From assembly GCA_913052165.1 (NCBI GenBank), contig CAJXEC010000004.1, forward strand, positions 1 to 59,261: DNA of 59,261 nucleotides, in the 5' to 3' direction. Both the position numbers and the translations under genes were made by a program. Each line of letters opens with the position of its first letter. Positions within the stretch are counted from its first letter, which is position 1. This document shows, piece by piece, positions 1 through 59,261 of this stretch. The notes below the pieces were generated by a model. It was given only the letters and a program-made list of their open reading frames with translations. It searched no databases and had not been told where the DNA came from. The stretch is from an uncultured Rhodospirillaceae bacterium. Its GTDB lineage: Bacteria; Pseudomonadota; Alphaproteobacteria; MPNO01; UBA2964.

Positions 1-428
1 AAGGCTGGATAAAATTTTTCGCTCTCTGTAAGGCCAATATCAACCAAATCCTCCAACTGTTCTACGGTAGCTCCACCAATTCCCCTGAGCAGCAGTGCCG
101 CCCGAAATACAGGTAAACCTCGATCGGCCCAGAGATCAAAATGCCCAACAGATAAACCCTCATTAATCTTTGCGAGCAATTCATAAATAGCCCCTCGCCT
201 GCTATCGGGGATATTTAATTCAAAGGCACACGCGAAATGCATCGCTGAAATATGATCTAGCCAGGTAAAAAAGAGCCGGTAGTCTGTCCATTGACCGGCG
301 ACATCGATCACTATCTCTTCGTCACATTGCCGATCATGGGGCCAATCATTTGCTACTGCTATTTGCTCTATAATGTCTATTGGATGTGCAGCGTTCCCAT
401 CAACTTCTTTTAGAGCCAAGCTCGCCAT
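1..428 (-). CDS. YbjN domain-containing protein (3' end runs off the window)
   Basis: Manual translation from ATG at 428: MASLALKEVDGNAAHPIDIIEQIAVANDWPHDR...GQWTDYRLFFTW...INEGLSVGHFDLW...ESEKFYPA; GAGAGG SD upstream; not in the ORF track because it is truncated. Confidence 0.8.
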   Translation of the reverse strand, partial: MASLALKEVDGNAAHPIDIIEQIAVANDWPHDRQCDEEIVIDVAGQWTDYRLFFTWLDHISAMHFACAFELNIPDSRRGAIYELLAKINEGLSVGHFDLWADRGLPVFRAALLLRGIGGATVEQLEDLVDIGLTESEKFYPA

Positions 429-473
429 TCAAACCCTCTCGTACATATCCTTAAAGCCACAACCTAAAGCTCA

Positions 474-520
474 TTAAAATATATAGTGCTTGTACAGCAT
501 TTAAGCACCATATGTAGGGT
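474..520. promoter_or_regulatory. Tandem NrdR-like boxes upstream of the ybjN-like gene
   Basis: Cores AAATATATAG (477-486) and CCATATGTAG (508-517) resemble CWATATATWG and are 31 bp apart. Confidence 0.45.
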
Positions 521-585
521 GCCAAAAGGTTTCCGAACACGCAACCTTTGTTAAGAAGTTTCATACATTTTATTGTGGAAAAGCT

Positions 586-918
586 CTATTTCCTCGCCCT
601 TCTGCTCTTCGCCCCTTTACCCGGGGTGGACACCTCAGACACATTGGCTTTTCGTCTTTTGGAAGCTTGCTTGCCCTCACTTTTCTTTTCGAGAAGCTCG
701 AGCCGAGCTAAAAGTGCCTCTTGTTCACTGCGGGCCTTAACTGCCATCTGTCTGACTGACTCAAACTCGTCACGCGTGACCAAATCCATCGATTCCAGAA
801 GGCGCTCAAATTTTTGTTGTATTAACGCCTCAAACTCTCTCTTAAGTCCGATAAACGCGCTGGCTGTTCCGCCGAGCACTTTGGCCGCGTCGTCGAAGAA
901 TTTGTTCTGAGCCTGCAT
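586..918 (-). CDS. ubiK: Accessory factor UbiK / BMFP family protein
   Basis: FFDDAAK...MDLVTRDEFESVRQMAVKARSEQEAL signature; usual position divergent from the lgt cluster. Confidence 0.85.
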   Translation of the reverse strand: MQAQNKFFDDAAKVLGGTASAFIGLKREFEALIQQKFERLLESMDLVTRDEFESVRQMAVKARSEQEALLARLELLEKKSEGKQASKRRKANVSEVSTPGKGAKSRRARK

Positions 919-1052
919 GAGTAGTCCTTTGCCGTTTCAATCCCACTAAAGTAGGGATCTATGGCAAGGGACTCAAGTAATAAATTACTGAGGCTTGAAG
1001 CTCAGCTAGGCAAAACCTATAAATCAAGCTTGGTCGTCGGGAGCTTAGCAAA

Positions 1053-2045
1053 ATGTATGTTGTGACTGGTGGGGCAGGTTTTATAGGTTCAAACCTTGTA
1101 GCAGGGCTAGAAGAGAGCTCTTCAAAAGAAATTGTCGTCTGCGATAGGCTAGGGAGCGATGACAAATGGCGGAATATTGCTAAGCGGGATTTAGCCGATA
1201 TTATTCCCCCTGAGCAATTAGAGTCTTATGTAAAAGGCAATGCGACGCGAATTGATGCTGTTCTGCACATGGGCGCAATATCAGCCACTACAGAGTTAAA
1301 TGCTGACCTCATTATTGAACAAAACTTTCGACTTTCGTGCTCTCTATGGAATATATGTGAAACCGAGAAGATTCCTCTCATCTACGCTTCATCTGCCGCA
1401 ACCTATGGGGCAGGTGAAAATGGTTTTTTAGATGATGCAAGTCGATTTGAATTGTCCAAACTAAGACCCCTCAATGCATACGGATGGAGCAAACATCTTT
1501 TTGACAGATGGGTGGCAAGAAAAACAGAAAACCTAGTCTCTGAAGAGGCTGCATCGCAATGGGTGGGACTGAAATTTTTCAACGTTTACGGCCCAAATGA
1601 ATATCATAAAAATAATATGATAAGCGTCGCGCTAAAAAATTTTAGAGAAATTAAGGCTGGAGCCCCTGCGGTCTTATTCAAATCTCACAATCCACTTTAT
1701 GCAGATGGGGAACAGATGCGGGATTTTATTTGGGTGGGAGACTGCATAAAAGTAATCCTTTGGCTCTTGGAAAACCCACAAATTTCAGGTCTCTTCAATC
1801 TTGGTACGGGTCAAGCTCAGTCATTTAATCAACTTGTCAACGCAGTCTATCTGGCAATGGGCAAAACTCCTCAAGTCCAATATGTCGAAACTCCGATAGC
1901 AATCAGGGAAAAATATCAGTACTTCACCCAAGCTGACATCAGCAAGCTTCGTTCAAATGGCTTTGAGTCAGAATTTAAAACGGTTGAAGAGGGTGTTAAC
2001 GAATATGTCCAGAGTTTCCTGGGATCAGAAGATCCTTATAAATAG
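1053..2045 (+). CDS. rfaD: ADP-L-glycero-D-manno-heptose 6-epimerase
   Basis: VTGGAGFIGSN, HMGAISATTE, YASSAATYG, PLNAYGWSK, FFNVYGPNEYHK, YQYFTQAD. Confidence 0.93.
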   Translation: MYVVTGGAGFIGSNLVAGLEESSSKEIVVCDRLGSDDKWRNIAKRDLADIIPPEQLESYVKGNATRIDAVLHMGAISATTELNADLIIEQNFRLSCSLWNICETEKIPLIYASSAATYGAGENGFLDDASRFELSKLRPLNAYGWSKHLFDRWVARKTENLVSEEAASQWVGLKFFNVYGPNEYHKNNMISVALKNFREIKAGAPAVLFKSHNPLYADGEQMRDFIWVGDCIKVILWLLENPQISGLFNLGTGQAQSFNQLVNAVYLAMGKTPQVQYVETPIAIREKYQYFTQADISKLRSNGFESEFKTVEEGVNEYVQSFLGSEDPYK

Positions 2046-2068
2046 AAGGTGTATAAGCGAGCCATATA

Positions 2069-2860
2069 ATGTATGCCATCCCCTTTCCTGCCATTGACCC
2101 AATCGCACTCGAATTTGGGCCCATAGTCGTGAGATGGTACTCTCTCGCGTACATACTCGGCCTAATATTGGGGTGGCGATATGCATTAATTCTGGTTGCA
2201 AAATTTGAGCAATCCATAAAACGAGTGCATTTGGATGATTTTTTTCTGTGGGCAACCCTCGGCGTGATTATAGGCGGAAGGTTGGGGTATGTTTGCTTTT
2301 ACAAGCCTTCTTACTTTATTCAAAATTTATCGGAAATCCTAGCGGTATGGAACGGAGGAATGTCTTTTCATGGCGGCGCCATCGGAGTTTTAGTTGCCGC
2401 TGTTGTGTTCTGTCGCAGAAACAAAATTTCAATCTTTTCATTTGGTGATCTCATTTGTGCCAGTGCACCCATAGGGCTTTTTTTCGGGAGGATAGCTAAT
2501 TTTATCAATGGAGAGCTATACGGCCGCCCAACCAGCTTATCTTGGGGTGTTATCTTTCCAGGGGCTGGATCTCACCCCCGCCATCCGAGTCAGCTTTACG
2601 AGGCAACCTTAGAGGGTGTCATACTGTTCGTACTAATCGCGGTGTTAGTGTATCGTTTCAATGTTTTATCTCGACCCGGCCTCGTAGCAGGATGTTTTTT
2701 CTTAGGGTACGGAGTTGCTCGGTTCACAGTGGAGTTCTTAAGAGAACCAGACGCCCATTTGGGCTTTATTTTCGGGGCGATCACATTGGGTCAATTCCTT
2801 TCCATTCCCCTAGCGATTGGAGGCCTCTGGTTAATTTATCGAGCGATCCAAAAACCATGA
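2069..2860 (+). CDS. lgt: Prolipoprotein diacylglyceryl transferase
   Basis: RWYSLAY, GGRLGY, GGMSFHGG, GRIANFINGELYGR, HPSQLYE. Confidence 0.96.
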   Translation: MYAIPFPAIDPIALEFGPIVVRWYSLAYILGLILGWRYALILVAKFEQSIKRVHLDDFFLWATLGVIIGGRLGYVCFYKPSYFIQNLSEILAVWNGGMSFHGGAIGVLVAAVVFCRRNKISIFSFGDLICASAPIGLFFGRIANFINGELYGRPTSLSWGVIFPGAGSHPRHPSQLYEATLEGVILFVLIAVLVYRFNVLSRPGLVAGCFFLGYGVARFTVEFLREPDAHLGFIFGAITLGQFLSIPLAIGGLWLIYRAIQKP

Positions 2861-3954
2861 GCCCTCTAGAAGCCTATATAAAACGGCTCATAAAAAAAAT
2901 GGGACCTATACCAGTTTCACAATACATGTCTCTGGTGCTAGGTCATGCAACATATGGTTACTACCAGAAACAGAACCCCTTAGGAGCGAGGGGAGACTTT
3001 ATTACCTCTCCTGAGATTTCCCAAATTTTTGGCGAAATCTGTGGAATGTATCTCGCTTCAATGTGGCAACAAATTGGAAGACCCAGCCAAACAAGGTTAG
3101 TAGAACTTGGTCCAGGTCGAGGTACCCTGATCTCCGACATACTCAGAGCGGCCAGTTGTGTTCCGAATTTCCTAAAATCCTTATCAATTCACCTTGTTGA
3201 GACAAGCAGAGCGCTTAGAACCCAACAAGAAAATCTTTTAAAAAAAAAGTTTGGAAAAATTGAGGTTAATTGGCATATGAGGATCGATCAAATACCTGAA
3301 GGTCCAGTCTTACTTGTCGCCAATGAATTTTTTGATGCCTTACCGGCAGACCAGTTTGTTAAGACGCCAACAGGCTGGAGTCTGAGATGCGTGGGACTTT
3401 CTAAAGTAGATGAACTAACTTTTTCAGAACGTCAATTAGATCAAAACTTTGAATTGAATATTCCGTTTAACATCGGGGAGGCCGCAAAAATTGGTGATAT
3501 TTATGAGATCTGTTTTCCGGCCCATCAGGTTATCAAGGAGCTTTCAAAACGTATTGGGGAGAACGGCATTGGAGCACTAGTTATAGACTATGGTCACATT
3601 CAAGCCGGTCTAGGTGATACCTTGCAAGCGGTTAGTAGCCACAAATATGCCGACCCACTAATATTCCCGGGTGACTCTGATTTGACCACCCACGTCGATT
3701 TCAGCGCTTTGCAGCGGATCGCGGCTCTGGAGAGCACTCGAGTATCAGGCCCGATTAATCAAGGTTCATTTTTAGAAAGCATGGGAATTATTGAACGTAC
3801 GATGATCTTAGCTCGAAATATGCCACTAAACCGCTCTAAGGATTTTGTCACAGCCACGAAAAGGTTAACTGAGCCAAAAGGTATGGGATCCTTGTTTAAA
3901 GTGATGGTGATAACCAACTCGCAACAACCTGCACCACCTGGTTTCTCATTGTAG
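2857..3954 (+). CDS. SAM-dependent methyltransferase, MidA/NDUFAF7 family
   Basis: GDFITSPEISQIFGE, LVELGPGRGTL, ANEFFDALP, DLTTHVDF; start moved to ATG 2857 (ATGA overlap with the lgt stop). Confidence 0.9.
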   Translation: MSPLEAYIKRLIKKMGPIPVSQYMSLVLGHATYGYYQKQNPLGARGDFITSPEISQIFGEICGMYLASMWQQIGRPSQTRLVELGPGRGTLISDILRAASCVPNFLKSLSIHLVETSRALRTQQENLLKKKFGKIEVNWHMRIDQIPEGPVLLVANEFFDALPADQFVKTPTGWSLRCVGLSKVDELTFSERQLDQNFELNIPFNIGEAAKIGDIYEICFPAHQVIKELSKRIGENGIGALVIDYGHIQAGLGDTLQAVSSHKYADPLIFPGDSDLTTHVDFSALQRIAALESTRVSGPINQGSFLESMGIIERTMILARNMPLNRSKDFVTATKRLTEPKGMGSLFKVMVITNSQQPAPPGFSL

Positions 3955-3959
3955 CTCTC

Positions 3960-4754
3960 ATGACCGTCGATAACAAAAAACTTGATCCAATTACATGCAA
4001 CCATCTTGCTGAGATGGACGACGTCTGCCATGGATTTTTCACCCGACAAGGGGGTTTTAGTAAAGGCATTTACGCAGGACTTAACTGCGGTTTGAGCTCG
4101 CGCGATAGTCGCTCCACTGTGTTGAAAAACCGTAAACTTATTGCTCAAGAGATTAGTGAGGGTAAAGTTTCCAGAATTAATACGGTTAATCAGGTCCACG
4201 GAAACAAGGTCATAAGATTTCCCTCGGCAAGAACAAATCACACACCCCCAAGGGCTGATGGAGCAGTTACAAATGAGCCATGGGAAATTCTTGCTATATT
4301 GACTGCCGATTGCGCCCCTGTTCTGTTTTTTGATCCAAACGCAAGCGTCATCGGGGCGTGTCATGCGGGTTGGCGCGGGGCGAAAAATGGAGTTATTGAA
4401 AACACCATTCGTGAGATGGTGTCTCTTGGTGCCTCTAGATCCCAGATTATTTCTGTAGTAGGTCCATGCATTGGACACAAATCCTACGAGGTTGGTATAG
4501 AATTTTGGGAGCAATTCATTTCTATCGACGCTTCCAATCGACGGTTCTTCAAAAATACTAAACAAGGTTTTTATCTTTTTGATTTACAGGGCTTTGTTAA
4601 AAACCAACTTCATCGAAGTGATGTGCAGACTCTCCCACCGGTAGTAGGGGATACATATACGGAGACCCAAAAATTTTTCAGCTTTCGCCGCTCACTCATT
4701 ATGGGCGAACCTGATTATGGCCGAATGGTGTCAGCGATTATGTTGAGGTCCTAG
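3960..4754 (+). CDS. pgeF: Peptidoglycan editing factor / purine nucleoside phosphorylase YfiH
   Basis: HGFFTRQGG, QVHG, LTADCAPVL, HAGWRGA, FFSFRR. Confidence 0.92.
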   Translation: MTVDNKKLDPITCNHLAEMDDVCHGFFTRQGGFSKGIYAGLNCGLSSRDSRSTVLKNRKLIAQEISEGKVSRINTVNQVHGNKVIRFPSARTNHTPPRADGAVTNEPWEILAILTADCAPVLFFDPNASVIGACHAGWRGAKNGVIENTIREMVSLGASRSQIISVVGPCIGHKSYEVGIEFWEQFISIDASNRRFFKNTKQGFYLFDLQGFVKNQLHRSDVQTLPPVVGDTYTETQKFFSFRRSLIMGEPDYGRMVSAIMLRS

Positions 4755-5136
4755 CACTGATGCCACATTTAATTATCTTCTTTTGTGTCTGTTTATTGGG
4801 ATTACTTGCCCTTTGCACAATGTTTTAATGGCACGATTATTTCGTTCATAAATTTTTTCAAAAATATACCAGTCCGCAATCGCGATTCCAGGGAAGACTG
4901 TTGCATAGTCCCAATTTTTCCCCATCGGGTCCGCAGACGACCCAACTACAATAGCCCAAGTAACGCATTATTGAATTGTCTTTCTCCTCGAAGTGCAAAC
5001 TATAAACCACCAAGTGAACACGGCCATAGTGAGCCGAAGATCCATTTACAGAGTCGGATCATGCTGATAAAGATCCCGACCCAAGTTCTCTTCAAAATCC
5101 CATCATCGTAGATGGTATTATTATGGGAAAAAAAGT

Positions 5137-6081
5137 ATGAAAATTTTGGCAGGCAATAGTAACCGTCCCTTGGCTGAAGCAATCGTTGCACATCTCAAAT
5201 TAGCGCTTTGCAAAGCAAGTGTCAGACGTTTTTCTGACATGGAGTGTTTTGTTGAGATTGAAGAAAATGTTAGAGGCGAGGATGTTTTTATTCTCCAATC
5301 AACATCCTATCCGGCTAACGACAATTTGATGGAACTCCTTGTTTGCATAGACGCACTTCGTCGAGGTTCCGCGAGGAGAATAACCGCGGTCATGCCTTAT
5401 TTTGGTTATGCCAGACAGGACAGAAAATCGGGTCCCAGGACACCGATATCGGCAAAATTAGTTGCTAATTTAATTACAGAAGCAGGGGCTGACCGAGTTC
5501 TAACGCTCGACTTGCATGCAGGTCAAATACAGGGTTTTTTCGACATCCCTCTGGATAATTTGTATGCATCTCCAGTATTCTTGCGTGATATCCAGGATAA
5601 TATGGACATAAGCAACCTAGCAATGATTTCTCCCGACGTCGGAGGCGTGCTTCGCGCACGAGCAATTGCTAAAGCTTTAGATTCCGACCTTGCTATAATT
5701 GACAAGCGCAGAGAACGAGCGGGCGTCTCTGAGGTCATGCATATTATTGGCGATGTAACTGGCAAAGACTGCGTAATAGTCGACGATATCGTGGATAGTG
5801 CGGGTACACTGTGTAATGCAGCGGTAGCGTTGATGGACTCCGGAGCCCAGTCGGTTTCGGCTTACATTACTCACGGGGTTTTATCCGGCGGCGCTGTCTC
5901 CCGGGTTGCCTCTTCACCTATCAAATCAATGGTGGTTACCGACAGCATAATGGGAACCGAGGCGGTAAGGGTATCTCATAACATTCGTCAACTCTCAATC
6001 GCACCACTTATTGGAGAGGCGATAGCCCGGATTAGCGATGAGAGATCGGTATCAAGTTTATTTGACTATAGTGCAGCTTAG
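5137..6081 (+). CDS. prs: Ribose-phosphate pyrophosphokinase
   Basis: [33 protein letters not shown]. Confidence 0.97.
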
Positions 6082-6089
6082 GAATAAAA

Positions 6090-6125
6090 GATTTCCGTCC
6101 AAGCACCCCTGGAGGCTTGTAAATC
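6090..6125 (+). promoter_or_regulatory. Putative structured rplY leader
   Basis: Nested stems GATTT/AAATC and CAAGC/GCTTG around ACCCCTGGAG, just upstream of the GAGGAG SD. Confidence 0.4.
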
Positions 6126-6145
6126 GAAGTTAGAGGAGAAACGGC

Positions 6146-6805
6146 ATGGCTGAGATACAGATACTAGCCGCGGAGTCGAGAGAACGGGTCGGAAAGGGGA
6201 CCGCCCGAGCCGCCCGCCGCACAGGCAAGATCCCCGCAATTATCTATGGAAACAAAGCAGCACCATTATCGATCGCCATTGAAACAAAGTTAATTAACAA
6301 AGCTCTAGAAACGCCTGGCTTCTATACCTCTTTGATTGATATCGAGGTGGGCGGCACTAAACATAGGGTGTTGCCGCGAGATACGCAGATACACCCGGTT
6401 ACGGGCGTTCCACTGCATGTTGATTTTCTCAGATTTGATCCCAACAGACGCGTGACTGTTGAGGTCCCCGTTAATTTTATCAACGACAGGGAAGCTCCAG
6501 GGATCGTCCGAGGCGGTCTTATCAATGTCGTGCGGCACGTCTTGGAGGTCAATTGCTCCGCCGCGAACATTCCAGATGAATTTGAAATAGATTTAACAGG
6601 ACTTGACATCGGTGACTCCATTCACGCCGAGTCGGTAACGCTGCCTGAAGGTGTAGAATTTACGATTAATGATCGTGACTTCACAATTGCCACAATTGCT
6701 CCACCCACTGTAATGCAGGCTGAGGAAACAACCACAGAAGGCGAAGAAATAGAAGATGGCGCTGAACCTGATGCTGGGGGCTCCGCTAACCAGCGAGAAG
6801 AGTAA
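6146..6805 (+). CDS. rplY: 50S ribosomal protein L25/Ctc
   Basis: GKGTARAARRTGKIPAIIYG, HVDFLR, LDIGDSIH; acidic tail. Confidence 0.96.
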   Translation: MAEIQILAAESRERVGKGTARAARRTGKIPAIIYGNKAAPLSIAIETKLINKALETPGFYTSLIDIEVGGTKHRVLPRDTQIHPVTGVPLHVDFLRFDPNRRVTVEVPVNFINDREAPGIVRGGLINVVRHVLEVNCSAANIPDEFEIDLTGLDIGDSIHAESVTLPEGVEFTINDRDFTIATIAPPTVMQAEETTTEGEEIEDGAEPDAGGSANQREE

Positions 6806-6832
6806 TCGCCTTTTAGTAACCTTGGCTAAAGC

Positions 6833-7429
6833 ATGCACTTAATCGTTGGGCTAGGAAATCCCGGGCCAGATTACTCGCGAACCCGGCACAACGTGGGGTT
6901 TATGGCAATCGATGAAATCATAAGTACCTATGGTTTCTCTCATTTTCAGGTTAAGAAGAGGCCACCTGGGGAATTCGCCAAAGGCCAAGTTGATAGTAGT
7001 AAACTTATTTTACTGAAACCCCTTAGTTTCATGAATGAATGCGGTAGACCGGTTGGCGAGGCCATGAGATATTATGGCCTAGACACCCGTCAAATCATCG
7101 TTTTTCATGATGAAATCGACTTGGTCTTAGGCAAGGTAAGAGTAAAGTCTGGTGGAGGACATGCAGGTCATAATGGCATTCGTGATATTGAAAAGCATGT
7201 TGGGAATGGTTTCTTCCGAGTGAGGTTAGGGGTTGGGCGCCCTGATCGCAAAAGTTCGGTATCACGCCACGTGCTTGGAAACTTCTCCCGGTCCGATCGA
7301 AATATAATTGAACCAATGCTAAAATTAGTCGCTGAAAAAATACCGTTATTGTTAGCCCAAAATACGTCTGATTATATGAACGAAATATCAAAGAATATGC
7401 CATCCGCGGAAGCGAGGGATAATAGCTGA
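6833..7429 (+). CDS. pth: Peptidyl-tRNA hydrolase
   Basis: LIVGLGNPG, TRHNVGF, GGHAGHNG. Confidence 0.96.
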   Translation: MHLIVGLGNPGPDYSRTRHNVGFMAIDEIISTYGFSHFQVKKRPPGEFAKGQVDSSKLILLKPLSFMNECGRPVGEAMRYYGLDTRQIIVFHDEIDLVLGKVRVKSGGGHAGHNGIRDIEKHVGNGFFRVRLGVGRPDRKSSVSRHVLGNFSRSDRNIIEPMLKLVAEKIPLLLAQNTSDYMNEISKNMPSAEARDNS

Positions 7430-7430
7430 T

Positions 7431-8531
7431 ATGGGTTTCACATGCGGAATCGTGGGCCTTCCAAACGTTGGGAAATCCACCCTATTTAATGCTTTAACGG
7501 AGACTGTAGCAGCTCAAGCTGAGAATTATCCTTTTTGCACAATAGAACCAAACGTGGGTCGTATCGCAGTTCCAGACTTAAGGCTCGAAAAAATCGCAAC
7601 CCTTGCAAAATCAGCAAAAATTGTCCCCACTCATATAGACTTTGCTGACATTGCTGGGTTGGTAAAAGGCGCAAGTCAAGGAGAGGGCCTGGGCAATCAA
7701 TTCCTCTCACATATTCGAGAAGTCGACGCTATTGTCCACGTTGTACGATGTTTTGAAAATAGCAATATAACCCACGTGTCGGGACAAATTGATCCGCTTG
7801 ATGATATTTTAACAATAGAAACAGAGCTAATGCTCGCAGACCTCGACTCTTTGGAAAAACGCATTGATGGGCTAGAAAAAAGAGCACGCGGCAATGATAA
7901 GGAGGCTGTAGCGACAATTCCCTTGGTTAAAAAAAGTATCGAAGCTCTACGTCAAGGAAAACCTGCTCGATCGGTAAAAGTCGAACTAGAAAACCAAAAT
8001 TTGTTCCGCCAGCTTCAACTTCTCACAGCAAAGCCAGTAATGTATCTATGCAACGTAGACGAGGCCTCTGCAGCTTCTGGTAATGAGCTTTCTAAAAAGG
8101 TCGAAAATTACGCCGAGCCAAATGGCGCCGCTGTAGTCATTGTCTCCGCATCCATAGAGGCGGAAATTGCACAGCTTGCTGACGCGAAGGACAGAGAAGA
8201 ATTTTTGTCTGACATAGGGCTGAAAGAAACTGGCTTAACAAGGGTTATTAGCGCCGGCTATGATTTGTTGGGCTTGATAACCTTTCTTACTGCCGGGCCC
8301 AAAGAGTCTCGAGCTTGGACCATTCGTAATAACACAAAAGCGGCACAAGCTGCCGGAAGCATTCACTCTGACTTTGAACGCGGGTTCATATGTGCTGAAA
8401 CTATTGCATATGAGGACTATTTAAGATTTCAAGGTGAGCAAGGCAGCAAAGAGGCAGGCAGAATGCGTCAAGAAGGCCGCGAGTACATTGTCAAAGATGG
8501 CGACATAATGTTGTTCCGTTTCAATGTATAA
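7431..8531 (+). CDS. ychF: Redox-regulated ATPase YchF
   Basis: GIVGLPNVGKSTLFNALT, NYPFCTIEPN, IHSDFERGFI, FRFNV end. Confidence 0.97.
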   Translation: MGFTCGIVGLPNVGKSTLFNALTETVAAQAENYPFCTIEPNVGRIAVPDLRLEKIATLAKSAKIVPTHIDFADIAGLVKGASQGEGLGNQFLSHIREVDAIVHVVRCFENSNITHVSGQIDPLDDILTIETELMLADLDSLEKRIDGLEKRARGNDKEAVATIPLVKKSIEALRQGKPARSVKVELENQNLFRQLQLLTAKPVMYLCNVDEASAASGNELSKKVENYAEPNGAAVVIVSASIEAEIAQLADAKDREEFLSDIGLKETGLTRVISAGYDLLGLITFLTAGPKESRAWTIRNNTKAAQAAGSIHSDFERGFICAETIAYEDYLRFQGEQGSKEAGRMRQEGREYIVKDGDIMLFRFNV

Positions 8532-8646
8532 ATTTGCTTAGGCTCTGTTCAATCAGCTTAACATTAAATAACCTACTTAAAGAGGAAGTTTTATCCATCA
8601 CATTAATATCAATTAAATGACATTTTCTTAAACTAAGGAGAAAAAT

Positions 8647-9318
8647 ATGGGTACTAGTATTGAATTAAACACATCTGACGGGCATACGCTGGGAGCTTAT
8701 AAAGCCACGCCTGATGGGAGCCCAAAGGGCGGAGTAGTAGTGATCCAAGAAATTTTCGGGGTCAATCAGCATATCAAGAATGTAACCGATGAGTTTGCTA
8801 AAAATGGCTTCGTAGCAGTTGCTCCTGCCCTTTTTGATCGAACAGAAAAAGGTTTAGAGCTGGGCTATGGCCAGGATGACTTTCAAAAAGGTAAAGAAAC
8901 TCGTGGCAGTCTGAATGACGAAGGAATCCAGAATGACGTTCAAGCAGCCATTGATGAAGCTTCCAAAGCCGGAAAAGTTGGAATTGTCGGCTACTGCTTT
9001 GGGGGCTATGTTAGTTGGCTAGCTGCATGCAAATGTAGTGGTTTATCAGCCGCATCGACATTCTACGGTGGGGGTATCCACGCTAAACGTGAAGACACCC
9101 CAAAGGTCCCGGTTATCTTCAATTTTGGTGACAATGACGGAGGAATACCCCTAAGTCAGGTCCATGATATCAAGGAAGCAAACCCCGAGATACCCTGCTA
9201 TGTTTATGATGAGGCAGGCCATGGGTTCTGCTGCGATGATCGGGAGAGCTACAACCAAGGAGCATGCGAACGAGCGCATAAGCGGACCCTAGATCATTTC
9301 GCCAGCCACGTCGGTTAA
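8647..9318 (+). CDS. Dienelactone hydrolase family protein
   Basis: QEIFGVN, GYCFGG nucleophile motif, AGHGF. Confidence 0.9.
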   Translation: MGTSIELNTSDGHTLGAYKATPDGSPKGGVVVIQEIFGVNQHIKNVTDEFAKNGFVAVAPALFDRTEKGLELGYGQDDFQKGKETRGSLNDEGIQNDVQAAIDEASKAGKVGIVGYCFGGYVSWLAACKCSGLSAASTFYGGGIHAKREDTPKVPVIFNFGDNDGGIPLSQVHDIKEANPEIPCYVYDEAGHGFCCDDRESYNQGACERAHKRTLDHFASHVG

Positions 9319-9383
9319 ATCCAGACGACGTATAAGGGTGGCACTCAAATTTTAGAGAAATTCCTGCTCTGGAGTAATAAATT

Positions 9384-9416
9384 AAAAAGCCCGGTAGCTT
9401 ACAGCTCCGGGCTTTT
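9384..9416. terminator. Bidirectional intrinsic terminator
   Basis: AAAAGCCCGG...CCGGGCTTTT between the convergent DLH gene and petC. Confidence 0.8.
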
Positions 9417-9435
9417 ACACACCTTTACAAAAACC

Positions 9436-10200
9436 TCAGTTGTGAAGTTGCGACCAGACTCTCTTTTTGATTGCGTAAAGCAGTCCCGTCAGAATTATAA
9501 GGAACAAAAGAACTTTAATCCCAAGTCGTTTTCTTTGTTCTATCTCGGGCTCCGCCGTCCAGGATAAAAATACTGTAACGTCCTGCGCCATCTGTTTAAC
9601 GGTAGCTTTGGTCTTATCCGGATACTCGATCCCTTCCTCAACTAGGGGTGACGGCATAGCAATGAGATTACCCGGATAATACTTGTTGTAGTACATTCCC
9701 TCAGGGATCTCGACCCCTTTTTTAGTCTCCTGATAGCCAGTCAGCAACCCGTAAAGATAATCAGCCCCACCCACGCGCGCCTTTACCATTAAGGACAGGT
9801 CTGGAGGATAAGCACCATTATTTGCCGCGCGCGCAGCATTCTTATTGGCGAAAGGCATGACGAAACGATCCGAAGGCCTGCCCGATCTCTCATACATCTC
9901 CCCTTCGTCATTGGGACCGTCTTTCACCGTTTTACTCGCCGCAATCTTTTTTACCTGCTGTTCTGTGAGCCCGATCTCAGTGAGGTTCCGATAGGCTACC
10001 AGACGTAAGCCGTGGCAGCCTGCGCATACTTCATTATACACTTGATAGCCCCGTTGTAGGGCTCCCCGATCGAAAGTACCGAAAAGCCCATTGAATGACC
10101 AATTCTGTTTAGCTGGGACCAACGCGCTTCCAGCAGCAAGACTATGCCCCGAAGCTATAACCATCCACAAACTAACAATGGTAGCTAGTTTGTGCATCAA
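9436..10200 (-). CDS. petC: Cytochrome c1
   Basis: [24 protein letters not shown]-terminal TM anchor. Confidence 0.96.
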
Positions 10201-11501
10201 GGTTTCTCCATGGGCTTACCAGGGGCGAGCGCAGCATTCCCTCCTCCCCCCAAGATTGGTTCGTTGATGCTAGCTGGCAAAGGGTCAGGTTTTTCAATTA
10301 CGCTTAATAATGGAAGCAAAATTAAGAAATGGAAGAAATAGTAGGCGGTTGACATCATCCCTAGATGAATGAATTGAAATCCATCAAGGCCGCTAAACAC
10401 TGGATCATCTGGAGAATTCGCGCCGACTATTCCGAGGATAAAACAGTCTATTACCAAAACCCAATAGAACTGTCGATAGATCGGTCTAAATCGTGCACTT
10501 CGGACGGGGGACCGATCCAACCAAGGTAGAATAAAGAGCAGACCGATCGATGCAAACATGGCGATCACACCTAACAGCTTCGCATCTAAAAACCAAATAT
10601 CAAAAGTAATGGACCTTAAAATCGCGTAGAATGGCAGAAAATACCATTCTGGAACGATATGTGGCGGCGTTTGCAGCGGATCTGCGGGGATGTAGTTATC
10701 AGGATGGCCCAAATAATTTGGGGCGTAGAAAACGAACAAGGAAAACAACACGAGAAACACACCCAACCCAAATAGGTCTTTTACGGTGTAGTATGGGTGA
10801 AAAGGAATTTGATCATCATTACCTGTCGTATCAATTCCGACTGGATTGTTAGACCCGTGTGTATGAAGTGCCACTATGTGAAGAACAACCACCCCTACAA
10901 TCACGAAAGGCAACAGAAAGTGGAGACTGAAGAAGCGATTGAGGGTGGCGTTGTCAACCGAAAAACCACCCCATAACCAAGTGACAATCGGCTCACCAAT
11001 TAAGGGGATCGCGGAGAATAAATTAGTAATCACCGTAGCACCCCAGAAACTCATCTGACCCCAGGGAAGCACGTAACCCAGAAATGCTGTGGCCATCATG
11101 AGCAATAGAATAAGAACTCCCAACATCCAAAGTAGCTCTCTGGGAGCCTTGTAAGACCCGTAGTAGAGGCCCCTAAAAATATGGATAAAAACAATGATGA
11201 AAAATGCAGACGCACCATTCATATGGACATAGCGTATCAACCATCCGTGGTTGACATCACGCATAATCCTCTCGACGCTGTCAAAAGCATAGTCTACATG
11301 AGGGGTATAATGCATGGACAAGACAATTCCAGTGACGATCATTGTCACAAGGACAATTCCGGCCAAAGAGCCAAAATTCCAAAAGTAATTAAGATTTTTA
11401 GGAGTGGGATATTCATGGAGCTCATGCTGCATAAACGTAAATACTGGTAGACGGTCATCTACCCACTTCACCACTGAATTGGTTTGGTTTGTTTTACTCA
11501 T
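10197..11501 (-). CDS. petB: Cytochrome b
   Basis: [34 protein letters not shown]. Confidence 0.98.
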
Positions 11502-11512
11502 AATGTGTTCCT

Positions 11513-12070
11513 TTAGCCCACTCGGACCAATTTGTCCGAAAGGAAAGTATATTTAGGGATTGGAAGGTTTGTCGGCGCGGGTCCTTTTCGTATCCGCCCA
11601 GAGGTATCGTAATGTGAGCCATGACAGGGGCAAAACCATCCTTGGTATTCACCTCGCTTTTCGCCTTGTTTACTTCCAAGGGGTATACACCCAAGGTGGG
11701 TGCATACTCCGACCACAATTAGCCATTCGGGCTTCTGAACGCGGTCTTCATCTTTTTCAGGATCTACCAGGGCCGATATCGGCACTTTTCGAGCCTCCTC
11801 GATCTGTGCCTCCGAGCGACGTGTAATAAAGACAGGTTTCCCCCGCCACTTAATGACAACCCTCTGCCCTTCCTGGATAGGCTCCAAGTTTACCTCAGTT
11901 GTGGAAGCCGCAAGTGTGTCAGCAGCGGGATTCATCTGATCTATTAAGGGCCAGGCTGCAGCACCAACACCAAACGCGCCGAAGGCGCCTGTTGCCAATG
12001 TTAAAAAATCCCTTCGAGTTTCTCCCTCTTGAGGTTGGCTTTCAAAGGTTTCTTCACCCGTAGTTGCCAT
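11513..12070 (-). CDS. petA: Ubiquinol-cytochrome c reductase Rieske subunit
   Basis: Tat motif TRRDFL; CTHLGC and CPCHGS. Confidence 0.98.
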
Positions 12071-12138
12071 ATTCTTCTCTCATATTGTTCTCGAGCTTTA
12101 CTAAGTAGTATTGAATAACGCTCTTACCGGTGGAAACA

Positions 12139-12157
12139 CTGCGGCGTAACGCCGCAG
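12139..12157. promoter_or_regulatory. RegA/RegR(PrrA)-type box upstream of petABC
   Basis: CTGCGGCGTAACGCCGCAG = GCGGC-N5-GCCGC, a perfect 9-1-9 palindrome about 70 bp upstream of petA. Confidence 0.6.
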
Positions 12158-12236
12158 AAGTTATTAACGCGTCTCCCAAGCGGAAACAGTCGGGAAAGGG
12201 TATAATTGATAATTGATGACATGCAAAGGTTTGTAA

Positions 12237-12710
12237 ATGCGTCTTGCACTTTATCAGCCAGATATCCCTCAGAATTTAGGCACGATGCTTAGATTAGCTG
12301 CGTGCTTGAATGTTGGTGTAGACATTATAGAGCCATGCGGTTTTCCTCTAGACGATAAACGAATAAAACGGGCGGGCATGGATTACTTGGCTGCGATCGA
12401 TTTTTCAAGACACAAAAGTTGGAATGATTTTCTATCGTTGAAGTCTGGACGAGTGATACTAATGAGCACCAAAAGCTCAACCTCTCTGCTGCGCTTTGAA
12501 TTTCGTGCCAGCGACATACTTCTTTTAGGTCGAGAGTCTGCCGGGGTTCCTGAGACTGTTCATGCGGATTGTGACAAGAGATTGTTAATACCAATGGCTA
12601 GAGGAAAGAGGTCTTTGAACGTGGCCGTGGCCGCGGCGATCGCCCTCGGCGAGGGATTGCGGCAAACCAATGGCTTCCCGCCGCTTGTTGAATTTGAAGG
12701 TGAAATTTGA
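12237..12710 (+). CDS. trmL: tRNA (cytidine(34)-2'-O)-methyltransferase
   Basis: [34 protein letters not shown] motifs. Confidence 0.92.
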
Positions 12711-13567
12711 AGATCGAAAATCATAAATTTGCTGCGACAGCATGGTTTAAATCACTTCGTGATGATATTTGCATGTCGTTCGAAGCCATAGAAGCAATCA
12801 AAAGATCAAGAACCTCGACTACAAAGCCGAGCGAATTCCAACTCAAAACATGGGAAAGAACCGACCATACCGGCGCCCCAGGCGGAGGTGGCGAAATGTC
12901 CATCATGCATGGAAATGTCTTCGAAAAAGTCGGAGTAAACATTTCAACAGTATTCGGGGAATTTTCACCTGAATTTCGGTCAGAAATACCGGGTGCAAAA
13001 GATAATCCCAAATTTTGGGCCTCAGGATTATCCGTCGTCGCCCATATGTGTTCACCCCTGGTGCCTGCAATTCATATGAACACGCGTTTTATTTGTACGA
13101 GCAAAACATGGTTTGGCGGAGGAATTGATTTAACACCAATGTATCCTGACCCCGAGATGGAAGACTTATTCCACAACAAACTCGAGGCCTGCTGCGATAA
13201 AAATGACCAAACGTATTACAAAAAATTTCGAGAAGAATGCGACAAGTATTTCTACCTTCATCACCGAGAAGAACCAAGAGGAGCGGGCGGAATTTTCTAT
13301 GATTATCTGGATACGGGCGATTGGAACAAAGATTTCGCATTTACCAAAGACGTGGGACAGACCTTTCTGGAAGTCTATCCGGAGATAGTCCGATCACGAA
13401 TGGAGCGTCCGTGGACTAAAGAGCAAAGACATCACCAACTAGTGCGTCGGGGCAGATACGTTGAGTTCAATTTATTATATGACCGTGGTACGAGGTTTGG
13501 ACTTCGAACCGGTGGTAATGTTGAGGCAATTTTGATGTCCTTGCCTCCAGAGGCTAGATGGACCTGA
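12707..13567 (+). CDS. hemF: Oxygen-dependent coproporphyrinogen III oxidase
   Basis: [38 protein letters not shown]. Confidence 0.96.
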
Positions 13568-14840
13568 TTTCCAATCGAGTTTTCAATTTTTCTAAAAGCC
13601 TCTCTCGACTATCAACAAAATTGCCTTTTACCCACCCATCCTCCAATTGCTTCAATATTTGCCCCACATTGGGACCAGCCTCCATCCCCATGGCCATTAC
13701 ATCAGCTCCACCGATTGGAAATTTTGGCGGTGGATGTTCCCATGGTATTCGAAATGCATCATGCCATTCTGGTCCCTTTGCTCCAGCCAAAACCTGCCGT
13801 AACAGCAAAATATCGGAATACGCTTGAGAATTGCCCAGCAAATAAAATTTTATACGGTTTTGATCAATCGAAAAATCGCCGCCGACGTCGATCGGAAGCG
13901 TGAGAAGATTACGGAGACGATCTCGTTCCTTTTTAGAATGGGTGAGCCGCTTGCTGGAAGTAAAACTTAACATCGCCCTTTCTTGTTTTTTATCAGAGGC
14001 TGAATAAAGCAACGCAGCCAGACGACGAATGGGCTCGGGCGGTTGTCCCAGGCTGTCCTCTAACCTGGCGATCTCAAAAACTGCCTTTGCGTCGAGTTTG
14101 GTTGCACAAATATCTGGGAAAATGCTGGAAAAAATTCCAGTATCTGACATCAGTTGCAGGGAGCGCCTAGGGTCAGGAGCCAACAAAAGCCGGGATAACT
14201 CCTGCCAGAGCCGTTCACCGGCTATTTTTTTGAGAGTAGGCGCTGCCCTCTGGCACGCGATCAAGGCCTCACGGTCTGCATCCGCCGCCCCGTACCAGGC
14301 AAAAAATCTAAAGAATCGCAGTATTCTGAGGGAGTCCTCTGAAATACGTGCCTGAGCTTTACCGATAAAGCGAACCCGTTGAGCTTCGATATCTTCGCGA
14401 CCTTGAACTGGGTCATAAAGCGTTCCATCTGGGTCGCAGTAGAGCGCATTAATTGTGAAGTCCCGTCGCATTGCATCCGCGTACCAATCTTTAGAAAATT
14501 GGACGCAAGCCCAACGGCCATCCGTTTGAATATCCTTCCTAAGCGACGTAATTTCAAGCACTTGCCCCTTAGAAATTGCCGTTACTGTTCCATGTGTAAA
14601 ACCTGAGGGGATCGCTTTTATATCGGCGCTCTCTAGTAAACGCATGACATTTCCTGGCTCCTCTTGGGTAGCAATATCAATGTCACGGACTTCTTTATTC
14701 AAGATTGTGTCTCTAACGCAGCCACCAACAAATCGAACAGGTCCCCCAGCCGACGAGAGGATGTCGATTACCTTGTCTACAAAAACGCTTCGCAATTGAT
14801 CAGGTAAGTTCAGACGATCGACGGGGGTCAAATCAGACAT
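13554..14840 (-). CDS. cca: CCA tRNA nucleotidyltransferase / poly(A) polymerase family
   Basis: [37 protein letters not shown]. Confidence 0.88.
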
Positions 14841-14849
14841 AATTGATTC

Positions 14850-15092
14850 TTAATCTTTATGAACCGATCCGCTGTGGGCTAAAAGATCTGGAAATATTAT
14901 AGAAACTGATATGGCAACCACGACCAAAAATCCTCCCGAAAATGCAAGCCACTTCCAGGGCAAAGGTTCCCACTCATCTCTGTCTATCGCTGCAGAGCCG
15001 CCATAACGCACGGGTAGGAAGACCCTCCATAAAACATAGGCCACAGTGGGCAAGAAGAAGGGTACCACCGTGAGCAACAATACTCTAATCAT
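14850..15092 (-). CDS. Small two-TM membrane protein (DUF6111-like)
   Basis: MIRVLLLTVVPFFLPTVAYVLW...PWKWL; 4-bp coupling to the nudix stop. Confidence 0.65.
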   Translation of the reverse strand: MIRVLLLTVVPFFLPTVAYVLWRVFLPVRYGGSAAIDRDEWEPLPWKWLAFSGGFLVVVAISVSIIFPDLLAHSGSVHKD

Positions 15093-15685
15093 AATGACCT
15101 CAATAAACTTGAAAACTCTTTCAATATTCGGGCAGTAAGTCCCCAAATAAAGAAACTATCATGGTTAAATACCCAATAAGAACGTTTATTGCCATCTCTA
15201 TAGGTGTCCTCCAAGCTAAAATTTGACTCCAGAGCAAGTTTCTTAAGAGGCACCTCAAACACTACATCTACCTCAGCCGGGTCGGCCTTAAGATTTAAAG
15301 GCGGTTGGAGGATGCCGACAACAGGCATTACGTGAAACCCTGTTCCAGTTTTGCGCGGGGTGAGTCTCCCGATTAATTCGATCTTCGAGGGGTCAAGGTT
15401 TACTTCCTCCTCAGCCTCCCTTAACGCTGTGCCTTCGGGGGAAAGATCCGTAGGTTCCATTTGCCCTCCAGGAAATGCCACTTGGCCAGCATGGTCCGGT
15501 AAAGAGGAACTTCTCTTGGTCAACAAAACTGTTAACCCGTTGGGTTGATTAATAATTGGGACGAGGACAGCAGCAGATCTTAAGCCAGGCTCTTCCAACC
15601 CGGGCCACTCAGAGATTTCATCCTTACTCCTCAGACAAGGATTACGATACACAAAAAGTTCTCTTATTTTTTCTAACTCTTCCAA
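15089..15685 (-). CDS. CoA pyrophosphatase, Nudix family (NudL-like)
   Basis: AAVLVP, LLTKRS..L..HAGQVAFPGG, ALREAEEEV, IWGLTA; start placed at TTG 15685 (uncertain). Confidence 0.88.
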   Translation of the reverse strand: MEELEKIRELFVYRNPCLRSKDEISEWPGLEEPGLRSAAVLVPIINQPNGLTVLLTKRSSSLPDHAGQVAFPGGQMEPTDLSPEGTALREAEEEVNLDPSKIELIGRLTPRKTGTGFHVMPVVGILQPPLNLKADPAEVDVVFEVPLKKLALESNFSLEDTYRDGNKRSYWVFNHDSFFIWGLTARILKEFSSLLRSL

Positions 15686-15686
15686 A

Positions 15687-16226
15687 TCAGGAAACTGCCC
15701 CGAGTTTGAAAAAAACACCCCCACTCCAAACACCCAAGAATTTACCCTCAGGGGACTCTTCTTCCACTCCAATTTCAACAAGCTCGTAGAATACAGCACG
15801 AGAAATCAAGGCTCGAAGTCCTTTTCGGACAAGAACATAAGGCGAAGGCTCAAGGCTTTCAGGGTTTATATCCACCCAGATTGGATTCTCCTGTGTCGCA
15901 ATCACTTGTTCATCAACGTTTGTTGAAAAACTAACGATCTGCTCCCGCCCTTTGCCCACCACATCCATGAATACGGCCACAAATGGAGCATCTTCGACTT
16001 GAATTCGACATTTTTCAGCTGGGGTCTCGAGCCAAAAATCTCCCTTTTCATCTCTAATTAATATAGAAGCAAATAGCTTTATCAATTGTTTTCGTCTAAT
16101 CGGTGAGCCATTATAATACCAGGTGCCGTTGCGAGTGATACGCATGTCAATATCACCGCAGAAGCCCTGCCCCTCGGGAGAGGCTGAGGGTATTTCATTC
16201 AAACCCGCCATTACGGATTTTTCCAT
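15687..16226 (-). CDS. DUF1285 domain protein
   Basis: FCGDIDMRITRNGTWYYNGSPIRR, TPAEK, VEDAPF; AAGGAG SD. Confidence 0.85.
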   Translation of the reverse strand: MEKSVMAGLNEIPSASPEGQGFCGDIDMRITRNGTWYYNGSPIRRKQLIKLFASILIRDEKGDFWLETPAEKCRIQVEDAPFVAVFMDVVGKGREQIVSFSTNVDEQVIATQENPIWVDINPESLEPSPYVLVRKGLRALISRAVFYELVEIGVEEESPEGKFLGVWSGGVFFKLGAVS

Positions 16227-16256
16227 GTTAAGGCGCTCCTTACTTTGGAGGACACT

Positions 16257-17297
16257 TTGTCAGAGACTTCTTCTCTTACCCCATCGCCTACCCAAGGAGC
16301 AAATGAGGATTTCATGCCTGAGCAAGATTTAGCCGCTAAAATTGAAGATTTCGGCACCCGAATGACTGCAATTCGAGAGAGTATCGGAAGGGTGATATAT
16401 GGCCAAGAAGAAGTCATACTAGAGACGCTAACGACAATTCTAGCTGGTGGACATTGTCTAATAGTGGGAGTGCCAGGCCTTGGGAAAACGCTCCTCGTTG
16501 ATACCCTCGGAACTGTTCTAGGACTTCAAGATAAGAGGGTGCAATTCACCCCAGACCTTATGCCTCCAGATATCTTGGGATCTGAGATCCTTGACGAAAG
16601 TGTTAATGGCGCCCGCTCCTTTCGTTTCATTAAGGGACCGATTTTTTGCCAACTTCTGATGGCAGACGAAATCAATCGGGCTAGCCCACGCACCCAATCT
16701 GCATTACTTCAGGCGATGCAGGAAAGGTGCGTTTCGATCGCCGGGACGACCAACGACTTGCCACGCCCCTTTCACGTTCTGGCCACTCAGAATCCAATTG
16801 AGCAGGAGGGCACATATCCGCTTCCAGAAGCTCAGCTCGATCGTTTTTTGATGCAGATAAATATCCGCTATCCTTCACTGGAGGCAGAATGTCAAATTCT
16901 CTTAAAAACTACGGGCATTGAAACTCACTCGGCGTCCGAAGTCCTTACCGCAAAAGAACTCATTGAAGCACAAAAACTTGTAAGACAACTGCCGGTTGGT
17001 GATAGCGTAGTTCAATCGATTTTGGACATTGTGAGATCGGCCAGGCCCTCTGAACAGAGCCTGCCCGAATTAAAGAGCAAAATCCTTTGGGGTCCAGGTC
17101 CCCGTGCAAGCCAGGCATTGATGCTAGCAATACGTGCCAAAGCTTTGATTGACGGAAGATTTGCACCGTCCATTGAAGATCTTCTTGATCTTGCTAAACC
17201 GGTATTGAGGCACCGCATTGCGTTAACCTTCAATGCAAGGGCTGACGGACTTACCGTTGACGATATTATTGATCGCCTTTGCGAGCGTTTGGGATGA
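16257..17297 (+). CDS. moxR: MoxR family AAA+ ATPase
   Basis: GVPGLGKT, RVQFTPDLMP, ADEINRASPRTQSALLQAM, ATQNPIEQEGTYPLPEAQLDRF; TTG 16257 follows GGAGG. Confidence 0.93.
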   Translation: MSETSSLTPSPTQGANEDFMPEQDLAAKIEDFGTRMTAIRESIGRVIYGQEEVILETLTTILAGGHCLIVGVPGLGKTLLVDTLGTVLGLQDKRVQFTPDLMPPDILGSEILDESVNGARSFRFIKGPIFCQLLMADEINRASPRTQSALLQAMQERCVSIAGTTNDLPRPFHVLATQNPIEQEGTYPLPEAQLDRFLMQINIRYPSLEAECQILLKTTGIETHSASEVLTAKELIEAQKLVRQLPVGDSVVQSILDIVRSARPSEQSLPELKSKILWGPGPRASQALMLAIRAKALIDGRFAPSIEDLLDLAKPVLRHRIALTFNARADGLTVDDIIDRLCERLG

Positions 17298-17316
17298 AGT
17301 GCAATATAGTTTCGTA

Positions 17317-18216
17317 ATGCCCGTCAACCTATATAATATAATTCAAAAAGAATCGGTCAGGCTCTCCGCTTCTCTGCCGGCAATTCACATCGCTGCAGAG
17401 AGGGTAGCTTCCACAATATTACAGGGGATACACGGCAGGAGACAACAAGGCCTTGGTGATACATTTTGGGAGTTTCGACCCTACCAACAAGGTGATCCGG
17501 TTAGCCGGGTTGATTGGAAACAAACAGCAAAACGCTCAGTGCCGTATATTCGGGAGAATGAGTGGGAACTTGCGCAAAGTACTTGGGTCTGGGTAGACCA
17601 ATCTCAGTCAATGAATTTTAAATCTCGTCCAGAACTACCCGAAAAACTTATTCGAGCTACCGTATTGGCCCTAGGATTGTGCTCTTTACTAATTAAAGGC
17701 GGGGAACGCGTTGCTTTGCTGGGGTCGGGTATGCCCCCCGACTCCAATAAAAGCACGTTAGCCAAAATGCTAGAAATATTGATGTCCTCGCCACAGTCTG
17801 GGGCCGGAACACCTCTGGATGGGGAGAACTTGCCAAAACATGCCCAGGTGATTTTGATTTCTGATTTTCTCTTTCCCACCCACAACTTGAAGAAAACAAT
17901 TAAGTCAATGGCTTCAAAAGGCATAAAGGGCCATATCCTGCAAATCTATGATCCGGCAGAGGATAACTTTCCTTTTTCCGGACGAATACGTTTTGATGGA
18001 CTAGAAAATGAGGGTTCACTGACCGTCGGTCGCGCAGAAAATATCCGGGCTGAATTTACCCGTTTGATATCTAATCACCGTAAGTCAGTAAGCACGATTG
18101 CCCAAAGTCTAGGTTGGACTTCTGCCAATCATGGAACCGACCAGAGGCCAGAGACCGCATTATTAGCACTTTATAACTCTACGAGTGACCGATTGGGGAC
18201 CCATTCTTATGCTTAG
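17317..18216 (+). CDS. DUF58 domain protein
   Basis: GIHGRRQQGLGDTFWEFRPYQQGD..VDWKQTAK, VDQSQSM, LISDF. Confidence 0.9.
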   Translation: MPVNLYNIIQKESVRLSASLPAIHIAAERVASTILQGIHGRRQQGLGDTFWEFRPYQQGDPVSRVDWKQTAKRSVPYIRENEWELAQSTWVWVDQSQSMNFKSRPELPEKLIRATVLALGLCSLLIKGGERVALLGSGMPPDSNKSTLAKMLEILMSSPQSGAGTPLDGENLPKHAQVILISDFLFPTHNLKKTIKSMASKGIKGHILQIYDPAEDNFPFSGRIRFDGLENEGSLTVGRAENIRAEFTRLISNHRKSVSTIAQSLGWTSANHGTDQRPETALLALYNSTSDRLGTHSYA

Positions 18217-20998
18217 TTTAGGCTCCATTGTTTTTGCTTCGCCTTGGATCCTACTATCATTGGTAACTTTGCCGATAGTTTGGTGGATTCTGCGAACTAC
18301 TCCACCGCTTCCAAAAATTCAGCCCTTTCCTCCCGTTTCACTAATGGGGGAACTCAACGCCCAGGAAGAAACCCCCGCTGGGACGCCAGTTTGGCTCTTA
18401 TTACTTCGGCTTCTGATTTTGACAATAATCATCTGTGCCTTAGGACGCCCACTCTGGAATCCAGGAGAACCATTTTATGGCTCAGGGCCTGTCGTAATCG
18501 TGATTGATAATGGCTGGTCAGCGGCACCGAATTGGTCACGAACTATTCGCGCGGGCCTCGCAATTGTCGATCAGGCGGAGCGGGAGGGGCGTGCGGCGGT
18601 ATTGATCTCAACCGCACCCAATCAATCCAGCGGAACAGTAGAGGTGACCGGTCTTCTCAGGCCGCAAGAGGTCCGCAAAAAGCTAAAAAGAATGCAACCT
18701 GTACCCTGGGCAAAGGACTTAAAAGCCGCTGCGGATATTATCGCCGGACTAAAACTGCAGGGCTCTGCGCAAGTAGGATACCTCAGTGATGGACAAGGGA
18801 ATAGCTATCTCGCAACTTTTTTAAGCCTCCTTCAAGAACGTGGATCGCTTCAGTTACTTGTTCCGGAGCAAAAAGATCTTGCCCAGCTTATAAAAAGTCC
18901 GATTAACAAGCCGGGAGGTCTGTCCGTAAAAATTTTCCGAGCTCAAAAATTGGGTGAGACAAAACTGAAGGTCCGTATTGATGATAAAAATGGCCGTCTG
19001 CTGAGTAGATCGAGTTCCGTCTTTCTGAGCGGCCAGAGCTCAACAGAGGTCAATTTTGCAATTCCAAGTGAGATAAAAAATCAAGCGGCTCGAATTTCAA
19101 TTGAGAGGAATAGAAGTGCTGGGTCCATCTTCCTGCTGGATGAAAACTGGAAACGGCGCGCCGTAGGTATTGTTTCGCGCGACGGGGCATCCAGATCACA
19201 ACCACTACTTAGCAGTGATTTTTACATCATGCGCGCGCTGGAGCCTTTTAGCGAGACTTTCAAAGGATCGACAAACAATCTGTTGAAACGCGACCTGTCC
19301 ATGCTCATTCTAGCAGATGCAATAAATTTAACCGAAGCAGAGATAAAACAGGCTCTAACTTGGTTGAAGAAGGGAGGGATACTATTGCGCTTTGCTGGGC
19401 CTAGCTTAGGGCGCGCTGACCCCTCACTGGTTCCAGTTAAATTAAGAGATACTGGACGCGCGCTAGATGGCACTATGTCGTGGAGTAAGCCCGCAAAGTT
19501 GGTGCCTTTCCATTCGACGAGTCCATTCGCCGGGCTCAAAATTCCCTCAGATATAAGAATTAAAAAACAAATCCTCGCAGAACCTACCCAGAGCCTGAAA
19601 GAACGGACGTGGGCTAGGCTTTCAGACGGCACACCTTTGGTTACGGCGAACCAAGTAGGTAAGGGTTGGGTGGTCCTGGTTCACGTCACCGCAAACACTG
19701 ACTGGTCAAATTTGCCAATTTCAGGATTATTTATAGACATGCTCAAAAGAATCCTCGCTCTGAGCCGCGGCGTGGAGAAAAAGGCCGACGATTTGCTTTA
19801 TCCGCCTCTTGAAACCATGGACGGTTTCGGCGTTTTAAGCCCCCCCCCGCCTCAAGCCATCTCTATAAGAGGCAAAACTTACTCAAATCTTAAAACTTCA
19901 CGCATCCATCCCCCAGGGTATTATGGGACCAAAAAACAGCGCGTTACGTTAAATCTCTCCTCTGGTATAGATAATTTGTCACCCTTAGAAAATATTCCTG
20001 ACGGCGTAGAACTAAAGCAACCAAGCGATCAAACAGCGATCGAAATTAAACCTTGGCTGCTACTTGTGGCGTTTTTACTTGTTATTCTAGACCTTTTTAT
20101 CAGCCTTGCGATCCGTGGGTTTAAGCCACATTTCAAAACACGCCAAAATGCGGTTTTGAGCTGGCTTGGCTCCATTATATTGTTATTTGCGATAGACCCT
20201 GGTGCTGAGGCGAAAGCCCAACGTCAAACCGGGCTCCCAATGAATATAGTGTCTTCTCCACAGACCTCCCAGGATAAGCTTGGGCTTCGAGCCACTCTGG
20301 GAACCCACCTTGCCTATGTTATTACCGGCAATACTAAAATCGACTCGATCAGTAGAGCAGGTATGGAAGGTCTAAGTATTGTTCTCCGGCAACGCACAGC
20401 GATCGAACCAGAAAAACCAATTGGGGTAAATTTAGAGAAAGATGAACTCGCTTTTTTTACAGTTCTCTATTGGCCAATTGTTGAAACACAGAGGAAACCC
20501 TCAAATACGGCGCTGTCAAAACTCAATCACTATCTTCGGACGGGAGGCACTATTCTTTTTGACACGCGTGAACAGGGGAGCATTAACACTAACCTTTTGG
20601 GCATGGGAAGTTCAGCCTCAGCCAAGCTAAGAAAGTTGATTGGCGAATTGGATATCCCTCCACTAATGCAAGTGCCTCCAGACCATGCACTCACTAGAGC
20701 GTTTTACCTTTTGGACCGTTTCCCAGGCAGGTGGGCCGGAGGTGCCGTTTGGGTAGAACGACGCCGAGGACAGAACAATGATGGCGTTTCATCAATAATC
20801 ATTGGAAGCCATGATTGGGCGGGAGCATGGGCAAGGGACAAAAACGGGCTCCCAATATTTGCAGTTGTCCCCAACGGGGAGAGGCAACGGGAATACGCCC
20901 TCCGTTTTGGCGTTAACTGGATCATGTATGCGATGACGGGAAACTATAAAACTGATCAAGTTCACGTACCCTCTATCATTGAAAGATTAGGCCAGTAG
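18209..20998 (+). CDS. BatA-N / vWA-like / DUF4159 membrane protein
   Basis: N-terminal FASPWILL...TPVWLLLLRLL (BatA-like), VIDNGWS, C-terminal FGVNWIMYAMTGNYKTDQVHVP. Confidence 0.85.
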   Translation: MLSLGSIVFASPWILLSLVTLPIVWWILRTTPPLPKIQPFPPVSLMGELNAQEETPAGTPVWLLLLRLLILTIIICALGRPLWNPGEPFYGSGPVVIVIDNGWSAAPNWSRTIRAGLAIVDQAEREGRAAVLISTAPNQSSGTVEVTGLLRPQEVRKKLKRMQPVPWAKDLKAAADIIAGLKLQGSAQVGYLSDGQGNSYLATFLSLLQERGSLQLLVPEQKDLAQLIKSPINKPGGLSVKIFRAQKLGETKLKVRIDDKNGRLLSRSSSVFLSGQSSTEVNFAIPSEIKNQAARISIERNRSAGSIFLLDENWKRRAVGIVSRDGASRSQPLLSSDFYIMRALEPFSETFKGSTNNLLKRDLSMLILADAINLTEAEIKQALTWLKKGGILLRFAGPSLGRADPSLVPVKLRDTGRALDGTMSWSKPAKLVPFHSTSPFAGLKIPSDIRIKKQILAEPTQSLKERTWARLSDGTPLVTANQVGKGWVVLVHVTANTDWSNLPISGLFIDMLKRILALSRGVEKKADDLLYPPLETMDGFGVLSPPPPQAISIRGKTYSNLKTSRIHPPGYYGTKKQRVTLNLSSGIDNLSPLENIPDGVELKQPSDQTAIEIKPWLLLVAFLLVILDLFISLAIRGFKPHFKTRQNAVLSWLGSIILLFAIDPGAEAKAQRQTGLPMNIVSSPQTSQDKLGLRATLGTHLAYVITGNTKIDSISRAGMEGLSIVLRQRTAIEPEKPIGVNLEKDELAFFTVLYWPIVETQRKPSNTALSKLNHYLRTGGTILFDTREQGSINTNLLGMGSSASAKLRKLIGELDIPPLMQVPPDHALTRAFYLLDRFPGRWAGGAVWVERRRGQNNDGVSSIIIGSHDWAGAWARDKNGLPIFAVVPNGERQREYALRFGVNWIMYAMTGNYKTDQVHVPSIIERLGQ

Positions 20999-21018
20999 AA
21001 TAAAGGGATGAAGCCATC

Positions 21019-23088
21019 ATGATGTCTCTACAATTTGTACCCCTACTATCTTGGTGGGTTATAATTGGTCTGGGCTTCTGCAGTTCTATCTTACTGGCTT
21101 ATTCCTTTTTCAAAAAAGCAAGGGGCTCGAGTTGGCGAGCGGCAGGTATTGGGGTGCTCATTGTTATCCTGATTAACCCTGTTGCCGTTGATGAGGACCG
21201 GGAGGCCCGCAATGATGTCCTCACCATCCTCATCGATGAGTCTACGAGTCAAACCCTCAAAGACCGCAAGGCGCAGGCGGCCGCAGCTTTTAAATATTTG
21301 AAAAATCGTATGCAAGACATGCGTAATCTTGAAACACGAATTGTTCGAGCGGGAGCAGTTAGAACTAGCAAAAGCAAACGTGTTGATGGAACCGAGATCT
21401 TTGATGCTTTGACAAAAGCCACCTCCGATATTCCGTTATCAAGGCGTGCGGGGACCATTTTGATAACAGATGGCCAAGTGCACGACATACCAGAAAACGC
21501 CTCATCATTTGGTTTAAAGGGGCCTTTTCATGTTCTCTTAACAGGCAACCGACAGGAATTTGATCGCCGATTAGTCATAAAACGCGCTCCCAAATTTGGA
21601 ATAGTTGGAAAAGAGATAGAAATAAGCTTACGCATGGAGGACAATACGCCGAGTTCTGGTCCTACTCCTCTTGAAATCTTGAATGGCGACCAAAAAAAAC
21701 AAACCGTAATTGTGCGTCCAAACCAAACAAAGATAATAAAGATTAAACTAACTCGCGGCGGTGGTAATATTATCCAATTAAATCTCAAATCGGACCCCTC
21801 AGAACTTACAAAGATCAATAATCGGGCCGTCTTGTCTGTAAATGGGGTAAGAGAGCGTCTCAGGGTTCTTTTGGTTTCCGGAGAGCCACACCCCGGCGAA
21901 CGTACTTGGCGCAACTTATTAAAAGCAGACCCTTCTGTGGATCTAGTTCATTTTACTATCCTCCGACCGCCAGAAAAACAAGATATGACGCCTTTGCGCG
22001 AGCTATCGCTGATAGCTTTTCCTGTGCGCGAGCTCTTTGAAGAAAAATTAAAAGAATTCGACCTAATCATATTTGATCGGTACAAACGCCGAGGCGTTCT
22101 TCCTTCTGTATATATCGATAATATCAGAAAGTACGTTGAGAATGGCGGAGCCGTTCTCGAGGCATCCGGCCCTGAGTTTGCTGGTATGGAGACTTTATTC
22201 GCCACGCCTCTAGGGAAAATTCTCCCCGGAGAACCCACCGGCCGGGTCTTTTCAGGCCCAATCCGTGCAAAAATTACCGAGACAGGAGAGAGGCATCCAA
22301 TCACTCGAAATTTACCTGGAGCCGGTTTAGGAGAGGAATCACCCCGTTGGGGCAAATGGTTTCGCCACATTGAAGTAAAGCAGCGATCGGGGCATGCGCT
22401 TATGAGTGGGTTCAATGGCAAACCTTTACTAATTGTCAACCGGGTCGGCAAAGGACGGGTTGCACAACTTCTAAGCGATCATATTTGGTTGTGGGCGCGC
22501 GGATATGATGGAGGTGGTCCCCATGCCGAGTTACTGCGACGAATATCGCACTGGTTAATGAAAGAACCAGAGCTCGACGAGAATAAATTGCGCGCCGAAA
22601 CTTTAGGTAATCAGCTCGCTATAACCAGACAATCCCTCCAACCTAATACCAGTAGAGTGAGGGTTCTGACTCCATCCGGGAAATCCTTCTTTGCAAAAAT
22701 GAAAGAAGGCTTGGGAGGAACTGCGAGAGGATTTGTGGACACCCCCGAGACGGGTGTCTATCGGATAGAGGATGGGCAGAATACGACCCTTGCTCCCGTT
22801 GGAAATCTGAATCCGCTGGAATTGTCGGACATGAAAGCAACCGATAAAAAGTTTTCTCCTTTGATCAATAAATTGGGCGGAGGCATTTTCTGGCTTGAGG
22901 ATGGCTATCCCTCTATACGCAGGGTGAAACCAGACCGTCGAGCTGCTGGAAATAATTGGCTAGGGGTATCAGATAATCGCAGCTACGTAGTCCGCGATCT
23001 CAGAGAGACTACGCTTCTTCCGGGCTTGCTCGCTCTTCTACTAGCCGTAGGCGCCCTTCTGGTGGCATGGCAACGCGAGAGCCGCTGA
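21019..23088 (+). CDS. Membrane-anchored vWA + glutamine-amidotransferase-like protein
   Basis: IDESTSQ (MIDAS DxSxS), ITDGQVHD, LRVLLVSGEPHPGERTWRNLLKADPSVDLVHFTILRPP; TM helices at both ends. Confidence 0.8.
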   Translation: MMSLQFVPLLSWWVIIGLGFCSSILLAYSFFKKARGSSWRAAGIGVLIVILINPVAVDEDREARNDVLTILIDESTSQTLKDRKAQAAAAFKYLKNRMQDMRNLETRIVRAGAVRTSKSKRVDGTEIFDALTKATSDIPLSRRAGTILITDGQVHDIPENASSFGLKGPFHVLLTGNRQEFDRRLVIKRAPKFGIVGKEIEISLRMEDNTPSSGPTPLEILNGDQKKQTVIVRPNQTKIIKIKLTRGGGNIIQLNLKSDPSELTKINNRAVLSVNGVRERLRVLLVSGEPHPGERTWRNLLKADPSVDLVHFTILRPPEKQDMTPLRELSLIAFPVRELFEEKLKEFDLIIFDRYKRRGVLPSVYIDNIRKYVENGGAVLEASGPEFAGMETLFATPLGKILPGEPTGRVFSGPIRAKITETGERHPITRNLPGAGLGEESPRWGKWFRHIEVKQRSGHALMSGFNGKPLLIVNRVGKGRVAQLLSDHIWLWARGYDGGGPHAELLRRISHWLMKEPELDENKLRAETLGNQLAITRQSLQPNTSRVRVLTPSGKSFFAKMKEGLGGTARGFVDTPETGVYRIEDGQNTTLAPVGNLNPLELSDMKATDKKFSPLINKLGGGIFWLEDGYPSIRRVKPDRRAAGNNWLGVSDNRSYVVRDLRETTLLPGLLALLLAVGALLVAWQRESR

Positions 23089-23156
23089 GCAAGACAGCGA
23101 ACTGGTACTCCAGATCAACGACTATTAGCTAGGAGCGTCTGGCGGGCCCTATTGGA

Positions 23157-24470
23157 TCACATAAAGCTAGGCAACCAAAGGGCAATCGCTGGAAACGCAA
23201 CCATCAATAAAATCAAAATCGCATCGCAAACAAGAAAGGGGAACGCAGCTTTTGCCACCTGAAAAATAGTCGTTCCTTTCGGTGCCACACCAAGCATCAC
23301 GTATAGCAAAAGCCCGAAAGGCGGTGTCGTTCCTGCCATTTCAAAAGTCATGAGAACAAATAAACCGAACCAGATAAGATCAAAGCCCAGCTGCTCAGCT
23401 AGCGGAAAAAATATTGGTACCGTAATAAGCATCATTGACGTTGCATCCATGAACATGCCCAAAGCAATAAGAATTACAAACATCACGAAAAGAAACCAAT
23501 ATTTTGAAATATCAAAACTCACGGCCCATTTCAACAAACCTGCACTAGCCCCAGAAAATGCCAGCAGTTGGCTGAATACTGTAGAGCTCATAATAATGAA
23601 AAATACCATTGCCCCGACTTTTACCGTGGCCTCGACTGCCTGCTTTACAGCCTGGAAGGTCAAAACTCTGAAAAGGAGTGCAACAATGAAGACCCCGAGG
23701 ACCCCGAATGCTGCAGCCTCCGTCGGGGTCGCCCAACCAAAAATAATGAAACCAATGACCATGAAAACGATTATTCCCATTGGCACGATATTTATAAAAA
23801 TAATTTTCAGCCGTTCAGCCCAGCTTGGCATCTCGACATCGTAGGCGGGAGCGGACTCTGGGTTCATACGGAGCTGCATATAAATCATGATGCAGTAAAG
23901 TCCTGCCAGCAGAAAACCAGGAATAAAACCAGCGATTAAAAGCTTCCCAACATCAATATTAGCAACCGACGCGAGCAATACGCCAAGAGCTGAGGGCGGA
24001 ATTATCATCGCAAGCCCACCGGTTCCAAGAATCGGTCCCATCGACATTTGACCGTTATACCCGCGCTTCTTCATCTCTGGGACCATGAGAGCGCCAAGCA
24101 TGGCCGTATTTGCCATACTAGATCCCGTGAGGGTTGAGAAGACGGATCCACCCGCGACTGTTAAAAAACACAATCGGCCAGGGAGTTTGCCAAATACCAC
24201 ATCCAGACCATCGAAAACCCTTATCGCGAGACCAGTATGGAAAAATAAGGCTCCCATCATGATAAACATGGGAACAGGTCCAAGGGTAAATCTAGTTATC
24301 AATTGGGTGGAATTATCCGCGATTTGGATCCAACCAGTCGGATCCCCGTAAAAAATTAAAACACCTATTATGTTTGTTAAGATAAATGTAAAGGCAACGG
24401 GAACCCCCATCGCCATAAAGAAAACAACCATTCCAATTAAGGTGGCAAGCGCCCAATACCATTCCATCAA
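23157..24470 (-). CDS. dctM: TRAP transporter large permease
   Basis: About 12 TM; GTGGLAMIIPPS, ATPTEAAA, TPPFGL. Confidence 0.92.
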   Translation of the reverse strand: MMEWYWALATLIGMVVFFMAMGVPVAFTFILTNIIGVLIFYGDPTGWIQIADNSTQLITRFTLGPVPMFIMMGALFFHTGLAIRVFDGLDVVFGKLPGRLCFLTVAGGSVFSTLTGSSMANTAMLGALMVPEMKKRGYNGQMSMGPILGTGGLAMIIPPSALGVLLASVANIDVGKLLIAGFIPGFLLAGLYCIMIYMQLRMNPESAPAYDVEMPSWAERLKIIFINIVPMGIIVFMVIGFIIFGWATPTEAAAFGVLGVFIVALLFRVLTFQAVKQAVEATVKVGAMVFFIIMSSTVFSQLLAFSGASAGLLKWAVSFDISKYWFLFVMFVILIALGMFMDATSMMLITVPIFFPLAEQLGFDLIWFGLFVLMTFEMAGTTPPFGLLLYVMLGVAPKGTTIFQVAKAAFPFLVCDAILILLMVAFPAIALWLPSFM

Positions 24471-24979
24471 ACGCTCTCCCGCTCGATTATTGTTTGCGAG
24501 TACATATCATCTATACCAATAAGGTATCGACAAAACTCTACAGCGCACATCGCAAAACATAATGGCATCGGCAATAGAAGTGACCAGAGCGGCGCCTCGA
24601 AGCTCCGCATATCTAGCTCTCCTGTTTCCAGAGCCTCCGCTAATAGAAGACCTGAGTAGTAAGTGTAAATGACACAGCAAAATATCCCCAGCACGTAAAC
24701 AATTTTTGCCGTAATAAATTTCACTCTCGCTGGCAAAAACTGCTGAACAGCATCAACGAACACGTGGCCTTTAATCCTCAAAAGATATGGAGCTGCCAGC
24801 ATCGTGAACCATAGAAGGATGTACTCCACCGCCGTTAGAACCCACAATAACGGGGGAAGGTTGGTAAATCGTGAGAGCACATCGGTGACGATCATCAGGA
24901 AAGCCGCAAAGATTGCCACCCCTGACAGATAAGCCATAGAAAAAAGAAGAGCGTCGTAAGCTCTTTTGATTACCAACAT
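24467..24979 (-). CDS. dctQ: TRAP transporter small permease
   Basis: 4 TM, 170 aa, GHVFVD motif, overlaps the dctM start. Confidence 0.88.
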   Translation of the reverse strand: MLVIKRAYDALLFSMAYLSGVAIFAAFLMIVTDVLSRFTNLPPLLWVLTAVEYILLWFTMLAAPYLLRIKGHVFVDAVQQFLPARVKFITAKIVYVLGIFCCVIYTYYSGLLLAEALETGELDMRSFEAPLWSLLLPMPLCFAMCAVEFCRYLIGIDDMYSQTIIERESV

Positions 24980-25202
24980 TTACCCCCCTAACAGCCTGCT
25001 CTGAGTCAAGACTTTATTTCTACTGCTGGGACGATAATTGACCGTAAATCACTGTTTGTAAACAAAGAGATCTCCCTAGCTTATTAATACGTTTTTTTTA
25101 ACATTGCCAGCGGCCCAATAAGTTGCAAATCTGTTGGTTTGTGTTTGAATGTGGCAGCTGTTAATTAAGTAGCGATTTTAATAGTAAAAAGGGGAGGACC
25201 TT

Positions 25203-26189
25203 ATGAGTATCTTACGAAGCTGTTTAGTTGGAGTAGCAGTTGCAGGACTCACTGCAACCAGCGCTCTGGCAGTCAGTTTAGACACAGTGATCAGTCTAAA
25301 GACAACACATGATCAATCGAAAACTTACATCGATTTATTCCACAAACCATTTAATAAAAATAACAAAGTGGGCATCAATCTTAATTTTAAGGGTGGGCCT
25401 GAGGTAATACCAAATCGAAAACAAGGCGCGGCCTTGAAACGCGGCGTGATCAAGTTTCATTTTGGACCGAGTGGTTACTACTCTGGTGCAGTCCCGTGCG
25501 CTCGAGTCGCTGCATTGTCAAACGTAGGGCAGGCGACCATCAGAAAAAATGGCGCCATGGAAGTCTTCCAAAAATGTTTTGGAAAAGGCCTTAATGCGCG
25601 GATAATCGCCCACCCATTCGACGGCTCCAGTAATTTTCACATCTATCTTACTAATCCACCAAAAATCAGTACAAAAACGGGCTTGGACTTATCAGGGATG
25701 ACGATGAGGTCAACAGCGCTTTATAACCCTTTTATGAAAGCCATGGGCGCACGACCCCAAAACATTTCTCCAGGCGATGTATACACATCACTCGAGCGGG
25801 GAGTCGTTAAAGGGCTTGCCTGGCCAGAGGGTGGCATCATGCGTTATGGTTGGACCAAGTACATCAAATACCGCGTTGGCCCAGGATTCTGGAGATCATC
25901 GTCAATGGTTGTCATTAACCTTGATGCCTACAACGCGATGAATAAAAAGCAAAGAGATGCCATCGACAAAGCTGGCGAGGCCTTTGAACCAGCAAGTCAG
26001 AAATATATGCGGGTTCTCGCTGACAAAGATAACGCTGCGGTAAAAGCGGATGGGGTAAAATTCATCGACTTAACAGGCGATGAAGGAAAAGCTTTAACGG
26101 CTACCGTGTATGGAAAATCTTGGGATTACGCAAAATCAAAAATGGATCCCGAGAATTACGCACAATTGAGGAAATTACTCCTTAAGTAA
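25203..26189 (+). CDS. dctP: TRAP substrate-binding protein
   Basis: Signal peptide, GGPEVIP, GMTMR (conserved Arg), DVYTSLERGVV; GGGGAGG SD. Confidence 0.88.
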   Translation: MSILRSCLVGVAVAGLTATSALAVSLDTVISLKTTHDQSKTYIDLFHKPFNKNNKVGINLNFKGGPEVIPNRKQGAALKRGVIKFHFGPSGYYSGAVPCARVAALSNVGQATIRKNGAMEVFQKCFGKGLNARIIAHPFDGSSNFHIYLTNPPKISTKTGLDLSGMTMRSTALYNPFMKAMGARPQNISPGDVYTSLERGVVKGLAWPEGGIMRYGWTKYIKYRVGPGFWRSSSMVVINLDAYNAMNKKQRDAIDKAGEAFEPASQKYMRVLADKDNAAVKADGVKFIDLTGDEGKALTATVYGKSWDYAKSKMDPENYAQLRKLLLK

Positions 26190-26212
26190 ATCCTTAATAG
26201 CCATTCTTATTG

Positions 26213-26245
26213 AAGGCGCCCATTCTTTGGGCGCCTTTTTTATTT
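26213..26245 (+). terminator. Intrinsic terminator after dctP
   Basis: AAGGCGCCCA-TTCTT-TGGGCGCCTT followed by a T tract. Confidence 0.85.
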
Positions 26246-26254
26246 ACCTAAATT

Positions 26255-26956
26255 TTATACTCCGAGGTAACGTTCTTTGATTTTCGGCTCAGCGTCGAGT
26301 TCTTTGGGTGTACCCGACCATACGCTCACACCTTTTTCAATAATGAAATGCTGATCAGCGATTCTGTTTAACGCCGCCAAATTTTTATCAATAACAAGTA
26401 TGGCCTGCCCCTCTGATTTCAATTCAGCGAGAGATAGCCAAATATCGGCTCGAATTTGGGGCGCAAGCCCTTCTGTCGCCTCATCAAGGATCAAAAGCTT
26501 TGGGTTCGTCATAATAGCGCGACCGATCGCTAACATTTGCTGCTCGCCACCGGACAGTTCATTCCCCATCCCGTTTATACGAGAAGCCAGGGAGGGAAAG
26601 AAGTCCAAAACACGATCAATAGTCCATGGATTGGGTGAACCGGCCAAATTGTGCGCTGTTGCAACAAGGTTTTCTTTTACGGTCAGGTTTGGAAAAATTT
26701 GTCGACCTTCCGGGACAAGTCCGATCCCGGCCCTCGCTATTGTGTGGGATGGGAGACCAGCAATGTCTTGTCCCTCAAGGATAATAGACCCGGCCTGCGG
26801 CGCCACCATTCCGCAGATGGACTTTATTGTAGTGGTCTTGCCCATACCATTTCTGCCCATCAGGGTCACAACTTGCCCCACGCCGATATGAAGCTCTATA
26901 CCATATAAAACTTGACTGGAGCCGTATGAAGTTTCTAGGTGTCTTACCTCAAGCAT
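26255..26956 (-). CDS. ABC transporter ATP-binding protein (LivF-like)
   Basis: GRNGMGKTT, LSGGEQQMLAIGRA, LDEATEGLAP. Confidence 0.92.
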   Translation of the reverse strand: MLEVRHLETSYGSSQVLYGIELHIGVGQVVTLMGRNGMGKTTTIKSICGMVAPQAGSIILEGQDIAGLPSHTIARAGIGLVPEGRQIFPNLTVKENLVATAHNLAGSPNPWTIDRVLDFFPSLASRINGMGNELSGGEQQMLAIGRAIMTNPKLLILDEATEGLAPQIRADIWLSLAELKSEGQAILVIDKNLAALNRIADQHFIIEKGVSVWSGTPKELDAEPKIKERYLGV

Positions 26957-27714
26957 CAGCTCTCAAAATCCTCATCACCTAAATAGGCAGATCTAACTTC
27001 CGGATTTGCTCTTATTTGATCGGGGGTGCCCGTCGCTATTTCGCCGCCATAAACCAAGACTGTAATTTTATCCGCGAGGGAAAACACCGCACCCATGTCA
27101 TGCTCAATAAGTAGAATTGTTACCGTACCCTTGAGCTCGGAGAGAATTGAAACCATTCGATTTGACTCTTCCGGGCCCATTCCCGCCATTGGCTCATCCA
27201 GTAGTAGCATTTTCGGCTTCGTCGCCAGAGCCATCGCAATTTCTAATTGACGCCTCTCTCCGTGTGACATCAAGCTTGCTTTAATAGATTGACGCTTTTC
27301 GAGCCCCACTATTGTAAGAGCTTCAAGAGCTGGGCCCGTCAGGGCTTTGTCTCTTCTGGCGTCGTGCCACAGCTTAAAAGAGTGCCCATCGTGAGCCTGA
27401 ACAGCTAGGGAAACGTTCTCCAAAGCCGTGAACTCACCAAATACGGAGGTGATCTGGAAAGTACGTGCAAGACCCATTTTAGCGCGTATAGGCGCAGAGA
27501 GCTTCGTGATATCGTTTCTATTAAATTGAATCTTTCCACCATCGCTGGTCAGCAAACCAGAAAGTTGATTGATCAATGTAGTCTTCCCTGCGCCATTGGG
27601 ACCAATTACCGCATGGATGGAGCCCCGTTCGACCCCTAGATCCAAGTGATCCGTGGCTAAGACCCCGCCAAAGCTCTTGCAAAGATCGCTAACCTGCAAA
27701 ACGATTTCAGCCAT
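26956..27714 (-). CDS. ABC transporter ATP-binding protein (LivG-like)
   Basis: GPNGAGKTT, ARTFQ, LLDEPMAG, IEHDM, AYLG. Confidence 0.92.
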   Translation of the reverse strand: MAEIVLQVSDLCKSFGGVLATDHLDLGVERGSIHAVIGPNGAGKTTLINQLSGLLTSDGGKIQFNRNDITKLSAPIRAKMGLARTFQITSVFGEFTALENVSLAVQAHDGHSFKLWHDARRDKALTGPALEALTIVGLEKRQSIKASLMSHGERRQLEIAMALATKPKMLLLDEPMAGMGPEESNRMVSILSELKGTVTILLIEHDMGAVFSLADKITVLVYGGEIATGTPDQIRANPEVRSAYLGDEDFES

Positions 27715-28654
27715 CGCGTTGCTCTTTGTCAGCAAAAAAACCTAACAACCCACCTCTAGCGAACAAAACAACAAGGATTAAGAAAGGGCCGAAAATTAGT
27801 TGCCAATATTCAGTGACGCCAGATAACAACTCTTCTAGGAGGATAAAGGCGAGGGCTCCGACAACCGGGCCCGCAAGACTGCCCATGCCGCCGAGTAATA
27901 CCATGATAATGAGATCCCCAGAACGGGTCCAATGCATCATGTCAGGGTTAATAAAATCAGTATGATTGGCTAATAAAGCGCCTGCAAACCCCGCCATCAT
28001 GCCCGCAATAACAAAAGCGGTAAGCTGATAACGAAGTGTGGGAAAACCGATGGTCTTCATACGCGTTTCGTTTGATCTCGTGCCCTGGAGTACCATCCCA
28101 AAGCGCGAGTTAATCAAACGCTTACAAAAGAACAGTGACAAGACAAGAGCTCCTAAGACAATAAAATATAAAGTCACATTATTACTTATATCGACTAACG
28201 CACCAAAGTTACTTCTCTCGATGAGTGGCAGGCCATCATCCCCGCCATAGCGATCTAAACTCACGCCGAGGAAATACATCATCTGCGCCAAAGCCAGTGT
28301 TATCATGATGAAGTAAACGCCTCGCGTCCTAAGACTAATTAGGCCAAAGATGATCGCAAAAACCCCTGATACAAGAATTGCGAGGGGCCATTGAATAAAA
28401 CCACTGACTAACTCGTGCTCTGCACAAATACCGACCGTATAGGCTCCAATTCCAATATAGGCTGCATGACCAAAACTAATCAGTCCGCCGTATCCCATGA
28501 TTAAATTCAAACTGAGGGCGCCGATTGCGAGGATCATCATTCGACGCGCCAAATCGAGGTAAAAAGGTGTTTGGGTCAGCTCGGCAAAAAGCGGTACGAG
28601 AGCCAGTCCCAAAAAAATCGTGCCCACAATTAATATTTGCGCCCTATTACCCAT
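27707..28654 (-). CDS. Branched-chain amino acid-type ABC permease (LivM-like)
   Basis: GYGGLISFGHAAY, RGVYFIMITLA, GGDDG. Confidence 0.9.
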   Translation of the reverse strand: MGNRAQILIVGTIFLGLALVPLFAELTQTPFYLDLARRMMILAIGALSLNLIMGYGGLISFGHAAYIGIGAYTVGICAEHELVSGFIQWPLAILVSGVFAIIFGLISLRTRGVYFIMITLALAQMMYFLGVSLDRYGGDDGLPLIERSNFGALVDISNNVTLYFIVLGALVLSLFFCKRLINSRFGMVLQGTRSNETRMKTIGFPTLRYQLTAFVIAGMMAGFAGALLANHTDFINPDMMHWTRSGDLIIMVLLGGMGSLAGPVVGALAFILLEELLSGVTEYWQLIFGPFLILVVLFARGGLLGFFADKEQRDG

Positions 28655-28657
28655 CGA

Positions 28658-29581
28658 TTAACCTGTTTTAGCTGGGAAAAGTCCCTGAGGCTTAAAAAAC
28701 AAAACGGCGGCCATGAGTATATAAATCAACATGGAGGCGACTGCTGGACCCGCTGTTTCTGCCGCATTCACAGGTAAAAATAATTTAAAGAAAGTGTCTA
28801 GAAACGAACGACCCAAAATATCAATGATACCAATCAGCATGGCACCCACGAAAGCGCCTCGTATGGAGCCTATCCCCCCTATTACGATCACCACAAGAAC
28901 CTGTATTAATATGTTCTCGCCCATGCCAATCGTTACCGCAAGAATTGGGCCAGCCAATGCCCCTGCCAAAGCCGCCAAAGCAGCACCGATCCCAAAAACC
29001 AGAGTAAATACACGGTTGATATCAATGCCAAGCGCTTGCACCATATCTCTGTTCGATGCCCCGGCTCTAATAAGCATCCCTGTACGCGTCCTAGTAACAA
29101 GCAGGTACATCATTAAAGCCACTATCAATCCAACGCCAATAACCACAAGTCGATAGTTTGGCAGGGGAATATCGAAAATAACGATGTTCCCTTTCAAAAA
29201 ATCAGGCAATGGAACTTCTATTCCTTCCGGTCCCCAAACAAGCCGAACGAACTCGTTAAAGAATAAAATCATTCCAAAGGTAGCCAACACCTGATCCAAG
29301 TGTCCGCGCGCATAAAGGGGGCGGAGCAGACCTGCCTCGAGACAAACGCCTAACAAAAGAATAACTGGGAGAGATACAGCCACGCCCAATACGAAAGAGC
29401 CGGTCCAAAGGGTAATCTGCGCCGCAACATAAGCCCCCAACATGTAAAGCGACCCGTGCGCCAAATTCATCATGTCCATTATGCCAAAAACGAGTGTTAA
29501 CCCAGCAGCAAGCAGAAACAACAGGAGCCCTAGCTGAAGTCCATTAAAAAATTGTTCAAATAAAAGGTTGGGGTCGAACAT
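28658..29581 (-). CDS. Branched-chain amino acid-type ABC permease (LivH-like)
   Basis: GLTLVFGIMDMMNLAHG, GMLIRA, VIGGIGS, KPQGLF. Confidence 0.9.
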   Translation of the reverse strand: MFDPNLLFEQFFNGLQLGLLLFLLAAGLTLVFGIMDMMNLAHGSLYMLGAYVAAQITLWTGSFVLGVAVSLPVILLLGVCLEAGLLRPLYARGHLDQVLATFGMILFFNEFVRLVWGPEGIEVPLPDFLKGNIVIFDIPLPNYRLVVIGVGLIVALMMYLLVTRTRTGMLIRAGASNRDMVQALGIDINRVFTLVFGIGAALAALAGALAGPILAVTIGMGENILIQVLVVIVIGGIGSIRGAFVGAMLIGIIDILGRSFLDTFFKLFLPVNAAETAGPAVASMLIYILMAAVLFFKPQGLFPAKTG

Positions 29582-29596
29582 AAGAATCGGGTTCAA

Positions 29597-29623
29597 TAAA
29601 TAAAAGGGGCGCCGAGGCGCCCC
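29597..29623 (-). terminator. Intra-operon stem-loop/terminator after the binding-protein gene
   Basis: Minus strand GGGGCGC-CTCG-GCGCCCC-TTTTATTT. Confidence 0.7.
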
Positions 29624-29645
29624 CAATCAAATTAGCAATTCAACG

Positions 29646-30845
29646 TCACCAAGATTTCTTCATCTTACATTTTTTCGCATAGACATCTTGATGATTCTCA
29701 TAGACTTTTTGAACGATCTTCGTAGTCCAGTTCCCGTTAGAGTCTTTAATCACTTCTCTGAGATAAAAGTCTTGGATTGGAAAATGATTATTTCCATAGG
29801 AGAAATCCCCCCTGACCGACGGATACGACGCTTTTCGCATCTGATCTCGCATTGCATCCATTTTCGAGAGATCTCCGCCAACCGCTTTTACCGCATCAGC
29901 AATCATCATTATTGAGTCATAGCTTTGCGCTCCGTAATGAGACGGGTAGGCATTGAACTTCGTTCTGTAATCCTCCACAAACTTTTTGTTAACTGGAGTA
30001 TCCAAATCTGGTGACCAAAACTGGGTGCTATAGGTTCCAAGAACATTTTGGAGTTTAGCTTGTTGAAGCTTGGGAAGGCTGAGAGAGTCAACACTGAAGA
30101 CCGAGTATAATGGCGTCTTGGTCATACCTGCTTGGGCATATTGACGGAAAAAGGCATTTGTTGCCCGACCTGGATAGAATATGAATACGCCCTCCGGATT
30201 AGCCGCCCTTGCCTTTGCAAGCTCCGCTGAAAAATCAAGTTGAGTTGGCCATTTAGTTAGGTCTTTCCCAAGCACTTTGCCCTTAAATGTGCGCTCTACA
30301 CCGGCGACCATGTCCCGACCCGCAGCATAATTCGGAGCAACAATATAGAGGCTTTTAACCCCCCTCTTATTTAATACCTCACCCAAGGCCATTGGCACCT
30401 GATCATTTTGCCAGGAGGTTGAAAAAATATTTTTGTGACAGAGCCGACCGGCTATTTTTGAAGTTCCCGCGTTGGAAACAATCAAAAATTTACCAGATTT
30501 TACAGCCGAGTTTCTCGACGCCAATAAAACATGTGACCAAATAAATCCGGACAAGAAATCGACTTTATCTTTATTGAGGAGCTTTTCAGTTTTCTGCTTA
30601 CCGACCTCAGGTTTGACTTGATCATCCTCAAACAAAACCTCGACAGGGATCCCGCCCATTTTTTTACCAAGGTGATCAAGCGCGATCTCCACCGATTGGC
30701 GCATATCTTTACCAATTACTCCCGCCCCTCCGGACAGGGTGGTAACAAACCCAATCTTAATTTTCTTCGCTTTCGCAGCGATCGCGTAAGGCGCTGTAAA
30801 ACACAACGCGAGCGCAGAAATACCGTAAACCAAAATCTTCTTCAT
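29646..30845 (-). CDS. ABC substrate-binding protein (Liv/aromatic-acid type)
   Basis: Signal peptide, IKIGFVTTLSG, EDDQVKPE, PNYAAGRD; start MKKIL after AAGGGAG. Confidence 0.88.
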   Translation of the reverse strand: MKKILVYGISALALCFTAPYAIAAKAKKIKIGFVTTLSGGAGVIGKDMRQSVEIALDHLGKKMGGIPVEVLFEDDQVKPEVGKQKTEKLLNKDKVDFLSGFIWSHVLLASRNSAVKSGKFLIVSNAGTSKIAGRLCHKNIFSTSWQNDQVPMALGEVLNKRGVKSLYIVAPNYAAGRDMVAGVERTFKGKVLGKDLTKWPTQLDFSAELAKARAANPEGVFIFYPGRATNAFFRQYAQAGMTKTPLYSVFSVDSLSLPKLQQAKLQNVLGTYSTQFWSPDLDTPVNKKFVEDYRTKFNAYPSHYGAQSYDSIMMIADAVKAVGGDLSKMDAMRDQMRKASYPSVRGDFSYGNNHFPIQDFYLREVIKDSNGNWTTKIVQKVYENHQDVYAKKCKMKKSW

Positions 30846-30983
30846 TTCTCTTTCTCCCTTTCGTCCAGCTAAGGGCACTCAGCTGGTTAAAATTTATCAC
30901 CCAATAATAGCTTAGTAGCCCAATCTGCCAACATTAAAAAAATTCTTCTTCGAATTCACACGCTGAAATTTTAAGTCACTCAG

Positions 30984-31784
30984 CTATACAGCTTCCTGGA
31001 TGACTTTCTTGACCCCCGCTTCATTTTCTTTTCCTTTGGAAGCCATCAATGTAATGAAATCATCGATAAACCATTGGCGCATTGCTATCTCGTAGTTAGG
31101 ACGAGCGCAAATTTTCTTAAACCAAGCCGCAACTCTGGGGCGCGTGTCAAAGAGCCAATCTTGTTTTAAATGCACAACTCTGGTGACATAGGGGGTTAGA
31201 GCAATATCGGCCAGGGAGTATGCATCCCCCGCAATCCATGGGTATCGGTGTAAATCGGCTTCCATTTCGTCCAGCATCTTCACGATGCGAGCGATCGCCG
31301 GTTTAAAAAAATTGGAGTCTACGCCTTCCAGCACGTTCTCGGTCATCCTCCGTCTTTTTTCTGGATTTACGTAACCGTCGAGTGTCTTTTGAAGTTCTTC
31401 GGAAGTTTTACCTTCCATGAATTGATATCTGAAAGCGATGCAGGCGCTAATTGTTGCGCTTGCAGCATGGAGCCCCTCATCTAGCTGCTTCACCCATCTT
31501 CTCATCAATGAGCGTTCATATGGGTCTGTAGACCTCAGCGCTGGTTCTGGAAACACATCATCCAGATATTCATCAATTACGGCTGATTCATAAATAATTT
31601 TTTCATCATGAATAATGGTCGGGACAACTCCATTTGGATTCAACTCGAGATACTCTGGTTTGTGCTGATCACGGGCGCGCAAGTTGAAATGATGGGAGTG
31701 AAAATCTTGTCCTTTCTCAGCCAAGGTGAGCCTCACTTTTTGAGAGCAAGTTGACATACCATTATGGTAGAGTTCTATCGCCAT
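30984..31784 (-). CDS. Glutathione S-transferase family protein
   Basis: STCSQKVR, LNPNGVVP, ESAVIDEYLDD, YSLADI. Confidence 0.9.
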   Translation of the reverse strand: MAIELYHNGMSTCSQKVRLTLAEKGQDFHSHHFNLRARDQHKPEYLELNPNGVVPTIIHDEKIIYESAVIDEYLDDVFPEPALRSTDPYERSLMRRWVKQLDEGLHAASATISACIAFRYQFMEGKTSEELQKTLDGYVNPEKRRRMTENVLEGVDSNFFKPAIARIVKMLDEMEADLHRYPWIAGDAYSLADIALTPYVTRVVHLKQDWLFDTRPRVAAWFKKICARPNYEIAMRQWFIDDFITLMASKGKENEAGVKKVIQEAV

Positions 31785-31851
31785 TACCCCTCACATATTT
31801 TTCCAAATCAAGTTAATAATTGCCGCTTCTACCGTCCACTCCTCACTCGCT

Positions 31852-32772
31852 TTAGCGCTTTCGAGCGGTCTTTTTTGCTTTTTTTGCCGCTGCTTTTTTA
31901 CCGGCAGATGTCTTTTGACCAGACGCACTCTTAACCCGAGCAGCGGCCTTCTTAAGATCCAATTGACCCAACCCTGGGCGATAGCTTTTTTCGTCTAAAA
32001 ACTGTCTTATACCCTCATCGCGACCCGGGATCGGATCAGTTGCTTTGCAAGCGACGCTCTTTGCGTTGAGGTAATCTGCAGCCTCAGGCTCATTCATCCG
32101 ACGTACGCTCCTAATTGCTTCCTTTGTGTATCGCATAGCATTCGGGCTTTTCGTCATTAATTTTTTAGCCAACTTTACTGTTTCAGAGCGTAGCTTGTTC
32201 GCTGGGACAGAATAATTAACTAGGCGAATTTTTTCAGCCGTCCTTCCATCAAACGGATCACCTGTAACCGCATAGTAAAGGGCGTCTCGATAGGAGAGTA
32301 CATCGGCAACGTTCCAGCTGACGATGCCGCCAGGAATAATTCCCCAATTTACCTCGGACAATCCGAACGTTGCATTATTTGCTGCAATCGCGAAATCACA
32401 AGCGCAAAGCTGCGTAAATGCACCGCCAAAACAAAAACCATTCACCGCCGCAATCGTAGGCTTAGGAAAATTCACAAGTTTGTGCCAACGCCATGAACTT
32501 GATGCGGCACGCGCTTTAGCGCGCGTCTTCGGGTTATCTTGGTTGGCCCTAAAATAAAGCGCAAGATCCTGACCAGCACTAAAAGCCTTCCCAGAACCGG
32601 TTAACACGAGCACCTTGACGTCATCATCATCTGCCAGGAGATCTAGGGCATCCGCGCACTCCATGTGTAGCTCAGGGCTCATTGCATTTCGTTTCTCAGG
32701 CCGATTTAAAATTAACCAACCAATACCCTGTCCTTTTTCGATCTTGATATTATTGAATTTATACTCTGACAT
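31852..32772 (-). CDS. p-Hydroxycinnamoyl-CoA hydratase/lyase (crotonase family)
   Basis: NRPEKRNAMSP, AGQDLALYFR, W.W.KL, CFGGAFT, GLSEVNWGIIPG, FLDEKSYRPGLG typical of HCHL/Ech; Lys/Ala-rich tail. Confidence 0.85.
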   Translation of the reverse strand: MSEYKFNNIKIEKGQGIGWLILNRPEKRNAMSPELHMECADALDLLADDDDVKVLVLTGSGKAFSAGQDLALYFRANQDNPKTRAKARAASSSWRWHKLVNFPKPTIAAVNGFCFGGAFTQLCACDFAIAANNATFGLSEVNWGIIPGGIVSWNVADVLSYRDALYYAVTGDPFDGRTAEKIRLVNYSVPANKLRSETVKLAKKLMTKSPNAMRYTKEAIRSVRRMNEPEAADYLNAKSVACKATDPIPGRDEGIRQFLDEKSYRPGLGQLDLKKAAARVKSASGQKTSAGKKAAAKKAKKTARKR

Positions 32773-32820
32773 TTTGCAGTTCCCCATTATCTCTTTTTAC
32801 AAAGTTATCAGGGGGTTTCG

Positions 32821-32851
32821 AAAACGAAAAGCCCGGCTCAAGGCCGGGCTT
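32821..32851 (-). terminator. Intrinsic terminator after the second dctM
   Basis: GCCCGGC/GCCGGGC stem with a T tract on the minus strand. Confidence 0.75.
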
Positions 32852-32871
32852 ATAATTTTAGTAAAACTTGG

Positions 32872-34188
32872 TCACCCCATAAGACTGGGTAAATAAAGGG
32901 CCAAACCGGGTGCAACGACAAGAATAATGATCAGGATCAGGTCACAGAACAGGAAGGGAATGGCTGCTGCTGCCACTTCAAACAATGTTGTTCCTCTGAC
33001 CATTCCCAGCATGATAAATAACAGCAAGCCGAAAGGCGGTGTTGTTGCACTCATCTCTAATGCCATCAGGACAATAAGTGAAAACCAAATTAAATCGTAG
33101 CCCAATGCCGCAGCTAACGGATAAAAAATTGGCACTGTAATCAACATCATAGAGACTTGATCCATAAACATTCCAAGCAGGATTAATACGAGGAACATTG
33201 CCGTCAAAATGACCAGAGGGGCCACTTCAAAGCTTGTTGCCCACGCTACTAACCCTCTGCCAGCACCTGATATAGATAATAATTGGCTGAACACCGTCGA
33301 GTTCATAAGAATAAAGAAAACCATTGCAGCAACCCGTATGGTTCCCTCAAGTGACTTCGCAATATTCTCAAAGCTCAGCATGCGACGCACACCTGCAAGG
33401 ATAAATACGCCCACCACACCAAAAGAGGCTGACTCAGAGGGCGTTGCCCATCCTAGAACTATGAACCCAATTACTAGGAAGACAACAAACCCCATTGGTA
33501 AAATATTGACACCAATCTGATAGAATTTCTGCCCCCAAGTGGTTGGCTCTACATCGTAAGATGGCGCTGATTCAGGATTGCGCCATAGTTGGAATGAAAT
33601 CATTGCTGCGTAGAGTGTCGCCAGAACAAAACCCGGGAGCAAGCCGGCAATTAAGAGCCGTCCAACATCGACATTCGCGATACTTGCCAGCAAAACGCCC
33701 AACGAGGATGGGGGGATAATCATGGCCAGGCCCCCAGTTCCAAGGATTGGCCCCATGGACATCTTTTTACTGTAACCACGCCGCGTCATCTCTGGAACAA
33801 GCAACGAACCCAGCATCGCGGTATTCGCCATCGTGGAACCTGTTAGCGTGGAGAAAAGCGAACCTCCAATTACTGTGAGAAAACACAACCGCCCTGGAAT
33901 CTTCCCAAGCAATGTATCCAACGCGTCAAAAACTTTGATTGCGAGCCCCGTATGAAAGAACATTGACCCCATAAGGATGAACATAGGAATCGGTGATAGA
34001 GTAAAGGTTGTTATCAAGTTTGTGGCATTGTCCGCGATCTGCGGCAGAACTGGCCAACCTCCAGAGAAAACAAAAATACCAACGATATTTGTCGCCATAA
34101 AGGTGAAAGCCACGGGTATACCAAGAGCCATGCCGGTGATAATGCAACCAAGTAGGAGGCCTCCTGCCTCATACCACTCCATACCCAT
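32872..34188 (-). CDS. dctM: TRAP transporter large permease
   Basis: GTGGLAMIIPPS, ATPSESA, TPPFGL; paralog of 23157-24470. Confidence 0.92.
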   Translation of the reverse strand: MGMEWYEAGGLLLGCIITGMALGIPVAFTFMATNIVGIFVFSGGWPVLPQIADNATNLITTFTLSPIPMFILMGSMFFHTGLAIKVFDALDTLLGKIPGRLCFLTVIGGSLFSTLTGSTMANTAMLGSLLVPEMTRRGYSKKMSMGPILGTGGLAMIIPPSSLGVLLASIANVDVGRLLIAGLLPGFVLATLYAAMISFQLWRNPESAPSYDVEPTTWGQKFYQIGVNILPMGFVVFLVIGFIVLGWATPSESASFGVVGVFILAGVRRMLSFENIAKSLEGTIRVAAMVFFILMNSTVFSQLLSISGAGRGLVAWATSFEVAPLVILTAMFLVLILLGMFMDQVSMMLITVPIFYPLAAALGYDLIWFSLIVLMALEMSATTPPFGLLLFIMLGMVRGTTLFEVAAAAIPFLFCDLILIIILVVAPGLALYLPSLMG

Positions 34189-34190
34189 CG

Positions 34191-34706
34191 CTAGACCCCG
34201 TCCTTTACTTCACCCAAGTCATACGAGTAGTAGGACCGCAATCCCGCAAGATACATGCAGAATTCTAAACCCACCAATCCAAAGCATATCGGTAATGGAA
34301 GAAATTGAGACCAATAGGGCATATCCACACCCCGCACATCAAGCTCGCCCCCGATCCAATAATCGACGAATATCCCCCAACACAGATAGGCGGAGAGAAA
34401 AGCCATACATGCGCACAACAAGTAAACGCATTTAGCAAGAGGTTGTCTGACAGAATTAGGCAGAGCAGTTACCAGAGCCTCAATTACCACATGACCCCGC
34501 TCCCTGACCAACCATGGGGCGGCCAGCATCGTCATGTATAAAAGAGCGTATTCCACAAATGTTGAGGTGAATAAGGGGGGGTTATTTCCAGATAACCTAA
34601 TTGTCACATCAACTGTAATTCCAATAAACATGCAGGGTATCAATGCGGCCGCAATCCACATCATCCATGTGGAAAGCCTTTCCAATGAAGAGTCCAAAGC
34701 GCTCAT
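34191..34706 (-). CDS. dctQ: TRAP transporter small permease
   Basis: 4 TM, GHVVIE; GGAGG SD. Confidence 0.88.
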   Translation of the reverse strand: MSALDSSLERLSTWMMWIAAALIPCMFIGITVDVTIRLSGNNPPLFTSTFVEYALLYMTMLAAPWLVRERGHVVIEALVTALPNSVRQPLAKCVYLLCACMAFLSAYLCWGIFVDYWIGGELDVRGVDMPYWSQFLPLPICFGLVGLEFCMYLAGLRSYYSYDLGEVKDGV

Positions 34707-34760
34707 TTATTCTGTCCTCCCACGACCCTTAGATTTGGTCTGAGCCAGGTAATTGGGGGC

Positions 34761-34789
34761 ATACTGGCCAGTGTTGGATTTATTGTCAA
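34761..34789 (-). promoter_or_regulatory. Putative sigma70 promoter for dctQM
   Basis: TTGACA-17 bp-CAGTAT on the minus strand, downstream of the dctP terminator. Confidence 0.4.
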
Positions 34790-34811
34790 ACGATCAAGTC
34801 CCACAACCGGC

Positions 34812-34843
34812 AAAAAAAAGGCGCCGATATTATCGGCGCCTTT
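34812..34843 (-). terminator. Intrinsic terminator after the second dctP
   Basis: AAAGGCGCCGATA/TATCGGCGCCTTT stem with T8 on the minus strand. Confidence 0.85.
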
Positions 34844-34865
34844 CTTAGGAACGATAATCGCTCTT

Positions 34866-35906
34866 TTATCGCTTTTCGTCCAGAGTTCGACCAGTATCAA
34901 CCTGACGATTTGGCTTCCCGTCGACGTACATAAGCTTTGCAAGCTCATCAGCGTACTTGGGTGACCGCTTCTTTAATTCTTTCCAGATCTCACCATGAGC
35001 AATAGAGAGATACTTCGCTGAACCTTTACCAAGTTTAATTGTTTTCATTGGAGACTTTGCGATAATTTTTTCTTCTGCTAAGCGCTCCTTTTCAACAAAT
35101 TTGACCGAGCTAGTTTCATACTCGATCGCAACTTTGTTCATTATATCTTTCTGTTTTTGTGTGAGGCTTTTCCAGACTGCCGGGTTAACAGTAATAACCT
35201 GGTTTGTCTGATAGAAATTCGGAAAAACCCGGTATTTTACGATGTTGTGGAAGCCCAAAGCCACTGCCGAGACGTCTGTAAACCCAAAACCATCGACGGT
35301 TCCTCTCTGAACAGCCGTGAAAATCTCGGAGGATTTTATATTAACGGTCGTCGCACCAAGCGCTCTGAAAAGAGGCCTGTAGGTACCAGTTGCGCGCATC
35401 TTGAAGCCCTTAAGATTTGGAACTCCATTCGCATCCATCGGCGGCTGCTTAGTCAAATACATGTAATAGGAAGTCATGTTTTCTCCCCAGCAAAGCAAGT
35501 GAGCCCCCGCTTTCTCCATGTAAATTTTCTGTAAGATTTCCCAGGCGCCATTTTTTCTCAGGACCTTGGGACCTTGGTTTGCAGCCAACAACGCGTAGCC
35601 TTCCGGAACTGTTCCGATGTAGTAAGCCGTTGGCGCAGAAAGAATATTGAATTGCCCACGCTTTAGAGCTGCTGCAGCTTTTCTCGGCGGCACAACTTCC
35701 TGTCCGCCAACGTAATTAACTTTGAGCTGTCCTTTACCTGCCTTGTTCAAGGCAGGAATAAAAACTTCTATCGCGCTTCGGGCCAAAACGTTGGTCCTTT
35801 GAAGCGCCGTAACCATTGTGAGATCCTTCGCTTGAAGCGCGCCCTGGGTCACACCGAGTGTGGCCGCGGCCGCAACCAAACTTAGGGTTGCCTTGTAAAA
35901 TTTCAT
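34866..35906 (-). CDS. dctP: TRAP substrate-binding protein
   Basis: Signal peptide, GGQEVVP, GFKMR (conserved Arg), EIFTAVQRGTVDG. Confidence 0.88.
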   Translation of the reverse strand: MKFYKATLSLVAAAATLGVTQGALQAKDLTMVTALQRTNVLARSAIEVFIPALNKAGKGQLKVNYVGGQEVVPPRKAAAALKRGQFNILSAPTAYYIGTVPEGYALLAANQGPKVLRKNGAWEILQKIYMEKAGAHLLCWGENMTSYYMYLTKQPPMDANGVPNLKGFKMRATGTYRPLFRALGATTVNIKSSEIFTAVQRGTVDGFGFTDVSAVALGFHNIVKYRVFPNFYQTNQVITVNPAVWKSLTQKQKDIMNKVAIEYETSSVKFVEKERLAEEKIIAKSPMKTIKLGKGSAKYLSIAHGEIWKELKKRSPKYADELAKLMYVDGKPNRQVDTGRTLDEKR

Positions 35907-36095
35907 TCTATTCTCCCTATTCCCAAAAACTAAACTAATACTTCTTTGATCACATCGCCGCGCAAATTAACAGGAAGACGATCTGAGTCAAATATTGAAT
36001 GCGCTCTTTCGAGAGATTATTCGCCCCCCCAGACAAAAGCTTCCGGATAGTGCCTCAGCTCTCTAACTCCTTCAAGTAAATTTTAAAAGTACAAA

Positions 36096-37760
36096 CTACC
36101 AATGGTCTAAATCAGACCAACCGTCCTCGGTATCACGCACCGAGGTTTCTGGCACTAGACCTTTTTGTTGGCGCTGCAAAGTGCGTTGACCGTTTTCCAA
36201 GTAATCACCCTCGGCAGCACGTTTTGCCCCTTGATGCCAAACATCATTCCAATCACCCAAAGAATAGCCAAACCACGGTGGCATCGGCTTTACAGCAGGG
36301 AGGCCCAATTTGTTCCAGAGAGCCAAACCCTTTTCCATGTATTCTTGTGTAGGCAAAGCTACCGGCGGCATGGGGCTTTTCATTGTGGCGTCCATGAGGA
36401 GTGTCGAGTCTTCCTCTCCCGCATGCTCGCGCTTAGGCCCATGACCCTGTCCCCGATGTGCCAATGTTTGCACATCCTCACCAGGATTCATCCGATATGC
36501 CATTGCCCAGAGCATGGCGTCGGCATTATCTGGATCAATATCCTCATTTACCGCAATGCAAATTTTACTGCAGTCACCCTTAAAAAAGGCAGCTCCATAG
36601 AGGGCGCGCCAAATTTCGGTTTTAGGTGTATCTCGCTCAACAGTTAGAATCGTCACGCGAAGTAGGCCGGTAAGTGGCTCGTGGAGAGAGACTTTTTTGA
36701 CGCCTTTAACGCCCAAAGCATCTCTGAGATGCGTTAAAAATAAAGGTTCATAAGCCACTCTTTTTATTACGCTCGACTCTGAGGGAGCCGCTTGACTGAT
36801 GTAAGACGTCAAAATCGCATTTTTACGTCTGGTGATCGCCGTTATGCGCATTGGCATATTGAACTCTTCAAGAGCTACGTGGCCATGGCTCTCACCAAAC
36901 GGACCCTCTGGCTCCACCATCTCAGTGTCAACCAGACCTTCAATAACAAGTTCAGCTTCGGCTGGAACCATCAAATCGACAGTTCTGGCCTTCACAATAT
37001 TGATGGAAGCACCGGCCAAACCGCCGGCTATGGCCATTTCATCCATATCGAGCGGTAATTTCTGAGGCCCCATAAAAGCAACACACGGGGGACACCCAAG
37101 TATAATTGCGACGGGCATTTCTTTATCTCCCCTCTCGCGATGTTTTTTGTAGTGCTGGTAACCACCAGCACCTCCCACTCTTGTCGCCATTCGGACTACA
37201 AGACGATCGGCGGCTTTCAAACCCGCGCGATAAGTGCCCATATTTTGAATACCAGTCTCGGGATCCTTGGTCACAACATTGGTTGAGGTCAACGTTGGAG
37301 CGTTGTCAAAACCTGGGGTGGAGACAGGGATCGGCAAGGAGTCCAATCCTTTTCCGGCGCCAATTAAATCTTGGCCTTCAATGATGACCTCGTGGCAACG
37401 CGCCTCCGAAACTTCGGATGCGGGTATCGGATTAGCTATTGCTTGCTCCCATTTTCTGCCTATTTCTTCCACCGGCACACCCATGCCAATGCTATAAATA
37501 TCCTGATTGGCGGCAAGGGCTCCTACGACAATCGGGAGTTCATAAGACCTTCCCTTCGCATTTTGGATATTTCGGAATAAAAACGCCTTGCGCTCAGACT
37601 CCCTCAAGCCCCCAACGAATTGCCATCTCACCAGAGTGTGCATCTCTGAGTCCTTGTCCACTGGGTCATCCACAGTTACCAACAGGCCTGCTTTCTTTAG
37701 AGCTTCGATGTGCTCGTGAAGGTCGGGATAAGCACGATTGGGATCACTCATCATATCCAT
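36096..37760 (-). CDS. UbiD family (prFMN-dependent) decarboxylase
   Basis: TKDPETGIQNMGTYR, VPAEAELVIEG, EGPFGESHG, EDIDP...LWAMAYR, DAT. Confidence 0.9.
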   Translation of the reverse strand: MDMMSDPNRAYPDLHEHIEALKKAGLLVTVDDPVDKDSEMHTLVRWQFVGGLRESERKAFLFRNIQNAKGRSYELPIVVGALAANQDIYSIGMGVPVEEIGRKWEQAIANPIPASEVSEARCHEVIIEGQDLIGAGKGLDSLPIPVSTPGFDNAPTLTSTNVVTKDPETGIQNMGTYRAGLKAADRLVVRMATRVGGAGGYQHYKKHRERGDKEMPVAIILGCPPCVAFMGPQKLPLDMDEMAIAGGLAGASINIVKARTVDLMVPAEAELVIEGLVDTEMVEPEGPFGESHGHVALEEFNMPMRITAITRRKNAILTSYISQAAPSESSVIKRVAYEPLFLTHLRDALGVKGVKKVSLHEPLTGLLRVTILTVERDTPKTEIWRALYGAAFFKGDCSKICIAVNEDIDPDNADAMLWAMAYRMNPGEDVQTLAHRGQGHGPKREHAGEEDSTLLMDATMKSPMPPVALPTQEYMEKGLALWNKLGLPAVKPMPPWFGYSLGDWNDVWHQGAKRAAEGDYLENGQRTLQRQQKGLVPETSVRDTEDGWSDLDHW

Positions 37761-37806
37761 CTCATATTGCTTTCATTGATGCGGAGTTATGTCACAGAGG
37801 TCTGTA

Positions 37807-37835
37807 TTGACAACCCCCACCGCCATTCTTAGGGT
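37807..37835 (+). promoter_or_regulatory. Putative sigma70 promoter of the Mo-hydroxylase operon
   Basis: TTGACA-17 bp-TAGGGT. Confidence 0.4.
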
Positions 37836-37883
37836 CCGGGCGTATAATAGCATGATAACCCTTATCTTTACTTAGAGAATGTC

Positions 37884-38765
37884 ATGAAAGCAGCTTCATT
37901 TGATTATATTCGAGCCAAGTCTATCGATGAGGTTTGTTCAGCTCTCAATCAAGGAGATGGTGAGGCACAGATTATTGCCGGGGGCCAAACGTTAATTCCC
38001 CTTATGGCTATGCGCATGTCCCGACCTCAAACATTAGTCGATATCAATGACATCGAAGAGCTCCGTGGAATAGAAGTTGCAGAAAAAGTGGCCATGATCA
38101 AAGCCGGAACAAGACAAGCAGATGTCCTAAGCTCAATCGAGATCCGCAACAATCTGCCAATATTGTCAGAAGCCCTTGGGCACGTGGGTCATACCCAAAC
38201 TCGGAATCGGGGAACAATTGGCGGCAGTCTAGTGGCAGCTGATCCCTCCTCCGAGATCTGTCTAATTGCGCAACTGCTTGATGCCACAATGATCGCAAAA
38301 AGCACAGCCGGAACGCGGTCTATTCCCGCGAATCAGTTCTTCGACTCAGCCATGGTGACCAGTTTGAAAGACGGGGAGTGCCTCATGGAAATTGATTTTC
38401 CAATTTGGAATCAAAAGCGTACTGGTTTTGGATTTCATGAAACAAGCATTAGAGATAGTGATTACGCTCTGGCCGCGGCGTCCGCCCAAATTGCCATCGG
38501 TGGTAACAACAAGTGTGAGCGCGTCCACTTGGCGGTAGGAGGCGCGACTCCGAGCCCTCTGCGTCTCAATGAGGTCGAGACAGCACTTATAGGGTCGGTC
38601 CTTGATGATAGCGTAATTGATGATGCGGTCTCGTTGATTCCGAACTTACTGGAACCTCAATCAGATGTGCACGCAAGTGCGGAATATAGGCGCCGTGTAA
38701 CATGTGTTTTAGCGGCACGTGCGATTCGAGATGCCCGTGACCGGGCACAAGGTAAATTTTCATGA
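37884..38765 (+). CDS. Xanthine dehydrogenase family FAD-binding subunit (CoxM-like)
   Basis: AGGQTLIP, TRNRGTIGGS, DVHASAEYRR. Confidence 0.92.
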   Translation: MKAASFDYIRAKSIDEVCSALNQGDGEAQIIAGGQTLIPLMAMRMSRPQTLVDINDIEELRGIEVAEKVAMIKAGTRQADVLSSIEIRNNLPILSEALGHVGHTQTRNRGTIGGSLVAADPSSEICLIAQLLDATMIAKSTAGTRSIPANQFFDSAMVTSLKDGECLMEIDFPIWNQKRTGFGFHETSIRDSDYALAAASAQIAIGGNNKCERVHLAVGGATPSPLRLNEVETALIGSVLDDSVIDDAVSLIPNLLEPQSDVHASAEYRRRVTCVLAARAIRDARDRAQGKFS

Positions 38766-39247
38766 GTAAAAATTCGGTACACATAACTGTAAATGGCACA
38801 GCCTACAAAAGAGAAATTGAGCCGCGTTTAACACTGGTAGATTTTCTGCGTGATGAACTCGACCTCACTGGGACCCATGTAGGCTGCGAGCATGGAGTCT
38901 GCGGTGCATGCTCAGTAATCATGGATGGGCGTCCGGTACGATCTTGCCTGATATATGCCGTAATGGCGGATGGACACGATTTCGTCACCGTGGAAGGTCT
39001 GGGGAGTAAAGACGGTTCGCTGTCCCCTATCCAAGATGCATTTTGGGAAAATCACGCAATGCAATGCGGCTATTGCACCCCAGGCATGCTAATAGCATGT
39101 CATCATCTTTTAGAGGAAAATCCAGACCCCACAGAAGAAGAAATTCGGGAAGCTATTGGTGGTAATCTCTGTCGTTGCACCGGCTATCAGCAGATCGTCG
39201 AAGCGGTGAAAATAGCCGCCCAAAAGATTCACGGGGTAAATCTATGA
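38762..39247 (+). CDS. Xanthine dehydrogenase family 2Fe-2S subunit (CoxS-like)
   Basis: GCEHGVCGAC, QCGYCTPG, GNLCRCTGY. Confidence 0.95.
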   Translation: MSKNSVHITVNGTAYKREIEPRLTLVDFLRDELDLTGTHVGCEHGVCGACSVIMDGRPVRSCLIYAVMADGHDFVTVEGLGSKDGSLSPIQDAFWENHAMQCGYCTPGMLIACHHLLEENPDPTEEEIREAIGGNLCRCTGYQQIVEAVKIAAQKIHGVNL

Positions 39248-41625
39248 GTGCTCCTCAGCAATTCAAGTATATCACAAAAAAACGTAGGGTAAGAGAGGAT
39301 CGACGTTTCGTGACGGGAAAAGGTCGTTTTGCGGCAGACTTTAAATTCCCAGGTATGCTTCATATTGCCATGGTTGCGTCCCCGTTCGCATGCGCAAAAA
39401 TTAACTCCATTGATTCTTCTCCAGCGCTAGAGCTTCCCGGAGTGCATTACGTTCTAACTGGGGTGGAACTAGCCGCCAATATTAATCCTCTTTTATCAGG
39501 CCTCGACCTCCCCGATGTAAAGCGATTGCCTCTAGCAAATGGCCGCGCTCGATACGCAGGGGAATGGGTTGCAGCCGTTGTTGCAGATACCCGCCATATT
39601 GCCGAGGACGCAGCTGAGCTTGTGGCAATCGACTACGAGATGCTTGATTTTGTAATTGATCCCGAAGAGGCGCTTCAGGACACCGCTCCTGTCGTCCACC
39701 CAGAAAACGGAAGTAACATATTTTTCGATAAAACCTGGACATGGGGGGATGTGGAAGGTGACTTTGCAAAGGCTGAACATACCCTTGCCTTGCAGGCAAA
39801 ATGGAGCCGTTCCTCGACCGTCCCGATCGAGACCTTTGCCGTTACAGCAAGCTGGGATGAAGGTAGAGAGATGTTGGATATTTGGGCATCAATCCAGATG
39901 CCCAAATACCCAGAGCAAATTGCGCGCGCGCTTCAGATACCTGTGACATCAGTAAATGTTCACTTTGATGTCGATGTCGGGGGTTCCTATGGCCTTAAAA
40001 GAGGCATCAGGCAAACGGTTATAGTTGCATACCTGACAAAAAAGCTCCAGCGCCCGGTTAGGTTTATTGAGGATAGGCTGGAAAACATGGCGGGTGGAGA
40101 AATGCATGGTCCTGACCGAGTCTTTGACATGGAGGTCGCCTACGACGAACAAGGCATAATGGAGTCCCTGAAAATCACTGCCACGGATGATTGTGGCTGC
40201 TACCCAGGTCGGGCGCCCCTCCAACTCGGCAAACCGGTCAGCGCTATTGTTGGACCCTACCGGATCAAGAGCGCCCGATACCATGCCAGATCGGTCTCTA
40301 CAAACAAAACCAGTCAGGAAGCAGTCCGAGGTTTTGGCCAAGCACCAACCAACTTTGCTATAGAAACCGTTGTTGACCGGATCGCATCAACTTTAAATAT
40401 CTCTCGCGAAGAAGTTCGTCGCCGTAATCTGATCAGATCTGAGGAATTTCCGTGGCGAATTCCATCCGGCTCAGAGTATGACAGTGGCGATTACCACGCT
40501 GTACTTGATAAGCTTATGAGGGCTGCAGATTGGGATAAGCTAATCGAAAAACGGAACTCATTCAGAAACGATGGTAAATTAGCCGGTCTAGGTCTATCCA
40601 CATGCCTCGAGCCCTCGGGAGGCAATTCTTCTTTTGAACCCCTGTTCAACCCGAAAAACGATACCACGACTTGGATGGAGTCATGCCTAATCAAAGTCGA
40701 TATGCTGGGTGGAATTTGTGCGATGATGGGCACCTCTTCATCGGGCCAGGGACATGAGACACTTCTGGCAGTTTCCATTGCTGAGGTTTTGGAGCGTGAT
40801 CCAGACAGTATTAGAGCCATTCATTCAGAGTCTGTTGGAGCTCTCCCATCAAACAGTCCTGTCGGAAGCAGAATGGCGATTATGTTAGGCGGTGCAGCAG
40901 CCGGAGCCGCAAAGAAAATTAAAAACCAGGTAATTGCTATCGCTGCACATAATTTTCAGTTGCCCGAGGATCGATTGGTTTATGAAGGTGGAGACGTTTA
41001 CGTAAAAGGAGACACCGAACGTTGCCTAAGATGGGAACAGTTGGTGGATATCGCGCATAGGCAGTATCACAACATGCCCATTGGCTCAGAGCCAGGACTT
41101 CAAGCCCAACATACCTGGGAGGTTCCCACCGGAGGAGCTATGCCTAAAGAAGATGGGACAGTTCAAATGTACCCCTGCTACGCTTTCGAGGCGCATATAC
41201 CCCTGATCACCATTGACCCAGGAACAGGCCAAGTTCAAATCCATGACTATTACATTGGTCACGATTGTGGGACTGTTATTAACCCCGATATCGTGAGGGG
41301 GATGACATTCGGTGGGATTGCACATGGTATAGGAGCTGCGCTTTACGAGAAATTTCAATACGACGAGAGTGGGCAGCTCCAAGCAGGAACTTTTATGGAT
41401 TACCTATTGCCCTCTGCCCATGAAATCCCAGCTGTCGAGATGATCAAACATCATACTCCTTCACCACTTACAGAATTCGGTCAGAAGGGTTCGGGAGAAT
41501 CTGGATATCTCGGCGCTCCTGCAGCTATTGCCAGCGCCGTAAATGATGCACTCGCACCACTTGGCAAATCAATCGCAACCTTGCCCATGCGCGTCCGGGA
41601 CCTTGAAGAATTGTTGAACAGCTAG
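39244..41625 (+). CDS. Xanthine dehydrogenase family molybdopterin-binding subunit
   Basis: REDRRFVTGKG, VGGSYG, TNKT..AVRGFG, GQGHET, DCGTVINP, KGSGE; start ATG 39244 overlaps the small-subunit stop. Confidence 0.92.
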   Translation: MSAPQQFKYITKKRRVREDRRFVTGKGRFAADFKFPGMLHIAMVASPFACAKINSIDSSPALELPGVHYVLTGVELAANINPLLSGLDLPDVKRLPLANGRARYAGEWVAAVVADTRHIAEDAAELVAIDYEMLDFVIDPEEALQDTAPVVHPENGSNIFFDKTWTWGDVEGDFAKAEHTLALQAKWSRSSTVPIETFAVTASWDEGREMLDIWASIQMPKYPEQIARALQIPVTSVNVHFDVDVGGSYGLKRGIRQTVIVAYLTKKLQRPVRFIEDRLENMAGGEMHGPDRVFDMEVAYDEQGIMESLKITATDDCGCYPGRAPLQLGKPVSAIVGPYRIKSARYHARSVSTNKTSQEAVRGFGQAPTNFAIETVVDRIASTLNISREEVRRRNLIRSEEFPWRIPSGSEYDSGDYHAVLDKLMRAADWDKLIEKRNSFRNDGKLAGLGLSTCLEPSGGNSSFEPLFNPKNDTTTWMESCLIKVDMLGGICAMMGTSSSGQGHETLLAVSIAEVLERDPDSIRAIHSESVGALPSNSPVGSRMAIMLGGAAAGAAKKIKNQVIAIAAHNFQLPEDRLVYEGGDVYVKGDTERCLRWEQLVDIAHRQYHNMPIGSEPGLQAQHTWEVPTGGAMPKEDGTVQMYPCYAFEAHIPLITIDPGTGQVQIHDYYIGHDCGTVINPDIVRGMTFGGIAHGIGAALYEKFQYDESGQLQAGTFMDYLLPSAHEIPAVEMIKHHTPSPLTEFGQKGSGESGYLGAPAAIASAVNDALAPLGKSIATLPMRVRDLEELLNS

Positions 41626-41650
41626 AAATACATCGGAATTGGAGATTTTT

Positions 41651-42376
41651 ATGAGTAATCACCTTCTTCTCAATCAGAATGGAAGAGTTTTTGAAGCGAC
41701 CTTCAACCGACCTGACGATAACGCGTGTTCTGACTCTATGGCGGCAGAGTTCTCTGCCAAGCTTGCCTCAGCACATGAAACATCTGACATGGTCCTGCTC
41801 AGAAGCTGTGGGCCTGACTTTTGTACTGGGAGGGCAAGAAATCCTGATGCAGGTCCTCCGCACCCAGAAGCATATACGCGACGCGATGAATATGACTCAA
41901 TATTCTACTGTTACAATGCGATAAAAAATTGCAAAATCCCGGTCGTCGCTGTGATTGAAGGGCGCTGCATGGGGTTCGGCACCGCAGTTGCCGCAGTCTG
42001 TGATGTCACGATAGCAGCAAAGTCTGCAAAGTTTAACATTCCGGAAATGGATCACAACGTGATGCCGACGATGGTGATGTCAGCAATCTACGATCGTATG
42101 AACAGAAATGCTATTTTGTGGATGACTTATACAGCAAAATTTATTTCTGCCGAACAGGCTATGGCCTACGGCATCATTTCAACAGTTGCAGAAGACAAAG
42201 ATCTCGAGGCCGAGGTAAAGGAATTTTGTGATATTTTACTCAGTCGAAAGCGTCCCGCTATTTTGGGCTTAAAAGAATATCTTACTTCAGCGCCTCGAAT
42301 GGACGATCAAGGGGCGCTGGATTACGCAAGAGCCATCCATTCAATGGTTAATACGGCAGCCGCAATGAAAAAATAA
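41651..42376 (+). CDS. Enoyl-CoA hydratase/isomerase (crotonase) family protein
   Basis: FNRP, DFCTG, IPVVAVIEGRCMGFG, CDVTIA, IPE. Confidence 0.85.
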   Translation: MSNHLLLNQNGRVFEATFNRPDDNACSDSMAAEFSAKLASAHETSDMVLLRSCGPDFCTGRARNPDAGPPHPEAYTRRDEYDSIFYCYNAIKNCKIPVVAVIEGRCMGFGTAVAAVCDVTIAAKSAKFNIPEMDHNVMPTMVMSAIYDRMNRNAILWMTYTAKFISAEQAMAYGIISTVAEDKDLEAEVKEFCDILLSRKRPAILGLKEYLTSAPRMDDQGALDYARAIHSMVNTAAAMKK

Positions 42377-42631
42377 TGATGGGCTCTGATTATCCCTTCG
42401 CCTCTGGGATTTAAACCTCAAGAATATATTGAGAACTCGGAACTAAAAAGTAATGACAAGAAACATAGCCTCAGGAAGGTTGCTCATGAGGTTTTTCACT
42501 CAGAAACCTGCGGCTGTTAAAAAAAATATTAAAATATATGAAAGTTCTCCCTTTGTTTGTTGCTGTCATAAACCTTTAAAGCGGGTCCTTGCTCAAAAAG
42601 ATCGTTGAGACAGCGTAATTAGGAAAACACA

Positions 42632-43129
42632 CTATTTATTATTTGGGACAAAACACGCAGGACAGAGTCCGGATACTTCGATTGTTTGCTTCTTGACATC
42701 AAAACCCAATTTAGCAGCCCTATCGCGGATCTCTTCAGTCAGCCCATCATCGTCTAATTCCGCTGTGAGTCCGCAACTGCTACATATTAAAAATTGGCCT
42801 CCGTGCTCCTTATCTGGCGCCGCACATCCAACAAATGCATTTAGTGACTCAATTCGGTGGATCAGCCCATTGGATAACAGAAAATCTAGCGCACGATAGA
42901 CCGTCGTCGGCGCTGCGCCCGCGCCCTGCTTATTCAGCATATCCAGAATTTCATAAGCACCTAGGGGTTTGTGGCTGGACCACAATAACTCGAGCACCCG
43001 CCTCCGTTGAGCCGTCAGTTTTAAACCGAGTCTCTTGCACAAATTTTCTGCCGTATTCATCGCTTCATCGAAACACTGACGATGATCATGCGGATCTTCG
43101 GGAAAACGTGCGATAATTTGTTTAGACAA
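42632..43129 (-). CDS. zur: Fur family regulator, Zur type
   Basis: HDHRQC, LTAQRRRVL, PTTVYRALDFL, HRIESLNAFVGC, CSSC, CPAC; start TTG 43129 uncertain. Confidence 0.82.
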   Translation of the reverse strand: MSKQIIARFPEDPHDHRQCFDEAMNTAENLCKRLGLKLTAQRRRVLELLWSSHKPLGAYEILDMLNKQGAGAAPTTVYRALDFLLSNGLIHRIESLNAFVGCAAPDKEHGGQFLICSSCGLTAELDDDGLTEEIRDRAAKLGFDVKKQTIEVSGLCPACFVPNNK

Positions 43130-43359
43130 CAGAGCGGCTCCGCTTGCGGTGGATCTTCTTTGCAGATGTACTATGGAACAGTCCGTCCATGTCATCAAAC
43201 TGAAATATTTTAGAGTTTAAATGTAAAAGAGCCCTCATAACTGAATCTCAGATTGAGTAAGATCGTCAGATTTTTCGATACCAATGTAACAACATCATAA
43301 CCCAACCAATAGTCTTATCATTGAGGCCATACGCCTAAAATAATCACTGGATAAATGTC

Positions 43360-44022
43360 ATGTTTACACTACCGCGTCGATTAACATCAGAATTTTTAGG
43401 GACCGCCTTGTTATTAATGGGTGTAGTTGGTTCGGGTATCATGGGGACAAACCTATCCCCCGACGATGGCGTGGCCCTGCTAGCCAATATGGCCGCTACT
43501 GGAGCGATCCTTAGTGTGTTAATTATTGTATTTGGGCCAGTCTCTGGGGCTCATTTCAATCCTGCCGTAACATTCGTTTTTCTCTTAAGAAAGGATATCG
43601 GGCTTGGAATTGCCGCGGCTTATATCGGAGCTCAACTCGTGGGTGCAATCCTTGGTGTGGTAAGCGCTCACTTCATGTTTGAAATAGAACTGCTCCAATC
43701 CTCGAAAAAATTGCGATCGGGACCATCCCAATGGTACTCAGAATTTATTGCAACATTTGGTCTGGTTTTTGTTATTCTGGGTTGCGTTAAATTCAGGGAG
43801 AGCGCGGTTCCTTTCGCGGTTGGGTTATATATTTCAGCAGCTTACTGGTTTACCTCGTCCACATCATTTGCCAATCCCGCGGTTACCATCGCAAGAAGTC
43901 TTACTGATACCTTTTCGGGAATTTTACCCAATCATGTTCCGGCATTCGCAGCAGCACAATTTGCGGGGGCTGTTATTGCGGCTTTTCTGTTTAATTGGAT
44001 TTCGAAATCAGGAAAAAGTTAG
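43360..44022 (+). CDS. MIP/aquaporin family channel, AqpS-like
   Basis: SGAHFNPAVT and YWFTSSTSFANPAVTIAR. Confidence 0.88.
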   Translation: MFTLPRRLTSEFLGTALLLMGVVGSGIMGTNLSPDDGVALLANMAATGAILSVLIIVFGPVSGAHFNPAVTFVFLLRKDIGLGIAAAYIGAQLVGAILGVVSAHFMFEIELLQSSKKLRSGPSQWYSEFIATFGLVFVILGCVKFRESAVPFAVGLYISAAYWFTSSTSFANPAVTIARSLTDTFSGILPNHVPAFAAAQFAGAVIAAFLFNWISKSGKS

Positions 44023-44795
44023 TCAGAAATATGAGGCAACACCGCGGCATAGAGCAACCTTGAGGCCAATAATGTCAAAATAACATTGAGCCCGATCCTG
44101 AATACTTTTTCTGGAAGTTTATCCAGAACCTTTCTTCCTACCCAGGTGCCAATCATGCCAAATCCTATCAATCCCACAAGCAGCGGTACGTAGGGCCCAA
44201 ACCCGAAACCCAGCAAACCAAAGGCAATCACTTTAAATAGATGTTGAAAGGTCATGAGAAGGGCCTGGGTAGAGACAACCTGTTGCCGAGCCGAACATGA
44301 AGCCTTCACGAACGGCGCAACGAGAGGCCCGGTGCCGCCAACAAACATTGTCGCAAACCCGCCAGCTATCCCAACACTTAGAAATTTAATTGGCCCCGGT
44401 TTGCGACTTGTGAAACTCGGCGCCCATGTCGCATACAGAACAAAAAGGCCGAGGATCATTTGCAAGACCCAGGTTTCAAGTGCGAATACGGTTTTTCCGC
44501 CAATCCAAGCTCCTAAAAGGGTACCCACAATAAACGCCGGTGCGACAGTATAAAGCGCATCCCTTCTCATAAGCCATATACGAAAGCCATTAGACCCAAC
44601 CTGGACGATGCCATGGAGCGGTACAAGGACCGCTGGCGGCAGAAATAATGTCATGGTCGCGAGTACAAGAAGTCCGCCGCCCAGGCCCAGTGAGGCCGCG
44701 ATAAAACTCCCCAGAAAGGAAACCCCACACAAACCGGAGAAGCCAATAATATCAAGGGGTGTGCCCGCAATTAAGACTTCTATAATTCTATCCAT
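44019..44795 (-). CDS. Sulfite exporter TauE/SafE family membrane protein
   Basis: ASLGLGGG, PLHGIVQ..SN, GGTGPLV; start MDRII after GGAGG. Confidence 0.82.
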   Translation of the reverse strand: MDRIIEVLIAGTPLDIIGFSGLCGVSFLGSFIAASLGLGGGLLVLATMTLFLPPAVLVPLHGIVQVGSNGFRIWLMRRDALYTVAPAFIVGTLLGAWIGGKTVFALETWVLQMILGLFVLYATWAPSFTSRKPGPIKFLSVGIAGGFATMFVGGTGPLVAPFVKASCSARQQVVSTQALLMTFQHLFKVIAFGLLGFGFGPYVPLLVGLIGFGMIGTWVGRKVLDKLPEKVFRIGLNVILTLLASRLLYAAVLPHISD

Positions 44796-44928
44796 TGGTC
44801 TGGCCTCCTGTTGGAGCTCTAAAAGACGGGGTAAGGACCGCATCTGAGAACCTGAGGTTCCTATACACCTTGTCGTGGAAAAACAGAAACGATAGACCTT
44901 AAAATATGAAGGTAACCGGAGAGAAAGC

Positions 44929-45111
44929 ATGAAGAAATTGGACCCAGACCAGCTTCAGTTTGTTGAAATCATCGCAAAGCTCATGAATGAACATGAACTT
45001 TTTCAGGAAGAATACACAGAAGAAGACTTTGAAAGAGTATTAACCTGGCTTAAGAAACTAAGAGAGCAAATCGATATTACAATAGAAACTCTGGGGGGAG
45101 ACCCAGCGTAA
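44929..45111 (+). CDS. Hypothetical small acidic helical protein (60 aa)
   Basis: GGAGAG SD, protein-like composition, fills an intergenic gap. Confidence 0.6.
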   Translation: MKKLDPDQLQFVEIIAKLMNEHELFQEEYTEEDFERVLTWLKKLREQIDITIETLGGDPA

Positions 45112-45149
45112 TCAGAAGATTACTGCTCACCACAAAAGCCCAAAAATTT

Positions 45150-45818
45150 AAAAACAAGGGAAAAGCGATTCCCCCATTTTCAGCAAATGTTTGCTCTGCG
45201 GTAAATTCGGGATCATCCAAACAAAGCCATAGCATGAACCCGGCATAAAAAGATGCATCGCAATATTCCAGTCTCCTGGTTTGCGAGCCATTAACCTCAT
45301 CATCCCAATAATCGCTGACTTCGTCGCTGCATAATGGAGATAATTTAAGCGCTCGATAGACGCGGTTGTTTAAGCAATATGTATAATCCGGCCCCATTTT
45401 TGCTTTTGCATGATGGGAACCACGGCCCGAGAGCAGTAAAACGCGCCATTTAAACGACCACCATTGCCGATTTCCGCTGATCTACCGGCAATTCCCAAAA
45501 CGGCGCTATGGTAATTTTGGAAACGACAGCTGCGTTGTTTATCAAACAATCCACACGGCTATACCTGTCGATGGTTTTTTTCAACCATGTCCTGAACGTC
45601 AGCCTGATTTGAAATATCGGTTGGGACACAAAATGCGCGCCCGCCTTCCTGCGTGCTCGCTGAAACCACGCGATCTCCCTTTTCCGCCTCCAGCTCGGCA
45701 ATCACTGGAATGCCTCCTGCTGAGCAAACGCGTGTGCACAAGCGCGACCAAGTGTTTGCCTGCCGTCAGTTATGATCATTACTCTATCTTTTAAGGTGGG
45801 ATACACGGATGATGGCAT
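45150..45818 (-). pseudogene. Degraded short-chain dehydrogenase/reductase
   Basis: Fragments across frames: LKDRVMIITDGRQTLG, VDCLINNAA, NGAFYCSRAVVPIM..WGRIIHIA*, YAATKSAIIG, LWLC.DD..F...QT....GG; several frameshifts, stops and an apparent internal deletion. Confidence 0.85.
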
Positions 45819-45927
45819 TTCAATCCCCTTTAAATATCCATCATTCCTTAGAGCGATAGAGCGATGCAAAACAAGGGTGGGCAATTAAAGACGCAGCGAA
45901 TAGAATTCAACAAATGGGTTTAAATAG

Positions 45928-46779
45928 ATGATCGAAATTAGGCCGCTTAGGGAGGCTATTGGGGCTGAGGTCAGAGGCGTTGCTCTAGGTGAAAGCATTT
46001 CTCAAAAAGACGCCATGATCTTAAGATCCGCTTTCGTTGAATACGTTCTCCTTATTTTTCGTGGTATGGAGCTTGATGACCTTGAACTGAAGACAAGTGC
46101 CGATTGGCTTGGTTCGATTGGTAAAATACATATGCCTTTGGGACGTCGGCGAGATGAAGACCTTAATATTCAGCTGGTATCCAATATCAGGAATGAATTT
46201 AACGAAGAAATAGGGTCTTTTGGTGATAGTGATATGTGGTTTCACCACGATAACTCGTTTTCACAAGCGCCCGATAAAGCTACCTGGCTATATTCGGTTG
46301 AATTGCCAAAAACTGGTGGAAATACGCTTTTTAATAATTGTTATTTATCGTGGGAGGCTCTGCCCCATAAATTAAAAACCAAGATTGCCGGGAAGAAGGT
46401 TTTACAAGTCTACGACTACACCGTGAAACAAGAACCAGATTTATCAGATCTCGTCCGGATACCTCATTGTTGGCAGCCAGCGGTTCTCATTCATCCAGAG
46501 ACAAAACGCCCGGCCCTGTATGTTAACAGGTTAATGAGTGCGGCAATTCAGGGCATGGACAAATCTGATGCAAGCGATCTCTTGCAAGACCTTTTTTATT
46601 ACATAGAACGGATTGATTACGAACATACATGGTCCTTGGGCGACTATTTAATTTGGGACAATCGTTGTTCCGCTCACGCCAGAACCTCGTTTCCGCCGGA
46701 CCAAAGACGACTCCTAAAAAGGGGCAAAGTCGCCGGAGAAATCTTGAAACCCTTCGGCTACGACGGAAAACAGAGTTAA
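45928..46779 (+). CDS. TauD/TfdA family Fe(II)/2-oxoglutarate dioxygenase
   Basis: IGAEVRG, FHHDNS (HxD), GGNTLF, WDNRCSAHAR. Confidence 0.9.
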   Translation: MIEIRPLREAIGAEVRGVALGESISQKDAMILRSAFVEYVLLIFRGMELDDLELKTSADWLGSIGKIHMPLGRRRDEDLNIQLVSNIRNEFNEEIGSFGDSDMWFHHDNSFSQAPDKATWLYSVELPKTGGNTLFNNCYLSWEALPHKLKTKIAGKKVLQVYDYTVKQEPDLSDLVRIPHCWQPAVLIHPETKRPALYVNRLMSAAIQGMDKSDASDLLQDLFYYIERIDYEHTWSLGDYLIWDNRCSAHARTSFPPDQRRLLKRGKVAGEILKPFGYDGKQS

Positions 46780-46990
46780 TGCGCATAGTTGTGTGAACCC
46801 GCGTCCAAAAAAAACGAAAACTCTACATATCATTTTTAGAACATTGACCCTTAATTTGGATCACACATCGAATAAAAGTCTTGTAAGTCACACAGAATGA
46901 TTCTGTTAAAATTGGATGCATGAACTGCTTGCGTATCATTACGCGTTAACTGATGATCCATTTTACAAACCATCTACGCAGGAACAATCC

Positions 46991-47413
46991 ATGAGTGAAA
47001 CGCAATCTACCCTCAAACTCACCTATCAAGGTGCCCAAAAAATTTTAAATGCTGCCATTGCTGCAGCGTCAGAAATGGGGGTTCCTCAATGCATTTCGGT
47101 TGTTGATCAAGGGGGACATCTGATTGCTTTCGCGCGCATGGATGGGGCCTTTTCAATGTCCCTTGAAACATCGCTCCGTAAAGCGCAAACAGCCGCCTGC
47201 TATGGCATTCCATCAGGCGACATTGAAGCCGGAATTGATATTAAGTTGGCAATAGGAACTGACGGTAAGCGGATAAATCTCCCGGGTGGTCTCCCTATTA
47301 TAGTTGAGGGAAATCTGATTGGGGGGATTGGAGTAGGATCGGGAACCGGGGCCCAGGACCTAGTGGTCGCAAAAGCAGGAGTCGCTGTGATCAGCGGATC
47401 AAAGCACTTTTAA
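46991..47413 (+). CDS. GlcG/HbpS family heme-binding protein
   Basis: ISVVDQGG, RMDGA, KAQTA, GGLPI...GGIGVG. Confidence 0.88.
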   Translation: MSETQSTLKLTYQGAQKILNAAIAAASEMGVPQCISVVDQGGHLIAFARMDGAFSMSLETSLRKAQTAACYGIPSGDIEAGIDIKLAIGTDGKRINLPGGLPIIVEGNLIGGIGVGSGTGAQDLVVAKAGVAVISGSKHF

Positions 47414-47499
47414 GAATAGGCCGCTCATTCCTGTTTATTGTAACTAACTACAATTTTCTAAACTTTGGGATATCCAGACAACTTGGTACTGATCAGAGA

Positions 47500-47928
47500 T
47501 TACAGCGATGCTTTTTCCAAGACAGTTAGAAGTTCTTTCGGAAGAGGCTTCTTTGTGCCGGTGGATGGATCAAAATATACCGAAACTACATCCGCTCCAG
47601 CTATTTCTCGACTGCCAACAAAAATTGCTTGGCCTAGACCGAAAGATGTTTGCCCTATCCGTGTAACCACAGTGCCAACTTCTACCCTCCCCGGATAATT
47701 AAGAGCCGAGTAGTAGCTTGCTTCGAAGTGAGCAATCGCGAAGCCGGTTAATATCTCCCGTCCCAGGCTACCCATCAGATCCTCACGAAATTTGACACGC
47801 CCATCCTCAAAATATTGATTGATGGCGCCATTATTGACATGGCCATTGGGATCTAGATCCCGATATCGGATTGATACTTCAGCCCAAGACACGAAAGAGT
47901 CACGGCTGATTTTTGATTTTTTCTTCAA
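47500..47928 (-). CDS. Acyl-CoA thioesterase (hotdog, YbgC/4HBT family)
   Basis: RYRDLDPNGHVNN..YFEDGR. Confidence 0.88.
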   Translation of the reverse strand: MKKKSKISRDSFVSWAEVSIRYRDLDPNGHVNNGAINQYFEDGRVKFREDLMGSLGREILTGFAIAHFEASYYSALNYPGRVEVGTVVTRIGQTSFGLGQAIFVGSREIAGADVVSVYFDPSTGTKKPLPKELLTVLEKASL

Positions 47929-47955
47929 CTGACAACAAGTCCCATCGGGGTTAAC

Positions 47956-49017
47956 TCAGGCGGGCTCAAATACATTTAATGGTGCCGTATGTTCTACGCC
48001 AGGCATTTCGATACCCGCGAAATTCTCTCGGAAACCCGGTACAAGTGACCTTCCATTCTCATCAACCACCCATAAACGCATAAGATGCCGTTTTTTTCCT
48101 GGCTCCTCAAAATCTTGAAATGCTGTCCTTGTGTGAACAGTTACATGGCTGTGCAAAACCTGAATATCACCCTTTTGAAAGTGAGTAGGAAAAGAGAATT
48201 TATTGGCCAGTTTCTGGAAATACGGAAAAGCCTCTCTTTGGTTTTTGGTTGCAGGGGGAACTCCAGGAAGATCCAAAGCCTTCAGCAGATGATTTCCTGC
48301 GCCCCGCCCCGAAAAAAAACCATCTTTAAAAGAAAATACGGGCAGTTTGTAAAAAGGATCTTCACCTTCTGAGATTTCACCATGTTTAGTTTGGTAAAAG
48401 TCACCGATCAAAGCTTCTGCAAGCTCAGGCCGCGTTCGGAGCATCTCGTTATAGATGGTTACAGTGCTGGCAATCAGGCTCTCTCCACCCGATTTTGCCG
48501 GCTGAATACACATCAACCAAACATTATCACATTGATCAGAGTGGTAGCTCATCTGTGCTGCAGTCTGATAACCACGAACTTTAGGATCACTATAATCACC
48601 CCCGAAATCTTTGACGTGACCAAGCATATGCCCTTTAGCGTTTTGGGAGACACAACGGCCAAATCGCGTGCCCAATCCACAGAATGCCATGGCAGCAGAC
48701 TGTGGGCCAATGTCTTCAATAGGAAGCCCTCTTACTAGAAAAAAACCGCGCCCGTGAAGTAATTCGTCTCTTAAAATAGATAACCTTTGATCAAATACTG
48801 GTAAAATGAAGTTTTCACGAGTGATATCCAAAACAGTTTTGCCATCTTCCACTAAGGAATCAACTGCCCCGAGAATTTCCAATATTTCAGTATCAGAAAG
48901 TGTATAGATCCAGTCATTAGTCCCGATCATATCCTCTGGGAACCAACCTGCAGGATCAATTACATGCATCATCGGTTCAGAGTGTTCGCGTCCTCGGGGC
49001 GCAGGCTTAAAAGTCAT
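47956..49017 (-). CDS. TauD/TfdA family dioxygenase (clavaminate synthase-like)
   Basis: GRGFFLVRGLP, YHSDQCD, GGES, HTRTAF, RHLMRLW. Confidence 0.88.
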   Translation of the reverse strand: MTFKPAPRGREHSEPMMHVIDPAGWFPEDMIGTNDWIYTLSDTEILEILGAVDSLVEDGKTVLDITRENFILPVFDQRLSILRDELLHGRGFFLVRGLPIEDIGPQSAAMAFCGLGTRFGRCVSQNAKGHMLGHVKDFGGDYSDPKVRGYQTAAQMSYHSDQCDNVWLMCIQPAKSGGESLIASTVTIYNEMLRTRPELAEALIGDFYQTKHGEISEGEDPFYKLPVFSFKDGFFSGRGAGNHLLKALDLPGVPPATKNQREAFPYFQKLANKFSFPTHFQKGDIQVLHSHVTVHTRTAFQDFEEPGKKRHLMRLWVVDENGRSLVPGFRENFAGIEMPGVEHTAPLNVFEPA

Positions 49018-49205
49018 CTTTAACTCCTGTTAAAAAAACGACAATCAAAAAGATTGGTGGGCCTTCTGGGATCAATGCAATCAAGTTGATCAAAAGTTTT
49101 ATAAGTTTTTAATCTCAAAAAAATTTTCGACTTCCCGTAAATTTTCGGGGAGGCCAGCCACAAATCCTGACACCGACCAGCGTTGATCTAAGTTAAAGCG
49201 CTTTC

Positions 49206-50261
49206 TCAAGGTTTGAGGGCCGCTTCGTAATAGTTAAGCCAGCTTTTTATGACGATTTCTTCACTAAAATTTTTTTGATATCTTTCTCTGCCATTCTTCA
49301 CCAGTGCGTCGATTAACGGACGGTTATTACTCACCAGTTGTATCTTTTTTATGAGATCGGTAGTTTTTTCGCTTTCAAATAATACTCCAGTTTCCATATC
49401 AGCTATCAAAGATAGTGGTCCTACCGTATCACTGGCAACCACAGGTATTCCGTTAGACCAAGCTTCGATTATCACATTACCAAGGGGCTCTACTCGCGAA
49501 GGCACTAACCATATATCTGCCGCCCTCGCAAAATGGGAGACGTTATCCGCCCAGGGAAAAATATGAACCCTCTCGTCTAGATCGAGAGACTGGATTTGGT
49601 TGACCAACGCCGCTTTTTTAGCGCCATCACCAACTAGCAGAAAATGGGTATCTTTTGGAAGATGTTCCAGAGCTGACAGCACCAGATCATATCCCTTGTT
49701 TTCGTGGAATCTGCCTGCACAAAAAAGAACTGTCGTCTCTATTGGAATACCGAGTTCTACTCGCAATTCATTTTTGCTCAGTATTTTACCCGGGGGCGGA
49801 GGGTCTACGAAATTCGGAAGATAAGCCACTTTGTGACTCGGCCATCCGTCTCTTTTTATATATTCGCAAATATCCTCTGTATTACCAATCAGCGCGGTTG
49901 CTCCGCGATAATACTTCAATTTGTAGTACCCCCCTAATCTACAGACCCAAGGGATATCAGCTCGAGAAGGAAAATGCTTGCTCGCTCGGCTCATCCAGGT
50001 TTGAGCCATATTGTACTTCCCCTCCCCGACAAGCTTGAGCAGGGCTACACGCGTTCCAAAATCAAAGAGACCTCCAAAACGCATCTCCTCATGCTGTATA
50101 TCCAAGGATGAGAGTTGTTCAGAGATCCAAGATCCCCTTTTTACGACCGCAGTGACTTCGCAGCGGGCTCTCAAAGCTCTCACAAAGCGTACAAAATATG
50201 CTTCCGCGCCACCGGGATTGCTGGAACCAATTATTTGAAGTATTTTTAAATTTCGGGTCAC
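49206..50261 (-). CDS. Glycosyltransferase family 4
   Basis: GGAE, GRFHENKG, SRVEPLGNVIIEAW. Confidence 0.9.
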   Translation of the reverse strand: MTRNLKILQIIGSSNPGGAEAYFVRFVRALRARCEVTAVVKRGSWISEQLSSLDIQHEEMRFGGLFDFGTRVALLKLVGEGKYNMAQTWMSRASKHFPSRADIPWVCRLGGYYKLKYYRGATALIGNTEDICEYIKRDGWPSHKVAYLPNFVDPPPPGKILSKNELRVELGIPIETTVLFCAGRFHENKGYDLVLSALEHLPKDTHFLLVGDGAKKAALVNQIQSLDLDERVHIFPWADNVSHFARAADIWLVPSRVEPLGNVIIEAWSNGIPVVASDTVGPLSLIADMETGVLFESEKTTDLIKKIQLVSNNRPLIDALVKNGRERYQKNFSEEIVIKSWLNYYEAALKP

Positions 50262-50338
50262 AGGAAGGGAACTTTTCTCACCTAAACTAACCTGTCTTGG
50301 GTTTCACCCAGATCCTACTTGCCTCATAACTAAGTCGT

Positions 50339-50425
50339 TGGTGCCCCCAGGGAGACTCGAACTCCCACATCGTTACCGATAACAGATTTTGAGTCTGCCG
50401 CGTCTACCAGTTCCGCCACAGGGGC
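50339..50425 (-). tRNA. tRNA-Leu(CAA), CCA encoded
   Basis: GCCCCTGTGGCGGAACTGGTAGACGCGGCAGACTCAAAATCTGT-long variable arm-GGGAGTTCGAGTCTCCCTGGGGGCACCA. Confidence 0.96.
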
Positions 50426-50581
50426 CCTTTAATCAACAGAGATGTGGATAATACATTGGATCAGCTCCCGGTCAATGAATGGTATATTGGTATTCAAAAT
50501 TCAAATTTACTTCTGTTTGTCTTGACTCTTTTCCACTGCTAACAAAAACAAGGTAAATCTTGTGCACACCGAGAGGTTAAA

Positions 50582-51163
50582 ATGCTTCAGAGCCTTTACG
50601 GTAAAATCATAAAGATATCCGGAAGACCATACGCCATATGGGCCTTAGCTGGCATTTCATTTTTAGAGAGCTCCATTTTTCCAATACCACCAGACGTATT
50701 GCTAATCCCAATGATACTGGCGGCGCCAACCCGTTGGTTCAAGATCGCGTTCATTTGCACGATTTCCTCGGTATTAGGGGGCCTTGCAGGTTACGCGATT
50801 GGCTTTTTAGCATTTGAAAGGATAGGTATGCCCCTGCTGCAGCTATATGCTTACGAAAACCAATTTTCCGAATTTAGGGGTAAATACGCAGAATATGGCC
50901 AATGGATTGTGTTTTTTGGCGGAACCACAATGTTCCCATTTAAGCTTGTGACAATTGCTTCAGGCGTTTTTGAACTCAACTTAACCAATTTTACGGTGAC
51001 ATCAATTGTCGCACGAGGCATAAGATTCTTCACTGTCGCCCTACTCCTCTGGTGGTTGGGACCTCCCATTAGAAGTTTTATAGAGAGACGCCTGGGGCTG
51101 ATAACTATACTATTTTTCGCGTTGCTTGTCGGTGGGTTTATGCTTGTTAAATACGCCTTTTAA
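50582..51163 (+). CDS. YqaA/DedA (VTT) family membrane protein
   Basis: SFLESSIFPIPPDVLLIPM, PFKLVTIASG, RGIRFF. Confidence 0.88.
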   Translation: MLQSLYGKIIKISGRPYAIWALAGISFLESSIFPIPPDVLLIPMILAAPTRWFKIAFICTISSVLGGLAGYAIGFLAFERIGMPLLQLYAYENQFSEFRGKYAEYGQWIVFFGGTTMFPFKLVTIASGVFELNLTNFTVTSIVARGIRFFTVALLLWWLGPPIRSFIERRLGLITILFFALLVGGFMLVKYAF

Positions 51164-51216
51164 AATAAAGGTACTTTGAATTTTTCCTAAAATGCCTAAC
51201 TAATAAGCACAGGGCT

Positions 51217-51723
51217 ATGTGGTATCAGATACAAAATTTTAGATCCGACAATAGGCTTATATGCGGAGTGCTCACTGTTACGTCGGCCTTGCTATTAGCA
51301 GGGGCGCTCTTAGGCCAGTATGTAGGTGGTTTGGAACCATGCTCACTTTGCGTAATCCAGCGTTATCCGCACATCGCTGTCATTATCTTTGGCTGGCTGG
51401 GATACAAGATGGATCTCTTGGATAACCAACGGAAAAGACTACTCTGGATGATCGGACTCTGCTTATTTAGCACCTCCGGAATAGGCTTTTGGCACGCCGG
51501 CATTGAATACGGGCTTTACAGTGGGCCCCCTAGCTGTACGGGGCCCATAGGCGGCAGTTCTCTAGAAACATTACGCTCACAATTGCTGAATGCTGAGATC
51601 GTGAGATGTGATTTAATACCTTGGTCACTGTTTGGACTGTCACTAGCAGTATATAATGGAGTTATCTCATTTACGGCCGGCGTTCTCGCTTTTTATACAG
51701 CCCAAAGAAATGGCAAACTATGA
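51217..51723 (+). CDS. dsbB: Disulfide bond formation protein B
   Basis: PCSLCVIQRYP, HAGIE, second Cys pair SC...RCD. Confidence 0.88.
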   Translation: MWYQIQNFRSDNRLICGVLTVTSALLLAGALLGQYVGGLEPCSLCVIQRYPHIAVIIFGWLGYKMDLLDNQRKRLLWMIGLCLFSTSGIGFWHAGIEYGLYSGPPSCTGPIGGSSLETLRSQLLNAEIVRCDLIPWSLFGLSLAVYNGVISFTAGVLAFYTAQRNGKL

Positions 51724-52292
51724 CCCAAAGAAAAAAACCTAACCAAACGCTTGTCCAACATTTTCTTCCAGGAGATCCAGAGCCAAAGGTCCAAGTGGAA
51801 CGTATGATACGCGTCAATCATGCAGGAGAATATGGCGCCGTTCGGATCTATGAAGGCCAATTAGCCGTCCTCAAGGGCACTCCCTCCGAAGAACCAATAA
51901 GAGAGATGGCGAAGCATGAAGAACGGCATCTTGATGGGTTTAATCAATTAATCGCAGAGAGAAGGGTGCGTCCGACCGCATTATCACCTCTCTGGCACAT
52001 AGCTGGTTTTGCATTGGGCGCTGGATCTGCTCTCCTAGGGCCCAAAGCCGCAATGGCATGCACGGAAGCTATTGAGGAAGTTATTGATGAACATTATAGC
52101 GCCCAAAGAGAAAAATTAGGGGATGACGAGTCAGAGCTTAGAGAAATTATAGAAGATTATCGGCAAGATGAGGTGGCGCATAGAGATTTGGCACGAGAAA
52201 AGGGAGCTACAGATGCGCCGGGCTACGAGCTGCTGAAAACTACTATTAAAAATTCCTCCCGTCTTGCAATATGGCTAAGCACAAGAATTTAG
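51720..52292 (+). CDS. coq7: Demethoxyubiquinone hydroxylase
   Basis: MIRVNHAGEYGAVRIYEGQ, EERH, IEEVIDEHY, DEVAH di-iron motifs. Confidence 0.92.
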   Translation: MTQRKKPNQTLVQHFLPGDPEPKVQVERMIRVNHAGEYGAVRIYEGQLAVLKGTPSEEPIREMAKHEERHLDGFNQLIAERRVRPTALSPLWHIAGFALGAGSALLGPKAAMACTEAIEEVIDEHYSAQREKLGDDESELREIIEDYRQDEVAHRDLAREKGATDAPGYELLKTTIKNSSRLAIWLSTRI

Positions 52293-52445
52293 AGGGTTTT
52301 ATCGAGTTACTCCTTGCGGTTAAAAAACCAGGGTCTCCAATTCGGACACGATTATTTCTTGGTTTTTCACTGTAACTGCGGGCTAATATTCTCCAAGACC
52401 ACTATATGGTCTCCCTGGTTCAGCGAGTTTTTATTCTCACGTATC

Positions 52446-53006
52446 TTAAATTGCCTCTAACTCACTATCCCAATAAAGATAGTCTCTCCAACTTTCATGC
52501 AAGTAATTGGGCGGAAACAATCGACCATTTTCTTGAAGTTGCCATACTGTTGGGCGGGACGGAGGCTGTCGAGGAAACATATTAGCGTCGCGAGGAATCA
52601 GATTCGCTTTCTTTAAATTACAAGATGAGCAAGCTGTAACAACGTTATCCCAGCTCGTTTTCCCACCCCGACATTTAGGCAATACATGATCGAAGGTTAA
52701 ATCTGGCGAGAGAAAGCTCTCGCCGCAATACTGACAAGCGAATCTGTCTCTCAAAAAAACGTTGAAACGAGTGAATGCAGGATGTCGAGCCTGAGGGATG
52801 TATTCTTTCAACGCGACAACGCTCGGCAATTTGATCGAAAAACTCGGAGAGGACACTTCTCTGTCATAACGATCCACAACGTTTACCCTATCCATAAACA
52901 CTGCTTTTATTGCGTTTTGCCATGACCACAACGACAACGGAAAGTAATTCAGCGGCCGATAATCTGCGTTTAATACTAGTGCTGGAGAGTCTATAATCGG
53001 CAACAC
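52446..53006 (-). CDS. HNH endonuclease (McrA/COG1403-like)
   Basis: ALVLNADYRPL, FLRDRFACQYCG, DHVLP, NVVTACSSCNLKK. Confidence 0.9.
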   Translation of the reverse strand: MLPIIDSPALVLNADYRPLNYFPLSLWSWQNAIKAVFMDRVNVVDRYDREVSSPSFSIKLPSVVALKEYIPQARHPAFTRFNVFLRDRFACQYCGESFLSPDLTFDHVLPKCRGGKTSWDNVVTACSSCNLKKANLIPRDANMFPRQPPSRPTVWQLQENGRLFPPNYLHESWRDYLYWDSELEAI

Positions 53007-53008
53007 AC

Positions 53009-53041
53009 TATCTTGTCTTTATCTTGTCTTTATCTCGTTTT
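53009..53041. repeat. 11-bp tandem repeat (2 exact copies + 1 degenerate)
   Basis: TATCTTGTCTT TATCTTGTCTT TATCTCGTTTT immediately upstream of the HNH start codon. Confidence 0.85.
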
Positions 53042-53246
53042 AGGTCCCCACATAATGTGTTAGATTTTGGAACCTTTGGCAAGACTATCTGATAGAAAAG
53101 CGCAATACGATTTGGTTTGGCATCGCATTATTGTGCACATTTTAGAGATATTTTAAAAATTGACTCCCTATTTTGATACGATCGTTCTGCGAAAAGCCTG
53201 CATATGAATAAATGGGGCTGCGCGGAAGTGAACGAATTTCAGACAT

Positions 53247-53274
53247 TTGACATAAGTCGCGCTCGGAAGATACT
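53247..53274 (+). promoter_or_regulatory. Putative sigma70 promoter
   Basis: TTGACA-16 bp-GATACT upstream of the tauD-like gene. Confidence 0.4.
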
Positions 53275-53300
53275 TATTCGGCCTTAAGAAGGATTTGATT

Positions 53301-54182
53301 ATGAGAATTAGCCCGCTCTCAGATGTACTAGGCGCCGAGATAACCGACCTAGATCTAACTCGACCAATAAAAAAACCCGATGAAAATTTGATCAAACAGG
53401 CTTTATTGGATCATCACGTCATCGTTATCAGGGACCAAAGGCTTACGCCAGTGGAACAAGTCCAATTCTCCAACCGATTTGGCACTTTAGAAGTACCGGC
53501 AAATATTCAACATACAACTCAAGAGAGCGAACATGTGATGATCCTCTCTAACGAAATCCGACCGGATGGTACCGCAGTGGGAGTAGTCGACGGTGGCGAC
53601 TTTTGGCACTCGGACTCCTCGCACATCAGGGTTCCCTCTAAAATTACAATTCTCCAATCTGTGAAAAATCCTGTTCGTGGAGGTGATACAGAGTTCTGTA
53701 ACATGCAGGCGGTCTATAGAGCTCTTCCAGATGAACTAAAACAACAGATCGATGGGAAGTATGGCATTCACCATGTTAGCAAAGTTCGTAACAAGCGTGT
53801 GACCATATCTCCAGATCGCCCGGGCGCGAAGGAGTTCTATCAAAAACAAAGTAATGAGCGGCCAGAAGTTATACAGCCATTGGTGCTAAAACACCCTGAA
53901 ACGGGACGTAAGGCCCTATATTGCTCGCCTCGATTTACTGTTGGTATTGTGGGTATGAAGGATGATGAAGCAGATCCTATTCTTGACCAGCTATTTTCTT
54001 ACATCACTGATAAGAAACGACCCTACCATTATCGCCACAAATACAAAAATAATGACTTAGTGCTATGGGATAACAGGAGCCTTTGCCATCGGGCGGTCGG
54101 TGGGTATGGGCTTCCTGATATTCGCCGTATGCATCGGACTGTGATCGGCGGCGACGCCCCCTACAGCTCTGCCGCCGCATAG
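53301..54182 (+). CDS. TauD/TfdA family dioxygenase
   Basis: LGAEITDLDL, WHSDSS, GGDTEF, HPETGRKALY, WDNRSLCHRA. Confidence 0.92.
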   Translation: MRISPLSDVLGAEITDLDLTRPIKKPDENLIKQALLDHHVIVIRDQRLTPVEQVQFSNRFGTLEVPANIQHTTQESEHVMILSNEIRPDGTAVGVVDGGDFWHSDSSHIRVPSKITILQSVKNPVRGGDTEFCNMQAVYRALPDELKQQIDGKYGIHHVSKVRNKRVTISPDRPGAKEFYQKQSNERPEVIQPLVLKHPETGRKALYCSPRFTVGIVGMKDDEADPILDQLFSYITDKKRPYHYRHKYKNNDLVLWDNRSLCHRAVGGYGLPDIRRMHRTVIGGDAPYSSAAA

Positions 54183-54382
54183 CGTTGGCGGTAATCTGCA
54201 CATTGCTGTTTATGCTAATAAAGTCATTTACAATCCTTACACTCAAAAGACCTTTTACAAAGTTAAAATACGCTTGGCAGCCAGGATAGTTTTAAATCTC
54301 CACGACTCAATCAATCCCTGTTGTTCACAATAATTACCCATCCTAGCGTAAAAGGGATAAGGGTTGTTTCGAGGAGGGATCA

Positions 54383-55617
54383 ATGACTGCAAAAGTGGAC
54401 CGGCGCATGAAGCGCTGGCAGGAACAAAGGTGGATTTTGGATGCCGTTATCAGGACTGTCGGTGTGGATTGGGACCAGGGACGCATCCGATTATGAGCGC
54501 TCCGGTAGCACCCGCTGGTGTGCCAGAATTTCGAGCTGCCGGCGATCGAGTTAAGAAAGTCAGCGATTTTGCCAGAGAATTCAACACTGCGGCAAAAAAG
54601 AGAGAAGCTAAAGCCCTCGCTTTTGAACAAGCAGGGCGCACCATAGCGGCAAGAGAGAGTTACCTCACCGCCTCGCTCTTATGGGCTACCGCCCGATGGC
54701 CGATCTTTGAGGTCGACAAGGAACTAATCGAGCAAGAAGAGCGGATGAACCATTTCTATAAAAAGTACATCGAGTACGCAAACAGACCCATAGAAATAGT
54801 CAGGATCCCTCTCGAGGGAGAGGAGTAACACGCATATTTGCATTTACCTCGTGAGCCCGAGGCAGGGGAGACTTTCCCCTGCATCATAAATATTCCTGGA
54901 ATGGATAGCTGCAAAGAGAGTCGTGTCTCGATGTATGGAGATGCCTACCTTGAGCGCGGGATAGCTGTTTTATCGATAGATGGTCCAGGCCAAGCGGAGA
55001 GCGTCACCGTTAGAATATACCTTACCGAAAATAATCACATGGATGCAGCAGAAGTGGTCATTGACTGGCTAGAACATCACCCGTTAACAGACTCTCAAAA
55101 AATTGTAGTCCGGGGTTCTAGGTTCGGAACGTACTGGGGTCTGCAATGGGCGGCAGCGTTGGGCAATAGAATAAAAGGTGTCGGGGTTTCAGGGGTTTGC
55201 CATGAACCTGGGTGTAACACCATTTTTAACATGGCATCGCCAAGTTTCAAACTAAGGTATATGTGGATGGCAAATTATGAAGACGAAGCTCAATTTGATG
55301 AATTTGCTAAAAAAATTGACCTTCGACCGTATCTTGGAGAACTAAAATGTCCTGTCCTCATTATGGCTGGTGAGCAGGACCAACTGAGCCCAATTGAGTT
55401 TTCTTATGAAGTTTTTGATCTGATCAAATCCCCCAAAGAAATATGTGTTTATGAAGGGGCGAACCATTCGGTGGCAGACGCCCCTTCCGTAGCAAACGGA
55501 GAGAACCCTCGTACATACTTAGCTGACTGGCTGGCAGAACGCCTTACTGGTACTGAGGTTAAAAGCGTCAAGAGCTTTATAGACTCTACAGGTCGGCGAG
55601 TCGAAAAAGCGGCATAG
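54383..55617 (+). pseudogene. Disrupted alpha/beta-hydrolase (FrsA/DUF1100, 2,6-dihydroxypseudooxynicotine hydrolase-like)
   Basis: GAGGAGG SD + ATG 54383 (MTAKVDRRMKRWQEQRW...DWDQGRIR); frameshift near 54491; in-frame TAA 54826-54828; IPGMDSCKE and IDGPGQ retained; nucleophile elbow reads GSRFG. Confidence 0.82.
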
Positions 55618-55621
55618 AAAC

Positions 55622-56023
55622 TCAGTTTTGATTACCTGAATAAGCGTACATATCCACAAGCTCTAGTACATTACCATCTGGGTCAGGGAAATATATGCTT
55701 CGGCCCGTAACAACAGCTTTCTCCTTTCTCTCATCAACCAGAATAATCTCTACACCTTTATCCTCTAAAAATTGCAATGAGCTATCAAATTTTTCCGGAT
55801 CGATGTGAAACGCATGATGGGAGTCACGCTGCATTACCGGCGCGATAGTTGTGTCTGTTTTCATCAAAACAACGCAATCTCCGCCCGTATCTAAAAACAC
55901 CATCCCTCTCTCATGATTTGCGTTAAGCAATCGAAACCCGAGTATCTCGGTATAAAACTCTGTGCTCCGACGACTATCTGTAACGGGTATTGTAAAATGG
56001 CACACACCCTTTGTTTCAATCAT
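55622..56023 (-). CDS. VOC / glyoxalase family protein
   Basis: HFTIPVTD..RS.EFY..ILGF, HHAF, YFPDPDGNVLE. Confidence 0.9.
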   Translation of the reverse strand: MIETKGVCHFTIPVTDSRRSTEFYTEILGFRLLNANHERGMVFLDTGGDCVVLMKTDTTIAPVMQRDSHHAFHIDPEKFDSSLQFLEDKGVEIILVDERKEKAVVTGRSIYFPDPDGNVLELVDMYAYSGNQN

Positions 56024-56084
56024 CAGTGCCCTCCAAATCTGGCTTTTAACCTCTCACAACATAGCAACAAATGACTATCAAGGG

Positions 56085-56753
56085 TCAGCCAGCTAAGCAA
56101 CGGCTTATAAAAGCAGCTCCCAATTTCAGTCCCTCTGGATCAATACCATGGCCAAGACCAGGCCGTCGAAAGGAGCTAATGTCTACCTGATTAGCCCTCA
56201 GCTCTGTCTCCGCAGCGTCCATCATCTCGACAGGAAGTAGGGGGTCTTCCTCACCATGGATTAATATAACCGGAGGACGGGATCTTATTTCTTTTTCCAG
56301 CAATTCTGGTGCCTCTAATCTGCCTGAGTACCCAACTATTGCACCGCACGGGTTTTCTAAGCGCAGCCCTAAATGCAATGAAAGCATTGTCCCTTGAGAA
56401 AATCCGAGAAATACCATTCTCGAAAGATCAAGATCTCGTTTTTCAAGCTCAGCGGTAATATAAGCCTCTACGATTTCAGCCGCGTAGCGAACTGCTTTAA
56501 TCCTATCCTTTCCCTCTTTCTGCCAAACGTCGAACCACTGAAAACCGCCGTAAGAATTACCCTCGCAGGGAAATGGAGCATTAGGCGACAGAAATACCGT
56601 GTCCGGTAATGCTTGCGAAAGAGGCGGTGCGAGCCCGATAAGATCTTCACCATTCGCACCATAACCATGCAACAATAGGACAATAGAGCTCGCAGGCTGT
56701 TTAGAGGCCGGTTCAAACACCGGACCAGACAATTTAGGCAAATCATCAATCAT
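56085..56753 (-). CDS. Phospholipase/carboxylesterase family alpha/beta hydrolase
   Basis: LHGYGANG, GFSQG, HGEED, GHGI. Confidence 0.9.
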   Translation of the reverse strand: MIDDLPKLSGPVFEPASKQPASSIVLLLHGYGANGEDLIGLAPPLSQALPDTVFLSPNAPFPCEGNSYGGFQWFDVWQKEGKDRIKAVRYAAEIVEAYITAELEKRDLDLSRMVFLGFSQGTMLSLHLGLRLENPCGAIVGYSGRLEAPELLEKEIRSRPPVILIHGEEDPLLPVEMMDAAETELRANQVDISSFRRPGLGHGIDPEGLKLGAAFISRCLAG

Positions 56754-57400
56754 TTAGGTTTTCCTCCCCCTCGACGCTTGGGTTTAGATAAATAGTTATG
56801 CCAGAGAATTCTTGCAGCAACTGATCTCCAAGGTCGCCAGCCATCCCCCAGCTCCTCTAAAAGCTCAGCACTAGGTCTTTCATCCAAACCAAACACCTCT
56901 TGAGCGGAGACAACAAGTGCTAAATCTCCAATAGGCCAAATGTCGGGTCGCCGAAGGGCCTCCAGCATGTAAATATCCGCTGTCCATCCTCCTATGCCTT
57001 TTATTTTAGTTAGACACTCACGCACTGAGGCATCATCGAGGGATTGTAGTTTGTCCAGCTTCAGGACACGGTTCAGGACCGCCTTAGCTAAAGTCCTACC
57101 ATATTGAATTTTTTGTCGAGAGAGGCCCGTATCCCTTAGCTGTTGATCTGACAACGTTAAAAAGGCCTCAGGGGATGGCTCCCTGCCAAGCCTCGTGACC
57201 AATTTATTCCAAGCAGCTCTAGCGGACGCCAAAGACACCTGTTGTTCTAATATTAAATAGAGCAAGGTCCTGAAACCTGGCGGTCGATACCAATGCGGGG
57301 GTGGACCTATGCGTGTAACCAAAAGGCGCAGCTTTGCATCCCTTTGACAGAGCTCTGCCACACAGAGATCCAGCTGCTTTTTTGTAATAAGCTTCCTCAA
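56750..57400 (-). CDS. alkA: DNA-3-methyladenine glycosylase II
   Basis: ILEQQVSLASA, GLSRQK, HhH IKGIGGWTAD, GDLAL, WRPWRS. Confidence 0.88.
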   Translation of the reverse strand: MRKLITKKQLDLCVAELCQRDAKLRLLVTRIGPPPHWYRPPGFRTLLYLILEQQVSLASARAAWNKLVTRLGREPSPEAFLTLSDQQLRDTGLSRQKIQYGRTLAKAVLNRVLKLDKLQSLDDASVRECLTKIKGIGGWTADIYMLEALRRPDIWPIGDLALVVSAQEVFGLDERPSAELLEELGDGWRPWRSVAARILWHNYLSKPKRRGGGKPK

Positions 57401-58245
57401 TTGTGCAAACCAGCAATGATGTCGAGGAACTCCGGATGGTCAGGACCCAGAATTCCGTGCCTAATGAAAAAATCAATATTGACTAAGGAGCAATTAAATT
57501 TGAAATCCAATGTTTCCGCGCAAATTTTCAGCACCTCTTCCGCTGGCAATAACTCGAAGGATTGGACCTCCCCATCGGTATTTTTGGGGGTAAAATTCTC
57601 AGGCATTTCCATATCAAACACAAACATGACATCCGGTTTAACACCCCCCGAAAAACCGTGACAATATTTAATAGCCCCTACGGAAATGGCTTGGTTTGCA
57701 ATTGACCTTGGAACAGAGGCTTCTTCATAAGCTTCTTTGAGCACATTTTCACGTAGTCCAATGCCAACTGGTTGCCCGCCGGCCACCATATTATCGAGTT
57801 TTCCAGGATAAGTTGCCTTGTCTTGGGCCCTCTGCCCTATCCAAAGATGTACCGAACCTGATTTTTTTATGAAGCCATTTACGTGAATACCGTAGCCTCG
57901 GATCCCAAAACGAGGTACCGCTGCTCTCTCTATTTCAAACAAGGGCTCTCCGTAGAAGCTAGTTCCTACTGCATAAGCCTCATTCCGCCACCCCTCAAAC
58001 CAACCTTTTGCACACAGGTCTCTCGTTACCCGCGCAACGGCTCTCGTCCTATCCTCATAGGTTTTCAGCTCTGAGACGAGCGAAACACCATCGGGGCCAA
58101 ACGAAAACACCTCGGGGTATGCGGCCAGGATTGATGCAAATTTGCCATTCAGCCATCCCACTCGGATACCCCCCGTAAAAAAGGCTAGATATTCGCCCAA
58201 ATTGCCGGCGTTATTGCACTCCTTAATTCTGTCTAAAAGAGACAT
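57397..58245 (-). CDS. NUDIX hydrolase with DUF4743 domain
   Basis: GWRNEAY, IERAA..FG, LDNMVAGG, KEAYEEA, DGEV. Confidence 0.85.
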   Translation of the reverse strand: MSLLDRIKECNNAGNLGEYLAFFTGGIRVGWLNGKFASILAAYPEVFSFGPDGVSLVSELKTYEDRTRAVARVTRDLCAKGWFEGWRNEAYAVGTSFYGEPLFEIERAAVPRFGIRGYGIHVNGFIKKSGSVHLWIGQRAQDKATYPGKLDNMVAGGQPVGIGLRENVLKEAYEEASVPRSIANQAISVGAIKYCHGFSGGVKPDVMFVFDMEMPENFTPKNTDGEVQSFELLPAEEVLKICAETLDFKFNCSLVNIDFFIRHGILGPDHPEFLDIIAGLHN

Positions 58246-58325
58246 ACTGACCTTGCTTTCTCCACCTATTACGCGACAAAATGCCAAGCTATTCAAGTAA
58301 AGCGTTCGTGGTCTAAAGTTACAAT

Positions 58326-58514
58326 ATGGTTTTTTCGATTATCCTTGTCATCGCGATGGCGGCAACCCTAATAGTTTTGGTTATGGGAGTTGTCGGAATG
58401 ATCCATCAAGGCCCCTTTAACTCGAAATGGTCTAATCGCTTGATGAGGCTTAGAGTTTTTTTTCAACTGGCAGCTTTAGCGCTATTGGGACTGGCCTTTC
58501 TGTTAGGCACCTAA
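58326..58514 (+). CDS. HIG1-domain twin-TM small protein
   Basis: SNRLMRLRVFFQ motif, two TM helices. Confidence 0.85.
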   Translation: MVFSIILVIAMAATLIVLVMGVVGMIHQGPFNSKWSNRLMRLRVFFQLAALALLGLAFLLGT

Positions 58515-58550
58515 GTGCAAATCAAGCTTATTTTGCAATGCAAAGTCTCC

Positions 58551-58578
58551 TTGACAGCTTTAAGCGGAGAGGTAGGTT
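58551..58578 (+). promoter_or_regulatory. Putative sigma70 promoter of etfB
   Basis: TTGACA-16 bp-TAGGTT. Confidence 0.35.
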
Positions 58579-58645
58579 GGCGTCTTTAAAATGAAAGTCA
58601 GTTTGTGAACATCAAACCAAGACAAAATAGTTGGAGCAGAAAAGC

Positions 58646-59261
58646 ATGAAAATCTTGGTCGCGGTAAAACGGGTCGTTGATTACAATGTAAAAGTCCGTG
58701 TTAAGAGCGATAAGACGGGTGTTGAGCTCGCTAATGTGAAAATGTCTATGAACCCGTTCGATGAAATCGCGGTAGAGGAGGCGATTAGGCTTCGAGAAGC
58801 TGGAACTGCATCAGAGGTAGTCGCTATCTCAATGGGAGAGGCAAAGTGCACCGAAACAATTCGCACTGCGATGGCCATGGGCGCGGACAGGGGGGTCCAT
58901 GTGCTGACCGATGCAGAACTACAACCACTCTCCGTAGCAAAACTTCTTGTGGCCTTGGCGAAAGAAGAGAGACCGGATCTCATCATTCTTGGAAAACAAG
59001 CAATCGATGATGATTGCAGTCAAACTGGCCAAATGGTCGCTGCCTTGCTGAATTGGCCTCAGGGTACCTTCGCATCGAACGTAGCCATCGCGGAGAAGAA
59101 TGTGCATGTCACACGGGAGATTGATGGTGGCCTGGAAATACTCGAGCTGACACTCCCAGCCGTTATTACAACAGATCTGCGGCTCAACGAGCCTAGATAT
59201 GCGTCGCTCCCAAATATTATGAAGGCTAAAAAGAAACCGATAGAAGAATTTAGTCCAGACG
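58646..59261 (+). CDS. etfB: Electron transfer flavoprotein beta subunit (truncated by the window end)
   Basis: Manual translation [20 protein letters not shown]...[14 protein letters not shown]...[13 protein letters not shown]...[22 protein letters not shown]. Confidence 0.96.

Follow-up and report, generated by a model that had tools for sequence, protein, structure and literature searches.

The closest described systems to the locus analysed here are the hmf furan pathway and the lumazine/pterin-to-xanthine pathway. For the former, the portion of the published account that we cite describes HmfFG as an FDCA decarboxylase acting with UbiX, HmfABC as a furoyl-CoA dehydrogenase, HmfD as a ligase and HmfE as a 2-oxoglutaroyl-CoA hydrolase (PMC8091172). 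For the latter, the cited portion of the report on Cupriavidus sp. LA-1 places LuDH, DHLI alpha and beta, XCDC, UbiX, a GTPase and a pterin deaminase in cluster I (Doi, Maeda and Takaya 2025, PMC12391406). Here XCDC is a UbiD-type xanthine-8-carboxylate decarboxylase, DHLI an amidohydrolase-2 isomerase and LuDH a Mo-dehydrogenase; all oxygen in the pathway comes from water, and alphaproteobacterial lumazine clusters have a cytosine-deaminase-like gene. As far as this portion of the report goes, cluster I is the only published pathway that we found to join an XOR-family Mo enzyme, an amidohydrolase-2 and a UbiD for an N-heteroaromatic compound (PMC12391406).

We analysed a 59,261-nucleotide stretch of DNA from an uncultured Rhodospirillaceae bacterium (hereafter the window), together with loci from other genomes that comprised the best 80 of 401 confirmed relatives, 49 of which have at least 8 kb of flanking sequence on both sides. 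On balance, we lean towards the route proposed below and towards reading the locus as a representative of a catabolic module, widespread and uncharacterised in biochemical terms, made up of a UbiD, a Mo hydroxylase and mostly an amidohydrolase-2 (AH2). The core of this module is a long-form UbiD (~550 aa) and an FAD/2Fe-2S/Mo hydroxylase, joined in most genomes by an ACMSD-like AH2.

Gene content and transcriptional layout of the locus

The UbiD-family (prFMN-dependent) decarboxylase is encoded on the minus strand (36096..37760; 554 aa, long-form; Pfam UbiD_N, UbiD and UbiD_C). A divergent intergenic region of 123 bp (37761..37883) separates it from a plus-strand operon for the FAD-binding (medium) subunit of a Mo hydroxylase (37884..38765; 293 aa; FAD_binding_5, CO_deh_flav_C), the 2Fe-2S (small) subunit (38762..39247; 161 aa; Fer2, Fer2_2) and the molybdopterin-binding large subunit (39244..41625; 793 aa; Ald_Xan_dh_C, MoCoBD_1, MoCoBD_2), followed by an atypical crotonase-fold protein, ECH2 (41651..42376; 241 aa; ECH_1, 92 bits). 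This is the head-to-head arrangement of the original prediction, which we found gene for gene. The FAD, FeS and Mo genes are translationally coupled through 4-nt overlaps; the FAD stop overlaps the FeS start, and the Mo frame, which opens with a TTG at 39175, likely starts at an ATG at 39244 overlapping the FeS stop. The crotonase frame opens with a TTG at 41639 and likely starts at the ATG at 41651. The operon had been thought to end with the crotonase gene, but this proved wrong, as a 153-bp 3' remnant of an ACMSD-like AH2 gene (42367..42519, plus strand; a pseudogene recognised by alignment to the L001 gene) comes after it. Contigs from a metatranscriptome library overlap the FAD, FeS, Mo and crotonase genes in part; because DNA may occur in such libraries, this is a weak sign of expression only.

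Behind UbiD and on its strand, a single run of genes encodes the TRAP solute-binding protein DctP (34866..35906; 346 aa; PF03480), the small membrane subunit DctQ (34191..34706; PF04290) and the large membrane subunit DctM (32872..34188; PF06808, and TIGR00786 above its cut-off), so that the TRAP system is complete, as anticipated. A terminator-like hairpin (32829..32851, minus strand) with 9-10 pairs, 7 of them G-C, and a T-rich tail stands between the TRAP genes and the next gene on the same strand. It is the strongest of the 18 terminator-like sites found, against an expectation of 14.3 in shuffled sequences, and is likely the end of the UbiD-TRAP transcription unit. A scan for the sigma-70 consensus flagged no promoter in the 123-bp gap between UbiD and the FAD gene, and no regulator gene adjoins this gap in the window. 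Of the 63 ORFs in the window that encode 150 aa or more, 57 were scanned for domains; the other six are antisense ORFs that overlie scanned genes. Neither an AMP-binding ligase nor a CoA-transferase was found among those scanned, in line with the predicted lack of a CoA ligase, and no nucleobase permease was seen.

Just past the TRAP genes on the UbiD strand lies a gene (31852-32787) that passes the NCBIfam model for p-hydroxycinnamoyl-CoA hydratase/lyase (HCHL) with 351.7 bits against a cut-off of 276, followed by a GST gene and a branched-chain-type ABC importer. Rhodopseudomonas palustris imports hydroxycinnamates via TRAP and ABC systems of such types. These observations favour a route for hydroxycinnamates or aromatic aldehydes, in which TRAP and ABC importers would supply an HCHL-like lyase, the aldehyde formed would be oxidised to the acid by the Mo enzyme, and UbiD would decarboxylate the resulting hydroxybenzoate. 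We consider this route quite improbable. The strong hairpin described above separates DctM from the HCHL gene, in relatives the TRAP and HCHL genes are separated by oppositely oriented ones, and several loci have no HCHL at all; the UbiD/Mo/AH2 core, moreover, is kept without HCHL in soil Alpha- and Betaproteobacteria. In addition, the Mo subunit is not of the aldehyde-oxidoreductase type, UbiD reaches 151 bits on the VdcC model, for which the cut-off is 650, and the window has no feruloyl-CoA synthetase.

Comparison with the hmf and lumazine/pterin pathways

All three UbiD domains (PF20695, PF01977 and PF20696) scored above their Pfam cut-offs, and the protein reached 198.7 bits on TIGR00148, under the cut-off of 244.85. 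Its motifs QNMGTYR, DMDEMAIAGG and EPEGPFGESHGH align with the corresponding columns of HmfF (6h6x/6h6v), 7pda and E. coli UbiD. With the N..R, DE and ExxxxE motifs kept, which we take from the Fdc1/UbiD literature to be the metal/prFMN-binding and catalytic acid-base residues, the enzyme looks active. An RWQFVGG segment is present as LVRWQFVGG at residues 43-51. The original prediction had ascribed the greater length of the protein to this N-terminal segment; UbiD is indeed longer, but the extra length is mostly a C-terminal extension (residues 462-554) that has no counterpart in solved UbiDs and is kept across the 'long' clade. The best 120 database matches are 72-97% identical and span Alpha- and Betaproteobacteria. 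By phmmer, HmfF gave 132 and 125 bits, the latter as the top match among solved UbiDs, and in a quick tree the long-UbiD clade had an SH-aLRT of 100, with HmfF outside it.

The Mo hydroxylase belongs to the XOR family (CoxL/Qor/Kdh/HmfA group), with the hammerhead and two MoCo-binding domains, the catalytic Gln (in IQMP) and Glu (in GSGESG), and the FAD and 2Fe-2S partners all present. The predicted TNKT..AVRGFG loop was confirmed in the large subunit as STNKTSQEAVRGFGQ; TNKT..VRGFG is common to this subunit and the HmfA-type subunit. The loop TNKTSQEAVRGFG is without the CODH cysteine. By phmmer, the subunit matched HmfA with 438 bits and Qor with 373; Qor, Kdh and form-I/II CoxL, which have the same domain architecture, catalytic Gln and Glu, and three-subunit organisation, fell at 353-373 bits, with about one third identity as judged by eye. 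Scores were lower with the aldehyde oxidoreductases MOP (113), PaoC (90) and 4zoh (Sulfolobus-type, 221). Aerobic CO dehydrogenase (form I CoxL) was rejected, since the loop reads QEAVRGFGQ against the Cu-binding-Cys VAYRCSFR, and on CODH models the subunit obtained 422-456 bits against cut-offs of 950-991. Qor and Kdh differ in turn by an AYRG(V/A)G loop; given its VRGFG loop, the window subunit is therefore neither a CO dehydrogenase nor a Qor/Kdh orthologue. With Gln and Glu retained and a loop unlike that of CODH, the enzyme looks like an active hydroxylase. The FAD and FeS subunits scored best, though below cut-off, on glyceraldehyde dehydrogenase models.

Judged from these comparisons of sequence, HmfF and HmfA are the nearest of the characterised-type relatives compared. 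The locus resembles hmf in that a UbiD decarboxylase and a crotonase-fold protein accompany a Mo hydroxylase of three subunits, for what is probably again a carboxylated ring, and in that its crotonase gene comes after the Mo genes, where hmf has hmfE after hmfABCD. Together with the shared Mo loop and the best matches to HmfF and HmfA, this would fit the furfural/HMF/FDCA pathway itself, a reading to which we attach almost no credence. As comparator we used the cluster of C. necator NH9 pENH92 (L085/L095), which is hmf-type by gene order and content. The identities to it were 30% for UbiD, 34% for Mo, 33% for FAD and 52% for FeS, and the crotonase and HmfE shared 27% across 161 residues. UbiD is ~55-100 aa longer than its hmf counterpart, with its conserved C-terminal extension, and lies in a clade apart from HmfF; the Mo subunit (793 aa) lacks the C-terminal extension of ~220 aa of HmfA-type proteins (~1000 aa). 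The gene order is FAD-FeS-Mo in the module, whereas it is Mo-FAD-FeS in hmf, and the module is without the ligase and the adjacent UbiX of hmf, while its relatives add an ACMSD-like decarboxylase. Closer hmf orthologues occur elsewhere in the same genome, for HmfA (52%; C6 and C3), HmfB (50%; C6), HmfC (62%; C6), and, on C26, HmfD (44%) and HmfE (47%). Orthology to hmf is thus refuted for HmfF, HmfABC and HmfD/HmfE alike, and the earlier view that the locus is not hmf holds.

For the lumazine/pterin pathway, a cluster of S. meliloti pA (L094), assigned to the pathway by gene content, stood in for LA-1. L094 carries twin PF04909 genes (72% mutual identity), a 457-aa UbiD, UbiX, a CobW-type GTPase and Mo/FeS/FAD genes. 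The module could be a diverged form of this pathway, as the cited portion of the LA-1 report describes the same three enzyme classes within one cluster (PMC12391406), and a cog0402-type deaminase, not found in the window, follows AH2 in 6 of the best 80 of 401 loci. This appears highly improbable, however. The window UbiD shares 24.6% identity with that of L094 (96 bits), and the tree puts the two in separate clades; the Mo subunits share 27% (217 bits), and the AH2 of relatives had no tblastn match to the L094 twins at E 1e-3. On these grounds, orthology to lumazine/pterin cluster I, as represented by L094, was rejected. Relatives of the module have a single, ACMSD-like AH2 of ~330 aa per locus instead of a twin isomerase, and importers of carboxylate type instead of nucleobase permeases. 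The CobW-type GTPase and UbiX are absent from the window and from all of the best 80 of 401 loci. The genome has one UbiX, above the TIGR00421 cut-off, which is not adjacent to the module (G000:C106:5628-6173). No protein of the module fell inside any characterised clade that could be tested. The original prediction had called the pathway a candidate undescribed one; this needs a qualification, as the cited portion of the 2025 lumazine/pterin report already holds a pathway made of these three enzyme classes (PMC12391406), to which the module is not orthologous.

Conservation of the module and loss of the amidohydrolase-2 gene

Of the 49 loci with full flanks (from the best 80 of 401), 36 carried a Mo orthologue no more than 8 kb from UbiD, 36 an FAD, 37 an FeS and 35 an AH2 orthologue, and 33 had both Mo and AH2 beside UbiD. 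Many Rhizobiales and Stellaceae loci have the order FAD-FeS-Mo-AH2-UbiD on a single strand. The orthologous Mo gene was absent from 13 of the 49, five of which (L017, L020, L021, L027 and L054) have a different Mo or an XdhB-type set in its place. The genome of the window holds 26 UbiD genes, 30 Mo large subunits, only 7 Fer2_2 genes, that of the module among them, and the one UbiX; ten of its UbiD genes have a Mo large-subunit gene no more than 7 kb away, against a mean of 3.7 under random placement (P = 0.003). The pairing is beyond chance, and UbiD and the Mo hydroxylase form a conserved functional pair, as the proposed check of gene neighbourhoods had been meant to establish.

The conserved third enzyme of the module is an ACMSD-like zinc amidohydrolase-2, and it has been lost in the window. 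In relatives, AH2 has ACMSD as its nearest match, and its similarity to the ACMSD, IDCase and LigW-type decarboxylases is remote (E 2e-30), although it has the same ACMSD metal ligands and two Arg. In the intact L001 protein, the ligands HxH, H, H and D are retained with both substrate-binding Arg, which presumably are the ligands of the two carboxylates of ACMS. With metal ligands and both Arg kept, the AH2 of relatives looks active. In the module it keeps company with a Mo hydroxylase, and its setting is not that of a kynurenine, lignin or thymidine-salvage pathway. The window remnant corresponds to nt 835-989 of the L001 gene (990 nt), at 85% identity, its frame is broken by a 2-nt gap, and the deletion junction (42366/42367) is spanned by contigs of four independent runs (X1, X2, X4 and X15). 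AH2 is also lost in L008, and the rest of the module is intact in both of these marine genomes; a three-enzyme scheme is therefore not obligatory.

The crotonase and the importer are confined to a single marine lineage. Crotonase orthologues occur in 14 of the best 80 of 401 loci, all of marine Rhodospirillales, and the TRAP importer in 15 of the same 80, where DctP orthologues of at least 50% identity adjoin UbiD. The best solved relative of DctP is 4mnc/4mni (E 3e-34). The crotonase had been described as atypical, and it is: no NCBIfam model scored above cut-off, and the first of the two hydratase Glu positions, which we take from rat ECH and the PROSITE signature (GGGxE and PE motifs), is Ala (GFGTAV), whereas HmfE retains this Glu (GVGFEL). 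Ala occupies this position in all 10 aligned sequences of the orthogroup, including that of the window, and the second Glu (IPE) is invariant. The protein has the crotonase fold but only one of the two Glu, and an enoyl-CoA hydratase proper was rejected. Its AF2 model (pLDDT 70) gave only generic crotonases as Foldseek matches. A paralogue of 31% identity, with Gly at the first position and the only one with the same unusual motifs, is found in the C20 module. The decarboxylate-hydroxylate-hydrolyse scheme originally suggested is unsupported or incomplete, as it leans on the crotonase, which lies outside the conserved core.

Proposed route and substrate class

We infer an order of steps, a dependence on CoA and a substrate class as follows. 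The TRAP system would import an anionic carboxylated ring compound, most likely a heteroaromatic mono- or dicarboxylate and probably an N-heterocycle. The Mo enzyme would insert a water-derived oxygen next to the heteroatom, and may use a CoA thioester as does its nearest relative, HmfABC. UbiD, supplied with cofactor by the single UbiX of the genome, would take off a carboxyl group, and in relatives AH2 would take off a second one; with the AH2 gene deleted to a remnant, the route in the window would therefore run without this step or borrow an AH2 from elsewhere. The crotonase would handle a downstream intermediate, probably CoA-bound. The marine Rhodospirillales lineage has added TRAP behind UbiD and the single-Glu crotonase between Mo and AH2.

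Several observations count against a heteroaromatic route. The scanned ORFs of the window (57 of 63) include neither a CoA ligase nor a CoA-transferase, the neighbour families annotated at the 15 marine loci yielded none either, and the genome has its six family-III CoA-transferases all on other contigs. The absence of the orthologous Mo from 13 of the 49 fully flanked loci also counts against it, as does the nearness of AH2 to ACMSD, the substrate of which is an open-chain ring-cleavage product and not an aromatic acid. A further such observation is the paralogous C24 module, where a UbiD of 59% identity is found with the large and small subunits of an aconitase and a PEP-mutase/isocitrate-lyase-family gene; these neighbours hint that the substrates of at least some long UbiDs are unsaturated acids that are not aromatic. 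Fdc1-type UbiD enzymes act on acrylic-type acids. Along with the conserved pair of Arg in AH2 and the glyceraldehyde dehydrogenase-like scores of the FAD and FeS subunits, this favours an unsaturated open-chain acid with two or three carboxyl groups, for instance a ring-cleavage product resembling ACMS, muconate or aconitate, which UbiD and the ACMSD-like enzyme would decarboxylate while the Mo enzyme would oxidise an aldehyde or semialdehyde. We regard such a substrate as unlikely, since the Mo subunit matches HmfA, Qor, CoxL and Kdh (353-438 bits) far better than it does the aldehyde oxidoreductases MOP, PaoC and 4zoh, heteroaromatic acids are the substrates of the closest UbiD relatives, and AH2 is dispensable in the two marine genomes.

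A heteroaromatic (di)carboxylate, probably an N-heterocycle, is the most likely substrate class. It is supported by the nearest characterised-type relatives, as HmfF and HmfA act on heteroaromatic carboxylates, and by the gene neighbourhoods of relatives. The importers that adjoin the module there (TRAP, TctC and NMT1/SsuA-type ABC) are of anion or N-heterocycle types, and among the genes that recur nearby are RutB-like isochorismatase hydrolases, a RutD-like alpha/beta hydrolase, AtzE-like amidases, a cupin and the cog0402-type deaminase; the neighbours that hint at an N-heterocycle are sporadic, each occurring in 4-8 of the best 80 of 401 loci. Support for CoA chemistry comes from the C20 module, where the crotonase paralogue has a family-III CoA-transferase and a Mo subunit as neighbours.

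Gene organisation and residue conservation of the module

UbiD enzymes and molybdenum hydroxylases attack stable rings without O2 as a reagent, and to our knowledge only two worked-out pathways join them, namely the hmf pathway and the lumazine pathway (2025). The window is the entire 59,261-bp contig C4 of a 2.48 Mb assembly (141 contigs, 86.6% complete) whose closest relatives are marine Rhodospirillaceae/Rhodospirillales MAGs. The gene for the 554-aa UbiD (36096-37760, minus strand) is separated by a 123-bp spacer from plus-strand genes encoding the FAD subunit (37884-38765), the 2Fe-2S subunit (38762-39247), the Mo subunit (ending at 41625, with the likeliest start an ATG at 39244 that overlaps the FeS stop) and a 241-aa crotonase-fold protein (41651-42376). 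Behind UbiD lie DctP, DctQ and DctM of a TRAP importer (35906 down to 32872). A strong terminator-like hairpin (32829-32851, minus strand) sits after the DctM stop and before the next same-strand gene, an HCHL-like hydratase/lyase scoring above the NCBIfam cut-off, so that this hairpin is the probable end of the UbiD-TRAP unit. A scan for sigma-70 promoters left the divergent UbiD/FAD spacer unflagged, and the whole region was poorer in sites than shuffled sequence. Every gene of the original prediction was recovered at these coordinates, as were the motifs it had quoted from the UbiD and Mo proteins. In line with its report that a CoA ligase is missing, neither an AMP-binding ligase nor a CoA-transferase was detected in 57 of the 63 window ORFs of at least 150 aa, the other six being antisense ORFs over scanned genes. 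A second TRAP system is present at 23157-26189, with DctQ, a divergently oriented DctP, and a DctM that is 65% identical to the UbiD-linked one.

Residues 70-461 of the UbiD align with HmfF, 7pda and E. coli UbiD, and QNMGTYR, DMDEMAIAGG and EPEGPFGESHGH, motifs to which the UbiD literature gives metal/prFMN-binding and catalytic roles, are all kept. Residues 462-554 have no counterpart among solved UbiDs. This C-terminal stretch is conserved in the clade to which the protein belongs, with a mean fraction identical of 0.58 over 18 sequences, compared to 0.71 in the core. In the Mo subunit both catalytic residues, Gln and Glu, are retained. The loop, TNKTSQEAVRGFG, is unlike that of CODH, and the pattern TNKT..VRGFG is common to the window protein and HmfA, which was also the highest scoring of the proteins compared by phmmer (HmfA 438 bits, Qor 373, CoxL 364, CutL 356, Kdh 353). 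Judged by residue conservation, both the UbiD and the Mo enzyme look active. In the crotonase, Ala replaces the first catalytic Glu of hydratases and HmfE, while the second Glu is kept. An AF2 model of this protein (pLDDT 70, moderate) retrieved only generic crotonases and isomerases from the PDB with Foldseek, and so does not discriminate function. The closest solved DctP (4mnc/4mni) may bind an aromatic 2-oxo acid, and the reading given below does not draw on this ligand.

Conservation of the module and loss of an amidohydrolase gene

The UbiD family is very large and tightly conserved, and at least 8,000 candidates were scored, all below E 0.001. The best 120 matches to the window UbiD (72-97% identity) came from Alpha- and Betaproteobacteria. 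In an even sample of Alphaproteobacteria, with at most seven UbiD candidates scored per genome, 90 of 201 genomes had any UbiD match (the unpublished genome G040 counted), and matches of at least 50% identity were confined to 2 of the 200 others evenly drawn. We then constructed a quick maximum-likelihood tree (n = 41) from all 26 UbiDs of the genome together with 10 orthologues, two paralogues from rhizobia and reference proteins (HmfF, XCDC-type and ubiquinone-type). The window protein grouped with UbiDs from contigs C16, C20 and C24, two paralogues from C35 and the 55% paralogues from rhizobia, in a clade (SH-aLRT 100) that we call ‘long UbiD’. HmfF, placement against which had been proposed with the original prediction, lay outside this clade, as did the XCDC-type protein. 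No characterised member of the clade was found in the literature searched or among solved structures.

For a survey of gene neighbourhoods, we took the best 80 of 401 confirmed loci and sought the window genes beside the UbiD orthologue; the main counts refer to genes within 8 kb of UbiD in the 49 loci flanked by 8 kb or more of sequence on each side. The Mo large subunit (57-93% identity to the query) was present in 36/49 loci, bearing out the expected conservation of the neighbourhood, together with the FAD subunit in 36 and the FeS subunit in 37. An amidohydrolase-2 of ∼330 aa, which we call AH2, was found in 35/49 loci, jointly with Mo in 33 and without it in two. The crotonase and DctP were each near UbiD in 11/49 loci (14/80 and 15/80 overall, respectively), and among the 80 loci both were confined to the marine Rhodospirillales (L001-L015); importers in non-marine loci were TctC-type or NMT1/SsuA-type ABC systems. 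Sporadic neighbours, in four to eight loci each, were RutB-like isochorismatase hydrolases, a RutD-like alpha/beta hydrolase, cupin, AtzE-like amidases, FAD monooxygenase, TPP enzyme, malate synthase A and a cog0402-type deaminase. The orthologous Mo enzyme was absent in 13/49 loci, five of which had another Mo or XdhB-type set, and neither UbiX nor CobW-type GTPases occurred in any of the 80. Two cultivable bacteria, Azorhizobium doebereinerae UFLA1-100 (L080) and Propylenella binzhouense L72 (L070), possess the orthologous FAD-FeS-Mo-AH2-UbiD set. The loci of the rhizobial 55% paralogues (L083 and L087) have two Mo enzymes without AH2, along with CoxG, GntR, TctC/TctA and a TPP enzyme, and were set aside as a different module.

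In the marine relatives the operon order is FAD-FeS-Mo-crotonase-AH2. AH2 is nearest to ACMSD (E 2e-30), followed by IDCase and LigW, and the protein of the marine locus L001 retains the HxH, His, His and Asp ligands of ACMSD and both Arg residues. In the window, ∼855 bp of the gene is missing and only a remnant is seen at 42367-42519, corresponding to nt 835-989 of the 990-nt L001 gene, with 85% identity and a frame broken by a 2-nt gap. The crotonase stop codon is intact. The junction 42366/42367 is crossed by contigs of four sequencing runs from four studies, one an RNA library, with no joints reported, and the deletion is therefore not an assembly artefact; one of the runs, X1, may be the source sample. 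The marine locus L008, whose UbiD is 81% identical, likewise lacks AH2, indicating that the module persists without it in part of the marine lineage. We do not claim accelerated decay of the remnant, since 85% lies within the 84-94% of intact genes relative to L001. Against the plasmid collection, AH2 gave matches of at most 32% identity. Genes for Zur, ZnuA, ZnuB and a probable, unannotated ZnuC directly adjoin the zinc-dependent AH2 gene in L003-L011, and Zur (42632-43198) alone is left beside the remnant in the window.

Comparison with the hmf and lumazine pathways

The canonical functions and order of the hmf genes are set out in PMC8091172. As a comparator we used a cluster on plasmid pENH92 of C. 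necator NH9 (UbiD-UbiX-TctC-GMC oxidoreductase plus Mo(1012 aa)-FAD-FeS-ligase-crotonase), called hmf in this analysis by its gene content and order. Identity to the window proteins was 30% for UbiD, 34% for Mo, 33% for FAD, 52% for FeS, and 27% over 161 residues for the crotonase. The window UbiD scored 132 bits against HmfF of NH9 and 125 bits against that of the PDB and, on phmmer score, hmf proteins are the nearest characterised-type relatives among those compared. The genome contains closer orthologues of HmfA (52%; C6 and C3), HmfB (50%) and HmfC (62%; both C6), and of HmfD (44%) and HmfE (47%), which adjoin each other on C26 (C6:20008-24250; C3:53096-55984; C26:23213-25595). No clear HmfF orthologue was found in the genome, the best match being 35%. 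A furoyl-CoA-type lower pathway is probably present, separate from the window module. Because these closer orthologues lie elsewhere in the genome, the window module is a paralogous system and not hmf, as originally argued: its identities to the comparator are 27-34% (FeS 52%), compared to 44-62% for the genome's own hmf orthologues.

Cluster I of Cupriavidus sp. LA-1 carries genes for the Mo/FeS/FAD enzyme LuDH, for DHLI, a twin amidohydrolase-2 isomerase with its helper GTPase, and for XCDC, a UbiD-type decarboxylase of xanthine-8-carboxylate; UbiX, nucleobase permeases and a pterin deaminase are encoded there as well (Doi, Maeda, Takaya; PMC12391406). Its trio of enzyme classes, Mo, amidohydrolase-2 and UbiD, is also that of the conserved core described above. 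We compared the module with a locus of S. meliloti pA (L094; NZ_CP141213.1 475900-486600), which carries twin PF04909 genes (72% mutual identity), a 457-aa UbiD, UbiX, a CobW-type GTPase, Mo/FeS/FAD and a GntR regulator. Its gene content matches the published lumazine cluster, and it stands in by content for the LA-1 proteins. Identity to the window proteins was 24.6% for UbiD (96 bits) and 27% for Mo (217 bits), and nothing in the locus matched AH2 at E 1e-3. On this comparison we rejected membership of the lumazine pathway, in spite of the like design.

Other candidate lumazine-type loci were also discarded. A P. kondratievae plasmid UbiD belongs to an anaerobic-ubiquinone UbiD/UbiX/U32 locus, an AH2 match on a C. 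metallidurans megaplasmid has neither UbiD nor Mo nearby, and an A. pusense plasmid match has a frameshifted UbiD with UbiX. In the sample of 200 Alphaproteobacteria, deaminase matches were never close to UbiD matches, and no further lumazine-type comparator was obtained. Within the genome, a UbiD of the locus C85:3508-9332, ∼2 kb from a Mo large subunit, is sister to the S. meliloti XCDC-type UbiD (38% identity, SH-aLRT 96), and may be the genome's nearest thing to a lumazine-type decarboxylase.

Repertoire of the genome and proposed function

The genome encodes 26 UbiDs, 30 Mo large subunits, eight FAD_binding_5 proteins (two partial), seven Fer2_2 proteins, six family-III CoA-transferases (none on C4) and a single UbiX, on C106. 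With eight FAD and seven FeS genes for 30 Mo subunits, ∼23 Mo subunits are without FAD/FeS partner genes of their own. Ten of the 26 UbiDs have a Mo large subunit gene no more than 7 kb away, compared to a mean of 3.7 under random placement (P = 0.003). The partner genes vary among paralogous modules. One of these (L089; C20:4438-11999) has the order UbiD (56%)-DUF35/ChsH2-like OB protein-thiolase-like-Mo-family-III CoA-transferase-crotonase; this crotonase is 31% identical to that of the window, with DFC(T/K)GR and PEM motifs in common. On C35, two UbiDs occur with TetR, TctA, isochorismatases and hydantoinase.

We lean towards reading the window genes as a module that is linked to an importer, works without an oxygenase and acts on a carboxylated acid, most likely a heteroaromatic one. 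In this scheme the Mo enzyme would hydroxylate the acid with water and the UbiD would decarboxylate it; in the relatives, the ACMSD-like AH2 could add a further decarboxylation, and the crotonase would be a lineage-specific downstream step, probably CoA-linked. The main rival, in which the substrate is an open-chain unsaturated di- or tricarboxylate, appears distinctly unlikely. Bearing on it is the locus at C24:393-8815 (L090), where Mo and UbiD (59%) are followed by large and small aconitase subunits, a PEP-mutase/isocitrate-lyase-family protein, an alpha/beta hydrolase and a cupin, and these neighbours hint at non-aromatic polycarboxylates as the substrates of some long UbiDs. A hydroxycinnamate reading, like the hmf and lumazine readings, is weak or refuted. 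The window does contain, at 26255-32787 (minus strand), an HCHL-like hydratase/lyase, GST and a five-gene branched-chain-type ABC importer, a set reminiscent of hydroxycinnamate uptake and side-chain cleavage, with a CoA ligase absent nearby.

More broadly, it is possible, though doubtful, that the UbiD/Mo/AH2 set is a major oxygenase-free route by which marine and soil Proteobacteria decarboxylate, and hydroxylate with water, abundant unrecognised heteroaromatic polycarboxylates. If so, candidates would be carboxylates of pyridine, pyrrole, pyrazine or pteridine that arise from cofactors and from photo-oxidised organic matter; the 26 UbiDs, 30 Mo subunits and one UbiX would mark a lifestyle specialised on carboxyl-rich dissolved organic matter, and the long UbiDs, with the C-terminal extension conserved among them, would form a new functional subfamily co-evolved with Mo hydroxylases. 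Literature searches on UbiD with pyridine-dicarboxylates, picolinate, quinolinate or dipicolinate, and on UbiD/CoxL expansions and marine dissolved organic matter, found nothing relevant among the papers covered. The orthogroup, at least 72% identical across two proteobacterial classes among the best matches, is tightly Mo-linked, and one well-chosen biochemical screen could therefore name a new catabolic pathway. The substrates would reveal which of the carboxylated rings in marine dissolved organic matter are consumed by these bacteria. Biocatalytic carboxylation is a further field in which UbiD enzymes, as reversible (de)carboxylases, are of interest.

The TauD/TfdA family of dioxygenases is expanded as well, both in the window (45928-46779, 47956-49017 and 53295-54182) and genome-wide, and tblastn with the copy at 45928-46779 gave 27 matches in the genome at E ≤1e-15, the query counted.
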